Shown: positions 1 through 64,000, counted from the stretch's first letter. The stretch is DNA of 64,000 nt from Phenylobacterium sp. (GCF_030679875.1 NZ_JAUXSP010000006.1:129653-193652), one strand, 5' to 3'. Translations and numbers: made by a program. Notes: generated by a model not told the origin, from the sequence alone.

Positions 1-310
1 CGTCGTCATCGTCATCCGCAGCGGCGACATCTGTGAAGGCCACGCGGATCTGGCCCGGCGAGGCGAGGTCGTCGGTCTGCACGAAGCGGCTGGCGATCAG
101 CCGGTCCCAGGTCTCGACAGCAGCGATCAGACGCTGGCCCTGGGCGCCGTTCAGGACGCTGTAACCGGCGATATTGGGCTCATCGGCCGTGCCGTAGCCG
201 GGCCAGGTCGAACCCTCTCGCGGGATGCTGTAGGTGATGGTCGAGCCACCCCACCACCGGGAGGCGGTGACTAGGCTGGTGACAATACTATTGGCGTCGG
301 GGGCGGCCAT
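1..310 (-). CDS. Partial CDS (N-terminal ~103 aa, continues past window start): putative secreted M10/serralysin-like metalloprotease or related exoprotein
   Basis: Absent from the ORF track because it runs off the edge. Manual minus-strand translation from the ATG at 310-308 gives MAAPDANSIVTSLVTASRWWGGSTITYSIPREGSTWPGYGTADEPNIAGYSVLNGAQGQRLIAAVETWDRLIASRFVQTDDLASPGQIRVAFTDVAAADDDDD with no stop. The ITYS-x-P ... Q...A...W ... F ... IRVAF spacing resembles the N-terminal region of serralysin-type proteases. Family call is from memory only. Confidence 0.4.
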   Translation of the reverse strand, partial: MAAPDANSIVTSLVTASRWWGGSTITYSIPREGSTWPGYGTADEPNIAGYSVLNGAQGQRLIAAVETWDRLIASRFVQTDDLASPGQIRVAFTDVAAADDDDD

Positions 311-354
311 CTACGCTCACACGCTGGAAACAGAACGACTTCAATACCCTAGGT

Positions 355-2427
355 TTGGCCCCAAGCCCGCAACGAATTGCTAACATCCTCGGACTGTCAC
401 CCACATGTGACCCTCCGCCTGACCCCGATGAGGCCCTGATGCCCGACATGCCGCCCCTGGTCGACGAAGTGCAGGTGACCGCGCCAAGGCTGGCGCCGAG
501 TCCGGCGGACCGGGCCTTCGCCATTGTCCGACTGCGTCCCGACGACCTGGCGCAAGCGCCGCGGCTCGATGAGGCGCTACGCTCAGAGCCTGGGGTCGCC
601 CTGTTCCGACGCTCGGGCAGCGAAGTCGCCAACCCCACCATCCAGGGCCTGTCCCTGCGCGCGATCGCCCCCTCCGGCGCCGGCCGCACCCTGGTCACCC
701 TGGACGGCGCGCCGCAGAACGATCCTTTCGGCGGCTGGGTGATCTGGTCTGCCCTGCCGCCCGAAGGCCTGAACGGAGCCCAGATCATCAAGGGTGCGGG
801 CGCAGGGCCCTATGGAGCCGGCGCCCTGACCGGGGTGGTGGCGCTGACGGAGCGTGACCCCGTCGAGGGAGTCTCTGCGCTGGATATCTCGGCGGGATCC
901 CGCGGGACCTACCGGGCGGCGGCGGCGCTGGGTACGGCCAACCTGCTGGCGGTGGTCGCCGGCTCCACCACCGAGGGCTACACCCCGATTCGCGGCCCTG
1001 GCAGTGGCGCTGTCGATGAACCCGCGGGCCTCAACCAGGTCTCAGCCGCCGCCCGCCTGCAGGGCCAGATCGGCGGGGTGCGGGCCGCTTTCCGGCTCGA
1101 CGCTTTCGAGGAGCGCCGCGGCGGCGGGGTGGTCGGCGTCGGGTCAGAGGCCAGCGGCGGTTCAGCGACCCTATCCCTGGCCCAGCCTCAGGCGGCCGGA
1201 TCCGGCGGCTGGCGCGCCCAGGCGTGGCTGCGGAGCAGCGATCTCAAGAATCGTTTTGCGGCCGTAGAGGCCGGCCGGGCCGCCAGCCGGCCCGCCGCCG
1301 AGCAGCTGGCGACCCCAGCCCTGGGCTATGGAATGAACGCGGCCTGGCGGCAGGTCTCGGGCGCCTGGACCTGGGAGCTTGGCGGTGATCTGCGAGTCGC
1401 CGAGGGCGAGACGAGGGAATTCTTCCGCGACCTCGGGGCGGGCTTCACCCGAGGGCGGGTGGCCGGCGGACGGACGACCGTCGGTGGGGCCTATGGCGAG
1501 GCCACCTATGATCGCGCCGGACTGCTGCTGACCGGCGGGGTGCGACTGGACGGCTGGTCGGCCAGGGACGCCCGCCGGATCGAGCGCGACCTGAACGGCG
1601 GCGCCGTCGTTCTCGAGTCCCGAGCCCCGGACGCATCGGGCGCCACGCCCACGGCCCGCATGGGCGCCCGGCTGGACCTGTCGGAGCAGGTCTATCTGCG
1701 CGGCGCGGCCTATTCGGCCTTCCGTCCCCCAACCCTCAATGAGCTGCATCGTCCCTTCCGGGTCGGCAACGACATCACCGAGGCCAATCCCGAGCTTGAA
1801 CCTGAGCGCCTCTATGGCGTGGAAGCCGGGATCGGCGGGGAGGGCGCCTTAGCCTGGTCGGCCAGCCTGTTCTTCAATCGCCTTGAGGAGCCGATCACCA
1901 ACGTGACTATCGGTCGGGGGCCGGGGACCTTCCCCATCGCCGGCTTTGTTCCTGCCGGCGGCGTGCTGCGACAGCGCCAGAATGCAGGCGCGATCGAGGC
2001 TGTGGGACTGGAGGTGTCGGCGGCCGGCGACCTTGGCCCGGTCACGCTGCGCGCTGCGGCCGTCGCCACCCGGGCCGAGGTGGATGGCGGCTCGGCGGCC
2101 CCGCAACTCACAGGCCTGCGTCCGGCCCAGACACCGGAGTTCGCCGCCAGCCTGGGGCTGGACTGGCGGGTGTCGGAGCCCCTGCGGCTATCGGCTGACC
2201 TCCGGCACGAAGGGCCCCGTTTCGAAGACGATCTCAACAGCCGGACCTTGGGGGCCGCCACGACCCTGGACCTCCGGGTCGGCTGGCGTCTGGCGCCGGA
2301 GGCCGAGCTCTATCTGGCGGCGGACAACATCCTTGACGCCGAGATCGAGACCGCGCGGGCCGGGGACGGTCTTCTGACCCTGGGGGCGCCGCGCACCCTG
2401 CGCATCGGCTACGCCCTGCGTCGCTAA
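355..2427 (+). CDS. TonB-dependent receptor (BtuB/CirA-like size), but with no recognisable signal peptide
   Basis: 690-aa ORF. TonB-box-like DEVQVTAPR, plug-domain block GLSLRAIAPSGAGRTLVTLDGAPQNDPFGGWV, and a long Gly/Ala/Arg-rich beta-barrel region. The frame is closed by TGA at 280-282, and the first possible start (TTG 355) is not followed by a hydrophobic leader. The C-terminus ends ...GYALRR rather than an aromatic residue. Confidence 0.7.
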   Translation: MAPSPQRIANILGLSPTCDPPPDPDEALMPDMPPLVDEVQVTAPRLAPSPADRAFAIVRLRPDDLAQAPRLDEALRSEPGVALFRRSGSEVANPTIQGLSLRAIAPSGAGRTLVTLDGAPQNDPFGGWVIWSALPPEGLNGAQIIKGAGAGPYGAGALTGVVALTERDPVEGVSALDISAGSRGTYRAAAALGTANLLAVVAGSTTEGYTPIRGPGSGAVDEPAGLNQVSAAARLQGQIGGVRAAFRLDAFEERRGGGVVGVGSEASGGSATLSLAQPQAAGSGGWRAQAWLRSSDLKNRFAAVEAGRAASRPAAEQLATPALGYGMNAAWRQVSGAWTWELGGDLRVAEGETREFFRDLGAGFTRGRVAGGRTTVGGAYGEATYDRAGLLLTGGVRLDGWSARDARRIERDLNGGAVVLESRAPDASGATPTARMGARLDLSEQVYLRGAAYSAFRPPTLNELHRPFRVGNDITEANPELEPERLYGVEAGIGGEGALAWSASLFFNRLEEPITNVTIGRGPGTFPIAGFVPAGGVLRQRQNAGAIEAVGLEVSAAGDLGPVTLRAAAVATRAEVDGGSAAPQLTGLRPAQTPEFAASLGLDWRVSEPLRLSADLRHEGPRFEDDLNSRTLGAATTLDLRVGWRLAPEAELYLAADNILDAEIETARAGDGLLTLGAPRTLRIGYALRR

Positions 2428-2442
2428 AGCGCTCAAACGCAA

Positions 2443-2470
2443 ATCGCCGAGACCCTTCGGCCTCGGCGAT
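2443..2470. terminator. Stem-loop between convergent genes (probable terminator, mainly for the minus-strand gene)
   Basis: ATCGCCGAG (2443-2451) pairs with CTCGGCGAT (2462-2470). On the minus strand it is followed by TTGCGTTTG. Confidence 0.4.
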
Positions 2471-2501
2471 CATAGTTCCAGCCGTGAGGCTTGGACTGCG
2501 T

Positions 2502-2906
2502 CTAGTTGGCCGGCAGCGTGACGCCGTTGGCCTGCATGGCCACGCCGATGCGGGCGCGTAGTTCGGCGTCGCCCTGGGCGGCCTGGGCGATCTGATTGTA
2601 CTGCTCGGCGCTGATGCCGCTCTTTTCCACGGCCGCAGCCATTTCAGTCGCGGCCTGACGCTGCAGGTCCGTGCGGGCGGTGTCGTCGGTCGCGCCCTGG
2701 ATCTGCGGGGCGTACTTCTGGTTCAGCGTGCTGATCTCGTTCATGGCCAGGGCGAAGCTGTTCACCTGGTCGTCGCTGATCGCCGCGTTCGCCTCGGCGG
2801 CCGGTGGCGCCGCAGCCGGGCCGGGGGCTGTCTGGGCGTGGGCGAGGGAGCCGGCGCCAAGGGCGAGGGCGGCGGCGGCGGCAAACGTGGGGAGGCGATT
2901 GCGCAT
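2502..2906 (-). CDS. Secreted DUF4168-like protein
   Basis: 134 aa. Signal peptide MRNRLPTFAAAAALALGAGSLAHAQ, then two helical repeats with ISDDQVNSFA... and ...GISAEQYNQIAQAAQGDAELRARI, typical of DUF4168. Confidence 0.6.
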   Translation of the reverse strand: MRNRLPTFAAAAALALGAGSLAHAQTAPGPAAAPPAAEANAAISDDQVNSFALAMNEISTLNQKYAPQIQGATDDTARTDLQRQAATEMAAAVEKSGISAEQYNQIAQAAQGDAELRARIGVAMQANGVTLPAN

Positions 2907-3086
2907 GGAAATCCTTTCTTACAGTCACGAATCCGAGGGCGCCCGCAGGCGCCTTTCAGTCCATATGATTCTTATAATGAAGTAATCAGGCGACTAAAGG
3001 GCGGGAAAAAAAACTATAAAAACAATGTATAGTAGCGACGCACCAAGCCTATCTGGCGGGAATTTGTTCGCATACCAGTGGTATTC
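2907..3086. promoter_or_regulatory. Strongly AT-rich intergenic island (likely promoter/nucleoid-protein binding region for the DUF4168 gene)
   Basis: Contains CTTATAATGAAGTAATCAGG, an A8 run (3006-3013) and CTATAAAAACAATGTATAG in an otherwise GC-rich genome. It lies directly upstream of the minus-strand start at 2906. Confidence 0.3.
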
Positions 3087-4136
3087 TTATCGCACCGCAG
3101 GACGGGCTGCGGTCGGAGCCGCCTCCAGAAACCGGATGACCGCCAGTTCGAAGGCGCGCCCATCCCTGGCCTTCAGGGGCAGAACGCCCGTCTCATACGC
3201 CTCCAGCACCCAGGGGTGGATATAGGCCCGGCGGCAGACCGCCGGGGTATTGCCCAGCAATTGGGCCACCGCCTTGACACAGATGGCCACCTGTCGACGG
3301 GCCTCTGTCTCGGAGACAGACGGCTCGCCGCCAGCCAGGGCGCGGGCGGCGGAGACCGTCGCAGCCCAGGTGCGAAAGTCCTTGGCCGAGATCTCCAGGC
3401 CGGTCGCATCCCGCAGATAGGCGTTCACATCGGCCGACTCCACGGCGCGCCGGGCGCCGTCCTCATCCACATACTGAAACAGTCGCTGCCCCGGCAGGTC
3501 CTGGCACGACTTGACCACCCGGGCGAGGCGACGGTCCTGGAAGCCGGTCTCGTGGTCCTTGCCGCTCTTGCCGCGAAAGCTGAACACCGCGCCGCGGCTG
3601 TTGATGCTCGCATGTCGGTCGCGCAGGGTCGTCAGGCCATAACTCCTGTTGGTCCGGGCGTACTCGTCATTGCCGACCCGGATCAGCGTGGTCTCCAGAA
3701 GGCGCACCACGGCGGCCAGGACCTTTTCCCGGGGCAGGCCGCGGCGGGCGAGGTCGCCTTCGACCTGGCGGCGCAGACGGGGCAGGGCCCGCCCGAAAGC
3801 GGTCATCCGCTCGAACTTCGCCAGGTCCCGGGCCATCCGCCAGCCCTCATGGTAGCGGTATTGCCGGCGCCCGCGCTGGTCGCGCCCGACGGCCTGAATA
3901 TGGCCCCGCGGGCTTGAGCAGATCCAGACCTCGGTCCAGGCGGGCGGGATGACCAGGGCCTCGATCCGCGCCAGGGTCGCCTCATCGGTGACCGGCTCGC
4001 CCTTGGAGTTGCGATAGGAAAATCGCCCGGACTCGCCCTTGCGCGCAATGCCGGGATCGTCGGCGTTCACATAGATGAGGCCGAATTCTAGAACCTCGGG
4101 GGGATGGGCGACGTCTTTGGGCATGGCCGGTCTCAA
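3087..4136 (-). CDS. DNA topoisomerase IB (bacterial poxvirus-like type)
   Basis: 349 aa. Blocks FSYRNSKGEPV, IPPAWTEVWIC, RGHIQAVGRDQRGRRQYRYH, FSFRGKSGK and a C-terminal ...CRRAYIHP region (catalytic Tyr context) are characteristic of bacterial TopIB. Confidence 0.85.
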   Translation of the reverse strand: MRPAMPKDVAHPPEVLEFGLIYVNADDPGIARKGESGRFSYRNSKGEPVTDEATLARIEALVIPPAWTEVWICSSPRGHIQAVGRDQRGRRQYRYHEGWRMARDLAKFERMTAFGRALPRLRRQVEGDLARRGLPREKVLAAVVRLLETTLIRVGNDEYARTNRSYGLTTLRDRHASINSRGAVFSFRGKSGKDHETGFQDRRLARVVKSCQDLPGQRLFQYVDEDGARRAVESADVNAYLRDATGLEISAKDFRTWAATVSAARALAGGEPSVSETEARRQVAICVKAVAQLLGNTPAVCRRAYIHPWVLEAYETGVLPLKARDGRAFELAVIRFLEAAPTAARPAVR

Positions 4137-4216
4137 TGCCTCGCGCCGGGGGGTCCGGAGCGGGCGAGCAACGTGCTAGGGGAGCGGCCGGTTCCTCATC
4201 CGCCGCCGAGGTCGAA

Positions 4217-5044
4217 TTGAACTATCGCCACGCCTTCCATGCCGGAAACTTCGCCGATCTGGTCAAGCACGCCGCCCTGCTGCATCTGCTGGCCGCGTTG
4301 CAGGCCGACAAGGCGCCGCTCCGCATCATCGACACCCATGCGGGGTCTGGCCTCTATGACCTGCGTGGACCTCAGGCTCAGCGGTCTGGCGAGGCGCAGG
4401 CCGGGGTCATGCGGATGATGGGCGCGGGAGACCGGCCCGAGGCGCTCGATGATCTGGTGCGAGCCGTCACGGCGGCCAATGACGGCGCCGGTGAGCCCTG
4501 GCTCTATCCCGGCTCGCCCTGGCTGATCGCCCAGGCGCTGCGGCCAGCCGACACCTACCTGGCCTGCGAAATGCAAGCTGAGGAGCAGGCGCGATTGGCG
4601 CAGGTTGTGGGCGCCATGCCGGGGGTCCGGACCCTTTGCGGCGACGGCTTCGCTGAGGCCGCTCAGGTCTTGGACGCCAAGGCGCGCCAACTGGTGCTGA
4701 TCGACCCGCCATTCGAGAAGGCCGACGACTACGACCGGATCGCCGTCCTGGCCGGCGAGACCCTGGCCCGCTCACCGAAGACGCACTTTCTGATCTGGCT
4801 GCCCTTGAAGGATCTGGAGACCTTCGACGGCTTCCTGCGCGACCTGGAGGACGCCTGCGAGCCAGCGCCCCTGCTGGTGGTCGAGGCCAGGATGCGCCCC
4901 CTGGGCGATCCCATGAAAATGAACGGCTGCGCCCTGGTGCTGATCAATCCGCCCGACGGCCTGGAGGCGCCGCTGCAGGCCGCGGCCGACTGGGTGACAG
5001 CCGTCGAACCCGGCGGACAGGCCCGGGTCTGGGCCTTGGGTTGA
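4217..5044 (+). CDS. rlmJ: 23S rRNA (adenine2030-N6)-methyltransferase
   Basis: LNYRHAFHAGNFADLVKHAALLHLL matches the RlmJ N-terminus (E. coli starts MLSYRHSFHAGN). DPPFE motif present. I chose the TTG at 4217 as start, giving ~275 aa, the family length. The ORF-track start at 4136 adds an implausible Gly/Ala/Arg extension. Confidence 0.85.
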   Translation: MNYRHAFHAGNFADLVKHAALLHLLAALQADKAPLRIIDTHAGSGLYDLRGPQAQRSGEAQAGVMRMMGAGDRPEALDDLVRAVTAANDGAGEPWLYPGSPWLIAQALRPADTYLACEMQAEEQARLAQVVGAMPGVRTLCGDGFAEAAQVLDAKARQLVLIDPPFEKADDYDRIAVLAGETLARSPKTHFLIWLPLKDLETFDGFLRDLEDACEPAPLLVVEARMRPLGDPMKMNGCALVLINPPDGLEAPLQAAADWVTAVEPGGQARVWALG

Positions 5045-5103
5045 GCCCGGCTGGCGCGCAGGGCTCCGGCGCGATAAGCCAGGGACGACCGATCGGAGGA
5101 GGC

Positions 5104-5676
5104 GTGGACGTCTTGATCAAGCGTCTGTTCGATATGGCCGGGGCCCTTGCGGGGCTCCTCGTCCTGTGGCCCGTCCTGCTGATCATCGCCGTGGCGGTGC
5201 GCCTGGATTCGCCAGGTCCGGCCATCCACTGGTCGCGGCGGGTGGGGCGGGACAATGAGATCTTCCTGATGCCCAAGTTCCGCTCCATGCGGATCGACAC
5301 CCCAGACATCGCGACGCATTTGTTGGAGGATCCGCAGCAGTGGATCACGCCCCTGGGGCGCGTTCTTCGGCGGACCAGCCTGGATGAGTTTCCTCAGCTC
5401 TGGAGCGTGCTGGTCGGTCAGATGAGCCTGGTGGGGCCGCGCCCGGCCCTGTTCAACCAGGACGATCTGGTCGCCCTGCGCACCGAGGCCGGCGTCCATC
5501 GCCTGCGGCCCGGGGTCACGGGCTGGGCGCAGATCAATGGCCGCGATGACCTGCCCATCGCCGACAAGGTGCGCCTGGACGCCGAGTATGACTCCCGCCA
5601 GAGCCTGGCCTTCGACATCCGGATTATCCTGGTCACCCTGCGCGCCGCGGTTGCAGCCCGTGGGGTTTCGCACTGA
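5104..5676 (+). CDS. Small monotopic phosphoglycosyl transferase (bacterial sugar transferase, PglC/WbaP C-terminal type)
   Basis: KRLFDMAGALAGLLVLWPVLLIIAVAVRLDSPGPAIHWSRRVG...FLMPKFRSM...DEFPQLWSVLVGQMSLVGPRP is the canonical family signature. GTG at 5104 is preceded by GGAGGAGG (5094-5101). Confidence 0.85.
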   Translation: MDVLIKRLFDMAGALAGLLVLWPVLLIIAVAVRLDSPGPAIHWSRRVGRDNEIFLMPKFRSMRIDTPDIATHLLEDPQQWITPLGRVLRRTSLDEFPQLWSVLVGQMSLVGPRPALFNQDDLVALRTEAGVHRLRPGVTGWAQINGRDDLPIADKVRLDAEYDSRQSLAFDIRIILVTLRAAVAARGVSH

Positions 5677-5729
5677 GGGGAGACAAGTCCGGACTTCGCG
5701 CGTTGTGATGGACGCAACTGGAGCTCCCC

Positions 5730-7817
5730 TTGCCCCAATTTTCCAGAGACCTGTCCCGGCGTGTCGCCGCCCTTCGCCCCTGGGCCGCCCAGCGCCGAGA
5801 GAGGGTGAGCGCCTGGACGGCCCGCGCCCGCGCCCGGAGCGCCACCCCGGAAGCCCGGCAGGGCTACCGCAGAACGGCCTTGTGGAGCGGCGGCGTGGTC
5901 GGCGCGGTGATCCTGGCGCTGGGTCTCTTCCTGCTGTTGTTCGACTGGAACCTGCTGCGCGGTCCCATAGGAGCCTTCGCCTCGGCGCGTCTGGGACGTG
6001 AGGTGGTTCTAGCTGGCGACCTGGAGGCCAAGCCCTGGTCGCTGCGGCCCCAGGCGACGGTCAATGGCCTGAGCATCGGCGATCCAGAGTGGGCGGGGGA
6101 CGGCAAGACCCTCGAGATCGAGCGCCTGACTGTCCAGATGGAGCTCCTGCCCCTGTTTCGAGGCCGCACCATCCTGACGCGCCTGGAGCTGACCCGGCCT
6201 GTGGCCCGGCTGCGTCGGGACGGCGAGGGGCGGGCGACCTGGGATTTCTCGAGACCCGGCGCCAAGGACGAGCCCGTCGATCTGCCGGCCATCCGTCGGT
6301 TCATCATCGACGGCGGCCAGCTCGAAGTCATCGATGACCAGCGGGACCTGCGGTTCTCCGGCGGCGTGGAAGCCCAGGAAGTCCGCGGCGGCGACGCCGG
6401 CTTTTCCCTTACCGGCGACGGTGAACTGAATGGCGAAGTCTTCCGGCTGCGGGTCAATGGCGGCCCGTTGATCAATGTGAACCCCGACGAGCCCTATCCC
6501 TTTGACGTGGACATCCGCGCCGGGGCGACCCAGGTGACCGCCAAGGGCGCGTTGCCGGAGCCCTTTGACTTTGGTCGTTTCGGACTCGATCTGACCGCCG
6601 AAGGCCCCGACCTGTCGCGCCTCTACGCCATCACGGGCCTGGCCCTGCCCAATACGCCGCCCTACCGGCTGTCTGGTCGCCTGGTGAGAGAGGGACAGAT
6701 CTACCGCCTGGACGATCTGGGCGGACGCCTGGGCGACAGCGACCTTTCGGGCAGCCTGCGGGTCGACGTGTCGGACGACCGGCCTTTCCTGTCGGCGGAC
6801 CTGAGCTCCCGCCGCCTCGACCTGGACGACCTGGCCACCTTATTCGGCGGGGCGCCGTCAGTGGGCGCGGGGGAGACCGCCTCAGAGCCCCAGAAGGAGA
6901 TGGCGCGGCGCCTTCGCGCCGAGCAGCGGCTGTTCCCCGACGCGACCCTGCAGGTCGATCGTATCCGCTCCATGGACGCTGAGCTGACCTACCGCGCTGA
7001 GGCCATTGAGGCGCCGAACCTGCCCCTGCGCGGCGCCAGGGTGCATCTGACCCTCAAGGACGGCTTCCTTGACGCCGACGAGGTGGTCTTCTCCCTGCCT
7101 CAGGGTGCGTTCGCAGGCCGCATCTCTCTGGACGCCCGCCCCGATGTGCCGATCACCGATCTGGACATGCGGCTCACCCGCGCCCGGCTTGAACAGTTGC
7201 TGCCCGCCGCGGAGGGCGGTGTCGCGCCCCTGTCTGGCGATCTGCTGGGCCGGGTGCAGCTGCGCGGCGCCGGAGCCTCGGTCCACCGGGCCTTCGCCAA
7301 CGCCGAGGGCGAGGCCTTGCTGGTGGTTCCCCAGGGGGAAATCCGCGAGGCCTTCGCCGAGCTGATCGGCATCAACGTGACCCGGGGGCTGGGTCTCCTG
7401 CTCACCGATGACCAGTCGCGCACCCCGGTGCGATGCGCTGTGGCGCACTTCAAGGGGACCAAGGGCGTCCTGCGCGCCGACCACATCGTCTTCGACACGG
7501 GACCGGTCTTGGGTCGCGGAGAGGGTGAGATCGATCTGGGCCGCGAGCGGATCGACTTCCGCCTGGACGGCGAACCCAAGGAGCCCCGGCTGATCCGTCT
7601 GATGGCCCCGGTGACCGTCAGCGGCCCGATGCTGTCGCCCGAGGTGGGCGTTGAGGCGGCCGGCGCCATCGTCCAGGGCGGACTGGCTGTGGCGCTGGGG
7701 GTCGTGGCCGCCCCCTTGGCCGCCCTGCTGCCCTTCATCGATCCGGGGCTCGCAGAGGACGCCGCCTGCGGGGCTCTGATCTCGGAGGCCCGTCGCGCCG
7801 GCGCGCCGGCCAATTGA
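5730..7817 (+). CDS. AsmA-family outer-membrane assembly / lipid transport-like protein
   Basis: 695 aa. An N-terminal anchor (VVGAVILALGLFLLLF) is followed by a long beta-rich periplasmic region with the repeated L.G.L......DL..R... pattern typical of AsmA/AsmA_2 domains. Confidence 0.65.
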   Translation: MPQFSRDLSRRVAALRPWAAQRRERVSAWTARARARSATPEARQGYRRTALWSGGVVGAVILALGLFLLLFDWNLLRGPIGAFASARLGREVVLAGDLEAKPWSLRPQATVNGLSIGDPEWAGDGKTLEIERLTVQMELLPLFRGRTILTRLELTRPVARLRRDGEGRATWDFSRPGAKDEPVDLPAIRRFIIDGGQLEVIDDQRDLRFSGGVEAQEVRGGDAGFSLTGDGELNGEVFRLRVNGGPLINVNPDEPYPFDVDIRAGATQVTAKGALPEPFDFGRFGLDLTAEGPDLSRLYAITGLALPNTPPYRLSGRLVREGQIYRLDDLGGRLGDSDLSGSLRVDVSDDRPFLSADLSSRRLDLDDLATLFGGAPSVGAGETASEPQKEMARRLRAEQRLFPDATLQVDRIRSMDAELTYRAEAIEAPNLPLRGARVHLTLKDGFLDADEVVFSLPQGAFAGRISLDARPDVPITDLDMRLTRARLEQLLPAAEGGVAPLSGDLLGRVQLRGAGASVHRAFANAEGEALLVVPQGEIREAFAELIGINVTRGLGLLLTDDQSRTPVRCAVAHFKGTKGVLRADHIVFDTGPVLGRGEGEIDLGRERIDFRLDGEPKEPRLIRLMAPVTVSGPMLSPEVGVEAAGAIVQGGLAVALGVVAAPLAALLPFIDPGLAEDAACGALISEARRAGAPAN

Positions 7818-7872
7818 CGCCAACCCGGACAGGCCGCAACACTCGGCTCCAGTTCACTGTCGGAAACAATTC

Positions 7873-8349
7873 ATGACGAAGACATCGGCTGGCCTTGCCG
7901 CCGCACTGGCTCTAGCCACGGGCGCGCTGCTCGCGGGGGCTTCCCCGGCTGTGGCCGAAAGCGCGGCGGAGCGGGCGGTGGCCGCCCGTCAAGCCGGATT
8001 CAAGCAGATCGGCGCGGCCTTCAAGGGCGTGAACGACGAGCTGCGGGCCCGCAAGCCCGACCTCGCCGTGGTGGCCGCCGCTGCGGCGCGGCTGGAGGGC
8101 CACGCCACTCAACTTCCGACCTGGTTCCCCCGCGGCAGCGGGCCTGAGTCGGGCGCAGAGACCGGGGCTCGGGCGGCGGTATGGAGCGATGCGGCGGGAT
8201 TCGCTGACGCCGCAGCCAATCTCCGAACTCAGACCCAGCGGCTGAACGTCCTGGCCCGGGAGGGTGATCTCGCCGCCCTACGCAAGCAGGCCGGCCAGGT
8301 CGCCGCCGCCTGCAAGACCTGCCACACCGCCTATCGCGAAGAGGACTAG
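7873..8349 (+). CDS. Cytochrome c' (class II c-type cytochrome)
   Basis: 158 aa. Signal peptide, four-helix-bundle-like sequence, and a single heme motif CKTCH six residues from the C-terminus, the hallmark of class II cytochromes c. Confidence 0.8.
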   Translation: MTKTSAGLAAALALATGALLAGASPAVAESAAERAVAARQAGFKQIGAAFKGVNDELRARKPDLAVVAAAAARLEGHATQLPTWFPRGSGPESGAETGARAAVWSDAAGFADAAANLRTQTQRLNVLAREGDLAALRKQAGQVAAACKTCHTAYREED

Positions 8350-8381
8350 GCCGGCGACCACGGCCGAGAGCCGTCGAATGA

Positions 8382-8409
8382 CCCCGTCGCCTGATGGCGA
8401 CGGGGTTTT
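8382..8409 (+). terminator. Rho-independent terminator after cytochrome c'
   Basis: CCCCGTCGCC (8382-8391), loop TGAT, GGCGACGGGG (8396-8405), then TTTT (8406-8409). Confidence 0.7.
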
Positions 8410-8432
8410 CGCATCAGTTAAGCCTGAAGCCC

Positions 8433-8771
8433 TTAGCCGATCGAGCGGTCAGCGGCCTCGCGCAGGCAGCCCAGCCAGGCGTCTTCGCGGGCCTTTTCGG
8501 CGGCGCGGAGCTTCTCCTCAGCCTCCTGGACGCCGGCGTCATGCTTGCGCCATTCGGACACGGCCCCTTCACGGGCGGCCCGGGCGGCTTCCATGGTCGG
8601 GAAGCGGGCGAGGACGGCGCGGACGGAATAGCTGACCGGCGGCCCCACCGTCTCCCGGTCGGGATAGAAACCCGTCACCGAGTCCCCGGCTTCCTTTTCG
8701 ATGTGGAAGACGTCGGCCCAACCGGCGTGATGGCGCATCAGGGCCCAGGGCCGTTCGATCTGGTCGGTCAT
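8433..8771 (-). CDS. Hypothetical protein (~112 aa)
   Basis: ORF with ATG at 8771-8769 (MTDQIERPWALMRHHAGWADVFHIEKE...). The coding-like composition ends in a charged helical tail. I recognise no family. The upstream part of the 158-aa ORF-track model looks non-coding. Confidence 0.4.
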   Translation of the reverse strand: MTDQIERPWALMRHHAGWADVFHIEKEAGDSVTGFYPDRETVGPPVSYSVRAVLARFPTMEAARAAREGAVSEWRKHDAGVQEAEEKLRAAEKAREDAWLGCLREAADRSIG

Positions 8772-9141
8772 CAGGCACTCCTCGAGTTCGGTGGCGGGAA
8801 AATAGCGCAGTAACGAGCCGGTCTCCAATCGCATCCGCAAAGGAATTGCAAGGCGCGCGGCGCTGGGTCTCGATGATGGCGCCCGAACGACCCTGTGATC
8901 GGGGCGCAAGGGCGCGCAATCGCTTCATTGTGATCCGGCGCTCAGCCGACCGTCAGGGGCGGCTTTGGGGCGATTGAGGGGCTCCTGAAGCCGCAACTTG
9001 GAAGATCATTTCAATTCCGGTGCTTCTGCCCCATCGACAAGGGCTGTTCTTGCCGGGTAAATGCGCGGTTCAAACGTGCGTCCGGAACGGCCCTTTTGGG
9101 CCGCGTGGACGCACGCCCGTAGCAAGTGGAAGGGAGTCCGT

Positions 9142-13788
<4,647 letters not shown>

Positions 13789-13810
13789 GACTGAAGATCG
13801 GAGCACCGTC

Positions 13811-15262
13811 ATGGGAAAGCCCACCGGCTTCCTTGAGATCGAACGTCAGGACCGTGGCTACGAAAAGCCCGAGTCTCGCCTGAAGACCTGGAACGAATTC
13901 GTCAAACCCCTGGCTCAGCCGGAGCTGACCAAGCAGGCCGCCCGCTGCATGGATTGCGGGATTCCGTACTGTCACACCGGCTGCCCGGTGAACAATCAGA
14001 TCCCGGACTTCAACAACCTCGTCTATCGCGAGCAGTGGTTGGCGGCGCTGGAGAACCTGCAGTCGACCAACAACTTCCCGGAGTTCACCGGTCGGGTCTG
14101 CCCCGCGCCCTGCGAGGCGGCCTGCACCCTGAACATCATCGACAATCCGGTGACCATCAAGACGATCGAGTGCCAGATCGTCGACAAGGGCTGGGATGAA
14201 GGGTGGATCACGCCACAGCCCTCGCCGCGGGGCACGGGCAAGCGCGTCGCTGTCGTCGGCTCCGGGCCTGCGGGCCTCGCTTGCGCCCAGCAACTGGCGC
14301 GGGCCGGCCATGCCCCCACCGTGTTCGAGAAGAGCGACCGGGTCGGCGGCCTGCTGCGCTATGGCATTCCGGACTTCAAGATGGAGAAGCACCTGATCGA
14401 TCGCCGGGTGCGCCAGATGGAGGCCGAAGGGGTCATCTTCCGCACCAATTTCGAGGTGGGCGTCAATGTCTCGGTCCAGCGCCTGCTGGATGACTACGAC
14501 GTTCTGGTCATGGCCGGCGGCGCCGAGAACCCCCGGGACCTGGAGATCGAAAACCGCGACCTGGACGGGATCCATTTCGCCATGGATTTCCTGACGCAGC
14601 AGAACCGCCGCGTGGCTGGCGACGCCGAAGAGGTCGCCGCGCCGACCGGGACCCTGTCGGCCAAGGGCAAGCATGTGGTGGTCATCGGGGGCGGGGACAC
14701 CGGCTCGGACTGCATCGGCACTTCGAACCGTCACGGCGCCGCATCGGTCACCCAGCTGGAGATCATGCCCCAGCCGCCGGCCCGCGAGAACAAGCTGATG
14801 ACCTGGCCCGACTGGCCGCTGAAGCTGCGCACCTCGTCCAGCCACGAAGAGGGCTGCGAGCGCGACTTCGCCGTGGCCACCAAGCGGGCCATCGGCAAGG
14901 ACGGCAAGATCGAGGCCCTTGAGTGCGCCCGCCTGGAGTGGGTCAAGGGCGACGACGGCCGCATGGTCATGAAGGAAGTGGAGGGCAGCGCCTTCCAACT
15001 CAAGGCGGACCTCGTTCTGCTGGCCATGGGCTTTGTCAGCCCGCGCCGCGAAGGGTTCGTCGACCAGGCCAAGGTCGATCTCGACGCCCGGGGCAATGTG
15101 AAGGCCTCGGTGGACGACTACCGGACCTCCGAGCCCCGGATCTTCTCCTGTGGCGACATGCGCCGGGGCCAGTCCCTGGTGGTCTGGGCGATCCGCGAGG
15201 GTCGTCAGGCCGCCCAGGCGGTCGACGCCTATCTCATGGGCGCGAGCAAGCTGCCCCGCTAA
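13811..15262 (+). CDS. gltD: Glutamate synthase (NADPH) small subunit
   Basis: 483 aa. Fe-S cysteine clusters ([23 protein letters not shown]), a Rossmann [14 protein letters not shown] motif and GGGDTGSDC. Confidence 0.95.
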
Positions 15263-15295
15263 GGCGGGCGCGAGACATCACGCCGTCCGAAGGGA

Positions 15296-15329
15296 GAGGC
15301 GGCCAGGGGATCCCCTGGCCGCCTCTTTT
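15296..15329. terminator. Bidirectional rho-independent terminator between gltD and the convergent DUF1993 gene
   Basis: GAGGCGGCCAGGGG (15296-15309) pairs with CCCCTGGCCGCCTC (15312-15325) as a near-perfect palindrome centred on GGGGATCCCC, followed by TTTT (15326-15329). Confidence 0.7.
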
Positions 15330-15342
15330 CGCAGGCGACTGA

Positions 15343-15864
15343 TCAGGCGGCCGGCGGGCGCCCGCCGGCGAGGTAGTCCATCTTGCCGATCGGGGCGCCC
15401 TTGTGACGGAGCAGGGCGTAGGCCATCGACACGTGGAACAGGAAGTTCGGCAGCGAATAGGTGAGCACAAAGTCCCTGGCCGTGAAGGTCATGGTCCGGT
15501 TCGGCAAGGGCAGTTCGATGGTGCGCTCGGCGTCGTCGCTGACCTGGTCTGGGGTGATCGCCTGGACAAAGGCCAGGGTCCTGGCGACCCGCGTCTTCAG
15601 GTCCTCATAGGTCGTCTCGGTATCCGGCATGCTGGGCGGGGTCAGCCCCGCCAACCGCGCGGCGCCGCCCTTGGCGGAGTCGGTCGCCAGCTGAACCTGG
15701 CCGATCAGCGTGTGCATGTCCGGCGCAAGGCGCGCCTCGAGAAGGTCTGACAGGGGCTGGCCGTTGGCCTCAGCGTGGGCCTCGGCCTTGTTCAGCAGGG
15801 CGGCCAGGTTGCGCAGCATCTGCACGTACACCGGGATCGAGGCGTCATAGAGGGTCAGGGCCAA
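15343..15864 (-). CDS. DUF1993 domain protein
   Basis: 173 aa. The N-terminus MALTLYDASIPVYVQMLRNLAALLNKAEAHA is the typical DUF1993 opening, and the rest looks like a four-helix bundle. Confidence 0.75.
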   Translation of the reverse strand: MALTLYDASIPVYVQMLRNLAALLNKAEAHAEANGQPLSDLLEARLAPDMHTLIGQVQLATDSAKGGAARLAGLTPPSMPDTETTYEDLKTRVARTLAFVQAITPDQVSDDAERTIELPLPNRTMTFTARDFVLTYSLPNFLFHVSMAYALLRHKGAPIGKMDYLAGGRPPAA

Positions 15865-15973
15865 GGGCGTCTCCTAAGGTTTAAGCTGGCACGGACATGG
15901 GGAGCCGGCGCCCGCGGCGCTACGGCAGAATCGTCCTAAGCCTTGCTTTAAGCATCTGCGGGAGCCGGCGGCT

Positions 15974-16360
15974 ATGAAGCGCCTCGTCTTCGACCTGGAC
16001 GGAACCCTGTCCCTCGACGAGCCCGGCGTCCCCTATGGCGAACGCCGACCCAATTGCACGGTCGTCGAGCAACTCCGCGCCTACCGGGCCATGGGCTTTG
16101 AGATCATCGTCTGCACGGCGCGCAACATGCGCACCCATGGCGGCCAGATTGGCAAGATCAACGCCCTGACCCTGCCTGTGGTCCTCGAATGGCTCTCCCG
16201 CCATGACATCCCCTATGACGAGGTCCATGTGGGCAAGCCTTGGTGCGGAACCGACGGCTTCTATGTGGACGACAAGGCTGTCCGGCCGAGCGAGTTCGTC
16301 GCCCTGACCTATGACGAGATCCGCAGCCTCCTGGCGCGGGAGACGGAGACGGGCATGTGA
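15974..16360 (+). CDS. Small HAD-superfamily phosphatase (capsule-biosynthesis type)
   Basis: 128 aa. Motif I FDLDGTL, motif II CTARN, motif III/IV GKPW...FYVDDKA. Confidence 0.7.
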   Translation: MKRLVFDLDGTLSLDEPGVPYGERRPNCTVVEQLRAYRAMGFEIIVCTARNMRTHGGQIGKINALTLPVVLEWLSRHDIPYDEVHVGKPWCGTDGFYVDDKAVRPSEFVALTYDEIRSLLARETETGM

Positions 16361-17955
16361 AGACCGTTCGCCTGATCATGTCCGGGGCGCCGGTCAGTCA
16401 GGAACTCGCCGCCGAGTTCGGGCCCCTGCCGCCGGCGCTTCTGCCCGTGGGCGTGCGCCGGCTCTATGAGTTGCAGGCCGAGGCCCTGGCCGGCGCCGGT
16501 CCGCTGCATCTGGTTCTTCCGGAGGCCTTCCCGCTTTCGGACTATGATCGCGGCAAGCTGGCCGAGCTCGGCATGACCGTCCTGCCTATCCCCGAAGGGC
16601 TGAGCCTCGGGGAGGCGGTGGTCTACGCGCTCAACACCATCGGCGCCGGCGACAGCGCCGTCCATATCCTGCATGGGGACACCCTGATTCTGGGGGCGCC
16701 CCTCGAGGCTGAAGATGTCTTCATCAGCGGCGAGCGGACCAGTGAGTATGCCTGGGCGGAGATGGAGGCCGACTCCCACGGCCGCATCTGCGCCCTGCAC
16801 ACCACAGCCGCGGGGGATGAAGGCAAGGCGGGGCGGCCGATTGCAGCGGGCTATTTCGCCTTCGGATCGAGTCTTGATCTGTTGAGGGCGCTGACGCGGC
16901 GGCGAGGGGACTTTATCGGCGCGCTCAACCATTACCTGGCGGAGCATCCGGTCACGGCCGTCGCCGCAGGGGCCTGGCTGGACTTTGGTCATCTGCAGAC
17001 CTTCTTTCAGTCCAAGCTGGCGGCGACCACGGCGCGGGCCTTCAACACGGTTCGGATCGATGGACGCACAGCGCGCAAGTCCAGCGCCGATGAGGCCAAG
17101 ATCTGGGCCGAGGCGCACTGGCTGCAGGAGGCCCCGCCGCCGGTCCAGATTCACTGTGCGCGCCTGCTGGGCTTCGGGGCGGAGGCTGACAAGGTCTTCT
17201 ATGAGACCGAGTACGAGTTCCTGCCGGTGCTGTCTGAGCTGTTCGTCTTCGGGGCTGCGGGACGACCCCCGTGGCTGCGGATCATGAGCGCCTGCGAAAC
17301 CTTCCTGAACGCCTGTGCGGCCCACAAGGGCGGTGGGTCCGGGGACGCCGCCTTGGCGGCCCTTACGTCCCACAAGACCCTGGCGCGGCTCGAACAGTTC
17401 GCGCGGGACAGCGGGTTCCCGATCCACCAACCCCTGCGATACGGCGGCCTGGCCTGTCCGTCCCTGGTGGAGATCGCTGAGCGCCTTGGGCCCGCCTACG
17501 GGCTCGACAGCGGTCGCCAGGACAGTGTGATGCACGGGGACTTCTGCTTCTCCAACATCCTCTACGATTCCCGGGTTCGCCGGATCAAGGCCCTGGATCC
17601 CCGCGGCCTTGTGGGCGAGCGGCCAACAATCTTCGGGGACAGCCGCTATGACCTTGCCAAGCTGGCCCATTCCATCGTGGGTCGCTACGACCAGATCATC
17701 GCGGGCCGCTGTGCGGTGAGCGCCATGGGCGACGACTTCGAAATCGCCTTCGAGGAGGTCGCCGCCCAGGCCTGGCTGCAGCAAGCCCTGGGAGAGCTGC
17801 GGATCGACGGCCTCGGGGGGCTGGAGGTCTCAGTTCAGGCGACGATGATCAGCCTTTTCCTCTCCATGCCGCCCCTGCACGCCGAGCGTCCTGACCGCCA
17901 GCAGGCCTTCGTGGCCAACGCCCTGCGCCTGTGGCGGACCCTGGAGGCGTCATGA
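16357..17955 (+). CDS. Two-domain protein: degenerate nucleotidyltransferase-like N-domain fused to an APH/choline-kinase-type kinase domain
   Basis: 532 aa. The N-terminus LIMSGAPVSQELAAEFGPLPPALLPVGVRRLYE resembles the sugar-nucleotidyltransferase opening, but the G-x-G-x-R loop is degraded. The C-terminal half carries the kinase catalytic loop HGDFCFSNILYD and the metal-binding IKALDPRG...GDSRYDLAKLAHS. GTGA start/stop overlap with the HAD gene. Confidence 0.6.
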   Translation: MKTVRLIMSGAPVSQELAAEFGPLPPALLPVGVRRLYELQAEALAGAGPLHLVLPEAFPLSDYDRGKLAELGMTVLPIPEGLSLGEAVVYALNTIGAGDSAVHILHGDTLILGAPLEAEDVFISGERTSEYAWAEMEADSHGRICALHTTAAGDEGKAGRPIAAGYFAFGSSLDLLRALTRRRGDFIGALNHYLAEHPVTAVAAGAWLDFGHLQTFFQSKLAATTARAFNTVRIDGRTARKSSADEAKIWAEAHWLQEAPPPVQIHCARLLGFGAEADKVFYETEYEFLPVLSELFVFGAAGRPPWLRIMSACETFLNACAAHKGGGSGDAALAALTSHKTLARLEQFARDSGFPIHQPLRYGGLACPSLVEIAERLGPAYGLDSGRQDSVMHGDFCFSNILYDSRVRRIKALDPRGLVGERPTIFGDSRYDLAKLAHSIVGRYDQIIAGRCAVSAMGDDFEIAFEEVAAQAWLQQALGELRIDGLGGLEVSVQATMISLFLSMPPLHAERPDRQQAFVANALRLWRTLEAS

Positions 17956-18680
17956 TTGTCATCCCCATGGCCGGCCGATCGCAGCGGTTCTTCGACGCCG
18001 GCTACCGCCAGCCAAAATACATGCTCGACCTGTCCGGACGCAGCGTCTTCGCCCACGCTGTGGAAAGCTTCCGCGGAGTCTTTGATCGGACGCGCTTCCT
18101 GTTCATCCTGCCCGAGGGCGAGCGCGCCGCCGAATTTGTGCGGGCCGAGTGCGCCACCCTGGGGATCGGCGACTTCGCCCTTGTCAGCCTGAGCAGGCCC
18201 ACCGCCGGCCAGGCTGAGACCGTCGAGCTTGGTCTGGATGGACTGTCGGCGCCGGACGAGACGCCCCTGACCATCTTCAACATCGACACCTTCCGGCCGG
18301 GCTTCAGCTTTCCTGGCCCCCTGCTGGACGATATGGCTGGCTGGCTGGAAGTGTTTCGCGGCGAGGGCGCCAACTGGTCCTATGTCCGCCCCGGCCCGGG
18401 GCCGGCCCCCCTGGCGCTGGAGACGGCGGAGAAGCGACCAATCTCAGATCTCTGCTGCACGGGCCTCTATCACTTCGCCAGAAGCGGTGACTTCCGTATG
18501 GCGCTGAGGGCGGAGCGGGCTGATCCTCAGGCGGCGGAGCTCTATGTCGCGCCGCTCTACAATCATCTGATTCAAGCCGGCGCCCGGATCGGCTATCGGG
18601 AAATTCCCCGGGACGAGGTGATTTTCTGCGGCACGCCGGCTGAGTACGAGGGCCTGCTAGCGCTCAACGCGCCAGCTTGA
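17952..18680 (+). CDS. Nucleotidyltransferase (GT-A fold, LicC/sugar-phosphate nucleotidyltransferase-like)
   Basis: MIVIPMAGRSQRFFDAGYRQPKYML is the typical opening of this family. ATGA overlap with the upstream gene (ATG 17952, TGA 17953-17955). Confidence 0.65.
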   Translation: MIVIPMAGRSQRFFDAGYRQPKYMLDLSGRSVFAHAVESFRGVFDRTRFLFILPEGERAAEFVRAECATLGIGDFALVSLSRPTAGQAETVELGLDGLSAPDETPLTIFNIDTFRPGFSFPGPLLDDMAGWLEVFRGEGANWSYVRPGPGPAPLALETAEKRPISDLCCTGLYHFARSGDFRMALRAERADPQAAELYVAPLYNHLIQAGARIGYREIPRDEVIFCGTPAEYEGLLALNAPA

Positions 18681-19836
18681 GGGTCTTGACCAGCCGGGCG
18701 GCGCGGTCGCGCCACTGGTGCTCGGCCAGGGCTTTTTTGGCGCCGGATCTCGCCAGCGCCGCCAGGCCGGCCTCATCGGCCAACAGGGTTTCGATCTGCT
18801 GGGGAACATCCTCAAGCGCGTCCCAGGCGAAGGTCGCGATCTCGCGGCCGTCCTTGAACGCCTCGGCGTAGTAGCGGCTCTGATCGGAGAGGACGGCGGC
18901 GCCAGCGCTCATGGCCGTGAAGACCCGCTCGTGGCCGCCAGCCACGAAGCCGTTGTTGGTGTTGAGCACCAGCCGCGTCCGCCGCAGCAGGGCCAGGGTC
19001 TCGGCAAAACTCCCGACCCCGCCATAGTCAAAGCTGGGATATTGCGTCGTCAGGGGCTCCCAGCCGGCGCCATAGACCCGGATGGGGACGCGGGCGGCGC
19101 CGAGAATGTTCAGCAGCCGATCCCGATGATAGGCCTCACAATAGGCCTGGACGGCCTGCAACAGCGGCGCGACCTGATCCAGGAGTTCGCTGGTCAGCCC
19201 GCCCCCCTGCCGCGCCAGACTTTGCTTGAGCGCGTCCAGGATCGAGAGCCGACCATCGGCGCACATCTGTCCGGCGACATCCAGCACCAGGTCTTTCGCG
19301 GGGCTGTGGGGCCACTCTTTCCATGGCGCTAAGGGCGGCCCTCGATAGGTGCCGGTGAACAGCAGTGGGATATCGCGGGATGCGAAGGCGGCGTCGGTGG
19401 TGTCTGGCGGCTCACCCAGCTGGTTGGCGCCGCAGGGCAGAAAGCCAATCTGGCGGAATGTTCGTCCCTCGCTCCAGACGCTCATGAACTGGACGTGGCT
19501 CCGGTCGAGGAACAGAGCGACCTTCCGCTGGATCGGCGTCGAAAGCCGCGGCAGGTGGTGCAGGGGATGGTCGACGTAGAGCGAGGCGTAGACCGCGCCC
19601 AGGGCGTCGAAGATCGAACGCCCGTCGGCCTGTAGGTCGCATCCCACCCCGCTGAATCCGAAGAAGGCCCCGGGGGGATCGGCCAGCACGGCATTGACCG
19701 CGGCGATGGGGTCGTCCGCGGCGAGATCGACGACCACCGCTTCGTGTCCGAGGTCGCGCAGGGCCGCGGCGAGCTGGTCCACATGCAGTCGGAGCGAACC
19801 GTATTGCGACTGCCCTTTGAAAAGCACGATCCGCAT
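18664..19836 (-). CDS. Glycosyltransferase-like protein (CgeB/DUF3880 - Glyco_trans_1_2 type)
   Basis: ~390 aa from MRIVLFKGQSQYG. The C-terminal block ...RLVLNTNNGFVAGGHERVFTAMSAGAAVLSD...F...GREI resembles the GT-B C-terminal domain of CgeB-like enzymes. Convergent with, and overlapping by 17 nt, the nucleotidyltransferase gene. Confidence 0.55.
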   Translation of the reverse strand: MRIVLFKGQSQYGSLRLHVDQLAAALRDLGHEAVVVDLAADDPIAAVNAVLADPPGAFFGFSGVGCDLQADGRSIFDALGAVYASLYVDHPLHHLPRLSTPIQRKVALFLDRSHVQFMSVWSEGRTFRQIGFLPCGANQLGEPPDTTDAAFASRDIPLLFTGTYRGPPLAPWKEWPHSPAKDLVLDVAGQMCADGRLSILDALKQSLARQGGGLTSELLDQVAPLLQAVQAYCEAYHRDRLLNILGAARVPIRVYGAGWEPLTTQYPSFDYGGVGSFAETLALLRRTRLVLNTNNGFVAGGHERVFTAMSAGAAVLSDQSRYYAEAFKDGREIATFAWDALEDVPQQIETLLADEAGLAALARSGAKKALAEHQWRDRAARLVKTLKLAR

Positions 19837-19925
19837 GCCGCCCCCCCAAGCAAAAAGAGCAGGGTCAGGCGATTCCGCAGAACCGCCCAACCCTGCGCTG
19901 TCAGGGACATCCGGGGGAGGAGGCC

Positions 19926-21326
19926 TTAGAAGGTCTGAGAGAGTTCGACGTAGCCGAACAGGGGTTCGGCGCCGGTGGCGTTGGGGGCGTCGTCCAGGAA
20001 CTCGCCATTCACCAGCTTGGCGAAGCCGAACTCCAGGCGGGTGGCTTTCGGCACGATCCAGTAGCGGGCCCGGGCCTCCAACTGGTGGCCGGCGAAGTCG
20101 CCGGACCGGCCGGTGGCGTCGCGCACGCCGGTGCTGGCGAAGGAATCGGTGGCCTCGTCGAGATAGAGGGCGCGGTAGAAGACCATGGCGTCCCAGCGCT
20201 TGTTGGGAACGACCTCGACCCGGACGCCTGGCGAATTGAAGTTGGAGCGGCCAAGCGGGCCATAGGCGCCAGGGGGGCCGAAATCGGGGCGACGGGGGCC
20301 GAACAGTCCGTCGAAGCGGTTGTAGTCGCCATCGGTGCTGCTCTTGTCGCCGCTGGCGAAGTCATATTCCAGAGCCACGCGTGGCGACCACGCGCCCTCG
20401 AAGGTCTTGCCGACCTCCAGGTGCAGATACTGGGCGTCCACGTCCAGGTCGCGGCGGTCGGCGGCGCTGGTGGAGTTTCGAGCCTTGCCCGTCTGCCACC
20501 CGCCCTCAAACTCATAGTCCCATTGGCCCGCCGCCGGGTTGCGGAAGAAGCGACCGCCGAGCGTGGTCAGGCGGCGATTGCGGGTGGCGACCCGGGGAGA
20601 GTCTTCCTCCTCCAGCCGCAGGCCGAAGACCTCCAGCTGGCCGCCGTCGGCGAACTTGGGCGTGGTGTAGATACCGCCCCAGAAGACCAGGTCGTCATTC
20701 TGCCGGTCGGTCTCGATCTCGTTGTCGAGGATGCCGGCCCGGTCCGACGGGCGCTTCTGCAGGGGATAGGTGTAGAACAGGGTCGCTGCGCCCGCCGACT
20801 TGGCGCTCCAGTCGGCGCGGACGCCAGCAAAGGCGTTGGTGGCGTTGCCATAGGACGAGCGGCCCACCAGACGCCGTGAGCCGACGTCCAGGGTGAAGCG
20901 GCCAAGCGTCGCCGAGCCCTTGGCGCCGTCGACGAACAGGTCGTTCACATCGGCGGCCACATAGGCCTGGATCAGCTCCAGGGCGTTGACGTCGCCGGTG
21001 CCGGTGGGCGAGCCGCTGTCGTTCAGATAGACCCGCGCGTCGATGATCTCACCGCCGATGCGAACCGGCTCGAGGTTGAGTTCAGCAAACAGGGTGGAGC
21101 GAAGAACAAGGCCCTGGTCGGACCCGTCGCCGAAGGCTGGGCGGTACTGGCCATCCAGGCTCTCGTAGCGGGCCCGCACCGTGCCGGAGAGCTTGAGGTT
21201 GTCCGGCGCGCCGACGGCGTCATGCAGAGTCCAGGGCGCAGACTGCGCCGCGGCGGGGCTGGTGGCGACAGCGCTGGCCAGCACGATCAGGGAGGCGCCG
21301 ATGGCGCGCGAGGTCTTCAGCGTCAT
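19926..21326 (-). CDS. Outer-membrane porin, alginate-export (AlgE-like) family
   Basis: Signal peptide ...SLIVLASAVATSPAAAQ, the N-terminal block LKLSGTVRARYESLDGQYR, alternating beta-strand pattern and terminal ...VELSQTF. Start chosen at MTLKTSRAIG. Confidence 0.65.
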   Translation of the reverse strand: MTLKTSRAIGASLIVLASAVATSPAAAQSAPWTLHDAVGAPDNLKLSGTVRARYESLDGQYRPAFGDGSDQGLVLRSTLFAELNLEPVRIGGEIIDARVYLNDSGSPTGTGDVNALELIQAYVAADVNDLFVDGAKGSATLGRFTLDVGSRRLVGRSSYGNATNAFAGVRADWSAKSAGAATLFYTYPLQKRPSDRAGILDNEIETDRQNDDLVFWGGIYTTPKFADGGQLEVFGLRLEEEDSPRVATRNRRLTTLGGRFFRNPAAGQWDYEFEGGWQTGKARNSTSAADRRDLDVDAQYLHLEVGKTFEGAWSPRVALEYDFASGDKSSTDGDYNRFDGLFGPRRPDFGPPGAYGPLGRSNFNSPGVRVEVVPNKRWDAMVFYRALYLDEATDSFASTGVRDATGRSGDFAGHQLEARARYWIVPKATRLEFGFAKLVNGEFLDDAPNATGAEPLFGYVELSQTF

Positions 21327-21408
21327 GGTGTTCAGAATTTCTCTCTGTTCGGACACCGTCGGTCCGCGTTAGCCAGCTAGAGCGCAAAGATTGCCTGAGG
21401 CTTAAGCT

Positions 21409-22434
21409 TCACCTTGGGTGCAACAGGTAGGTCCGCGGCGCTACCCGCACCTCAAAGCCAAGCCCTGCAAGGGATTGCGGGACTTCCAGGACCAGGGTCC
21501 GCCCCCCCACCTCGCAGGTCGCGCGCGACGATCCGCCGCGCTGCAGAACGCTGATTTTCCGGGCTGGAAGCCCTTCGGCGTGGGGAGGGAGCAGGTCGGT
21601 GTCGACGCCGCGGAAACTCATCATGACTGGACCCGGCGCGGCGTCAGCCGGCGCCGGTGTACGCCACCCCTCCACGATGAGCATGCCATCGGCGACATCG
21701 CCCGGTAGCTGGACCCCTTCACCCACGAAATCGAAGACGAAGGCCGAGGCCGGGGCCTCATAGATCCGTTGAGGGGTGTCGACCTGTTCCAGGCGCCCGT
21801 TCCGAAGGATCGCCACCCTGTCCGCCAGGTCGAGGGCCTCTTCCTGATCGTGGGTGACGAAGATGGTCGTCAGCCCCGTCTCATCATGGATCCGCCTGAG
21901 CCAGCCCCGCAGGTCGCGGCGAACCTTGGCGTCGAGGGCGCCGAAGGGTTCATCCAGCAAAAGCATCCGCGGCTCGATCGCCAGGGCCCGCGCCAAGGCC
22001 ACCCGCTGCCGTTGCCCACCAGAAAGCTGGGCCGGATAGCGTCCGCCCAGACCCTCCAGTTGGACCAGGGCCAGCAGGCTCTCAACCCGAGCGCTGATCT
22101 GGGTCCGTGAGGGCCGTGTGCTGGCGGGGCGCACCTCCAGCCCAAAGGCGATATTCTGGGCCACGCTCATGTGTCGGAAGAGCGCATAGTGCTGGAACAC
22201 CATCCCGATGCGGCGCGCCCTGGCGTCCATGGTCAGCAGATCCTCGCCGCCAAACCGCACGGTCCCCTGATCGGGACGCTCCAAACCCGCCAGGACCCGT
22301 AGCAGCGTCGTCTTGCCGGATCCCGATGGTCCGAGCAGGGCCAGGAACTCGCCCTGCCGCGCCTCCAGGGACACGCCGTCCAGAGCGGCGTGGTCGCCAA
22401 AGGTCTTGGCCACATTTTCGATGACGAGGGACAT
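21409..22434 (-). CDS. cysA: Sulfate/thiosulfate ABC transporter ATP-binding protein
   Basis: Walker [10 protein letters not shown], signature [15 protein letters not shown], Walker B LLLDEPF, and a CysA-type C-terminal regulatory domain. ATG at 22434-22432 lies just downstream of the cysW stop; the ORF-track N-extension is rejected. Confidence 0.9.
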
Positions 22435-22441
22435 GCCGGGA

Positions 22442-23275
22442 TCAGTGACGACGGCTTGCGGCGAGTTCGCCGGCGTGGCGCCATTCAAGGGCGGACTTGA
22501 GCCCCAGCGTGACGAGGGCGAGCCCGGCGAGAACAGTGGCGACCGCGAAGGCGCCGACGAAGTCATACTCATTGTAGAGAATCTCCACATGCAGAGGCAG
22601 GGTGTTGGTCAGGCCCCGGATGTGTCCGGAGACCACGGAGACCGCGCCAAATTCACCCATCGCCCGGGCGTTGCAGAGCAGGACCCCGTACAGCAGGCCC
22701 CACTTCACATTGGGCAGGGTGACGCGGAAGAAGGTGGTCCAGGGCCCCGCGCCTAGGGTGATGGCGGCGGTCTCCTCGTCGGCCCCCTGCTGTTCCATCA
22801 GCGGGATCAACTCCCGGGCCACGAAGGGCAGGGTTACGAGAACGGTCGCTAGGACCACCCCTGTGATGTTGAAAATGACTCGGATGCCGAGGTCCTGGAG
22901 CAGCGGCCCAAACCAACCGTTTGCGCCAAAGAGCAGCACCCAAACGAGACCCGACACCACCGGCGAGATGGAGAACGGCAGGTCGATCAGGGTGATCAGC
23001 AGGCTGCGGCCTCTGAACTCGAACTTGGCGATCGCCCAGGCGGCCGCCAGGCCGAACACGGCGTTGAGGGGCACGGCGATCGCGGCGACCAGCATGGTGA
23101 GATGCATGGCCGCCCAGGCGTCGGGCTCCTTTAGGGCGGCGATATAGGCGCCTGCCCCCAGGCGGAACGCCTCGTGAAAGACCATGATCAGCGGCAGGAC
23201 GACGATCAGGCCGAGCACAACGAGGGCCCCGGTGATCAGCGCGAGCGAGCCCGGGGAGGGTCTGCGGCCGGTCAT
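22442..23275 (-). CDS. cysW: Sulfate ABC transporter permease
   Basis: 277 aa from [20 protein letters not shown]. It has the permease EAA-loop region ...[26 protein letters not shown] overlap with cysT (ATG 23275-23273, stop 23274-23272). Confidence 0.9.
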
Positions 23276-24141
23276 GCCCGCCCCCGCCGCGCGAGCGCGC
23301 CTTGCAGTGAGTTGAGCAGCAGAAGGCCCGTGAACGACAGGGCCAGCATGGCCAGACCCACAGCTGCGGCGCCGGCATAGTCGAATTGCTCCAGCTTGAT
23401 GACGATCAGCAAGGGCGCGATTTCCGAACGCAAAGGCATGTTGCCGGCGATGAAGATCACTGAGCCGTACTCGCCAGCCGCCCTGGCGAAGGCCAGACCG
23501 ACGCCGGTGAGCAAGGCGGGGGCGAGGGCGGGCAACACTACTCGCCAAGCGGTCTGCCGGGGTGTGGCGCCGAGGGTGCGCGCGGCCTCCTCCACCTCGC
23601 GGTCGAGGTCTTCAAGCACGGGCTGAACCGTCCGAACGACGAAGGGCAGACCGACAAAGATCAGGGCGAGGAGGATCCCGAGGGGCGTGTAGGCGATGCG
23701 AATCCCGAGCTCAGCCAGGGGCGCGCCCAGCGGACCGTTCGGGGCGTAGATGGCGGTGAGCGCTATGCCAGCGACAGCGGTTGGCAGGGCGAAGGGGAGG
23801 TCCACCAGGGCGTCGACAAACCGTCGCCCCGGAAAGGCGTAGCGCGAGAGCACCCAGGCGATGAGCAGGCCGAGGCCGGCATTAATGGTGGCCGCCAGGG
23901 CCGCGGCGCCGAAGCTGATCCTGAGCGCGGCGATGACCCGGGGGTCAGTGACCACTGTCCAGAAGCCAGACAGGCCGAGCTCCCACGGACGAAGCAGCAA
24001 CGCGCTGAGGGGAAGCAGAAAGATCAGGCTCAGCCAGGTCAGCGTGATCCCGAGCGCCAGGGGAAAGCCCGGGAGAACGGAGTCCTTCCGCCAGGGTTTG
24101 CGGGCCTTGGCCGCCACAGCGAGAGACAGGGCCCGGCTCAT
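23272..24141 (-). CDS. cysT: Sulfate ABC transporter permease
   Basis: 289 aa, EAA loop ...[23 protein letters not shown], and a 4-nt overlap with the binding-protein gene. Confidence 0.9.
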
Positions 24142-25160
24142 TGCGGCTGATAGATCTGATCGAACACCGCCCCGTCGGCGAAGTGCTCGGCCTGAGCTAC
24201 GGCCCAGCCTCCAAAGTCGGCTATGGTCGTCATTTGGAGCTGGACGAACTTGTCCGAATAGCGGGCGGCGACCTCAGCGCGTCGTGGCCGAAAGTGATGG
24301 CGGGCCGCTAGGTCCTGCGCCTCCGGAGTATAGAGCCCCTCAAGATAGGCTTCCGCCAGGGGGCGGGTGCCATGCCGCGCCACGATGGCGTCCACCACAG
24401 CGACCGGCGGCTCAGCAAGGATCGATGTGGCCGGGACGACAATGTCGAGCCCGCCGGCGCCTAACTCATGCATGGCCAGAAAGGCCTCGTTCTCCCAGGC
24501 CAGCAGAACGTCCCCGATCCCGCGCTGGGCGAAGGTGGTCGTCGAACCCCGCGCCCCGGTGTCGAGGACCGGAACCCGCTGGAACATGGCGCGGACGAAG
24601 CTCTTGGCCACAGCGGCGTCTCCGCCGCTCTGCTTGAGGGCATGCCCCCAGGCGGCCAGGTAGTTCCACCTGGCCCCGCCCGATGTCTTTGGGTTCGGGG
24701 TGATGACCTCGACCCCGGGTCTGATCAGATCATCCCATCCCTGAATGGCCTTGGGGTTCCCCTTGCGCACCAGGAAGACAATCGTTGAGGTGTAGGGCGC
24801 GCTGTTGTCGGGCAACCGGCTGGCCCAGTCGGAGGCGATCAGGCCCCGCTTCGCGAGCTCGTCAATATCGGCGGCCAGGGCGAGGGTGACGACGTCGGCC
24901 TCCAGCCCATCGACCACCGAGCGAGCCTGCTTTCCCGACCCGCCGTGGGATTGCTCGACCCGCACCCCGCCGGCCAGGTCGGGCTGCAACTGCGCAAAGA
25001 GCGCGTTGTAGTCCCGGTAAAACTCGCGGGTGGGGTCATAGCTGACATTTAGCAGAGCGCCGGCCCCCGCGGCTCCGGTTCGAGGCGCACAGGCGGCCAG
25101 GGCCCCGGCGCTCGCCAGCCCCCCGATCAAGGCGGCCCGGCGGTTCAAGGTCATCGTCAT
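24138..25160 (-). CDS. cysP: Periplasmic sulfate/thiosulfate-binding protein
   Basis: 340 aa. Signal peptide, then [13 protein letters not shown]...[26 protein letters not shown], the classic Sbp/CysP sequence. Confidence 0.9.
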
Positions 25161-25251
25161 TCTCGCTCTCCCGTTCGAGGACGAGCCAATGAAGCAGATT
25201 CAAACCTATCGGACTAGTGGGAATTAAACTGGCGGACATTAGAGTTTCTGG

Positions 25252-25271
25252 CGCCGCCGATAGGGGCGGCG
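25252..25271 (-). terminator. Stem-loop immediately after the sulfatase stop codon
   Basis: CGCCGCC (25252-25258) pairs with GGCGGCG (25265-25271). There is no clear U-tract. Confidence 0.3.
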
Positions 25272-25273
25272 AC

Positions 25274-27163
25274 TTAGGGGAGGACGATCTCGAACCAGAA
25301 GTCGAAGCGGTCGAGGCAGGCCAGCAGGGCGGCGAGGTCATCGGGACTGGGGGTTGCAACCTCACCCTTCCCCATGGCTGCGGCCAGGTCGGTCTCGCCC
25401 AGCACCAGGGCCACCAGGGCTGCGCGGGTCAGGCGAACCGGGGTCGCCCCCGGCGCAGCCTTGTCGCAGGCATGGTGCAGGACAGCGTTCTCGACGCTCA
25501 GTCCGAACCGCTCGCCGGTGTCGGTGAAGGTGAGGTCGAGGGCCACGTCCAAGACCCCGGCGCGCTCCCCGTTCAGCCGCACCGACAGGGAGTCCAGCAA
25601 CTGTTCGGCCGGCAGGTTGCGGATCTGGCCAGCCGCCCCCTGGCGCGGGGTGGGTGAGGGCGGTCTGACGTGACGCAGCTCCTGGGCGCCGGTCAGATAG
25701 AAGGCGCGCCAGGGGCCGGACTCCGCCTGATAGCCCATCTGCTCCAGGGCGTCGGCCTGCAGTTCGCGGGCCTCGGCGTTGTCAGGCTGGGCGAAGACCA
25801 GGTGGTTCACCAGCTCGGCGGTCCAGCGGTAGTCTCCGGCGGCGAAGGCCGCCCGGGCCTTGGCCAGCAGGGGCTCAGGCCCGCCGGCCAGGTCCACATA
25901 CCGCTTGCCCGCCTCCACCGGCGGATGGGGATGCAGGTTGGCCGGATTGCCGTCGAACCAGCCCAGATAGCGCTGATAGACCGCCTTTGCGTTGTGGTTC
26001 AGCGTCCCGTAGTAGCCGCGCGTGTACCACTCGGCCTCAAGACTCGGCGGCAGCTTCAGGGCTTCCCCGATCTCCAGGGGCGTCATCCCATGGTTGGCCA
26101 TCCGCAGGGTCTGGTCGTGGATGAACTTGTAGAGGTCGCGCTGCTTCTTCAGGAACTTCCGCGCCCGGTCCTGTCCCCAGCGGGGCCAGTGGTGGCTGGC
26201 GAACAGCACTTCGGTCCGGTCGCCGAACAGGTCGGCGGCCTCGTCGATATAGAAGGCCCAGCGCTTGGCGTCGCGTACCTGCGCCCCGCGCGGCGTGTAG
26301 ATGTTGTGCAGGTGGCAGGAGCAGTTCTCCGCCATGCAGAGCGCCCCGAGCTGCGGGAAGAAGAAGTTCATCTCCGCCGGCGCCTCGGTGTCCGGCGTCA
26401 CCTGGAACTCGATCTCGATCCCGTCGATGGTCAGCTTCGTGCCGGTCTTGCTGATGCTCTCGGTGGGGGGGATCAGGCTGACGGAGCCCATGGAGGTGGT
26501 CTTGCCGAGGCCAGAATCCACATGGCCCTGGGCGTTTCTGGGCAGCAGCGCGCCGTACATGTAGGTCGCCCGCCTGCCCATGGCGTTGCCGGCCAGGACG
26601 TTTTCGCTGACCGCCTCTTCCAGGAAGCCTTCGGGCGCGATGATGCGCATGCCCGCGGCGATATCGGCGTCGGAGATCACCCCGCGCACGCCGCCATAAT
26701 GGTCCACGTGGCTGTGGGTGTAGATGACGCCAGTCACCGGCTTGTCGCCGCGATGCTGGCGCATCAGGGCCAGGGCCGCAGCCGCCGGCTCAGCCGAAAT
26801 CAGCGGATCGATGACAAGGTAGCCTGTCTCACCCTCAATGAAGGTGATGTTGGACAGGTCGAAGCCGCGCACCTGGTAGACGCCAGGCGTCACCTCGAAG
26901 AGACCATGCAGGGCGTTGAGCCGGGCCTGGCGCCACAGGCTGGGATTGACCGTGGGCGGGGCCTCCTCGGGCTCCTCGAAGGCGAAGGCGCCCATGTTCC
27001 AGACCACGCCGCCATTGGCGTTCTCAATGCGTCCGTCGGGGATGGAGCCCAGATAGCCGCGCCGGGCGTCGGCCCAGTCCTGGCCGTCATCCCTCGGCAA
27101 CTCGGCCCGGAGCGCCGCGTGGGCCCGCAGGGTGGCTTCGGTGGCGTCCTTGGGCGTGGTCAT
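25274..27163 (-). CDS. Type III (metallo-beta-lactamase fold) alkyl/aryl-sulfatase, SdsA1/Pisa1-like
   Basis: 629 aa. MBL motif YTHSHVDHYGG, an alkyl-sulfatase dimerisation region (...YYGTLNHNAKAVYQRYLGWFDGNPANL) and a C-terminal SCP2-like domain. No signal peptide seen. Confidence 0.85.
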   Translation of the reverse strand: MTTPKDATEATLRAHAALRAELPRDDGQDWADARRGYLGSIPDGRIENANGGVVWNMGAFAFEEPEEAPPTVNPSLWRQARLNALHGLFEVTPGVYQVRGFDLSNITFIEGETGYLVIDPLISAEPAAAALALMRQHRGDKPVTGVIYTHSHVDHYGGVRGVISDADIAAGMRIIAPEGFLEEAVSENVLAGNAMGRRATYMYGALLPRNAQGHVDSGLGKTTSMGSVSLIPPTESISKTGTKLTIDGIEIEFQVTPDTEAPAEMNFFFPQLGALCMAENCSCHLHNIYTPRGAQVRDAKRWAFYIDEAADLFGDRTEVLFASHHWPRWGQDRARKFLKKQRDLYKFIHDQTLRMANHGMTPLEIGEALKLPPSLEAEWYTRGYYGTLNHNAKAVYQRYLGWFDGNPANLHPHPPVEAGKRYVDLAGGPEPLLAKARAAFAAGDYRWTAELVNHLVFAQPDNAEARELQADALEQMGYQAESGPWRAFYLTGAQELRHVRPPSPTPRQGAAGQIRNLPAEQLLDSLSVRLNGERAGVLDVALDLTFTDTGERFGLSVENAVLHHACDKAAPGATPVRLTRAALVALVLGETDLAAAMGKGEVATPSPDDLAALLACLDRFDFWFEIVLP

Positions 27164-27203
27164 CGTCCCGTTCTCCCCGACCGGTCTTCTTATGGTGAAG
27201 CTT

Positions 27204-27728
27204 CTAGTAGCCGCTGCCGGGCTTGTCCTCCAGCGCCTGGCCGCGAGCCGGGATCAGCATGTCTCGCCGGAAGGTGGCGATGATCTTGCCGTCCTGGTTC
27301 TTGCCGAGGGTGCGGATGGTGACGATACCCTGGCCAGGCCGCGACTTGCTCTCGCGCTTGGCCAGCACCTCGCTCTCCCCATAGAGGGTGTCGCCGGCGA
27401 AGACCGGGGCGGGAAATTTCACCTCGTCCATGCCCAGATTGGCGATCGCCTTCTGCGAGCAGTCGCTGACGCTCATGCCGATCAGCAAGGCCAGGGTGTA
27501 GGTCGAGACGATGAGGTTTTGGCCGAACTCCGTCTGCTTGCCGTATTCGGCGTCGAAGTGCAGCGGATGGGTGTTCAGGGTCAGCAGGGTGAAGAGGTGG
27601 TTGTCGGCCTCGGTCACCGTCTTGCCAGGGCGGTGCTCATAGACGTCGCCGACGACGAAGTCGTCATAGTAGCGGCCAAACGTCTCCCGGTAGCGCCCAG
27701 GCGCGATCTCCTTGAGCGTCTTCATCAC
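27204..27728 (-). CDS. MaoC-like (R)-specific enoyl-CoA hydratase (candidate itaconyl-/mesaconyl-CoA hydratase)
   Basis: 174 aa hot-dog fold: ...GRYYDDFVVGDVYEHRPGKTVTEADNHLFTLLTLNTHPLHFD... 1-nt spacing to the upstream lyase gene. Confidence 0.8.
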   Translation of the reverse strand: MMKTLKEIAPGRYRETFGRYYDDFVVGDVYEHRPGKTVTEADNHLFTLLTLNTHPLHFDAEYGKQTEFGQNLIVSTYTLALLIGMSVSDCSQKAIANLGMDEVKFPAPVFAGDTLYGESEVLAKRESKSRPGQGIVTIRTLGKNQDGKIIATFRRDMLIPARGQALEDKPGSGY

Positions 27729-27729
27729 T

Positions 27730-28542
27730 CTATCCTCTCGCGCGATCCACGATCCGCCGGGCGGCGCGGGCCACAGGCAGTTCGATCAGTTTCCCGTCCA
27801 GCAGGGCGGGGCCGCCCTCAGCGGCGTCAAAGGCGGCGATCACGGCCCTGGCTCGGTCCAGGTCCTCGGCGCTGGGGGTGTAGGCGGCGTTCACGGGCGC
27901 GACCTGGTCAGGATGGATGCAGGCCCGGCCGGTGAAGCCCAGGCGCCGGGCGCGGTCGGTCTCGGCGCTCAACACCTCGGGCTCCCCCACCAGGCCAGGC
28001 GGCGCGTCCAAGGCCTGGATCCCGGCCCGGGCGCAGGCCGCGGCGATCTGGCTGCGGGCGAACAGCAGGGGCTCCCAGGTCATGTCGCAGCCGACCTCGG
28101 CGCTGTAGTCGAAGGCCCCGAACAGGATCCCACCCACGCCGGGCGCCTCGGCGATATCCCAGCAGCGCATCAGGCCTTCGGCAGTCTCCACCAGGGGCCA
28201 GAAGGGGCGGGCGTCCCCCAGGGCGCGTTGCAGCATGCCGAACTCATGGGCGCTGGAGGCCTTGGGGATCATGAAGAAGTCAGCCTGGGCCGGGGCTGCG
28301 GTCCGAAGGTCATCGGTGAACCACGGGCTGGTCCGACCGTTCAGCCGCAGGCCGACCTGAACGCCGCCCGCGGGTCGCTGAGAGAGGAACTCCAGCGCGC
28401 TGGCCCGGGCGCTCGCCTTGTCCGCCGGCGCCACCGCATCCTCAAGATCCAGACATACCGCGTCTGCGCCGCTGTCGAGGGCGCGCGCGAAGCGATCGGG
28501 TCGATTGGCTGGGGTGAACAGGAGCGAGCGAAACTGGACCAA
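27730..28542 (-). CDS. HpcH/HpaI-CitE family acyl-CoA lyase (candidate (S)-citramalyl-CoA / malyl-CoA lyase)
   Basis: 270 aa. RSLLFTPANRPDRFARALDSGADAVCLDLEDAV is the CitE-like opening, with downstream ...ETAEG... and ...DAP... motifs. Confidence 0.8.
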   Translation of the reverse strand: MVQFRSLLFTPANRPDRFARALDSGADAVCLDLEDAVAPADKASARASALEFLSQRPAGGVQVGLRLNGRTSPWFTDDLRTAAPAQADFFMIPKASSAHEFGMLQRALGDARPFWPLVETAEGLMRCWDIAEAPGVGGILFGAFDYSAEVGCDMTWEPLLFARSQIAAACARAGIQALDAPPGLVGEPEVLSAETDRARRLGFTGRACIHPDQVAPVNAAYTPSAEDLDRARAVIAAFDAAEGGPALLDGKLIELPVARAARRIVDRARG

Positions 28543-28686
28543 GCATCCTCCGCCTTGGGCTTGTGAGTCGTCAGGCCAGGATATGACACTCCCTGACCCG
28601 CCAGGGCCAGGGCGCCCCCAGCGTCAACCCGGGGTCATGTTATGGCCGCGAGGGGGCGTTGGCGCATCCACGGGAGGAAGAGGGCC

Positions 28687-29901
28687 ATGTACGATCTGCT
28701 GAAGGGGCTGACCGTGGTCGAAGGTTCGGCCTTCATCGCCGGTCCCACCTGCGGGCTGTATCTCGCCCAGCTTGGGGCCGAGGTGATCCGCTTCGACAAT
28801 ATCGGCGGCGGTCCAGACTTCCGCCGCTGGCCGCTCTCACCCAATGGCTCCAGCCTCTATTGGGAGGGGCTGAACAAGGGCAAGAAATCGGTGGCCCTAG
28901 ACCTGTCGCGTCCGGAGGGCCGTGAGATCGCCCAGCGCCTGGCGGCCGCGCCAGGCGCTGACGCCGGCCTGTTCGTCACCAACTTCCCCGTCGAGGGCTT
29001 CCTCTCTTACGAGAAGCTGAAGGCCTTGCGCGACGACCTGATCTGCGTGCGGGTCATGGGCTGGGCTGATGGCGGACCCGGCGTCGACTATACGATCAAC
29101 AGCGCCATCGGCGTGCCGCTGATGACCGGGCATCCGGATGATCCAAGGCCCGTGAACCATGTCCTGCCGGCCTGGGACCTGCTGACCGGGGCCTTCGCCG
29201 CCTTCAATATGGTCGCAGCCCTTCTGGCCCGCATGCGCACCGGCCAGGGCCGCGAGATCCGCATCCCCCTGTCGGACGTCGCCGCCGCCACCCTGGCCAA
29301 TATGGGCATGACCGCCGAGATCCTGGCGGGCGGAGGCGAGCGTCCCCGGCAGGGCAACACCCTGTTCGGCGCGTTTGGGCGGGATTTCGTCACCCGCGAC
29401 GGCAAGCGCCTGATGGTGGTGGCCATCACCCCGCGCCAATGGACCGGCCTGATCCAGGTTCTGGGGGTCGGCGCCGAGGTGGCGGCCCTCGAAGCGGTGC
29501 GAGGCGTCGACTTCAGCAAGGATGAGGGCGTGCGCTTCGCCCACGTCGACGCCCTGATGCCGATCTTCGAGGCCGGCTTCGCCCGCGCCGACAGCACAGA
29601 CCTCCTGCCCAGGTTCGATGAGCTGGGCGTCTGCTGGGGACCCTATCAGACCCTGGAACAGGCCCTGGAAGACCCGCGGCTATTCAAGGGCAATCCGATC
29701 TTCTCGGATCTCGCTCAGGTCAGCGGCGCGACCTATCCGGTCCCCGGCTATGCGGCCACCCTGCCGCAGGACGACCGTGGCGACGCCCGCCCAGCCGCGA
29801 GGCTGGGCGAACACACTGAAGAGGTGCTGGGCGACCTCCTGCGCCTGGACGGCGCCGAGATCGCCCGGCTGCACGACGCCGGGATCGTCGCCTCAGCCTG
29901 A
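28687..29901 (+). CDS. Family III (CaiB/BaiF) CoA-transferase
   Basis: MYDLLKGLTVVEGSAFIAGPTCGLYLAQLGAEVIRFD is the canonical family III N-terminus. ATG at 28687 follows GGGAGGAAG. Divergent from the lyase/hydratase pair. Confidence 0.85.
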   Translation: MYDLLKGLTVVEGSAFIAGPTCGLYLAQLGAEVIRFDNIGGGPDFRRWPLSPNGSSLYWEGLNKGKKSVALDLSRPEGREIAQRLAAAPGADAGLFVTNFPVEGFLSYEKLKALRDDLICVRVMGWADGGPGVDYTINSAIGVPLMTGHPDDPRPVNHVLPAWDLLTGAFAAFNMVAALLARMRTGQGREIRIPLSDVAAATLANMGMTAEILAGGGERPRQGNTLFGAFGRDFVTRDGKRLMVVAITPRQWTGLIQVLGVGAEVAALEAVRGVDFSKDEGVRFAHVDALMPIFEAGFARADSTDLLPRFDELGVCWGPYQTLEQALEDPRLFKGNPIFSDLAQVSGATYPVPGYAATLPQDDRGDARPAARLGEHTEEVLGDLLRLDGAEIARLHDAGIVASA

Positions 29902-29906
29902 GGACC

Positions 29907-30668
29907 TCAGGTCTTCGGCTTGCCCAGATTGCTCAGCGCCGTGCCCAGGTCGATCGGCATGGGGAAGACGATGGTGGTGTTCTTGTCGGCCCCGATGTCG
30001 GAGAGCGTGTTCAGATAGCGCAGCTGCATGGCTTCCGGGATGGTGGCCAGGGTCTGGGCGGCTTCCAGCACGGCGTGGGCGGCCTGCTTTTCGCCTTCGG
30101 CGTTGATGACCCGGGCGCGACGGTTCCGTTCGGCCTCGGCCTGGCGGGCGATGGCGCGGATCATGCTCTCGTCGATGTCGACGTGCTTGATCTCCACATT
30201 GGCGACCTTGATGCCCCATTCCTCGGTCTGGCTGTCGAGGATGGCGCGGATGTCCTGGTTCAGCTTGTCCCGCTCGGCCAGCATGTCGTCCAGGTCGTGC
30301 TTGCCGAGCACCGAGCGCAGGGTGGTCTGGGCCAGCTGGCTGGTGGCGTCCATGTAGTTTTCCACCTGGATCACCGCCCGGTCGGCGTCGATGACGCGGA
30401 AATAGATCACCGCTGAGACCTTCACCGAGACGTTGTCACGGCTGATCAGGTCCTGGCTGGGCACGTCCAGGACGATGGTGCGCAGGTCCACCTTGACCAT
30501 CTGCTGGACGATGGGGATCAGCAGGATGAGTCCGGGCCCCTTTACGCCGGTGAAGCGGCCGAGGGTGAAGACCACGGCGCGTTCGTACTCCCGCATCACC
30601 TTCACCGCCTGCAGCAGGATGATGATGACGAAGACCGCTAGGGCGCCGAAACTGGCGATATCGAACAT
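29907..30668 (-). CDS. SPFH/band-7 (stomatin-like, slipin) membrane protein
   Basis: 253 aa. N-terminal TM helix, then YERAVVFTLGRF...GPGL..LIP and the coiled-coil ...ARQAEAERNRRARVINAEGEKQAA. Confidence 0.9.
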   Translation of the reverse strand: MFDIASFGALAVFVIIILLQAVKVMREYERAVVFTLGRFTGVKGPGLILLIPIVQQMVKVDLRTIVLDVPSQDLISRDNVSVKVSAVIYFRVIDADRAVIQVENYMDATSQLAQTTLRSVLGKHDLDDMLAERDKLNQDIRAILDSQTEEWGIKVANVEIKHVDIDESMIRAIARQAEAERNRRARVINAEGEKQAAHAVLEAAQTLATIPEAMQLRYLNTLSDIGADKNTTIVFPMPIDLGTALSNLGKPKT

Positions 30669-30688
30669 GGGCTTGATCCTTCTCCGCC

Positions 30689-32104
30689 TCAGGCGGGGTT
30701 TTCGGGCTCGACGATGAGGGTGAGGCCATCACGGGCGGCGATGCGCACCGACTGGCCAGAGGTGAGGGGAACGCTGGAGCGGGCGTGCCAATCCTCGCCC
30801 TGGGCGTGGACATAACCCTCGCCGCCGGCCCAGCTCTGGACCACGCCGGTGGCGCGCAGCAGGGCCGCCTGACCCGTGGTCAAGACATGGCGACTGGCCT
30901 GAACCGCGGCGCGAAGGACGAACACGAAGAAGGCCAGGCTGACCCCCACGGTGATGAGGATGACATAGGGCGAAACCCCGAAGCCGGGGACGTCGCGGAA
31001 CAGCAACACCGAACCGAGCGCCAGGGCCAAAGCGCCGGCGGCTCCGAAGATGCCGAAGCCGGGGGCCAGCGCCTCAGCCAGCAGCAGCCCTACGCCCAGG
31101 GCGATCAGGGCCACCCCGGCATAGTCCACGGGCAGCATGTTGAGCGCAAAGAGGCCGAGCAGCAGAGAGACCGCGCCGACGGCGCCTGGCCCCACAGTCC
31201 CGGGCGAGGTGAACTCGAAGATCAGCCCATAGATCCCGATCATCATCAGCAGGTAGGCGACATTGGGATTGGTGATCACCGCCAGGATCTGAGCCCGCCA
31301 GTTTGGCGCCAAGGTCTCCACCTGAGCGCCGGCGGTGTTCAGCACCCGCGCCTCGCCATTCATCATGACGGTCCGGCCATCGGCCGCTGCGAGGAGCCCG
31401 TCCAGATCACGGGTGAGGATTTCGATGACGCCCTGGTCCAGCGCCTCGGTCGCCGTCAGGGTCTCGGCCCGGCGCACCGCCTGTTCGGCCCAGTCGGCGT
31501 TCCGCCCATGCAGGCCCGCCATGCTGCGGATATAGGCCACGGCGTCGTTGGTGACCTTGGCGGTCATGGCGTCCGTCGGGGGCCCATCGGCCCCGTCTTG
31601 CCCCTGGCCGGCCGGTTCGCCCCTCTCGGGCATCAAGGGATTGGAGCCGCCCATCTGCACCGGGGTCGCCGCACCCAGGTGGGCGCCCGGCGTCATCGCC
31701 GCCAGGTGGCTGGCATAGAGGATGTAGGTCCCTGCACTCGCGGCCCGGGCGCCCGCCGGGGCGACGAACACCGCCACCGGCACGGGCGAGGCCAGGATGT
31801 CGGCGATGATCTCGCGGGTGGAGGAGTCCAGGCCGCCTGGGGTGTCCATGCGGATCACGGCCAGCTCGGCCCCACGTTCGGCGGCGGTGGCCAGGCCGCG
31901 CTGCAGATACTCCGCCGTTGCGGGTCCGACGGCGCCGTCCAGGTCGAACACCAGGACGAGGGGCGCCGCCGGCGGCGCGGTGGAGGGCGGGGCGGATGGC
32001 GTCTGGGCGGCGACGGCGGCCGGACTTCCCAGGACCAGCAGCCAGGTCAGCAGCAGGCCCGCGGCCCTCCACCAGCCCCTAGTGTTCGGCCTTGGGCCGG
32101 ACAT
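30689..32104 (-). CDS. NfeD-family membrane-bound serine protease (partner of the SPFH protein)
   Basis: 471 aa. Signal/TM segment, ClpP-like domain (...IRMDTPGGLDSSTREI...), four or five TM helices and a C-terminal OB-fold (...EGYVHAQGEDWHARS...). Confidence 0.85.
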   Translation of the reverse strand: MSGPRPNTRGWWRAAGLLLTWLLVLGSPAAVAAQTPSAPPSTAPPAAPLVLVFDLDGAVGPATAEYLQRGLATAAERGAELAVIRMDTPGGLDSSTREIIADILASPVPVAVFVAPAGARAASAGTYILYASHLAAMTPGAHLGAATPVQMGGSNPLMPERGEPAGQGQDGADGPPTDAMTAKVTNDAVAYIRSMAGLHGRNADWAEQAVRRAETLTATEALDQGVIEILTRDLDGLLAAADGRTVMMNGEARVLNTAGAQVETLAPNWRAQILAVITNPNVAYLLMMIGIYGLIFEFTSPGTVGPGAVGAVSLLLGLFALNMLPVDYAGVALIALGVGLLLAEALAPGFGIFGAAGALALALGSVLLFRDVPGFGVSPYVILITVGVSLAFFVFVLRAAVQASRHVLTTGQAALLRATGVVQSWAGGEGYVHAQGEDWHARSSVPLTSGQSVRIAARDGLTLIVEPENPA

Positions 32105-32261
32105 GCAGTACTCCCTTGGCGTCTACGGGCGAAATGGCCGCCCGCATGGTGGCGTTCACCATATCACCGATGATCGCGCCGGGGGCTGACTTCTCACCGC
32201 TGATGCTTGATCCGGGGCCCGCAAGGCGCCACCAGGGACCGTCCACCAGAGGGAGCCATTC

Positions 32262-33371
<1,110 letters not shown>

Positions 33372-33380
33372 AGCCGGCCA

Positions 33381-34223
33381 ATGAGCGTTGAAATCCTCCA
33401 GCAGCACCGCGTCCATGGCGGGACCTTGCGCTATCTCCGCCACCAGAGCGCGGTCACCGGCACGCCCATGCGCTTTTCCCTATTCCTGCCGGACGGGGAG
33501 GGACCGTTTCCCCTGCTGGTCTGGCTCTCGGGCCTGACCTGCACGGAAGACAACTTCACCACCAAGGCCGGCGCCTATGGCCCCGCCGCCGCCCACGGAC
33601 TGGCCATCCTGGCGCCCGACACCAGCCCTCGGGGCGAAGGCGTGGCCGACGATCCAGCCTATGATCTGGGGCAGGGGGCGGGCTTCTATCTCGACGCGAC
33701 CCAAGACCCCTGGGCGTCACACTTCCAGATGGAGACCTATGTCACCGGCGAACTGCTGGACACAGTGGTCGCGGAATTCCCTGTCGACCGGGCGCGGGTC
33801 GGCGTGTCCGGCCACTCCATGGGCGGCCACGGCGCCCTGACGCTCGCCCTGCGCCACCCGGACATCTTCGCCTCGGTCTCAGCCTTCGCCCCGATCTGCT
33901 CGCCCACCCGCTGCCCGTGGGGCGAGAAGGCGTTCACCGCCTATCTGGGCGAGGACCGCGCCGCCTGGGCGCAACACGACGCGGCCCGTCTGATCGAGGC
34001 CGGCGCCGCCAAGGGCCGGTTCGACGACATCCTGGTGGACCAAGGCCTGGGAGATAACTTCCTGGCCGAACAGCTCAAGCCCGACCTGCTGGAGGCCGCC
34101 TGCGCCGCCGCCGGCCAGAAACTGACCCTTCGCCGCCAGGCCGGCTACGACCACTCCTACTTCTTCATGGCCAGCTTCATCGCCGACCATGTCGCCTTCC
34201 ATGCGGAGCGCCTGAAGGGCTGA
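33381..34223 (+). CDS. frmB: S-formylglutathione hydrolase (esterase D)
   Basis: 280 aa. ...LSGLTCTEDNF..KAG..., nucleophile elbow GHSMGGHGAL and a C-terminal ...GYDHSYFF... Confidence 0.93.
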   Translation: MSVEILQQHRVHGGTLRYLRHQSAVTGTPMRFSLFLPDGEGPFPLLVWLSGLTCTEDNFTTKAGAYGPAAAHGLAILAPDTSPRGEGVADDPAYDLGQGAGFYLDATQDPWASHFQMETYVTGELLDTVVAEFPVDRARVGVSGHSMGGHGALTLALRHPDIFASVSAFAPICSPTRCPWGEKAFTAYLGEDRAAWAQHDAARLIEAGAAKGRFDDILVDQGLGDNFLAEQLKPDLLEAACAAAGQKLTLRRQAGYDHSYFFMASFIADHVAFHAERLKG

Positions 34224-34261
34224 GTGCGGGCATTGCTCGCCAAATTTCGGCTCCCGATCCG

Positions 34262-34708
34262 CTAAAGACCTGAGGCGTCTGCCTGGTTCGACATCGAGTC
34301 TCCGACCGCGGCGTCATCTCGGCGTTTGCGAAGGCCGAGGTTAAAGGCGATCCAGACCTGGGCTGAGACACCTGCGATAGCGGCAGCGACCCCGGTCCAG
34401 TGGCTGAGAAAGGCGAATGCGAGCCCACCCAGTACATATACAGCCCATAGCCAAACAACGGTCCATCCTGAGTGGTTCAGGTCGCGCGCCCGGCGAACGG
34501 ATACGGCGACAACAGGCCAAATAGTAGCGAGACGGAGGAGGCCGCCTATTGCCTTGGTATCGGCCGGAAGTCGTGGGTCTAGCGGGAACGGCTCGCCGGT
34601 GAGCCATGCCGACATGCTTGCCTCAGCGACGGCAACGCTGATGACCACGGCCCACCACGTTCGCCGACTTGACCGGCCCCGGAAGCTCAAAAGCCTGAGT
34701 AGAGACAC
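34262..34708 (-). CDS. DUF805 inner-membrane protein
   Basis: 148 aa. A GTG start gives MSLLRLLSFRGRSSRRTWWAVVISV..., and ...VAVSVRRARDLNHSGW... is the DUF805 signature (RR.HD...SGW). Confidence 0.7.
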   Translation of the reverse strand: MSLLRLLSFRGRSSRRTWWAVVISVAVAEASMSAWLTGEPFPLDPRLPADTKAIGGLLRLATIWPVVAVSVRRARDLNHSGWTVVWLWAVYVLGGLAFAFLSHWTGVAAAIAGVSAQVWIAFNLGLRKRRDDAAVGDSMSNQADASGL

Positions 34709-34826
34709 GTGCCCGATTTCCCTCCGCAGCCTGCAGAGGAGATTCGCACAGTCAAGGTTCGCTGCCCATCCGTTGACGCCGCTCTGAGGGGCGGCTTTTC
34801 CGACCCCCTTCCACCAGCCTCACGTC

Positions 34827-34905
34827 ATGCTCGCCCTTGTGGCGAGCATCCCTGTCGAGGGCGGGCGCGGGCGGCGAGGGAGATTCTCGGCACAAGGCCG
34901 AGAAT
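34827..34905. repeat. Two inverted copies of a 23-nt REP-like palindromic unit
   Basis: Unit A (34827-34849) is ATGCTCGCC-CTTGT-GGCGAGCAT. Unit B (34883-34905) is ATTCTCGGC-ACAAG-GCCGAGAAT. B equals the reverse complement of A except for two stem positions, each changed on both arms so that pairing is kept. Confidence 0.45.
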
Positions 34906-34935
34906 GACGGGGGGTGGGGGCAGGGCGCCCGCCCT

Positions 34936-35406
34936 CTAATCCAACGCGCCCACATCCAGCACCGGCGAGGCGTCGATGCCTTCGGCGTTCAGCAGGGCGG
35001 CGACGCGCTCCAACCCGGCGATGATCGAGGCCTGCTCCCAGTCGGCGAGCTTTTCGAAGCGGGCGGCGAAGCGGTCCTGCAGCACGTCGGGCATGTCGGC
35101 CAGGGCGCGACGACCCTCGGCCGTCAGCTCCACCGAGACGCGGCGCCGGTCCTGACTGCCCCGATTGCGGATCACCAGGCCCCGGGCCTCCAGCTTGTCC
35201 AGCAGGGCGGTGACGGTGGCCTGGCTCAGCCGGGCGGCCTCGGCGATGGCGCCGGCGCCGGGTTCGCCTTCCCGGGCGACGATCTGCAGGACGATGAGCT
35301 GGGAGGGCGTCAGCCCCGTGGTCCGGGCCAGATCCCGCGAGGCGAACTCGGCGGCCCGCACGATCCGGCGGATCGCCACCAGGGCGTCACTGACGCGGCT
35401 CTCCAT
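34936..35406 (-). CDS. ectR: MarR-family transcriptional regulator, EctR-type (divergent from ectA)
   Basis: 156 aa. Winged-helix block ...LTPSQLIVLQIVAREGEPGAGAIAEAARLSQATVTALLDKLEARGLVIRNRGSQDRRRV... Its divergent position upstream of ectA matches the described EctR arrangement. Confidence 0.75.
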   Translation of the reverse strand: MESRVSDALVAIRRIVRAAEFASRDLARTTGLTPSQLIVLQIVAREGEPGAGAIAEAARLSQATVTALLDKLEARGLVIRNRGSQDRRRVSVELTAEGRRALADMPDVLQDRFAARFEKLADWEQASIIAGLERVAALLNAEGIDASPVLDVGALD

Positions 35407-35645
35407 TCCATCTCCCCTAGGCTTCGCGAGTCATCGCAGACCCCTGATCCCGCAACTTTGTCAGGGACGCAAGCGTCCGGAAGTTAGGGCTCACATACAA
35501 TTTGAAGTGCAAATTAACGGAAATTGCGAATTCTCGCGGAACTGCCTGTTTTGCCCGCGAATTCCCATATCCACAGCCCCGATGGTGCGCAAACGCTATG
35601 CAGCTGGGGTTGACATAATTAGTTCCACAAACGAAATAACGGCCC
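35407..35645. promoter_or_regulatory. AT-rich ectR-ectA divergent control region with several symmetric elements
   Basis: GGACGC-AA-GCGTCC (35465-35478). AATTTG-N5-CAAATT (35499-35515). Two copies of GCGAATTC, 31 bp apart (35526-35533 and 35557-35564). A perfect TTGACA (35610-35615) with GAAATA 17 nt downstream (35633-35638), only ~8 nt before the ectA ATG. Confidence 0.35.
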
Positions 35646-36278
35646 ATGGATATGCAGAGCAATCAATCGACTCCCGGTTCGCCGGGGGCCGGAGAGCGCT
35701 CGGGGGGCGGGTTGGAGTTCTCTTCACCCACAGCAGACGATGGCCAGGCGGTTCACCGCCTGATCGCCGCCTGTCCGCCGCTCGACCAGAACTCGGTCTA
35801 TTGCAACCTCCTGCAATGCACCCACTTCGCCGACACCTGTGTGGCCGTGAAGCGGGGCGACCGGCTGGTGGGGTGGGTCTCCGCCTACCGACCGCCGCAG
35901 GAGCCTGACACGCTCTTTGTCTGGCAGGTGGCCGTGGGCGAGGAAGCCCGGGGCCTTGGCCTCGCCGGACGGATGATCCTGCACCTGCTTGAACAGCCTG
36001 CCTGCGCAGGCGTGGAGCGGATCAAGACCACCATCACCCCGGACAACAGCGCCTCCTGGGGCCTGTTCAAGGGGGTGGCGCGGAAGCTGTCGGCGCCGCT
36101 CGACGACGCGCCCTGGTTCCTGAAGGGCCAGCACTTTCCTCCAGGTCACGAGACCGAACAGCTGGTCAGCATCGGGCCTTTCGAGCCGCCCGGCGGCCTT
36201 GCCATCCCATCAGGCCGCCCTGCGGCCAGCACTCATTTCACGGACCCGACCCCAAGGAAGGGAGATCAACATGTATGA
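35646..36278 (+). CDS. ectA: L-2,4-diaminobutyrate acetyltransferase
   Basis: 210 aa GNAT. ...DGQAVHRLIAACPPLDQNSVYCNLLQCTHFADTCVAV...LVGWVSAYRPP...LFVWQVAV...ARG.GLA..M is the typical EctA sequence. First gene of the ect operon. Confidence 0.9.
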   Translation: MDMQSNQSTPGSPGAGERSGGGLEFSSPTADDGQAVHRLIAACPPLDQNSVYCNLLQCTHFADTCVAVKRGDRLVGWVSAYRPPQEPDTLFVWQVAVGEEARGLGLAGRMILHLLEQPACAGVERIKTTITPDNSASWGLFKGVARKLSAPLDDAPWFLKGQHFPPGHETEQLVSIGPFEPPGGLAIPSGRPAASTHFTDPTPRKGDQHV

Positions 36279-37584
36279 TTCAGAAACCTCGGCGCAGACC
36301 TCGCGCCCCTTCGCCACCTTTGAGCGGTTGGAGTCGCAGGTGCGCTCCTATTCGCGCAGCTTCCCGGCGGTCTTCGACCGGGCCGAGGGCTCGCGGCAGT
36401 ACGACAAGGACGGCCGGGCCTATCTCGACTTTCTGACCGGCTGCTCGGTGCTGAACTATGGCCACAACCACCCGGCCATGAAGCGCGCCTTGATGGACTA
36501 CATCGAGAGCAATGGCGTTGTTCACAGCCTGGACATGCATTCCCGCGCCAAGGCCGAGTTCCTGGAGGCTCTGGAAGCCAAGATCCTCAAGCCCCGGAAG
36601 ATGAGCTACCGCGCCCAGTTCACCGGTCCCACCGGCGCCAACGCGGTCGAGGCGGCCCTGAAGCTGGCCCGCAAGGTGACCGGACGGACCAATGTGATCG
36701 CCTTCACCAACGGCTTCCATGGGGTGACCCTGGGCGCCCTGGCGGCCACCGGCAACAGCCACCATCGGGGCGGGGCGCACATCCCGCTCAGCGGCGTCAC
36801 CCGCATGCCCTATTGCGGCTACTTCGGTCAGGACGTGGACACCGCGGCCCAACTCGACCAGATGCTGAGCGACCCCTCCGGCGGCGTCGACAAGCCGGCC
36901 GCCATCATCGTTGAGGTGGTGCAGGGAGAGGGCGGCCTGAACGTCGCCTCGGCCGACTGGCTGCGCAAGGTCGAGAAGATCGCCCACAAGCACGGCGCGC
37001 TGTTCATCGTCGATGACATCCAGGCCGGCTGTGGCCGCACCGGCAGCTTCTTCAGCTTCGAAGGCATGGGCCTCAAGCCCGACATCGTCACCATGGCCAA
37101 GTCCCTGTCGGGGATGGGCCTACCCATGGCCCTGGTGCTGGTGAAGCCGGAATTCGACCAGTGGAAGCCCGGCGAGCACAACGGCACCTTCCGGGGCAAC
37201 TGCCACGCCTTCGTCACCGCCAAGGCCGCCATCGACACCTTCTGGTCCGACGACAGCTTCGCCGCCGATGTCCAGAAGAAGAGTGAGCGGCTGCGCAAAC
37301 GCCTGCGGGAAATCGCCCTGGCCAACCGCAGTGTGGTCAAGGACGTGAAGGGCCGCGGCATGATGCTGGGCCTGGATGTCGGATCGAGCGAGGTGTCCGA
37401 TCCCGTGGTCGATGAGGCCTTCAAGCGCGGCCTGATCATCGAGACCAGCGGCGCCCATGACCAGATCCTCAAGGTGCTGGCGCCCCTCAACATCACCGAC
37501 GTCGACCTCGACGCCGGCCTCGACATTCTGGCCGGCTGTGTCGCCGAAGTCGCCGAGCGCCAGGCGCTCGGCTCGGCGGCCTAA
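36271..37584 (+). CDS. ectB: Diaminobutyrate--2-oxoglutarate transaminase
   Basis: FERLESQVRSYSRSFPAVFDRAEGS..., class III aminotransferase, PLP lysine context ...DIVTMAKSLSG.GLPMA. ATG at 36271 follows AAGGAAGGGAG and overlaps the ectA end by 8 nt. Confidence 0.95.
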   Translation: MYDSETSAQTSRPFATFERLESQVRSYSRSFPAVFDRAEGSRQYDKDGRAYLDFLTGCSVLNYGHNHPAMKRALMDYIESNGVVHSLDMHSRAKAEFLEALEAKILKPRKMSYRAQFTGPTGANAVEAALKLARKVTGRTNVIAFTNGFHGVTLGALAATGNSHHRGGAHIPLSGVTRMPYCGYFGQDVDTAAQLDQMLSDPSGGVDKPAAIIVEVVQGEGGLNVASADWLRKVEKIAHKHGALFIVDDIQAGCGRTGSFFSFEGMGLKPDIVTMAKSLSGMGLPMALVLVKPEFDQWKPGEHNGTFRGNCHAFVTAKAAIDTFWSDDSFAADVQKKSERLRKRLREIALANRSVVKDVKGRGMMLGLDVGSSEVSDPVVDEAFKRGLIIETSGAHDQILKVLAPLNITDVDLDAGLDILAGCVAEVAERQALGSAA

Positions 37585-37596
37585 GGGAGTATTTCC

Positions 37597-37989
37597 ATGA
37601 TTGTACGCGACCTGCACGAAGCCGAGCAGACCCGCCGCCGGGTGGTCACCAAGGGCTGGGAGAGCACCCGCCTGCTGCTGAAGGAGGACCAGATGGGCTT
37701 CTCCTTCCACATGACGACCATCTATGCCGGCTCTGACCTGCCCATGCATTATCAGAACCACCTGGAGTCCGTTTACTGCGTCTCCGGCGAGGGCTCCATC
37801 GAGGACATCGCCACCGGCGAGATCCACCAGATCAGGCCCGGCGTCATGTACGCCCTGGACAAGCACGACAAGCACATCCTCCGGGCCAAGACCGAGATGA
37901 AGATGGCCTGTGTGTTCAACCCGCCCCTCAACGGGCTGGAGGTCCACGACGACACCGGCGCTTACCCGCTGGAAGCCGAAACCGTCTGA
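37597..37989 (+). CDS. ectC: L-ectoine synthase
   Basis: 130 aa cupin: [45 protein letters not shown]...[16 protein letters not shown]. Confidence 0.95.
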
Positions 37990-38099
37990 GGCCGGCCAGG
38001 GCGGCCCAGGCCAGCCCACGCCCCACCCTTTGACTTGATGGAGCCCCTGACCCGCGCCGCTGGGCGCGGTCAGGCGCCCCGAGGCGGAAGGAGCCTTTC

Positions 38100-39023
38100 A
38101 TGACCGATCTTTACCCATCCCGGGTCGCCGACCAGCCGCAGTGGCTGGCCCGCAAAGACCCTGTGATCCACAGCGACTGGCATTCGGAATCCCCCCTGAG
38201 CCAGGCGCAGCACGACGCCTTCGAGCGCGACGGCTTTCTGGTGCTGGAAAACGTCTTCGAAGCTGACGAAATCGCCGCATTACAGGCCGAGATGAACCGT
38301 TTGCGGGGTATTCCCAGCACCCTGGATCCGCAGACCGTTGTCGCCGAGCCCTCATCGGGCGCCCTGCGCTCGATCTTCGCGGTCCATCAGCAGAGCGCGC
38401 TTCTGGGGCGGCTGGCGGCGGACGAGCGCCTGGTGACGATCGCCAATCACATCCTGGGTGACGAGGTCTACCTCCATCAGACCCGGCTGAACTACAAGCC
38501 GGGCTTCGACGGCAAGGAGTTCTACTGGCACTCCGACTTTGAGACCTGGCACACCGAGGATGGCATGCCGCGCATGCGGGCCATCTCCATGTCGGTCCAG
38601 CTGGTGGACAATTTCGAGTTCAACGGGCCGCTGATGCTGATGCCCGGCTCGCACAAGTCCTTCGTCACCTGCGTCGGGGCGACCCCGGAGGACCACTACA
38701 AGCAGTCCCTGCGCAAGCAGGAGTACGGCGTGCCCGACCGCGACAGCCTGGCCAAGCTGGCCGAGCAGCACGGGATCGTCGCGCCCACGGGACCTGCCGG
38801 TTCGGTGGTGATCTTCGACTGCAACACCATGCATGGCTCGAATGGCAACATCACGCCCTTCCCCCGGGCCAACGCCTTCATGGTCTACAACGCCTGGGCC
38901 AACCGCCTTGAAAAGCCCTTCGGGGCCGAGCGCCCGCGCCCGGAATTCATCGGCGCGCGGGAGCATATCCAACGGCTGGCGCCCCTTTCCGGGAGCCTGG
39001 CCCAGCAGGTGAGGGCGGCCTGA
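38100..39023 (+). CDS. ectD: Ectoine hydroxylase
   Basis: 307 aa. Contains the EctD signature FYWHSDFETWHTEDGMP and a downstream His for the 2-His-1-carboxylate iron site. Confidence 0.95.
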   Translation: MTDLYPSRVADQPQWLARKDPVIHSDWHSESPLSQAQHDAFERDGFLVLENVFEADEIAALQAEMNRLRGIPSTLDPQTVVAEPSSGALRSIFAVHQQSALLGRLAADERLVTIANHILGDEVYLHQTRLNYKPGFDGKEFYWHSDFETWHTEDGMPRMRAISMSVQLVDNFEFNGPLMLMPGSHKSFVTCVGATPEDHYKQSLRKQEYGVPDRDSLAKLAEQHGIVAPTGPAGSVVIFDCNTMHGSNGNITPFPRANAFMVYNAWANRLEKPFGAERPRPEFIGAREHIQRLAPLSGSLAQQVRAA

Positions 39024-40471
39024 TGAGCGGACATTCAGTCGAGAAAATCGGGGGCACCTCAATCTCCAACACTGATGCGGTGATGGAGAACATCCTGGTG
39101 GGCGACCGCCAGGGGGCTGACCTCTATGGACGCATCTTCGTGGTCTCGGCCTATGCCGGGATCACCAACCAGCTGCTGGAGCACAAGAAGACCGGGACGC
39201 CCGGGGTGTACGCCCTGTTCGCCGGCGCGTCAGCCATGGAGGCTTCAGCCTGGCTCGACGCCATGGCGCGCCTGCAGGCCGACATGCTCAAGATCAATGC
39301 GGAACGTTTCGAAGAGGGGGAGGACCGGCAGGCCGCTAACGCCTTTATTCTGGCGCGGATCGAAGACGCCCGCTCTGCGCTCAGCGACCTGCAGCGCCTC
39401 TGCGCCCACGGCCACTTCCGCCTGGACACCCAGCTGGGGGCGGCCCGGGAGATGCTGGCCTCCCTCGGTGAGGTCCACAGCGCCCACAACCTGACGCTGG
39501 AGCTGCGTCGGCGCGGGGTGAACGCCCGCTTCGTCGATCTGACCGCCTGGCATGACAAGCGACCGCTGACGCTGGATGAACGAATCCAGGACGCCTTCGC
39601 CGATGTGGACGTGACCGCAGAGCTGCCCATCGCCACAGGCTTTGGCCAGCGCCGCGAAGGCCTGATGAAGGAGTTTGGCCGGGGCTATAGCGAGGTGGTC
39701 TTCAGCCGTATCGCCGTCCTGACCGGCGCCCGCGAGGCGATCATCCACAAAGAGTTCCACCTCTCCAGCGCCGACCCGAACCTGGTCGGCGCCGATGCGG
39801 TCCGCAAGATCGGCCGGACCAATTACGACGTGGCTGACCAGCTGGCCAATCTCGGCATGGAGGCGATCCATCCCCGGGCCGCCCGCGGCCTGCGCCACGC
39901 GGGGATCCCGCTGATCGTCAAGAACACCTTCGAGCCGCAGGATCAGGGCACCTCGATCTGCGGCGCCTTTGTCTCCGAGACCCCGCGGGTGGAGATCATC
40001 GCCGGCATGAAGGGGGTGACCACCCTGGAGCTGCTCGAGCAGGACATGGTGGGCGTGAAGGGTTACGACGCCGGCATCCTGGAAGTGCTGTCGCGCCACG
40101 ACGTCCGCATCGTATCCAAGGCGTCGAACGCAAACACCATCACCCACCACCTGGACGCCAATCCCAAGCAGGTGAAGCGGGTCATCGCCGACCTGGAAGA
40201 GATGTTCCCAAATGCGGCCATTTCGACCCGAAAAGTGGCCATTGTCGCGGTTATTGGCAGCGATTTGAACGTGCCCGGACTGACCAGCCGCGCGACCCTC
40301 GCGCTCGGCGAGGGCGGTGTCGAGGTGCTGGGCCTGCAGCAGCTTTCCCGGCGGGTGGATATCCAGTTCGTGGTCTCCGAAGACAGCTACGCCGCAGCCG
40401 TCACCGCCCTGCACCGACGACTTGTGGAAGATGACGGGGTCCTCGCCCGTCCCCTGCGTAGCGCGGCCTGA
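39023..40471 (+). CDS. ask: Aspartate kinase, ect-cluster specialised type (Ask_Ect)
   Basis: 482 aa. The N-terminus VEKIGGTSISN is the aspartokinase nucleotide-binding opening, with ACT-like repeats at the C-terminus. The start overlaps the ectD stop (TGATG). Confidence 0.9.
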   Translation: MSGHSVEKIGGTSISNTDAVMENILVGDRQGADLYGRIFVVSAYAGITNQLLEHKKTGTPGVYALFAGASAMEASAWLDAMARLQADMLKINAERFEEGEDRQAANAFILARIEDARSALSDLQRLCAHGHFRLDTQLGAAREMLASLGEVHSAHNLTLELRRRGVNARFVDLTAWHDKRPLTLDERIQDAFADVDVTAELPIATGFGQRREGLMKEFGRGYSEVVFSRIAVLTGAREAIIHKEFHLSSADPNLVGADAVRKIGRTNYDVADQLANLGMEAIHPRAARGLRHAGIPLIVKNTFEPQDQGTSICGAFVSETPRVEIIAGMKGVTTLELLEQDMVGVKGYDAGILEVLSRHDVRIVSKASNANTITHHLDANPKQVKRVIADLEEMFPNAAISTRKVAIVAVIGSDLNVPGLTSRATLALGEGGVEVLGLQQLSRRVDIQFVVSEDSYAAAVTALHRRLVEDDGVLARPLRSAA

Positions 40472-40484
40472 AGGCCAGCTTTTT

Positions 40485-40509
40485 CGCCCGCGGCCCCGCG
40501 CCGCGGGCG
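40485..40509 (+). terminator. GC-rich stem-loop after ask (terminator or attenuator before the transporter gene)
   Basis: CGCCCGCGG (40485-40493) pairs with CCGCGGGCG (40501-40509), preceded by TTTTT. The downstream tract is only weakly T-rich. Confidence 0.45.
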
Positions 40510-40565
40510 CTTCGCATTGTTGAACTATTTTTTGACCTGAGCATTGAACGTCCCGAGGCCGCGCC

Positions 40566-42032
40566 ATGACGATGATCGTATTCCTGCTCTGCCTGGCCGC
40601 CTTTGTGGCCATCGGCCTGGCTTCGGTGCGCAAGGCGCAGGCGTCCAAGAAGGACTACTACCTGGCCAGCAGCAATGTCCGCCCGGCCATGGCCGGGCTG
40701 TCGGCGGTGGCCACCAACAATTCCGGCTACATGTTCATCGGGGTGATCGGCTTCACCTACGCCACCGGTTTGGCGGCCATCTGGCTGATGATCGGCTGGA
40801 TTCTCGGCGACTTCCTGGCCTCCCTGTTCATTCATCGCCGCCTGCGCGAGGTGACCGAGAGCTCGGGGCAGGTGTCTTTCGGCGCGGTGGTCGCCAAGTG
40901 GTCAGGGCAGGACTTCGAACTCTGGCGCAAGATCGCCGCAGTGATCGCGGTGCTGTTCCTGGGCGCCTATGCGGCGGCGCAGATCGCGGCCGGCGGCAAG
41001 GCCCTGCAGGGTGTGCTGGGCTGGACGCCGCAGACCGGCGCCCTGATCTCGGCGGCCCTGATCCTGGCCTATAGCGCCTTTGGCGGCATCCGCGCCTCGA
41101 TCTGGACGGACGCGGCCCAGTCCATCGTCATGGTCTTCGCCATGAGCCTGCTGCTGGCGGTGGCCGTGGTCGGCCGCGGGGGACTGGACGCCACCTATCT
41201 GGAGATGGCGGCCATTCCCGGCTTCCTCGACCTCTTCCCCGCTGACCTGCTGTTCCCGGGGCTGCTGGGCATGGCGCTGTTTGTCGTCGGCTGGATGTTC
41301 GCGGGCATCAGCGTCATCGGCCAGCCGCACGTGATGGTCCGGTTCATGGCCCTGAACGAGCCCAGCGACATGGCCGCGGCCCGGGGCTGGTACTACGGCT
41401 ATTTCACCCTCTTCTATCTGCTGGCCACGGGTGTCGGCCTGATGTCGCGGCTCTATCTGCCGGACCTGGGGGCGCTCGATCCGGAACTGGCCCTGCCGAC
41501 CATGGCGGTGGAGCTGTTGCCTGCGGCCCTGGTCGGCGTGATCCTGGCGGGCATCTTCGCCGCCACCATGTCGACGGCCGACTCCCTTGTGCTGGCTTGT
41601 TCGGCGGCCATCACCAGCGACCTGGCCGGGGGCCGGATCCAGAAGGCCTGGATGATGAAGGCGGTGACCGCCGCGGTGACCATCATGGCGCTGCTGTTCG
41701 CCTTGAGCGGGTCGCGCAGCGTGTTCAGCCTGGTGATCCTGGCCTGGTCGACGCTCGCCTGCGCCTTTGGCCCGCTGATGATCGTCCAGGCCCTGGGCCG
41801 GCGCTTGAACCAGCCCATGGCCATCGCCCTGATGCTGGGCGGGGTGGGGATCGCCTTCCTGTGGCGGGTCCAGGGCTGGCATGAGCAGGTCTATGAGGGC
41901 CTGCCGGGCATCCTGATCCCGACCATCATCGGCCTGGCCATCAGCCACAAGGCACCGGCGCGGGTCGCCTCGCCCGCCGCGCAGGTCGAGCCAGCGCCAG
42001 CCCCGTCTCCAGCCGCGACCCCCCAGACCTAG
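40566..42032 (+). CDS. Sodium:solute symporter (SSS) family transporter, PutP-like
   Basis: 488 aa, ~13 predicted TM segments. ...YYLASSNVRPAMAGLSAVATNNSGYMFIGVIG... is the SSS N-terminal signature context. Same strand, directly after ectABCD-ask. Confidence 0.85.
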   Translation: MTMIVFLLCLAAFVAIGLASVRKAQASKKDYYLASSNVRPAMAGLSAVATNNSGYMFIGVIGFTYATGLAAIWLMIGWILGDFLASLFIHRRLREVTESSGQVSFGAVVAKWSGQDFELWRKIAAVIAVLFLGAYAAAQIAAGGKALQGVLGWTPQTGALISAALILAYSAFGGIRASIWTDAAQSIVMVFAMSLLLAVAVVGRGGLDATYLEMAAIPGFLDLFPADLLFPGLLGMALFVVGWMFAGISVIGQPHVMVRFMALNEPSDMAAARGWYYGYFTLFYLLATGVGLMSRLYLPDLGALDPELALPTMAVELLPAALVGVILAGIFAATMSTADSLVLACSAAITSDLAGGRIQKAWMMKAVTAAVTIMALLFALSGSRSVFSLVILAWSTLACAFGPLMIVQALGRRLNQPMAIALMLGGVGIAFLWRVQGWHEQVYEGLPGILIPTIIGLAISHKAPARVASPAAQVEPAPAPSPAATPQT

Positions 42033-42195
42033 ACGGCGGATCCGGCCGCTTGTGATTGACGCCGCCGCCGGGTCCGGCCCATGACAGGGGCTGGAAAATG
42101 CGCGCCCTCATCGGTCGCCGAGCCAGACCCGACCCTAGAAGTCTGGCTGGTCGAGTGCGACTGAGGACGCCGAACATGGAAGCGGAGGACCACCC

Positions 42196-42765
42196 ATGCG
42201 CCTGGCCAAACCCCGGATCGAACCTCTCGCCGACAAGGACATGGACGCCGATCAGCGCGAGCTGCTCGCCCCCATGGCCGAGCGCGGCAAGGTTCTGAAC
42301 ATCTTCCGCACCCTTGTGCGCGAGCCCAAGGCCATGAAGGGCTTCATGGGGTGGGGCAACTACATCCTGTCACGCAGAAACGGCCTGCCGGCCCGGGAGC
42401 GGGAGATCGTCATCCTGCGCATCGGCTATCTCTGCCGCTCGGGCTATGAATGGACCCAGCACGTGCCGATCGGCAAGCAGGCGGGCCTGACCGACGAAGA
42501 GGTGGCGCGCATCAAGCAGGGCCCCGACGCGGCCGGTTGGAGCCCCGCCGACGCCGCCCTGGTCCGCGCCGCCGACGAACTGCACCACGACCAGTTCATC
42601 ACCGAGACGACCTGGAAGGCGCTCGACGCCCATTTCAGCGACAAGCAGAAGATGGACGTGGTGTTTTCCGCCGGTCAGTACACCCAGGTCTCGATGATGC
42701 TGAACACGTTCGGGGTTCAGCTGGACGAGGGCCAGACCCTTGATCCTGACCTGAAGGGCTTCTGA
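42196..42765 (+). CDS. Carboxymuconolactone decarboxylase (AhpD-like) family protein
   Basis: 189 aa. ...REREIVILRIGYLCRSGYEWTQHVPIG... is typical of the CMD family. Confidence 0.8.
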   Translation: MRLAKPRIEPLADKDMDADQRELLAPMAERGKVLNIFRTLVREPKAMKGFMGWGNYILSRRNGLPAREREIVILRIGYLCRSGYEWTQHVPIGKQAGLTDEEVARIKQGPDAAGWSPADAALVRAADELHHDQFITETTWKALDAHFSDKQKMDVVFSAGQYTQVSMMLNTFGVQLDEGQTLDPDLKGF

Positions 42766-43562
42766 TGGGACGGCTCGACGGCAAGACCGCAGTCATCTGC
42801 GGGGCAGGGCAGACGCCGGGGCAGACCATCGGCAATGGCCGCGCCATGGCGGTCCTGTTCGCCCGCGAAGGCGCCCGGGTCCTCTGTGTCGATCGGGTCG
42901 CCGAGCGCGCCCAGGAGACGGTGGACATGATCACCGCCGAGGGGGGCCACGCCTACGCCCTGGCGGCCAATATCGCCAAGGCCGAGGGCGCCGAGGCGGT
43001 GGTCGCCGCGGCGGCCGAAACCCTCGGACGTCTCGATATCCTGGTCAACAATGTGGGGATCGGCGGGGGCGATGGACCGGCGCACAAGGTCGAGGAAGAC
43101 GCCTTTGACAAGATCATGGCGGTCAATCTCAAGGGCGCCTGGCTGACCAGCAAGGCCGCCATCCCCATGATGCGCGCGCAAGGCGGCGGGGCCATCGTCA
43201 ACATCTCGTCCCTGGCGTCGCTGGCGGGCGGAAATCAGGTGGCCTACGAGGTTTCCAAGGCCGCCATGAACCGCCTGACCACCAGCATCGCCCAGTCCAA
43301 CGCCAAGTATCGGGTGCGCTGCAACGCCATCCTGCCGGGCCTGATGGACACGCCCATGGCCGTGGCCGGCATCGCCCAGGCGACAGGCCAGGACGTCGAG
43401 GCGGTCCGCGAGGCCCGTGGCGCGAGGGTTCCCCTGGGGGCCAAGATGGGCACGGCCTGGGACACCGCCTATGCGGCCCTGTTCCTGGCCAGCGACGAGA
43501 GCGCCTTCATCACCGGCGTCCTGCTGCCGGTCGATGGCGGCATGTCCAGCCGGATCGGCTGA
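42765..43562 (+). CDS. SDR-family oxidoreductase
   Basis: 265 aa. GKTAVICGAGQ..GIG, NNVG and Y-x3-K (YEVSKAA). The start overlaps the upstream stop. Confidence 0.85.
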   Translation: MGRLDGKTAVICGAGQTPGQTIGNGRAMAVLFAREGARVLCVDRVAERAQETVDMITAEGGHAYALAANIAKAEGAEAVVAAAAETLGRLDILVNNVGIGGGDGPAHKVEEDAFDKIMAVNLKGAWLTSKAAIPMMRAQGGGAIVNISSLASLAGGNQVAYEVSKAAMNRLTTSIAQSNAKYRVRCNAILPGLMDTPMAVAGIAQATGQDVEAVREARGARVPLGAKMGTAWDTAYAALFLASDESAFITGVLLPVDGGMSSRIG

Positions 43563-43597
43563 CCAAATTCATATCCAGCTATTTTCAGGAGCGCGTT

Positions 43598-44365
43598 TTG
43601 AAGAACCTGTTCAGCGTCGAGGGCAAGGTCGTCCTCGTGACCGGCGGCAGCCGCGGCATCGGGGAGATGATCGCCCGCGGCTATGTGGAGAATGGCGCCA
43701 AGGTCTATATCTCGTCGCGCAAGGCCGAGGTCTGCGACCGGGTGGCCGATGAGCTCTCGGAATACGGGACCTGCATTTCGCTGCCCTTCGATCTGGGCGG
43801 CATGGAGGGCATCGAGGGCCTGGCGAACGCCGTCAAGGAGCGAGAGAGCCGCCTCGACGTGCTGGTCAACAACGCCGGCGCCACCTGGGGCGCGCCGATC
43901 GACGACTACCCTGAGGACGGCTGGGACAAGACGGTCGACCTGAACGTCAAGTCGATCTTCTTCCTGACCCAGAAGCTGCTGCCCCTGCTGCGGGCCGCCT
44001 CGACTGCCGAAAACCCCGGCCGGGTGATCAATATCGCCTCGGTCAATGGCATCGAGCCGCCGACGCTGGAGACCTACGCCTATTCCACCTCTAAGGCCGG
44101 CTGCATCATGCTGACCCGCCACCTGGCCAAGCGGCTGGCGCCCGAGCACATCCTGGTCAATGCGATTGCGCCAGGGCCCTTCCCATCGAAGATGATGGCC
44201 GCGACCCTGGCCCAGGCCGGCGACGCCATCGCCAAGAACAACCCCCGCGGCCGGATCGGCCAGCCGGAGGACATCGCCGGCGTGGCGATCTTCCTCAGCA
44301 GCCGGGCCTCGGCCTATACGACCGGCGCGGTGGTGCCCTGTGACGGCGGCTCCGCCGAGTTCTAG
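43598..44365 (+). CDS. SDR-family oxidoreductase (RhlG / 3-oxoacyl-ACP reductase-like)
   Basis: 255 aa. GKVVLVTGGSRGIG, NNAG, YSTSKAG. TTG start preceded by CAGGAG. Confidence 0.85.
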   Translation: MKNLFSVEGKVVLVTGGSRGIGEMIARGYVENGAKVYISSRKAEVCDRVADELSEYGTCISLPFDLGGMEGIEGLANAVKERESRLDVLVNNAGATWGAPIDDYPEDGWDKTVDLNVKSIFFLTQKLLPLLRAASTAENPGRVINIASVNGIEPPTLETYAYSTSKAGCIMLTRHLAKRLAPEHILVNAIAPGPFPSKMMAATLAQAGDAIAKNNPRGRIGQPEDIAGVAIFLSSRASAYTTGAVVPCDGGSAEF

Positions 44366-44368
44366 GAC

Positions 44369-45157
44369 CTAGGAATAGCCGCGCGCGGCGATGTAGGCGT
44401 CCAGCTGCTGGACACGCGCGGCGTCCGAGGGGTGGGTTGAGAGGATGGCGGGCATGGATGATCCGCCCCGTGCCGCCATCCGGCGCCAAAGCTCCACCCC
44501 GCGCCGGGCGCTGAAGCCCGCACGCACCATGAGGTCGAGGCCGATGCGATCGGCTTCCAGCTCATGCTGGCGGGAATAGGGGTTGAGGACCGCGACCTGC
44601 AGGGCGGGTCCGGCATATCGGCCCAGGGATTGGGCCAGGCCATTCTCGGCGCCCTGGGTCGCCGCGCCTACCAGGCCCGCGCCCACCTGGGCGAGCGCGG
44701 ATTGCGAATAGCGTTCGGCCGCATGGTTGGCCATGACGTGAGCCACCTCATGCCCCAGAACGGCGGCCAACTCATCGTCATTGGCGACGAAGGCCATCAT
44801 GCCCGTGGTCACGCCCACCTTGCCGCCCGGCAGGACGAAGGCGTTGACGGAGTTGTCCTGGAAGACAGCGTATTCCCAGGTCTGGCCCCCCAAACCCGAC
44901 GCGCCGACGATCTGGCCGCCAATGCGGCGCAGACGGGCGTTGGCGGCGGCGTCAGTGGAGAGCCGCGAGGTCTGCTTCATCTGCGCCCAGGCCTGAGCGC
45001 CTTGTTGCGACAGCGCGCTGGGGTCAACCAGCAGCACCTGCTGGCGGCCGAGCTCCTCATTGTAGGCGCAGGCGACCAGCCCCGCGGGCGCAGCCAGCGC
45101 CGCCAGCAAGGCGACGGTGCGAAGGGGGCGCAGGCCCCGTTTTGCGATCATGTTCAT
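44369..45157 (-). CDS. M48-family zinc metallopeptidase lipoprotein
   Basis: Lipobox ...PAGLVAC, the HEXXH motif in LGHEVAHVMANH, and a downstream E (...QHELEADRIG). Confidence 0.85.
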   Translation of the reverse strand: MNMIAKRGLRPLRTVALLAALAAPAGLVACAYNEELGRQQVLLVDPSALSQQGAQAWAQMKQTSRLSTDAAANARLRRIGGQIVGASGLGGQTWEYAVFQDNSVNAFVLPGGKVGVTTGMMAFVANDDELAAVLGHEVAHVMANHAAERYSQSALAQVGAGLVGAATQGAENGLAQSLGRYAGPALQVAVLNPYSRQHELEADRIGLDLMVRAGFSARRGVELWRRMAARGGSSMPAILSTHPSDAARVQQLDAYIAARGYS

Positions 45158-45260
45158 GGACGGACTTTCCTCGCTGTGACGCCAGCTTAGCCCAAGAACG
45201 CGCCCGCGGCGAACGGGTCCCATATCGGGGTTTGACCACGGGGCAGGCGCGGGATATCGC

Positions 45261-45281
45261 TAATGCGAACTATTCGCATTA
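45261..45281. promoter_or_regulatory. Perfect 9-3-9 palindrome, candidate repressor operator overlapping a promoter
   Basis: TAATGCGAA-CTA-TTCGCATTA, immediately followed by TAGGTGAG and the GTG/ATG (45289/45292) of the orphan ORF. Located in the M48 / orphan-ORF divergent intergenic region. Confidence 0.5.
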
Positions 45282-45288
45282 TAGGTGA

Positions 45289-45783
45289 GTGATGGCTGAC
45301 GATGCAGGGCCTCGGGCTGAAATGATGTCGGTGCAAGGCCCCGCCGGCCTCACCAATGGCGAACAGGTGGTCCTGGCGGCCCTGCGTCTGTGGGCGGGGC
45401 TTCGACTATCGGGCGAGTCGCCGGCCCCCTGTGTTCGTCGGCTGATGGCGCAGCAGGTGAGCGACCGGGCCGGGGCGATCTTTGTAGCCCTGATGGAGGC
45501 GCTGGAGCGCCAGACCCGGCGGCCCCTGCAGATCGCGTGCGGCGGATGCGGCGGCTATGGGGAGGATGAGCAGAGGCTCGTCCTGGCCTGTGGCGTGTCG
45601 CGGGTGGATATGGGGATTGCGCGGGCGTTGCTGGCGCCGCTGGTCAGTCAACCAGAGCCGGTGGCCATCTTCGCCCGTGCCTTGAACATGGTGCTCTGTC
45701 ACGAAGGGCTGGACCTGCCTGCGCGCCTGACCGACGGATCGCTTCAGCCCTGCGGACGTCCCCCGGGCTCGACCCTGCACTAA
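45289..45783 (+). CDS. Hypothetical Cys-containing protein (no family recognised)
   Basis: 164-aa ORF with coding-like composition. Contains C...IACGGCGGYGEDEQRLVLACG...C...C. Confidence 0.45.
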   Translation: MMADDAGPRAEMMSVQGPAGLTNGEQVVLAALRLWAGLRLSGESPAPCVRRLMAQQVSDRAGAIFVALMEALERQTRRPLQIACGGCGGYGEDEQRLVLACGVSRVDMGIARALLAPLVSQPEPVAIFARALNMVLCHEGLDLPARLTDGSLQPCGRPPGSTLH

Positions 45784-45869
45784 CCCGGAAGGCGCCTGTA
45801 CAATTGCGACTCACCGCTGGGAACGTCATGGCGCGGCTGGCGTTCTCAAGCTCAAGCTTGGAGACGACA

Positions 45870-46037
45870 ATGCTGAAATGGGCCGGAATCTTTCTTCTCG
45901 TCATGATCGCTGCGGCGATCCTCGGCCTGCTGATCGAGGCGGTGCGGATCATCGCCTGGGGACTGTTCGTGGTCTGCCTGGTGGGCTTCTTCCTGACAGG
46001 CGGCCTGAAGTTCCTGACCCGCGGGCGGGGCGACTGA
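45870..46037 (+). CDS. Small two-TM membrane protein (55 aa, UPF0391/DUF1328-like)
   Basis: MLKWAGIFLLVMIAAAILGLLIEAVRIIAWGLFVVCLVGFFLTGGLKFLTRGRGD. ATG at 45870 follows GGAGACGAC. Confidence 0.5.
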   Translation: MLKWAGIFLLVMIAAAILGLLIEAVRIIAWGLFVVCLVGFFLTGGLKFLTRGRGD

Positions 46038-46056
46038 TTCCACCCGCGGGCCGGCC

Positions 46057-46563
46057 CTATTCGCGGGTGTGGTCAGCCGGAATGACCGGCTCCGGTCCGG
46101 CCTTGCCCCACAGGACGATCTCATTACCCCAGGGGTCCCGGAAGGCGTGATTGAAGCCGTTGAACTCTGACCAATAGTGGTTGCGCCAGAGGATGGCTGC
46201 GCCGCGCGCCGCCGCTGCATCCAAGATCCTCTCAGGCGTGTCGTCATCGCTGATCAGGACCCAGATCCGCGGCTTGCGACCCTCCTGGCTGGCGCTGCGC
46301 GGCGCCACGCCCCCGGGCTCCGGGTGGGGACGGGCATTGTCCGCCTTGAAGATCCCCAGGTGCAGATTGCCGATCTCGCTGTCGGAGCCGTCCGGATTGC
46401 GGAACTGACCGCCCGGCACCATCCGGTGATAGAGGCCCTCCGGACGGGGATCGTTCCGCCAGCCGAACACCTCGGCATAGAAGGCGCCGGCGGCGGCCGG
46501 ATCATCGGCGACCAGATCGACAAAGATCAGGGTGTTGGGATGGCCCACGGGAACTCCTCTCAT
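46057..46563 (-). CDS. VOC (glyoxalase/bleomycin-resistance fold) family protein
   Basis: 168 aa. ...TLIFVDLVADDPAAAGAFYAEVFGWR... and a second beta-alpha-beta-beta-beta module ending ...FRDPWGNEIVLW. Confidence 0.65.
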   Translation of the reverse strand: MRGVPVGHPNTLIFVDLVADDPAAAGAFYAEVFGWRNDPRPEGLYHRMVPGGQFRNPDGSDSEIGNLHLGIFKADNARPHPEPGGVAPRSASQEGRKPRIWVLISDDDTPERILDAAAARGAAILWRNHYWSEFNGFNHAFRDPWGNEIVLWGKAGPEPVIPADHTRE

Positions 46564-46777
46564 GCACGGCGGCCGTTGACCGGCCTCGCTGGGACCCTAG
46601 GGATGGCGAGGTTCGACTTCTTGCCTGCATGCGCACGAGGCCTTGCTCATCGGCGCCGCGCCCAGGAGATGGGCGGGATGCGGAAATTTTACTGGAAATG
46701 TGCAAAGCGACTGGTCACAGCGCCGCTGCGCTGATCACTCTGCCATCAACCGCCCGCCCGCCGCCCAAGGAGCCCTC

Positions 46778-47365
46778 GTGCAGGATCTCGCCGACCCGAT
46801 TCTTGACCAGCTGTTTCGCCAGGCGCGCAGCCATAACGCCTGGTCCGACGCCCCGATCAGCGAGGCGACCCTGCGCCAGCTGTATGATCTGCTGAAGTGG
46901 GCCCCAACCTCAGCCAACTGCGGGCCAGGGCGGTTCGTCTTTATCCAGTCGACCGAGGCCAAAGAAAAGCTGGCGCCGCACCTCTCACGGGCCAATCGGG
47001 AAAAGACCATGGCCGCGCCGGTCTGCGTCATCGTGGCCTATGATCTGGACTTCGCCGAACAGCTGCCCAAGCTGTTCCCCCACGATCCGAGCGCCAGGCA
47101 TTGGTTCGGCGACCCCCAGGTGCGGTTCGAAACCGCCCTGCGGAATTCGAGCCTGCAAGGCGCCTATCTGATCATGGCCGCTCGCAGTCTGGGGCTCGAC
47201 TGCGGTCCGATGTCAGGCTTCGACAACACGGGGCTGGACGAGGCCTTCTTCAGCGGGACGAACTGGCGGTCCAACTTCCTGGTGGCCCTCGGCCAGGGGC
47301 GTCCCGAAGGCGTCTATCCCCGCAACCCACGGCTCGAGTTCGAGGAGGCCTGCAAGGTGCTTTAG
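46778..47365 (+). CDS. Nitroreductase-family protein, RutE/YdjA-like (malonic semialdehyde reductase-like)
   Basis: 196 aa from the GTG at 46778 (AAGGAG at 46768-46773). ...[44 protein letters not shown]... matches the RutE-type subfamily pattern. Confidence 0.8.
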
Positions 47366-47411
47366 ATGGGGCTCGGCTGGTCCGGTCTGGGATTTCAGAC
47401 TAGACCAGAGG

Positions 47412-48239
47412 GTGACCGGCCCCGAAGAGCCGGCGTCGGAGGAAGGACAAGGCGTGGTGCGGAGCTTGAGCGTGAACCCTGAGGGCGCAGCCAGGGATGC
47501 TGGAACGGTGAGCATCATCACCGATTCCGGTGAATGGTCCCCTGAGCTCCAGAAGGCCCGCGCCTACGAACAGATCCTGCTCGACATCATCCTGGGGGAG
47601 TTGCCCCCTGGCGCGCGGCTGGACGAGCAGGCCCTGACCCGACGCTACAGTACGGGCCTGGCCGGTATTCGCGACGCCCTGGGCCGCCTGGCTCTGGAGG
47701 GCATGGTGGTGCGCCGGTCCCGGGCCGGAACCACCGTCTCGCCTCTGGATCTCGTCGACCTGCGGGAGGGCTATGAAGCCCGGGCGCTGATCGAGCCCCA
47801 TTGCGCGGCCATGGCCGCGCGTAACGCCTCGGCCGAAGAGATCGCCCAGATCGCCTCGACCTTTGACGACGCCGAGCGGGCCGATCGGGATCAGGACCGC
47901 CGGGCCCTGATCGCCATGGATCAGAGGTTCCACGCGCTGATCGCCAGGGCCAGCCGCAACGCCGCCCTGGCGCGGATTCTGATCCCCCTGCAGCACAAGG
48001 CCGCGCGGTTCTGGGTCTATTCGATGGGGACCACAACGCAGGAGGAGCGGCTGGCCGATATCTGCCTGCACCGGGCCGTGGCCCAGCGAATCGCCGCCCG
48101 CGACGCCGAGGGCGCCCGGGCTGGCATGATCCTGGTTTTGGGGACCATGCCGCAAACCGTGAAGCGCTCCCTGACCAGCTGGGGCGAAGAGGACGCGCAT
48201 TCGGGGAAACTGCAGCCCCCAGCAGCGCCCGCAGGTTGA
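47412..48239 (+). CDS. GntR-family transcriptional regulator (FadR/FCD subfamily)
   Basis: The winged helix ...ILLDIILGELPPGARLDEQALTRRYSTGLAGIRDALGRLALEGMVVRR is followed by an all-helical FCD domain. The true start is probably downstream of 47412 (for example GTG near 47508). Confidence 0.8.
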   Translation: MTGPEEPASEEGQGVVRSLSVNPEGAARDAGTVSIITDSGEWSPELQKARAYEQILLDIILGELPPGARLDEQALTRRYSTGLAGIRDALGRLALEGMVVRRSRAGTTVSPLDLVDLREGYEARALIEPHCAAMAARNASAEEIAQIASTFDDAERADRDQDRRALIAMDQRFHALIARASRNAALARILIPLQHKAARFWVYSMGTTTQEERLADICLHRAVAQRIAARDAEGARAGMILVLGTMPQTVKRSLTSWGEEDAHSGKLQPPAAPAG

Positions 48240-48307
48240 GCCCCGCCCAGGCGCTGATCCGCATCTGGGCGCCGGACGGGGAAATCTGAGCGTTGGAAGG
48301 GCGCCGC

Positions 48308-48339
48308 TGACATTCCAACTGAAATGTCACCAGACATTT
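48308..48339. promoter_or_regulatory. Array of TGACAT/ATGTCA half-sites, candidate operator of the adjacent GntR regulator
   Basis: TGACATT-N8-AATGTCA (48308-48329) overlaps AAATGTC-ACCA-GACATTT (48322-48339), followed by TTGACC (48340-48345). It lies ~105 nt upstream of the TonB receptor start. Confidence 0.4.
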
Positions 48340-48444
48340 TTGACCTGGGGCCGCGGTCGCGAGACCTTGTCTTTCAAGAGGCGCGCGGACGCGGGGATAA
48401 CCGCCACCCGGCGGAGGGTCCGCGCCCCTCCTGAAGAGGGCGAT

Positions 48445-50829
48445 ATGTCAAAGAGACTCATGTTGGTCGCGGGCGCCTCCCTGTCCGCGCTGATCGCAAA
48501 TCCTGGCCTGGCCTTGGCGCAGTCCGAAATGGTCGACGAGGTCGTGGTCACCGCGCAGGACCGCACCGGCCTGCTGGAGAAGACGCCGAGCAACAGCGTC
48601 TTTGGCCTGGACAAGGCGCTGATCGAAACGCCGCGTTCGGCGAGCTTCGCCAGCGACGTGACCCTGGAGCGTTACGGCATCGAGTCGATCGACGACCTGA
48701 CCGCGATCTCGCCGGGCACCTATACGGCCAGCTTCTACGGCGTCGCCGGCGCCCTGAACATTCGCGGCACCCTGGCGGAGAACTATTTCCGCGGCTTCAA
48801 GCGGATCGAAAACCGCGGGACCTATTCAACCCCCATCGCCAATGCGGCCCAGATCGAGATCGTCCGCGGGCCGCCGACGCCCATCTATGGGGCCGGCAAG
48901 GTCGGCGGCATGCTCAACTTCGTGCCCAAGTCCGGCCGCCTGGAAGGCGCCTATATCTCCGAGATCTCCGGCCAGGCCGACTTCACCGTCGGTTCCTACA
49001 ATCGCAAGGAGGCGTCGGGCCAGATCAGCATCCCGCTGAACTTCGGTGGCATGGAAGGGGGCTTGAACCTCTATGGCCAGGCGGAAAATTCCGACAGCTT
49101 CTACCGGGGTGTCTCGCCCCGCCGGGAAATCCTCCAGGCTTCGGTGGATCTGGAACTGGGCGGCGGCTGGCGCACCGCCTTCGGCGGCATGGGCTTCCAC
49201 TCCGACGGCGACGTGCAGACCCCGGGCTGGAACCGCCTGACCCAGGACCTGATCGACAATCAGACCTATATCACCGGCCGCGACACCAGCCTGGTCGACG
49301 CCAATGGCGACGGCAAGCTGACGCCCAATGAGATCGGCTTCTACCCCTACGCCTCGGCCATGTACCTCGCCTACTACGGCTTCCCGCAGAGCAGCGCCAA
49401 GCACACGCTGGATGTCGGCGTGGGGACCACCAAGCTCGATCCGCGCACGGTCTATATCAGCGATGCGGACTTCTCGAATTCGTGGACCCGGACCGGCTAT
49501 TTCGATCTCGTGCGGGACTTCGACAACGGCTCAGCGCTGAAGTTCCAGCTGTTCTATGACGAGCTGAAGAACAAGCGGTTCGTGTCCTACGGCTATCCGG
49601 CCATGTTCGACTCCCAGGTAGGCGAGGCCAGGGTCAGCTACGACTTCGACTATGACGTGGGCATGGTGACGTCGACGTCCTTTGTCGGCGCGTCCTACCG
49701 GGCCTTTGACGGACGGAGGATGGAGAGCTTCAACTCCGGCCTGATCGCGCTGGACCGCCGCGACATCGCCTTTGGCGCGACGCCCACCGACATCATCGAT
49801 GATCCCTTCTCGCCCGAGAGCTACGGCCTGCAGTGGGAGAACGACAACAGCTCCACCTGGAACCAGGCCGGGATCTTCTTCACCTCCGACATCTTCATCG
49901 GCGAGCGGCTGAACCTGATGGTCGGCGGCCGGTATGATCACTACGAGGTGGAGTCCGAGGATACGGGCCTGGTCAGCTATCAGCCGGCCGGCAAGTTCGA
50001 AGACAGCCAGGGCAAGGGGACCTACACCGCCTCCCTGACCTATCAGTTCGACTTCGGCCTGATGCCCTACATCACCTATGCCGAGACCGCGGCCCTGGAG
50101 ATGAGCCAGGCCGGCGATATCGCACCGTCGCTGATCCAGTCAGACGCCTGGCTCTCGGACTCCGACCTGGCCGAGGCCGGGGTGAAGTTCCAGCTGCTGT
50201 CGGGCTCCCTGGTGGGCTCGGTGGCCGGCTATCGGCAGAACCGCACCCAGCTGACCGGCGGGCCAAATCCTACCGTGCGGGGCACCCGGGCCAAGGGCGT
50301 GGAACTGGAGGTGCGCTACCTGGCCACGGACAACCTGTCCTTCACCTTCGCCGGCAACAGCCAGCGCACGACGGTCAAGGGGCCAGACAACAGCTTCGGC
50401 TACATCCCCTACTATGTGACCGGCGTGGACCCGGTGAACGCCTTTGGCGGCACCTATGTGGTCTGGGCGTTTTCCGGCCTGCCGGGCCGCGGGGGCGACT
50501 ATGCCTACACCCTGATCCCGCGCACCGTGCTCAGCCTGTATGGCAGCTACACCAGCGATGAGTATGACTGGGGCCAGCTGGGCGGCGTCTTCGGGGCCAC
50601 CCGGGTCAGCGAGACGGCCCAGACAGTAGAGAACCCGATCACCTATCCGGAATACACGACGGCCAACCTCTCGGTCTTCTATGCGCGCGGCCCGTTCCAC
50701 GCCTCGCTCAACGTCGATAACGTGTTCGATGAGCTGTTCTTCACCCCGGCTGCGGACTCCTACGCCAACCTGGCGGCCATCCCCGGCAAGGGCCGCGAGT
50801 GGCGGGTGACTCTGAAGCGCTCGTTCTGA
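48445..50829 (+). CDS. TonB-dependent receptor
   Basis: 794 aa from the ATG at 48445. Signal peptide MSKRLMLVAGASLSALIANPGLALAQ, TonB box DEVVVTAQ, plug blocks, a long barrel and terminal ...VTLKRSF. Confidence 0.9.
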   Translation: MSKRLMLVAGASLSALIANPGLALAQSEMVDEVVVTAQDRTGLLEKTPSNSVFGLDKALIETPRSASFASDVTLERYGIESIDDLTAISPGTYTASFYGVAGALNIRGTLAENYFRGFKRIENRGTYSTPIANAAQIEIVRGPPTPIYGAGKVGGMLNFVPKSGRLEGAYISEISGQADFTVGSYNRKEASGQISIPLNFGGMEGGLNLYGQAENSDSFYRGVSPRREILQASVDLELGGGWRTAFGGMGFHSDGDVQTPGWNRLTQDLIDNQTYITGRDTSLVDANGDGKLTPNEIGFYPYASAMYLAYYGFPQSSAKHTLDVGVGTTKLDPRTVYISDADFSNSWTRTGYFDLVRDFDNGSALKFQLFYDELKNKRFVSYGYPAMFDSQVGEARVSYDFDYDVGMVTSTSFVGASYRAFDGRRMESFNSGLIALDRRDIAFGATPTDIIDDPFSPESYGLQWENDNSSTWNQAGIFFTSDIFIGERLNLMVGGRYDHYEVESEDTGLVSYQPAGKFEDSQGKGTYTASLTYQFDFGLMPYITYAETAALEMSQAGDIAPSLIQSDAWLSDSDLAEAGVKFQLLSGSLVGSVAGYRQNRTQLTGGPNPTVRGTRAKGVELEVRYLATDNLSFTFAGNSQRTTVKGPDNSFGYIPYYVTGVDPVNAFGGTYVVWAFSGLPGRGGDYAYTLIPRTVLSLYGSYTSDEYDWGQLGGVFGATRVSETAQTVENPITYPEYTTANLSVFYARGPFHASLNVDNVFDELFFTPAADSYANLAAIPGKGREWRVTLKRSF

Positions 50830-50837
50830 TCTGACGA

Positions 50838-50863
50838 CCGCCGCCCCTTCCGGGGGGCGGCGG
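50838..50863 (+). terminator. GC-rich stem-loop between TonB receptor and MFS genes (attenuator/partial terminator)
   Basis: CCGCCGCCCC (50838-50847) pairs with GGGGCGGCGG (50854-50863). No U-tract. Confidence 0.35.
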
Positions 50864-50890
50864 GACTGTGTTCCTGTGTGGAGGCATGAC

Positions 50891-52201
50891 ATGCCCCTGA
50901 GCCAATGGCGTCCCTGGGTGCTTCTGGGCGTCTTCAGCCTGCTGCTGTTCCTGATCTCGGCGGCCACCTTCTCTTCGCTGGGCGTGGTGCTGCCGGCCAT
51001 GGTGGCCGATCAGGAATGGAGCTGGGCGCAGGCGGGTCTCGGCTTCACCCTGCTGGGCGCCTGCTGCGGCGGCTCGGCCTGGCTGCCGCCGATCATCATC
51101 CGCCGGTTCGGCGTGCGCGCCGCCCTGCTGGTGGGCACCGTCGTCATGGCCGTGGGCTTCATCTGCCTCTACCTGACGCAGAGCGTCTGGATCTACTTCC
51201 TCGGCACCGCCCTGTGTGGGGTGGCCTACCAGCTGATGGCTCTGATCCCCGGGACCCACGTCCTGGCCGCGGTGTTCCAGAAGCGGGCCATGGCCTTTGG
51301 GCTCTATTTCACCCTCGGCGGCCTGGGCGGCGTGGCGGGGCCCTGGATGGCGCTCGGCGTCATGGAGGCCACGGGCGGCGCCTGGCGACCCTTCTGGGCG
51401 CTGCAGGCGGTGGCGGCGCTGGCCATCGGCGTCATCTGCTCGATGCTGATCCCCAACAACGCCTGGCTGCGGGAGTCCTCTGAGAAGATCGACCGGGCCG
51501 TCAAGGCTGACGCCGAAGCCGCTGCGGCCGCCCCGGCCCAACCGCCGCTGGCTGTCTATCGCACGGTCCACGACTGGACGCTGAAACAGGCGATGGCCAC
51601 GCCGCAGTTCTACATCCTGGTCGCGGCCTACTTCGTCCATCTGCTGAGCGGGGTGACGGTCTCCAGCCTGTCGGTGGCCCACCTTTCAGAGCGGGGTGTG
51701 GCGGTCGGTATCGCGGCCGGTATGCTCAGCCTGGAGGGCCTGATGTCCACGGTCGCCCGCCTGGGCGGCGGCTTCATCGGCGACCGGATTGATCCCAAGT
51801 GGCTCCTGATGCTCGCCGTCGGGGTCCTGGGCGCCGGCTCCCTGGCCCTCAGCGTCGCCGACACCTACCTGCTGATGATCATCTATGCGGTGGGCACCGG
51901 CATCGGCTTTGGCCTGACGGCGCTGGCGGTGACCATCCTGCTGCTCAACTACTATGGGCGGAAGAACAACCTGGAGATCTTCTCCACGGTCTGCCTGGTC
52001 GGCGCCCTGTCGGCGCTCGGCCCCCTGATTGGCGGCTCCCTGCGCGATGCGCTCGGCAGCTTCACCCCGACCTTCCAGCTGTTCGGCGTCGTCGCCGCCG
52101 TGGTGTTCGTCGCCTCGCTCTTCATGCGCCCGCCGCAGATGAAGACCGAAGCGAACGCTCCGGCCGCCCCGGGCGCCGGCCTTGTCAACGATCCTGTCTG
52201 A
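50891..52201 (+). CDS. MFS transporter
   Basis: 436 aa, 12 predicted TM helices in a 6+6 arrangement with a central hydrophilic loop (...ESSEKIDRAVKADAEAAAAAPAQ...). ATG at 50891 follows GGAGG. Confidence 0.85.
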   Translation: MPLSQWRPWVLLGVFSLLLFLISAATFSSLGVVLPAMVADQEWSWAQAGLGFTLLGACCGGSAWLPPIIIRRFGVRAALLVGTVVMAVGFICLYLTQSVWIYFLGTALCGVAYQLMALIPGTHVLAAVFQKRAMAFGLYFTLGGLGGVAGPWMALGVMEATGGAWRPFWALQAVAALAIGVICSMLIPNNAWLRESSEKIDRAVKADAEAAAAAPAQPPLAVYRTVHDWTLKQAMATPQFYILVAAYFVHLLSGVTVSSLSVAHLSERGVAVGIAAGMLSLEGLMSTVARLGGGFIGDRIDPKWLLMLAVGVLGAGSLALSVADTYLLMIIYAVGTGIGFGLTALAVTILLLNYYGRKNNLEIFSTVCLVGALSALGPLIGGSLRDALGSFTPTFQLFGVVAAVVFVASLFMRPPQMKTEANAPAAPGAGLVNDPV

Positions 52202-52211
52202 GGCGTCCCCC

Positions 52212-53276
52212 ATGTATCAGAAGCCTTCCTCCCATAAGGAATTCGGCGTCTTCCTGCCGGTCGCCAATGGCGGCTGGATCATCTCGGAGACCTCGCCGCC
52301 GCTGGACGACCTGTGGACCCAGAACCGGGCCGCAGCGGTCACCGCCGACGAGGTCGGCATGGACTTCGTCATGTCCATGGGCAAGTGGCGCGGCTTCGGC
52401 GGTACGACCGACCACTGGGGCGCGTCCCTGGAGTCGGTGACCATGATGGCCGGCATCGCCGAGGCGACCAAGAATGTGAAGATCTGGGCCACCGTCCACC
52501 CCATGCTGCAGAACCCGGCGGTGACGGCCAAGATGATCTCGACCCTCGACCACATCAGCGGCGGGCGGGCTGGCCTGAACATCGTGGCCGGCGCCTATCG
52601 CGCCGAGTTCGACCAGATGGGCATGTGGGACGACAGTCTCGACCACGAGGCGCGCTACGCCCTGACTGAGGAATGGACCGCCGTCATCAAGCGCCTCTGG
52701 AAGGAGGACAGCGTCGATCACGCGGGCAGGTTCTTCAACATGAAGGACGCCAAGTCGAACCCCAAACCCCTGTCGCGGCCCCGGCCGGACCTGATCTGCG
52801 CGGGCCAGTCGGACCGTGGCTTCCAGTTCTCGGTGCGCGAGGCCGACATCTGCTTCATCGGCGGTCGTACGGCCGAGGAGCGCCGCGACAACAGCCTGCG
52901 GGCCAAGAAGGTCGCAGCCGACCTGGGCAAGTCGATCAAGACCTACGCCATGTGCACCATCGTCCACGGCGAAACCGACGCCAAGGCCGAGGCCATGGTC
53001 GAGCACTACAAGACCGGCACCGACATGGGCGCCATCCTGGAGATGCTGCGCAGCTGGGGCGTGCCGGCTGACAAGCTGGACGTGGTGGCCAAGCAGCAGG
53101 GCGCCTTCATGACCCACACCGCCGTGGGCTCGCCGGCCACCTGCGCCGAGCAGGTCCAGGAGTTTGTGGAGTTCGCCCAGCTGGACGGCCTAATGCTGAT
53201 CTTCCCCGACTATGTGGAGGGCCTGAAGATGTTCGGCGCCGAGATCCTGCCAGGCCTGCGTTCGGCCTTCGCATGA
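52212..53276 (+). CDS. LLM-class flavin-dependent monooxygenase, RutA (pyrimidine monooxygenase)-like
   Basis: 354 aa. Blocks FGVFLPVANGGWIIS, WRGFGGTTDHW..SLES.TMMAG, HISGGRAGLNIV and LICAGQSD line up with my recollection of E. coli RutA (IGVFVPIGNNGWLIS, LRGFGGKTEFW..NLES.TLMAG, SISGGRFGVNLV, VICAGQSD). Confidence 0.85.
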   Translation: MYQKPSSHKEFGVFLPVANGGWIISETSPPLDDLWTQNRAAAVTADEVGMDFVMSMGKWRGFGGTTDHWGASLESVTMMAGIAEATKNVKIWATVHPMLQNPAVTAKMISTLDHISGGRAGLNIVAGAYRAEFDQMGMWDDSLDHEARYALTEEWTAVIKRLWKEDSVDHAGRFFNMKDAKSNPKPLSRPRPDLICAGQSDRGFQFSVREADICFIGGRTAEERRDNSLRAKKVAADLGKSIKTYAMCTIVHGETDAKAEAMVEHYKTGTDMGAILEMLRSWGVPADKLDVVAKQQGAFMTHTAVGSPATCAEQVQEFVEFAQLDGLMLIFPDYVEGLKMFGAEILPGLRSAFA

Positions 53277-53935
53277 GCGCTCTGGCCTCGCCCTCGCCAG
53301 CCTCCGATGGGCTGGCGACCTGGATCACGCCGGCCCGCACCGCCCTGGTGATCATTGACATGCAGGTGGATTTCGCCGCGCCCGAGGGCCGTCTTGGCCA
53401 GTGGGGCGTCGATCTCTCCACCGTGCCGCCAGCCCTGGAAAAGGCGCAGGCCCTGGCGGCGGCGGCCCGGGCGGCGGGGGCCCCGGTGGTCTTTGTCGGC
53501 CTGTTCACGCGATCCGAAACCGACTCCGTCTCCTGGCGCGAGCGGATGCGCCGCCGGGGCGGCGATCCGGACTCCGATTCCGGCCTCTGCCGGGCCGGCG
53601 AGGTGGGGTCGGACTTCTATGGTCCCAAACCTCTGGCCGGCGATAAGGTGGTGGAGAAGGCCCGCTATTCCGGCTTCCACGACGCCCCGCTCGATGCGGT
53701 GCTGAAAGGTCTGGGGGTCGACACCCTGGTGGTGGCGGGCCTGACCACTGAGTGCTGTGTGGACTGCACGGTCCGCGACGCCTTCCATCTGGACTATCAT
53801 GTCTTCATCGCCGCCGACGCCTGCGCCGCCTATGAGGCCGAGGTGCATGCCGCGTCGCTGAAGGCCCTGGAACTGAACTGCGCGATCCTGGTCGAGACCG
53901 ACCAGGTGATCACCGCCTGGGAGGAGGCCGCGTAA
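53273..53935 (+). CDS. Isochorismatase-fold cysteine hydrolase (RutB-like amidohydrolase)
   Basis: 220 aa. Catalytic Asp in ALVIIDMQVDF, Lys in VVEKARYSGF, Cys in VAGLTTECCVDCTVRDA. ATGA overlap with the monooxygenase gene. Confidence 0.85.
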   Translation: MSALASPSPASDGLATWITPARTALVIIDMQVDFAAPEGRLGQWGVDLSTVPPALEKAQALAAAARAAGAPVVFVGLFTRSETDSVSWRERMRRRGGDPDSDSGLCRAGEVGSDFYGPKPLAGDKVVEKARYSGFHDAPLDAVLKGLGVDTLVVAGLTTECCVDCTVRDAFHLDYHVFIAADACAAYEAEVHAASLKALELNCAILVETDQVITAWEEAA

Positions 53936-55317
53936 TGGCCGATGGATTTCAACTGCCCGGCGCCCAGGCGCCGTTCACGGTCTCCGAGGCCGACCGCGCC
54001 GCCATCGCCGCGGCGATCAGTGAGACCGAGATCGTCGAGCTGGCCCTGGAGCTGGGCAATATTCCGAGCCCCGCCGGCCACGAGTTCGCCGCCGGCGAGT
54101 TCGTCCACGACTGGATGAAGCGCGAGGGCTTCAGCCCCCGCCGGGTCGGCGCGACGCCCGAGCGCAACAACATCATCGGGACCTATGGCGGAGCAGGCGA
54201 GGGCAAGAACCTGCTGTTCACCGCCCACCTGGACACCGAGGCGCCGACCTGGAATCCCGACCTCGACGCCTACAAGTACCGGCCCGAGACCCTGGACAAT
54301 CCGGAGTGGGAGAAGTGCTGGCTCGAGGACGGGGTCCTCTATGGCTATCCCATCGCCAATGACCGGGGGCCGATGAGCTGCTTCCTGATCGCGGCCAAGG
54401 CCCTGAAGACCGCCGGCTATGACCTGGCCGGCAAGCTCTATCTGACCGCCTGCCCCGGCGAGATCGGCCCTGAGCCCATCGAGGAGCACAGGGGCGTAGC
54501 CTATATGGGCAAGGATATTGGCGCCCATTACCTGTTCCACCACGGGGGCGTGGCGCCCGACTACGCCATCGCCGCCGAGGGCTGCGACTTTGGCCTGACC
54601 TGGGTCGGCTGCGGCTATGCCGTGTTCCGCTTCCGCCTGTGGGGGGAGGGGGTGTTCACCCCCCTGCTGACCCAGCCGGAGAAGTCGGGGGACCACCCCA
54701 ATCCGATCTATCGCCTGGGCGCGCTGACCGACGCCATCCACCAGTGGAGCCGCCAGTACGAGACCGACAGCGCCTATGAGAGCGCCGGCGGCGTGGCCCT
54801 GCCAAAGGCGCAGATCGCCGCGGTGCGCGGGGGCATTCCCTACGCCTTCGGGGCCGGCACCGAGCTGGTGAACCTCTATCTGGAGGTGGGCTTGAACCCC
54901 CGCCAACGCATCGCCGATCTGCAGCACTCCCTGGAGCGCATGGTCCGCGCCGCAGGTCTGGGCGAGGTGGATATCGAGCCCGTCGTGGTCCGCCACGGCT
55001 TTGAGGCCGACGCCGCCGAGGTCGCCCCCCTGGTCGGCGCGGTGGACGCCGCTACCCGCCTGTCGCTGGGCCACCCGGTGCAGCGGGCCGCGCCGGTCTA
55101 TTCCAGCATGTGGCGGGACCACAACGTCTTCAACATGCAGCGCATTCCGGCCATCACCACCGGCTTCAAGCGCTGGCGGCCGACCCCGAAGGACCTGACC
55201 GACAGCGCGCTGGTCTATGCGCTGACGGCGCTGGCGGTCTGTGGCCGGGCGGAGAGCGCCCAGGCCAAGAGCGGCCCGCCCCCCGTCTATGGCGACAACC
55301 CGTTCGGGAACGACTGA
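53935..55317 (+). CDS. M20-family metallohydrolase (ArgE/DapE/carbamoylase-type amidohydrolase)
   Basis: 460 aa. The metal-binding context LLFTAHLDTE and an M20-like catalytic/dimerisation layout. The G-R-G-x-x-D-x-K-G loop appears modified (IANDRGPMSCF). TAATG overlap upstream and TGATG overlap downstream. Confidence 0.75.
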   Translation: MADGFQLPGAQAPFTVSEADRAAIAAAISETEIVELALELGNIPSPAGHEFAAGEFVHDWMKREGFSPRRVGATPERNNIIGTYGGAGEGKNLLFTAHLDTEAPTWNPDLDAYKYRPETLDNPEWEKCWLEDGVLYGYPIANDRGPMSCFLIAAKALKTAGYDLAGKLYLTACPGEIGPEPIEEHRGVAYMGKDIGAHYLFHHGGVAPDYAIAAEGCDFGLTWVGCGYAVFRFRLWGEGVFTPLLTQPEKSGDHPNPIYRLGALTDAIHQWSRQYETDSAYESAGGVALPKAQIAAVRGGIPYAFGAGTELVNLYLEVGLNPRQRIADLQHSLERMVRAAGLGEVDIEPVVVRHGFEADAAEVAPLVGAVDAATRLSLGHPVQRAAPVYSSMWRDHNVFNMQRIPAITTGFKRWRPTPKDLTDSALVYALTALAVCGRAESAQAKSGPPPVYGDNPFGND

Positions 55318-55835
55318 TGGGTCAGGCGACAAACTTCGGCGACCTCGAGATCGGCGCCCCCTTCGAAGCGCCGGCCTGGCGCGCGGCCATGGGCGCCTTC
55401 GCCAGCGGCGTGGTCATCGTCACCACAGAGGACGAGGAGGGCCGGCCCGTGGGCACCACGGTCAGCGCCTTCTCTTCGGTCTCGCTGGATCCGCCCCTGC
55501 TGCTGGTCTGCCTGGACCACAAGAGCCGCACCCGGGCGGCCGTGCGTCGCTCAGGTCATTTCTGCATCAACATCCTGGCCGCCGGCCAAGGGGGGCTCGC
55601 CCGTCTGTTCGCCGGCCCCGGCGCCACTGACCGGTTCGCCGAGGTGGCGATCACGCCGGGCGTCCTGGGCGCGCCGCAGATCACCGGCGCCCTGGCCAGC
55701 ATCGACTGTCGCCTGCACTCCCTGCACGCGGCCGGCGACCACGACATCCTGATCGGCCGGGGCCTGAACATTCAGGCCGCCGCCGGCGAGCCCCTCATCT
55801 ACAGCCAGGGCCGGTTCCTGGGCCCAGAGGACTGA
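55317..55835 (+). CDS. Flavin reductase (HpaC/RutF-like, flavin_reduct domain)
   Basis: 172 aa. ...AMGAFASGVVIVTTEDEEGRPVGTTVSAFSSVSLDPPLLLVCLD... is the canonical domain sequence. Confidence 0.85.
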   Translation: MGQATNFGDLEIGAPFEAPAWRAAMGAFASGVVIVTTEDEEGRPVGTTVSAFSSVSLDPPLLLVCLDHKSRTRAAVRRSGHFCINILAAGQGGLARLFAGPGATDRFAEVAITPGVLGAPQITGALASIDCRLHSLHAAGDHDILIGRGLNIQAAAGEPLIYSQGRFLGPED

Positions 55836-55847
55836 AGGTCAAAGACC

Positions 55848-56660
55848 ATGGGATATGACGTTCTGGACGTGAAGCCGATGACCCGCCGGATCGGCGCCGA
55901 GGTGTTCGGGCTCGATCTTGGCAAGCCGCTGAGCAACCGGCAGACCGCCGAGCTGCGCGAGGCGCTGGCCAATCACCAGGTGCTGTTCTTCCGCGACCAG
56001 GAGATGGATCACGACGCCCACAAGGCGGTCGGCCGGCTGTTTGGCGAACTGGCCATCCACTCGGCCATCGCCGGCATCGAGGGCCATCCCGAGATCGTCG
56101 CCATCCACGCTGATGCCGACTCCAAGTTCGTGGCCGGCGAGAACTGGCATTCGGACCTGACCTGCGATCCGGCCCCGCCGCTGGGCTCTATCCTCTACAT
56201 GCCGGTGGTGCCCGAGAGCGGCGGCGACACCGTCTTCGCCTCGATGTACGCGGCCTATGACACCCTGTCGGAGCGGATGAAGGCCTATCTGGAGGGGCTG
56301 CAGGCGGTCCACGACGCCAACCCCGTCTATCAGAAGCTCTTCCCGGATCTGGACCGGAAGTACAACCGCTCGGTCCATCCGGTGATCCGCACCCATCCGG
56401 TGACGGGCAAGAAGCTGATCTTCGTCAACCCGTCCTACACCACCCACATCGAGGGCATGCCCGAGGACGAGAGCGCGGCCATCCTTAACTTCCTCTACGT
56501 CCACTGCATGAACCCCAACTACCAGGTCCGCTTCCGCTGGCAGGCCAATTCGGTGGCCTTCTGGGACAACCGCTGCACCTGGCACCAGGCCATCTGGGAC
56601 TACTTCCCGGATACGCGCTCAGGGTTCCGGGTGACGGTGGCGGGGGATAAGCCGTTTTAA
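55848..56660 (+). CDS. TauD/TfdA-family Fe(II)/2-oxoglutarate dioxygenase
   Basis: 270 aa. Iron ligands in ENWHSDLT and a distal His (...RCTWHQAI...); ...GGDTVFASMYAAYDTLS... is typical. Confidence 0.9.
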   Translation: MGYDVLDVKPMTRRIGAEVFGLDLGKPLSNRQTAELREALANHQVLFFRDQEMDHDAHKAVGRLFGELAIHSAIAGIEGHPEIVAIHADADSKFVAGENWHSDLTCDPAPPLGSILYMPVVPESGGDTVFASMYAAYDTLSERMKAYLEGLQAVHDANPVYQKLFPDLDRKYNRSVHPVIRTHPVTGKKLIFVNPSYTTHIEGMPEDESAAILNFLYVHCMNPNYQVRFRWQANSVAFWDNRCTWHQAIWDYFPDTRSGFRVTVAGDKPF

Positions 56661-56784
56661 GGGAGTGCGGTGTTGTCGGACGGAATTCGCCTTAGACCTC
56701 GTTGAGGCGGCGTGACCGAAGCTCTACGCCCAGACGTGCCGCCGAGTAGCTGAGCAACACTGCTGCGCGAACGAGGAAGTGAGC

Positions 56785-57183
56785 ATGAACCTCAGGTTCA
56801 TCCTAATCTGCGGGGTGCTATCAGCCTGCTCAGTGCCTGAATCAGGCGTGAGCCAGCATCCGGTAGAGCCGGCCGGCGTGCCGGTAACGCTGATGACTAC
56901 GTGGCTGGTTCCCGATCAGCCACCCCACGTTGCGCAGACTGAATTCCCCAGTGCTGCCGAGTGCGAGGCCGCACGGGAAGTAGTGCTGGCGGAGGGGAAA
57001 TCTCTGCGCGAGCACCTCACCGAACAGAACGCCTCTGATAAGGCAGCTGTGCTTAGCGAGCTTCGAGATGCGGGTTGTGGACTCGGTTGCAGGCCAGGCC
57101 CGGCGCATCTCAAACGAATGGCCGGCCAACCTCTGCCTTCGGTTAGCGCGAGTTGCCTTGCTGGTGGAGAAGTGCCGCGCTGA
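56785..57183 (+). CDS. Hypothetical lipoprotein
   Basis: MNLRFILICGVLSAC has a lipobox (LSAC). GC content and codon usage are visibly lower than in flanking genes. AGGAAG lies upstream of the ATG at 56785. Confidence 0.5.
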   Translation: MNLRFILICGVLSACSVPESGVSQHPVEPAGVPVTLMTTWLVPDQPPHVAQTEFPSAAECEAAREVVLAEGKSLREHLTEQNASDKAAVLSELRDAGCGLGCRPGPAHLKRMAGQPLPSVSASCLAGGEVPR

Positions 57184-57222
57184 GGCCTCCGCCTATCGGC
57201 TCCCGGGATCTCGTACCGTTGA

Positions 57223-57528
57223 TCAGGGGGGTAGTGATTCCGCTTCCCAGTCCCTGCCGGCATAGAATACCCGCAGGATCGTGACCTGCTCGCCGACGAC
57301 GAACGCGATGGTCACGCGCCGTTCGAAGCCGATCATGCGAAGGCCTGGCCGAATGTCGTCTCGCCGCGTGCCGCGTTCGGCTGCGGTTTCGAAGCCGGCG
57401 ATGAACCGCTCGATCCGGCCGATGTAGGCCATCGCGGTCTCGGGTGAGGCCTCGCTGGCGATCCAGTCGTATAGCGCAAGAAGGTCGTCTTTTGCTTCCG
57501 GGCTGAAGACGATGGTGCGGCGGATCAC
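57223..57528 (-). CDS. parE: Type II toxin, ParE/RelE superfamily
   Basis: 101 aa. MIRRTIVFSPEAKDDLLALYDWIA...GTRRDDIRPGLRMIGFERRVTIAFVV..EQVTILRVFYAGRDWE is classic ParE. Confidence 0.85.
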   Translation of the reverse strand: MIRRTIVFSPEAKDDLLALYDWIASEASPETAMAYIGRIERFIAGFETAAERGTRRDDIRPGLRMIGFERRVTIAFVVGEQVTILRVFYAGRDWEAESLPP

Positions 57529-57800
57529 TTGCGATCCTTCGACCGTTCCTGGTGCCGCGCGTGGATGTCGGAGAAGACCGACGCCGACGATACGGCGCGA
57601 CCTGGATCATCTCGCATGGCGTCGTAGGTGGGGGCGACCTCATCGCGGAGCCAGCGGCTGATGGCTTCGTCGCGTTCCTTCAGGGCGCGCAGGCCAGCGC
57701 GGACAACCTCGCTGGCCGAGGCGTAGTCGCCTGAGCTCACCTTGGCGTCGATGAATTCAGCTTGGTCCCGGGGCAGGCTTACGGTTCTCTTCTCGATCAT
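57525..57800 (-). CDS. parD: Type II antitoxin, ParD (RHH/CopG type)
   Basis: 91 aa. ...RTVSLPRDQAEFIDAKVSSGDYASASEVVRAGLRALKERDE... 4-nt overlap with parE. Confidence 0.85.
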   Translation of the reverse strand: MIEKRTVSLPRDQAEFIDAKVSSGDYASASEVVRAGLRALKERDEAISRWLRDEVAPTYDAMRDDPGRAVSSASVFSDIHARHQERSKDRK

Positions 57801-57890
57801 GGGCTGCGCCTTCTGCTCTGATAGAAGGCTAGCATGCGGTGTGATTTATTCATACCGATTGCCCGGGCGTCACAGGCCAGAGGGCTTCAC

Positions 57891-58661
57891 ATGCGGTCAG
57901 ATCTCCTTGAGCGCTATGACGCTGAGATGCGGCGGGAGCCGCCGTCGAGCCAGGGACTGGTGGCGACCCGAGTCGGGGGGCGGGTGCGGTTGAGCGGACC
58001 CTACAACTGCATCGTCTATTCTGATCTTTCGACGGCCGATGCGGAGGCGCAGGTGGCCGCTGAGGTCGCCCATCTGACGGCCACGGGCGGACAGCTGGAG
58101 TGGAAGGTTCACGGTCATGACAGGCCGGGTGACCTGCCGCTCATCCTGGCGCGTCACGGCTTTACGCCAGAGCCGATGGAGACCCTGCTGGTCCGGGCCA
58201 TCGATGAGACCCTGTTGCAGCCGGCGTTGGAGCGGGACCTGTCGATCAGGCAGGTGGCGACGGCCGCCGATGTCGATGATTTCCTGAAAGCCGTCGAGGC
58301 CGCCTTCGGCCACCCCTTCCGCTATGATCCAGGCCAGCTTCTCGCGGGGATCAGCGGAGGCGAGGTCTCGGTGCATGTGGCCTATGCCGAGGGCGTACCG
58401 ATCGCGGCCGGGCGCCTGGAGATGCCGGCAGGGCGCAGCTTCGCGGGCCTCTATACCGGCGGCGTCGCCCCGGCGCACAGGGGACGCGGCCTCTATCGCG
58501 CCCTGGTGCAGAGCCGGGCGCGGGAGGCGGCGGGGCGGGGGTACGAATACCTGATCACCGAGGCGCTGGAGACCAGCCGACCGATCCTGCAGAACCTCGG
58601 CTTTACGCCGCTGACCACGGTCCAGGGCTGGGTTCTCACCGCGGATGGCGCAGAGGGCTGA
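57891..58661 (+). CDS. Two-domain GNAT-family N-acetyltransferase
   Basis: 256 aa from MRSDLLERYD. The C-terminal GNAT motif A is ...GVAPAHRGRGLYRALVQSRAREAAGRGYEYL... Confidence 0.75.
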   Translation: MRSDLLERYDAEMRREPPSSQGLVATRVGGRVRLSGPYNCIVYSDLSTADAEAQVAAEVAHLTATGGQLEWKVHGHDRPGDLPLILARHGFTPEPMETLLVRAIDETLLQPALERDLSIRQVATAADVDDFLKAVEAAFGHPFRYDPGQLLAGISGGEVSVHVAYAEGVPIAAGRLEMPAGRSFAGLYTGGVAPAHRGRGLYRALVQSRAREAAGRGYEYLITEALETSRPILQNLGFTPLTTVQGWVLTADGAEG

Positions 58662-58679
58662 GCGCCGACGGGCTCCCCG

Positions 58680-59513
58680 TCACGCCTCGGGGAAGCTGAT
58701 GCTGGTCGAGACGCCGGCCCAGTCGCCGATCTCGGTGGTCATCGCGCCCATCTTGCGCATGGCGTAGTGCAGGGCGTCCGCGCCCAGCAGCAGATGCAGG
58801 GGCGCGTCCTTTGCCCCGGCGATCTTCAGGATGGCGGCGGCGGCGCGGGCCGGGTCGCCGCTTTCCTGGCCGGCGTGTTCGGCCAGCAGCTTGGGCGCCC
58901 TGTGGGCGGTCTCGGCATAGTCGTCGATCACCTGGGCGGCGCGTATCAGCGAGCGGCCGGCATAGTCGGTGCGCATGCCGCCGGGCGCCACATTGGTCAC
59001 CTGGATATTGAGGTGCGCCACCTCCTGGGCCAGGGCCTCGCCCAGGCCTTCCAGGGCGAACTTGCTGGCGCAGTAGACGCCCGTCCCCGACCAGGCGGCC
59101 AGGCCGCTGACCGAGGTGATGTTGATCACATGGCCTGAGCGGCGGGCGCGCATACCCGGCAGGGCGGCGCGCAGAACGGCCAGGGGGCCGATCAGATTGG
59201 CCTCGAATTGAGCGCGGGCCTCATCGAGGCTGGTCTCTTCCACCGCGCCGGTCAGGCCATAGCCGGCATTGTTGACCAGGATGTCGATCCCGCCGGCCAG
59301 GGCCTCGGCGCCCGCGACGGCGGCCTGGACGGCGGCCTCATCGGTGACGTCAGCGACGAACCCCTGGGCGTTTGCATGGAGCGCTGCGAAGGCCGCCAGA
59401 TCAGCGGGCTTGCGGACCGTGCCAGCGACGATATCGCCAGCCTCAAGGGCGGCCAGCGCCAGGGCGCGGCCGAGGCCGCCGCTGACGCCGGTGATGAACC
59501 AGGTGCGCGTCAT
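58680..59513 (-). CDS. SDR-family oxidoreductase
   Basis: 277 aa. WFITGVSGGLGRALA, NNAG, YCASKFA. Confidence 0.85.
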   Translation of the reverse strand: MTRTWFITGVSGGLGRALALAALEAGDIVAGTVRKPADLAAFAALHANAQGFVADVTDEAAVQAAVAGAEALAGGIDILVNNAGYGLTGAVEETSLDEARAQFEANLIGPLAVLRAALPGMRARRSGHVINITSVSGLAAWSGTGVYCASKFALEGLGEALAQEVAHLNIQVTNVAPGGMRTDYAGRSLIRAAQVIDDYAETAHRAPKLLAEHAGQESGDPARAAAAILKIAGAKDAPLHLLLGADALHYAMRKMGAMTTEIGDWAGVSTSISFPEA

Positions 59514-59514
59514 G

Positions 59515-60369
59515 TCAGTAGGGCGCGTCGCCCTTGGCCCACAGGCGATGCATGGTCCGGAAATACTTGGTGTCGTCGTAGAGGGTGCCGGTGTGCAGGG
59601 TGCAGCGGTTATCCCACATCAGCACGTCGCCGACCTGCCACTTGTGGCGGAAGACGAAGGGGTCGCTGGTCATGAATTCCACCAGCTCGTCCACCAGCTC
59701 CAGGCCCTTGGGGTTCTCCATCCCCACCACCTCGGTCACCGTGCCCGTGGAGGGCCACAGCGCCTTGCGGCCATCGGCCGGGTGGGTGCGGATCAGGGGA
59801 TGCTCGACATCGGGATTGTCGCGCTTGAGCTCGTCCGACAGCTCCTGGCGGCCGAATTCCCGGGTGGCCATGAAGTGCTGGTAGGAGTGGTGCAGGCGGA
59901 GACCGTCCAGTTCTTTCTGGCGCTCAGGGCTGAGCGCGTTCCAGGCCGCGCAGCCATCGGCCAGCAAGGTGTCGGAGCCCTCGGCCGGCACCTCCACCGC
60001 ATAGAGCATGGTGCACATCACCGGCTGCGCCTTGTAGGAATAGTCGGTGTGCCAGCCGACCCCGTCATTGTGGGCGCCGATGGGTTTGCCATCCACCTCG
60101 CGGTTGGACAGGACGAAGACCTTGGGCTGGCCGGGCAGGGTGAACTGCTTCTGAGTGTGGTCCTCGGGCTCGCCGAACAGGGCCACGAAATCCACCAGCT
60201 GGGCCGGCGTCATGTCCTGGCCGCGCAGCAGTATGGCGCCGTGCCGATGGAAGGTGTCGACCACGCCGGCCAGGGTCTCGCCATCGGCGCGGGCGAGGTC
60301 CACGTCCAGGATCTCGGCGCCGAAACCGGGCTTCAGCTCTTGGGTCTTCAGTTGGACGGCGGTGGTCAT
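59515..60369 (-). CDS. TauD/TfdA-family Fe(II)/2-oxoglutarate dioxygenase (second paralogue)
   Basis: 284 aa from MTTAVQLKTQELKPGFGAEILDVDL. Iron ligands in VGWHTDYSY and ...DNRCTLHTG... 1-nt gap to the SDR gene. Confidence 0.85.
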   Translation of the reverse strand: MTTAVQLKTQELKPGFGAEILDVDLARADGETLAGVVDTFHRHGAILLRGQDMTPAQLVDFVALFGEPEDHTQKQFTLPGQPKVFVLSNREVDGKPIGAHNDGVGWHTDYSYKAQPVMCTMLYAVEVPAEGSDTLLADGCAAWNALSPERQKELDGLRLHHSYQHFMATREFGRQELSDELKRDNPDVEHPLIRTHPADGRKALWPSTGTVTEVVGMENPKGLELVDELVEFMTSDPFVFRHKWQVGDVLMWDNRCTLHTGTLYDDTKYFRTMHRLWAKGDAPY

Positions 60370-60632
60370 CGGCGCAGGCTCCGGCTGTGTGACGACGACC
60401 TTAGCCGCAGGGCCGGGCGCAGGTCTTGTCCATCCGCGCACATTTGCTTGCCAGCGCCCGAGCGGGGGGTCGGCCGGCTGATCAGCCCCTGATCACCGCC
60501 GCCTGCAAATGGGGCGTTCGGGGGATTTGGCCGCTGGCTGGCCAAGTTGTCGTGCGCGCTGGTGCAAGACCGCCCCCACCGTGGCGCCTACCGTCAAGGC
60601 CTCGACCGAACCGGAAGCCGAGGGTCCACAGC

Positions 60633-61859
60633 ATGAGCGCGCACCTCTTGAACGACGCCTTTTTCGACGGGCTTTCCACCTCCATGGAGGGGTTTGAGAC
60701 CGCCGAGACCCTGCCGCCGGCCTGCTATGTGGACGCCGGATTCTACGAGTTCGAGAAGGAGGCGGTGTTCAACCACGAGTGGCTCTGCGTCGGGCGCGAG
60801 TCCTGGGTGAAGACGGCCGGCGACTACTTCACCACCACGATCATCGGCGAGCCCGTCATCGTGGCCCGCACCCGCAAGAACGAACTGGTGGCCATGAGCT
60901 CGGTCTGCCAGCACCGGGCCATGCTGGTGGCCGAGGGGCACGGTAATACCCGCGGCTTCGTCTGCCCCTATCACCACTGGACCTATGGCCTGGACGGCAA
61001 GCTGGTGAACGCCCCGGCCATGGAGCAGACCTGCGGCTTCGACAAGAAGAAGATCGCCCTGCCGAGGTTCAAGGTCGAGGTGTGGCTGGGCTTCGTGTTC
61101 ATCAATTTCGACCTGGACGCCGCGCCCTTGGGACCGCGCCTGACCGAGATCGAGAGCGCGCTGGCCGGCTACGATCTGGCCAACGCCGAGGGGCCGCGCC
61201 CCGATCCGGCCGCCAAGCTCCCCTGGAACTGGAAGGTGATGTTCGAGAACAATAACGACGGCTATCACGCCAGCCGTCTGCACCAGGGGCCGCTGCACGA
61301 CTTCGTACCCAGCGCCCAGTCGGTGTTCCCCGAGCCGCCCCACGGCGCGGCGGGCTATCTGCGCTTCAACGGCACCCTGCATGCCGACGCCAGCTTCAAC
61401 GTGACGCAAAAGGCCCTGCTGCCGGTCTTCCCCAAGCTGACCGAGGTCGACCGCAACCGGATGACCTTTGCGAACATCCCGCCGACGCTTTCGCTCGTCG
61501 TCACCAGCGACATGGTCATCTATCTGATCGTCCGCGCCGACGGGGCCGAGACCCACGAGATGGACACCGGCCTGCTGTTTGCGCCCGGCGCCATGGAAGA
61601 CCCGGCCTTCGAGCACAAGCTGGCCATGAACATGGCCGCGGCCGGATCCATCATCGCCCAGGACCTGCATGTGGACGGCCTGGTCCAGGCGGGCCTGCGC
61701 TCGCGCTTCGCCATCCGTGGCCGCTATTCTTGGCAGGAGGGGGCCCAGATCGCCTTCAACCGCTGGCTGACGCCGCGCTATCAGGGGACCTGGAAGGCGA
61801 TGCAGGCCGACGTCGGCGCAAAGGCGCCCGTCGCCGCGCCGGCCCGGGTTCCGGCATGA
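60633..61859 (+). CDS. Rieske [2Fe-2S] non-heme iron oxygenase, alpha subunit
   Basis: 408 aa. The Rieske motif is CQHRAMLV...(17 aa)...CPYHHWTY. The catalytic-domain motif is ...ENNNDGYHASRLH... ATG at 60633. Confidence 0.85.
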   Translation: MSAHLLNDAFFDGLSTSMEGFETAETLPPACYVDAGFYEFEKEAVFNHEWLCVGRESWVKTAGDYFTTTIIGEPVIVARTRKNELVAMSSVCQHRAMLVAEGHGNTRGFVCPYHHWTYGLDGKLVNAPAMEQTCGFDKKKIALPRFKVEVWLGFVFINFDLDAAPLGPRLTEIESALAGYDLANAEGPRPDPAAKLPWNWKVMFENNNDGYHASRLHQGPLHDFVPSAQSVFPEPPHGAAGYLRFNGTLHADASFNVTQKALLPVFPKLTEVDRNRMTFANIPPTLSLVVTSDMVIYLIVRADGAETHEMDTGLLFAPGAMEDPAFEHKLAMNMAAAGSIIAQDLHVDGLVQAGLRSRFAIRGRYSWQEGAQIAFNRWLTPRYQGTWKAMQADVGAKAPVAAPARVPA

Positions 61860-62671
61860 GCGGGCCGGCTGAACGCCTGCCGGTGGTCTTCTTCGGTCAC
61901 GGCAGCCCGATGATCGCCATCGAGACCAACGACACCACCGCGGCCTGGGGCGCCATTGGGGCGTCAATCGGCAAGCCCCGGGCCATTCTCTGCATCTCGG
62001 CCCACTGGCTGACCCGCGGCGTCGGCGTGACCGCCATGGCCCAGCCGCGAACCATCCACGACTTCGGCGCTTCCTTCCCTCAGGCCCTGTTCAACGTGCA
62101 GTACCCAGCGCCCGGCGATCCGGCCCTGGCGCGGCGCGTGGCCGAACTGCTGGCGCCGCTGCCGGTGAGCCAGGACGAGGGCTGGGGCCTGGACCATGGG
62201 ACCTGGTCGGTGCTGTCCAAGGCCTATCCCAAGGCCGATGTGCCGGTGGTGCAGCTGTCGATGGACGCCAGCAAGCCGCCGGCCTGGCACTATGAGATGG
62301 GCGCCAAGCTCAGCCCCCTGCGAGATGAGGGCGTGCTGATCGTCGCCACCGGCAACATCGTCCACAACCTGCCGGCCATGGACTGGGGCGCCCGCCACCG
62401 TCCAGCCTTTGACTGGGCCGAGGCCTTCAACGCCCACATCAAGGACGCCATCGCCGCCGACGATCCCCAGAAGGCGGTGGCCTATGAGGCGTTCGGCGAG
62501 GCGGCCAGTCGGTCGGTCCCGACGCCGGACCACTACTGGCCGCTGCTCTATGCGCTTGGCGCCCGGATGCCCGGCGACCGGGCGGTCTTTGGCCCCGACC
62601 ATATCGAGCATGGCTCGCTCAGCATGACCACGGTGATGCTCGACAGCCGCCCGGCCGCCCAGGCCGCCTGA
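61856..62671 (+). CDS. LigB-superfamily class III extradiol dioxygenase (YgiD / 4,5-DOPA dioxygenase type)
   Basis: 271 aa. The LPVVFFGHGSPMIAIETND opening and ...LDHGTWSVL... and ...ATGNIVHNL... blocks are typical of the family. ATGA overlap with the Rieske gene. Confidence 0.85.
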   Translation: MSGPAERLPVVFFGHGSPMIAIETNDTTAAWGAIGASIGKPRAILCISAHWLTRGVGVTAMAQPRTIHDFGASFPQALFNVQYPAPGDPALARRVAELLAPLPVSQDEGWGLDHGTWSVLSKAYPKADVPVVQLSMDASKPPAWHYEMGAKLSPLRDEGVLIVATGNIVHNLPAMDWGARHRPAFDWAEAFNAHIKDAIAADDPQKAVAYEAFGEAASRSVPTPDHYWPLLYALGARMPGDRAVFGPDHIEHGSLSMTTVMLDSRPAAQAA

Positions 62672-62696
62672 ACCCACGCCATTCCAAGGACGCCCC

Positions 62697-63788
62697 ATGG
62701 CCTTCATCTGCGAGCCGACCGAGACCCGGGCCGACACCTTGCCGGGCGCCCTGCACACCCTGAACGCCACGTCCAAGACCGTGCACTGGGGCTATTTCGA
62801 TCCCGCCCGGGGCCCGGCTCTGCGGATCAGGAGCGGCGACCTGGTGCAGGCCGAGGCCATCACCCACCACGCCGGCGATGATCCCGAGCTGATGATGGAC
62901 GAGGCAGTCACCGCCATCTTCCGCGAGATCCCCGAGGCCGACCGCAATCCCGGCGTCCACATCATGACCGGCCCGATCCATGTCGAGGGCGCCCAGCCCG
63001 GCGACATGCTGGAGGTGCGTTATCTGCGCATGGTCCCGCGCTGCAACTATGGCTCCAACCTCGCAGCCAACTGGGGCCATCTCTATGATGAGTTCGACCA
63101 GAAGGAGCGGGTGACCATCTATGAACTGGACGCTAACGCCCAGACCGCCAGCGCGCTGTATGCCTACGACTTCCCCGGCAAGTATCTGACGCCCGGGACC
63201 ATCACCCACTGCCCGGTCTGTGATCGCCAAGGGGCGCTGCCTGGCGTGAGGGTGCCGGTGCGGCCCCACCTCGGCACCGCCGGCGTCGCGCCGAACGTCA
63301 ACGGCCGGGTCAGCACCATTCCGCCGGGGCTTCATGGCGGCAATATCGACAACTGGCGCATCGGCGCGGGCGCGACCATGTACTACCCGGTGCAGGTCGA
63401 CGGGGCCCTGTTCTCCATCGGCGATCCGCATGTGAGCCAGGGCGACGGCGAGATCAGCGGCACGGCCATCGAGGCCTCGCTGAACGTGCTGATGCAGATC
63501 GTCCTGCGCAAGGACTTCACCTTCCCATCGCCGCTGCTGGAGACGCCAAACTGGTGGATTGTCCATGGCTTCGACCCCGATCTTAACCGGGCGATGAAGA
63601 ACGCCTCCCTGGACATGCTGGGCCTGCTGACCGAGCAGCAGGGCCTGTCGCGCAACGACGCCTATTCCCTGATGAGCGTGGCCGCCGACTTCTCCATCAC
63701 CCAGGTGGTGGACGGGACCCAGGGCATCCATGTGCGCATCCCCCGGGGCATCTTCCCGGCCAAGGGATCGGTGAAGGCCCCCGCCTGA
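62697..63788 (+). CDS. Acetamidase/formamidase (FmdA_AmdA) family amidohydrolase
   Basis: 363 aa. ...HWGYFD..., ...GPIHVEGAQPGDMLEV..., ...GGNIDNWRIGAGATMYYPVQVDGALFSIGDPHVSQGDGEISGTAIE... Confidence 0.85.
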   Translation: MAFICEPTETRADTLPGALHTLNATSKTVHWGYFDPARGPALRIRSGDLVQAEAITHHAGDDPELMMDEAVTAIFREIPEADRNPGVHIMTGPIHVEGAQPGDMLEVRYLRMVPRCNYGSNLAANWGHLYDEFDQKERVTIYELDANAQTASALYAYDFPGKYLTPGTITHCPVCDRQGALPGVRVPVRPHLGTAGVAPNVNGRVSTIPPGLHGGNIDNWRIGAGATMYYPVQVDGALFSIGDPHVSQGDGEISGTAIEASLNVLMQIVLRKDFTFPSPLLETPNWWIVHGFDPDLNRAMKNASLDMLGLLTEQQGLSRNDAYSLMSVAADFSITQVVDGTQGIHVRIPRGIFPAKGSVKAPA

Positions 63789-63802
63789 CAAGAGACGAGC
63801 CG

Positions 63803-64000
63803 TTGAAGGCCTGGCAGTTCACCACCGACACCTATCTCAAGCCTGAGCGCCGGGACGCCTGGCGCGAGGCCATGGAGCGGCTGCGCCTGCCCGTCGGCGA
63901 CCTGCCGGCCGAGGGGGCCTTCCATGCTCAGGTCTCCAGCCTGACCTCGCCCATGGGGGTGGAGTTCGCGGTGGTGGCCTCGACGCCGCAGGAGATCTCC
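63803..64000 (+). CDS. Partial CDS: AraC-family regulator, N-terminal ligand-binding domain (continues past window end)
   Basis: Manual translation from the TTG at 63803 gives LKAWQFTTDTYLKPERRDAWREAMERLRLPVGDLPAEGAFHAQVSSLTSPMGVEFAVVASTPQEIS. The F.T......ER...W.E pattern is typical of the AraC-associated N-terminal domain. No stop before the window end. Confidence 0.5.
   Translation, partial: MKAWQFTTDTYLKPERRDAWREAMERLRLPVGDLPAEGAFHAQVSSLTSPMGVEFAVVASTPQEIS

Follow-up and report, generated by a model that had tools for sequence, protein, structure and literature searches.

A RutA-like monooxygenase operon of Phenylobacterium belongs to a larger conserved, probably catabolic gene island

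Results

Gene content and organisation of the locus

The window analysed is the whole 64-kb (64,000 nt) stretch of Phenylobacterium sp. DNA. Open reading frames and independent gene calls match the coordinates given in the initial annotation and its nine genes are present with the domains it described (Pfam, NCBIfam). The features of the locus, extended on both sides, are as follows.

46057-46563, - strand: VOC/glyoxalase-fold protein, conserved island member (Pfam Glyoxalase)
46778-47365, + strand: RutE-type nitroreductase-fold flavoprotein, lineage-specific addition (NCBIfam)
47377-47408, no strand: candidate operator or terminator in the RutE-GntR spacer, inverted repeat CTGGTCCGGTCTG/CAGACTAGACCAG (13-nt arms, 85% complementary, repeat search)
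47412-48239, + strand: GntR/FCD transcription regulator, alternative start 47472 (Pfam GntR and FCD)
48308-48336, no strand: candidate GntR operator (GT-N-AC type) upstream of the receptor gene, overlapping palindromes TGACATTCCA-N2-TGAAATGTCA and TGTCACCAGACA
48445-50829, + strand: TonB-dependent outer-membrane receptor, TBDR (Pfam Plug and beta-barrel)
50838-50863, + strand: GC-rich stem-loop CCGCCGCCCC-TTCC-GGGGGGCGGCGG in the TBDR-MFS spacer (direct sequence reading)
50891-52201, + strand: MFS inner-membrane transporter, oxalate:formate / monocarboxylate-like (Pfam MFS_1)
52212-53276, + strand: RutA-like FMNH2-dependent LLM monooxygenase, proposed ring-amide-cleaving step (RutA model, PDB, tree, pocket residues)
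53273-53935, + strand: isochorismatase-fold cysteine amidohydrolase, proposed ureido hydrolase (Pfam Isochorismatase)
53935-55317, + strand: NaaA-family M20-like aminohydrolase, proposed to hydrolyse an aryl amine to the hydroxyl (PDB match, motifs)
55317-55835, + strand: NAD(P)H:flavin reductase, predicted FMNH2 supplier (Pfam Flavin_Reduct, 149 bits)
55848-56660, + strand: TauD/TfdA-family Fe(II)/2-oxoglutarate dioxygenase 1 (Pfam TauD, 237 bits)
57223-57800, - strand: ParE/ParD toxin-antitoxin pair (gene calls, Pfam)
57891-58661, + strand: GNAT (gene calls, Pfam)
58680-59513, - strand: SDR oxidoreductase, conserved island member (Pfam adh_short; NCBIfam PRK06180, 340 bits)
59515-60369, - strand: TauD/TfdA-family dioxygenase 2 (gene call, Pfam; NCBIfam and PDB matches)
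60633-61859, + strand: alpha-only Rieske non-haem iron oxygenase (Rieske and Ring_hydroxyl_A)
61856-62671, + strand: YgiD/LigB-type extradiol (4,5-DOPA-type) dioxygenase (NCBIfam 322.8 bits, cut-off 233)
62697-63788, + strand: FmdA/AmdA-family (acetamidase/formamidase-like) amidase (Pfam FmdA_AmdA)
63803-64000, + strand: AraC-family regulator, 5' part, cut at the window end (tblastn)

The RutE-like gene and the genes from the TBDR to the first TauD all lie on the + strand. The sole ambiguous start is that of GntR, placed at 47412 (GTG, 275 aa) or at 47472 (255 aa, external gene call). Reading of the junctions GCATGAGC, GTAATGGC and CTGATGGG bears out the overlaps of 4, 1 and 1 nt reported earlier for the four central genes, and the remaining intergenic gaps in the operon measure 61, 10 and 12 nt. 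The stem-loop in the TBDR-MFS spacer was not called by the terminator scan because it has no following T-run. The 12-mer of the candidate GntR operator has no second exact copy in the window, and its near matches are no commoner than in shuffles. In agreement with the initial annotation, no homologue of RutC, RutD, RutG or RutR was detected by tblastn in the whole 64-kb window (E<1e-3).

Conservation of the cluster

Conservation was counted over 54 Caulobacteraceae species loci with sufficient flank, and strong synteny was found. An isochorismatase-fold cysteine hydrolase accompanies the LLM in every case, the two genes being adjacent in 54 of the 54 loci, while the TBDR and MFS genes are present in 43, M20 in 36 and TauD in 33, and a GntR orthologue lies upstream of the TBDR in 25. 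Orthologues of the TBDR also occur in Parvibaculum, Hyphomonas and Kozakia. This gene arrangement is not due to chance.

The seven-gene unit first proposed is too narrow, as the conserved unit reaches past 46778-56660 on both sides: the operon travels together with the VOC, SDR, second TauD, alpha-only Rieske, YgiD-type extradiol dioxygenase, FmdA-like amidase and AraC genes. VOC orthologues lie inside the cluster in Caulobacter (72-80% identity) and one of 78% is found on a Kozakia plasmid; the VOC protein itself has no informative PDB relative. Orthologues of the SDR (29/54 loci) and of the second TauD (27/54, 69-77% identity) also occur in Parvibaculum and Kozakia. Those of the Rieske oxygenase and of the YgiD-type enzyme are each present in 26/54 loci, the latter in Kozakia as well, where the cluster additionally holds a PDR/VanB-type reductase. 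The FmdA-like amidase has orthologues of 79-85% identity in 23/54 loci and one of 69% in Kozakia. At the window end, the AraC fragment is 55% identical over 66 aa (tblastn) to the AraC that follows FmdA in one of the compared loci (L041), and AraC genes that are related (31-46% identity) flank the Paraburkholderia, Acinetobacter and Kozakia plasmid clusters.

Caulobacter, Phenylobacterium and the Kozakia plasmid share the complete set, including Rieske, YgiD, VOC, SDR, TauD2 and FmdA. In the stretch read from Parvibaculum, the Rieske, the SDR and both TauDs are present and YgiD, VOC and FmdA were not found. The ParE/ParD and GNAT genes (57223-58661) are an insertion outside the conserved set; at the equivalent Caulobacter position they are missing and a VOC gene is found instead. 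Hence the genes first annotated form one half, the first, of a conserved island that spans at least 17 kb, from about 46057 to past 64000 in the window; they are probably the uptake and first-steps operon of a catabolic route. This island is widely conserved in bacteria, yet uncharacterised.

Smaller versions of the cluster exist as well. Paraburkholderia and Acinetobacter plasmids carry an MFS-LLM-hydrolase-NaaA-reductase core, and LLM-hydrolase-NaaA-like-reductase is a portable core. The flavin reductase is missing from some otherwise complete clusters. Short variants lack the NaaA-like gene (GntR-TBDR-MFS-LLM-hydrolase, or LLM-hydrolase alone); therefore the LLM-hydrolase pair also serves substrates needing no aryl-amine step. 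Ribokinase-like genes lie next to six related loci, and the Paraburkholderia version includes an outer-membrane protein annotated by RefSeq as OmpK, for which no NCBIfam match was obtained here. OmpK is a member of the Tsx family of nucleoside channels. Both neighbours would agree with a nucleobase-like substrate that carries a ribityl or ribosyl group.

The upstream RutE-like gene of the initial annotation is real: it scores 296 bits with the NCBIfam malonic semialdehyde reductase model (cut-off 152) and is 55% identical to E. coli RutE. However, its adjacency to the cluster is confined to Phenylobacterium (3/54 loci).

Enzymes of the core

The closest characterised relative of the LLM is RutA, not a sulfonate or NTA enzyme (PDB search, E 9e-64; 36% identity to E. 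coli RutA). The score with the RutA NCBIfam model is 260.8 bits, under the cut-off of 498.3. In a NJ tree the LLM falls inside the RutA-like superclade and away from SsuD; it lies outside the RutA orthogroup, these LLMs forming their own clade. By alignment T94, N123, V125 and F215 correspond to the O2-pocket residues T105, N134, V136 and F224 of RutA, as named in PMC10005588 and PMC7662398. RutA W139, which borders the substrate cavity, is replaced by A128, and Ala or Ser occupies this position across the clade, a clade-specific change consistent with a different substrate.

After RutA, the model that scores best with the LLM is that of the dimethylsulfone monooxygenase SfnG (168 bits; PDB match 8t0u). 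Together with the two TauD-family genes and the LLM/flavin reductase pair, this could suggest organosulfur scavenging (sulfonate, sulfate ester or sulfone), in which the TauDs and an SsuD/SfnG-like LLM/reductase would release sulfite, with TonB uptake as in Pseudomonas ats/sft loci. We consider this highly improbable, given the better RutA score and the position in the tree. Moreover, TauD 1 stays under the cut-off of the taurine dioxygenase model (264.6 bits against 313) and is about equidistant from E. coli TauD and RdpA; it keeps H99/D101/H255, R266, H70 and R270 and is without Y73, N95 and S158. The TauDs retain the anion-binding H70 and R270, and the taurine-amine ligands are missing. Three amidohydrolases and the ring-cleavage enzymes would play no part in desulfonation, and the regulators are of GntR/AraC and not of CysB/Cbl/SsuR/SfnR types.

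The NCBIfam models of RutB and biuret hydrolase give 98 and 92 bits for the hydrolase, in each case far under the cut-off, and its PDB matches are 3irv, RutB and biuret hydrolases. Its D29/K129/C162 align with D24/K133/C166 of RutB, leaving the D-K-C triad intact, and all its closest characterised relatives (RutB, biuret hydrolase) act on ureido/carbamoyl amides. The flavin reductase is 41% identical to RutF across 127 aa and matches HsaB, FerA and RutF-type NCBIfam models, all under their cut-offs. Both enzymes were ruled out as RutB/RutF equivalogs on these scores. The Rut-like core of the initial annotation thus holds as regards the affinity of the LLM and its O2 pocket, but the LLM, hydrolase and reductase are below the RutA/B/F equivalog cut-offs.

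The M20 protein had been described as carbamoylase/deacylase-type, a view that has to be revised: no NCBIfam carbamoylase model matches it and its sole significant PDB relative is 5-nitroanthranilate aminohydrolase (NaaA; E 5e-86), an aryl-amine aminohydrolase. The homology is full-length (residues 33-439 on NaaA 21-424; identity 45% by HMMER alignment, 39% by MAFFT) and the family-invariant motifs HLDT, GPM, GE and SMWRD are retained. NaaA converts an ortho-amino aromatic carboxylate into the hydroxy acid by hydrolytic deamination. Relatives elsewhere are found in N-heterocycle clusters with xanthine-dehydrogenase and UbiD (Moorella) or hydantoinase A/B (Conexibacter).

These data bear on a reading in line with the initial annotation, in which a monocyclic pyrimidine, or a modified nucleobase or nucleoside, is scavenged for nitrogen (uracil, thymine, orotate, barbiturate or a hydantoin-like ureide). 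LLM/reductase would then take the parts of RutA/RutF, the hydrolase that of RutB and the M20 that of a carbamoylase, RutE would detoxify malonic semialdehyde and TauD would hydroxylate the base. The kinship with RutA, the adjoining RutE equivalog, the short operons without the NaaA-like gene and the hints of nucleosides from ribokinase-like neighbours and porin are in line with it. We nevertheless find it rather unlikely in view of the low equivalog scores, the separate LLM clade with W139 replaced, the NaaA-type M20 and the rarity of the RutE adjacency; furthermore, the co-travelling aromatic-ring oxygenases would be left without a role. Taken with the second TauD, SDR, amidase and AraC, these oxygenases point to a fused aromatic heterocycle and away from a simple monocyclic pyrimidine.

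Ring oxygenases and amidase

The YgiD-type enzyme matches E. coli YgiD in the PDB (E 4.5e-84) and the FmdA-like amidase matches 3b9t (E 1e-76) and acetamidases. The best matches of the Rieske oxygenase, all weak, are CntA/GbcA and ring-hydroxylating alpha subunits, and those of the MFS, also weak, are lactate, OFA and monocarboxylate transporters (NCBIfam).

Another aromatic amide, lactam or amine natural product (quinolone, kynurenine-derived, anthranilamide-type, cyclic-imide or metallophore) could bring these enzymes together. The LLM would then cut an amide other than that of a pyrimidine, or a C-N bond, and an anthranilate-like intermediate would be deaminated by the NaaA-like enzyme. The NaaA family member beside Rieske, YgiD and VOC oxygenases and three amide hydrolases would suit such a compound, as would GntR/AraC regulators, typical of aromatic-acid catabolism, and the two anion-binding residues of the TauDs, which suit carboxylates; in addition, the RutA-like LLMs fall into many subfamilies, most of them uncharacterised. 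However, the only characterised close relative of the LLM opens the uracil ring, the closest relatives of its paired hydrolase act on ureido groups, and a fused pyrimidinedione explains the whole gene set more economically than any other candidate compound. We thus take it as a credible, albeit unlikely, alternative.

Proposed pathway and comparison with known systems

The sequence data lead us to favour, tentatively and with slightly less than even confidence, the import of a fused pyrimidinedione, three-step removal of its uracil-type ring and cleavage of the remainder, with riboflavin, or lumichrome formed by its breakdown, as leading candidate. On family chemistry only, lumichrome/alloxazine or riboflavin is likely the best-fitting substrate; lumazines, quinazolinediones or other fused pyrimidinediones may be alternatives.

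We infer every step of the pathway. A scarce, poorly soluble or anionic heterocycle would enter via the TBDR across the outer membrane and then via the MFS across the inner one. With FMNH2 from the flavin reductase and O2, by flavin-N5-peroxide chemistry as in RutA, the LLM would cut the N3-C4 amide of the pyrimidine-2,4-dione fused to an aromatic ring, giving an ortho-ureido aromatic carboxylate, from which the isochorismatase-fold hydrolase would strip the carbamoyl/ureido group, like RutB/biuret hydrolase, to leave an ortho-amino aromatic carboxylate. Unlike RutB's aminoacrylate, this amine would not hydrolyse spontaneously because it sits on an aromatic ring; the NaaA-type metallo-aminohydrolase would exchange it for OH in a nucleophilic aromatic substitution, hence filling the role of E. 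coli RutC/RutD. For oxidising or dealkylating substituents, the SDR and both TauD-type dioxygenases are candidates; hydroxylation and cleavage of the remaining ring would be left to the Rieske oxygenase and the YgiD/VOC enzymes, and the FmdA-like amidase would free the last amide nitrogen, with expression under the GntR and AraC regulators.

Some observations, besides the short variants without the NaaA-like gene, count against the lumichrome model. The MFS resembles carboxylate carriers, lumichrome being neutral, and the Rieske oxygenase is nearer CntA/GbcA-type C-N cleaving oxygenases than ring dihydroxylases. An Rfam search found no FMN riboswitch or any other Rfam element.

In agreement with the initial annotation, literature searches found no characterised pathway of the same composition. 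[quoted passage not shown] The cluster lacks homologues for the TPP decarboxylase and xanthine-oxidase steps of the Lum pathway as well as pyrone-degrading enzymes, which speaks against the lumichrome model. The three ring-removal steps proposed here would formally parallel LumH, LumI and LumM, which gives them a chemical precedent.

Gene content and junctions of the predicted operon

The gene coordinates of the initial annotation were the same in the ORF list and in an independent, publicly available gene call for an identical contig (Logan SRR13727518), except that the start of the GntR gene lies at 47412 or 47472 depending on the call. Pfam and NCBIfam searches returned the families that had been named, that is nitroreductase-fold, GntR/FCD, TonB-dependent receptor (TBDR), MFS, LLM, isochorismatase-fold, Flavin_Reduct and TauD/TfdA. 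The ATGA, TAATG and TGATG gene overlaps are real when read at the junctions, and the remaining intergenic spacers measure 61, 10 and 12 nt; from this spacing, the gene run would form an operon. The 61-nt spacer between the TBDR and MFS genes contains, at 50838-50863, a perfect GC-rich stem-loop (CCGCCGCCCC TTCC GGGGGGCGGCGG) with no T-run after it, which could result in different expression levels for the TBDR and the downstream genes. The repeats found at 47377-47408 and 48308-48336 are candidate operators, and the candidate operator 12-mer TGTCACCAGACA showed no enrichment within the window. Across the whole window, Rfam models detected neither an FMN riboswitch nor any other RNA element. 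No promoter-like site emerged from a consensus scan, and the frequency of terminator-like sites did not exceed that in shuffled sequences.

Relationship of the LLM protein to RutA

The LLM protein had been regarded as a RutA homologue. RutA (TIGR03612) is its best-scoring model, at 260.8 bits with SfnG second at 168 bits, and also its best PDB relative (E 9e-64; 36% identity to E. coli RutA), but the equivalog cut-off of 498.3 is not reached. Among 1.84 billion cluster representatives searched, 229 matched at E<=1e-30 and about 20 of these are nearer to the window LLM than E. coli RutA is. A neighbour-joining tree rooted with SsuD, which is a distance tree of 50%-identity representatives computed without support values, groups the window LLM with every LLM of the same gene context, in a clade with members from Caulobacter, Hyphomonas and Parvibaculum and from plasmids of Acinetobacter, Paraburkholderia and Kozakia. 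In this tree the clade sits within uncharacterised RutA-like subfamilies which are jointly sister to the clade of E. coli RutA. The RutA likeness was thus retained at the level of best model and superclade, but not as membership in the clade of RutA itself.

The O2 site of RutA is formed by T105, N134, V136, F224 and L65 (PMC10005588, PMC7662398). In MAFFT alignments, on which all residue mapping rests, the corresponding positions of the window LLM are T94, N123, V125, F215 and M54; RutA-type residues of this pocket are also kept in outer LLM groups and are therefore necessary, not specific. RutA W139, which borders the substrate cavity, is Trp in 13 of 17 RutA-clade sequences, while the cluster clade displays Ala or Ser followed by Tyr/Phe at this position (10/10 sequences).

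In Phenylobacterium MAGs, the LLM proteins of such loci share 93-96% identity with the one in the window. From the 50%-identity representative library, the search returned no full-length representative of the family that is 70-95% identical to the window LLM; among full-length matches the best is 45% identical, only fragments reach 57-82%, and the family may be represented there by a fragment. The 90% library contains more than 1600 relatives of the window LLM.

Hydrolase, flavin reductase and nitroreductase

Against the RutB model (TIGR03614) the isochorismatase-fold hydrolase scores 98.2 bits, which is short of the cut-off of 377.95 and about equal to its score for biuret hydrolase (92 bits). 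It is 32% identical to RutB over 185 aa and retains the Asp-Lys-Cys triad (D29/K129/C162, compared to D24/K133/C166 in RutB). The flavin reductase, 41% identical to RutF, scores 105.8 bits with the RutF model (TIGR03615; cut-off 254.75, not reached) and higher with the HsaB and FerA models; it is a generic HpaC/RutF-class enzyme. The nitroreductase reaches 296 bits with the RutE model (cut-off 152) at 55% identity, as would be expected of a true RutE-family member. A BluB-type flavin destructase was also considered for it on account of a weak match of 31.7 bits, and rejected in view of the much higher RutE score.

The reported absence of RutC, RutD, RutG and RutR was borne out, as tblastn with the E. 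coli proteins over the whole 64-kb window gave none at E<1e-3. With these four absent and the RutA, RutB and RutF cut-offs not reached, a canonical rut operon was rejected; the cluster is thus not a rut operon, although RutA/RutB-like chemistry is plausible.

The M20 protein is related to NaaA

The M20 protein had been read as a carbamoylase or deacylase type of enzyme. Pfam and NCBIfam do make it weakly M20-like, but models of the carbamoylase, DapE and ArgE types score at most 31 bits, and its sole PDB relative below E 0.01 is NaaA, the 5-nitroanthranilate aminohydrolase (E 5.4e-86). Residues 33-439 align end to end with NaaA 21-424 at ~40-45% identity, and the family-invariant motifs HLDT, GPM, GE and SMWRD are kept, in the plasmid-borne orthologues as well. 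NaaA acts on an electron-poor aromatic acid, in which it converts the amino group ortho to the carboxylate into a hydroxyl group, in a reaction thought to be of the SNAr type. This gene is the most informative one of the cluster. Given that the identity is only ~40-45%, the M20 substrate almost certainly differs from that of NaaA. An unrelated aromatic amide or amine as the substrate of the cluster is credible in itself and, in our estimation, unlikely.

A search for NaaA relatives with a reconstructed NaaA sequence as query, aimed at actinobacterial clusters resembling the Lum pathway of lumichrome degradation, displayed a broad family distribution, with no Nocardioides among the 120 matches listed. 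Relatives in Conexibacter and Moorella lie in N-heterocycle contexts. The Conexibacter one stands with hydantoinase A/B and amidases, and Oceanibacterium exhibits a genuine naa-type context (cupin, DLH and FAA hydrolase). No cupin or DLH genes are present in the window cluster, which is thus distinct from the naa context of NaaB cupin dioxygenase and NaaC lactonase. The context of the Moorella relative is a xanthine-dehydrogenase-type hydroxylase, UbiD and PucR. In the Moorella glycerini locus (L096, 5685-12401) the homologue, 52% identical to NaaA, lies between molybdenum hydroxylase subunits and adjoins the UbiD decarboxylase and PucR regulator genes; by analogy, this looks like an anaerobic N-heterocycle pathway of deamination, decarboxylation and hydroxylation with the same logic as Lum.

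Conservation, extent and variants of the island

Loci of 80 Caulobacteraceae species were fetched via the LLM protein and the window proteins were mapped onto them, 54 of these loci having enough flank.

Occurrence of the operon genes in the 54 Caulobacteraceae loci
LLM and hydrolase genes adjacent: 54/54
TBDR and MFS: 43/54
NaaA-like: 36/54
TauD: 33/54
Flavin reductase: 23/54
RutE: 3/54, all Phenylobacterium

The expected synteny therefore holds for the LLM-hydrolase pair in every locus and for the two transporter genes in most of them. The RutE-type gene is indeed beside the operon in the window, but its adjacency is confined to Phenylobacterium. The view that the unit consists of seven genes was abandoned, since a further block of six genes accompanies the operon in 23-29 of the 54 loci, mostly as one compact 14-kb unit. 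The initial annotation takes in roughly the leading half of an island that is both conserved and mobile, and whose other members in the window are as follows.

Further island members in the window
46057-46563: VOC protein
58680-59513: SDR
59515-60369: second TauD-type protein (TauD2)
60633-61859: alpha-only Rieske oxygenase
61856-62671: YgiD-type extradiol dioxygenase
62697-63788: FmdA-like amidase
63803 onwards, cut by the window end: AraC regulator, which follows the FmdA-like gene in many loci

Inserted between the TauD and SDR genes are two further elements.

57223-57800, minus strand: ParE/ParD toxin-antitoxin pair
57891-58661, plus strand: GNAT acetyltransferase

In Caulobacter loci the VOC gene occupies the position of this insertion, while in the window it lies upstream, beside RutE; the island has therefore been rearranged in the lineage of the window. 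Upstream of the VOC gene, 42196-45223 encodes a CMD-family protein, two SDRs and an M48 peptidase, syntenic among Phenylobacterium loci only and probably not part of the island. The run at 36199-42032 looks like an ectoine/hydroxyectoine-type set unrelated to the present finding, with a class-III aminotransferase (EctB-like), a PhyH-family dioxygenase (EctD-like), an ACT-domain aspartokinase, an SSF transporter and, at 37597-37989, a 130-aa ORF which is EctC-sized by length only.

Several other architectures were observed, namely GntR-TBDR-MFS-LLM-hydrolase (10 loci), LLM-hydrolase alone and LLM-hydrolase-NaaA-like. Examples of genomes with the full island are those of Caulobacter sp. Root343, AP07 and C. 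segnis CC215-type strains, in contrast to C. vibrioides, which has no more than the short operon or the LLM-hydrolase pair. In Parvibaculum, genes for Rieske, TauD, SDR and TauD2 proteins adjoin TBDR-MFS-LLM-hydrolase-NaaA-reductase and a TonB-ExbBD set. Hyphomonas displays a rearranged version with two NaaA-like copies; in Hyphomonas sediminis (L087, 1136-17202) these are 69% and 58% identical to that of the window, and the locus also has two MFS genes, a second TonB receptor and a PhoD phosphatase gene directly upstream of the GntR gene. All island members are present on a plasmid of Kozakia baliensis, together with a PDR/VanB-type reductase and an unrelated nitroreductase. In Paraburkholderia graminis and A. 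baumannii, the core MFS-LLM-hydrolase-NaaA-reductase is plasmid-borne and accompanied by an AraC regulator; in Paraburkholderia it comes with an added outer-membrane protein annotated in its record as OmpK, a name that belongs to the Tsx nucleoside-channel family.

Two or three LLM paralogues are present in several Caulobacter genomes. In Caulobacter sp. RHG1 and C. segnis (L002, L003 and L092) a paralogous LLM-hydrolase(-NaaA-like) set without transporters adjoins LptC and a gene run encoding an AMP-binding enzyme, an acyl carrier, an aminotransferase and an epimerase, with an EgtB-EgtD fusion (ergothioneine synthesis) a few kb away. A shorter paralogous operon, GntR-TBDR-MFS-LLM-hydrolase with a divergent SDR gene downstream and without NaaA-like or TauD genes, is found in loci L063-L082 (e.g. 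L075, Caulobacter zeae) and may act on a simpler, possibly monocyclic, substrate. The initial proposal of a simple pyrimidine as substrate would have its better candidate in this shorter operon; for the window island we consider it improbable.

Accessory enzymes

TauD-type enzymes hydroxylate the carbon next to a heteroatom. Both TauD proteins retain the Fe/2OG ligands and the anion-binding pair H70 and R270; a taurine dioxygenase was rejected, as TauD1 (264.6 bits) and TauD2 (174 bits) are below the cut-off of 313 and Y73, N95 and S158 are lost. Organosulfur scavenging, which would set these TauD-type proteins beside the second-ranking SfnG match of the LLM protein, sits poorly with the loss of these residues and is hardly to be believed. 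The Rieske protein is closest to CntA/GbcA-type enzymes, and PDB searches with the VOC, FmdA-like and YgiD-like proteins gave no substrate information. Ribokinase-like PfkB genes adjoin the cluster in six loci (L041, 20014-20949; L086, 9998-10906; L043; L048; L069; L081), with scores of 276 and 254 bits against TIGR02152, just under its cut-off of 299.65; these neighbours hint at a substrate with a ribose or ribityl group.

Proposed mechanism and substrate

In E. coli, the RutB product aminoacrylate is an enamine which hydrolyses readily, aided by RutC and RutD. On a fused aromatic pyrimidinedione, steps of the RutA and RutB types would instead leave a stable ortho-amino aromatic carboxylate, which is the type of substrate used by NaaA. 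Two features point to such a fused substrate: a NaaA-like enzyme occurs just where RutC and RutD are missing, and ring-hydroxylating and extradiol enzymes are conserved along with it. Removal of the C ring would then proceed through the LLM protein with its reductase, the hydrolase and the NaaA-like enzyme; the TauD-type enzymes and SDR would serve methyl oxidation or N-dealkylation, the Rieske and YgiD/VOC proteins would attack the benzenoid ring, and the FmdA-like amidase would handle an oxamide/oxamate-type product. Judged from the gene families, we consider this general scheme, from RutA-type opening and ureido hydrolysis to NaaA-type amine hydrolysis and ring cleavage, to have almost as much for it as against it.

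A more specific reading is that the island holds Gram-negative flavin/lumichrome degradation genes, being the basis of the C-ring-first route of 'Pseudomonas RF', with the TBDR as a high-affinity lumichrome uptake system; we put this forward tentatively and with more doubt than belief. Lumichrome is a plant-growth signal, quorum-sensing mimic and rhizosphere signal, soluble to ~20 uM and bioactive at nanomolar levels, and a TBDR would permit uptake of such a sparsely soluble, nanomolar-active compound. In this reading, a RutA-type enzyme that itself depends on FMN would use oxidation to open the pyrimidine ring of a further flavin or alloxazine, and the NaaA-type step would be an SNAr deamination of an aminoquinoxaline carboxylate. 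The short operons speak against this fit, as they imply that the LLM-hydrolase pair also serves substrates without an aryl-amine step.

If the scheme is true, it would represent a second, oxidative way to remove the pyrimidinedione ring from fused heterocycles, for example flavins, alloxazines, lumazines and quinazolinediones, and would give widespread NaaA-like hydrolases their first physiological role outside nitroaromatic degradation. It would also explain how a Rut-like core dispenses with RutC and RutD, and would provide candidate lumichrome/riboflavin turnover genes in abundant freshwater and rhizosphere Alphaproteobacteria. The island is mobile, being found on plasmids in Acetobacteraceae, Burkholderiaceae and Acinetobacter, and even with another substrate it is an extensive, conserved set of genes that is amenable to experiment and has no characterised counterpart.

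Comparison with known systems

With Rut the island shares a two-component LLM and flavin reductase system followed by an isochorismatase-fold cysteine amidohydrolase, and the proposed logic of oxidative opening of a ring amide and then ureido hydrolysis, with the RutA O2-pocket residues kept and, in this lineage, a RutE-type gene nearby. It differs in that its LLM protein, hydrolase and reductase are 36%, 32% and 41% identical to their counterparts and under the NCBIfam cut-offs, in lacking RutC, RutD, RutG and RutR, and in having a NaaA-type enzyme, two TauD proteins, Rieske, YgiD, VOC, SDR and FmdA-like proteins, a TBDR, an MFS transporter and GntR/AraC regulators. An LLM protein and a flavin reductase also open N-heterocycles in Arthrobacter (PyrA/PyrE, pyridine) and in Rhodococcus (TpdAB with amidase TpdC, tetramethylpyrazine). 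The island would resemble these in oxidative N-heterocycle cleavage followed by an amidase, and to our knowledge their clusters have no NaaA-type, TauD-type or TonB-dependent parts. Compared with the naa genes of Bradyrhizobium sp. JS329 (NaaA/NaaB/NaaC), the island has a full-length NaaA homologue with the same proposed amine-to-hydroxyl reaction type but neither a NaaB-type cupin dioxygenase nor a NaaC lactonase. Membership at the family level was found only for the NaaA-type hydrolases and the RutA-like LLM superclade.

The Lum pathway of Nocardioides simplex has been experimentally reconstituted (Sinha et al. 2025, PMC12746152). In it, LumH converts 7-carboxylumichrome into a ureido-quinoxaline by opening its pyrimidine ring, LumI (24 kDa) hydrolyses the urea group and LumM (52 kDa) converts 3-amino-6-methylquinoxaline-2,7-dicarboxylate into the 3-oxo acid, followed by decarboxylation, xanthine-oxidase hydroxylation, Rieske dioxygenation, extradiol cleavage and oxamate release (PMC12746152). 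The likeness to the proposed scheme, from fused pyrimidinedione through ureido acid and ortho-amino heteroaromatic carboxylate to oxo acid, is one of formal chemistry; dioxygenases of the Rieske and extradiol types and an amide product of the oxamate/oxamide type are further common points. However, ring opening by LumH (80 kDa) is hydrolytic and reversible, while that of the island would be oxidative and irreversible, and the Lum pathway has no TauD, TBDR or MFS genes. The island in turn displays no domains of LumU (P450), LumK/L (TPP decarboxylase) or LumJ (xanthine oxidase), and no pyrone-degrading genes were found among the cluster genes.

In the passages of PMC12746152 that concern the Gram-negative 'Pseudomonas RF' (Stadtman, 1960s), the C ring of riboflavin is degraded first and ribose is then removed, a quinoxalinedione is cleaved to a pyrone and oxamide, urea is a reported product, the genes and purified enzymes are not known, and route variants are expected. 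The island's ring-removal module, candidate dealkylating oxygenases, ribokinase genes at some loci, ring-cleavage dioxygenases, amidase and lack of pyrone-degrading genes are alike; in contrast to the urea of that strain, an isochorismatase-type hydrolase is expected to give carbamate/NH3.

Lumichrome catabolic genes described as of 2026 are actinobacterial only (PMC12746152, PMC13492142). Our literature searches found nothing relevant on a pyrimidine oxygenase in Caulobacter or on lumichrome with Caulobacter, and no characterised pathway combining RutA, isochorismatase, TauD and flavin reductase, in agreement with the initial annotation; an A. baumannii genomics paper mentioning Rut genes was set aside, as the operon there is a canonical rut operon. 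By analogy, the island would work like Rut in its first two steps and like Lum in its overall logic, the Rut-type core steps predicted from sequence being known ones and their apparent extension by an aryl-amine hydrolase, ring-cleavage enzymes and TonB-dependent uptake being what is new here.
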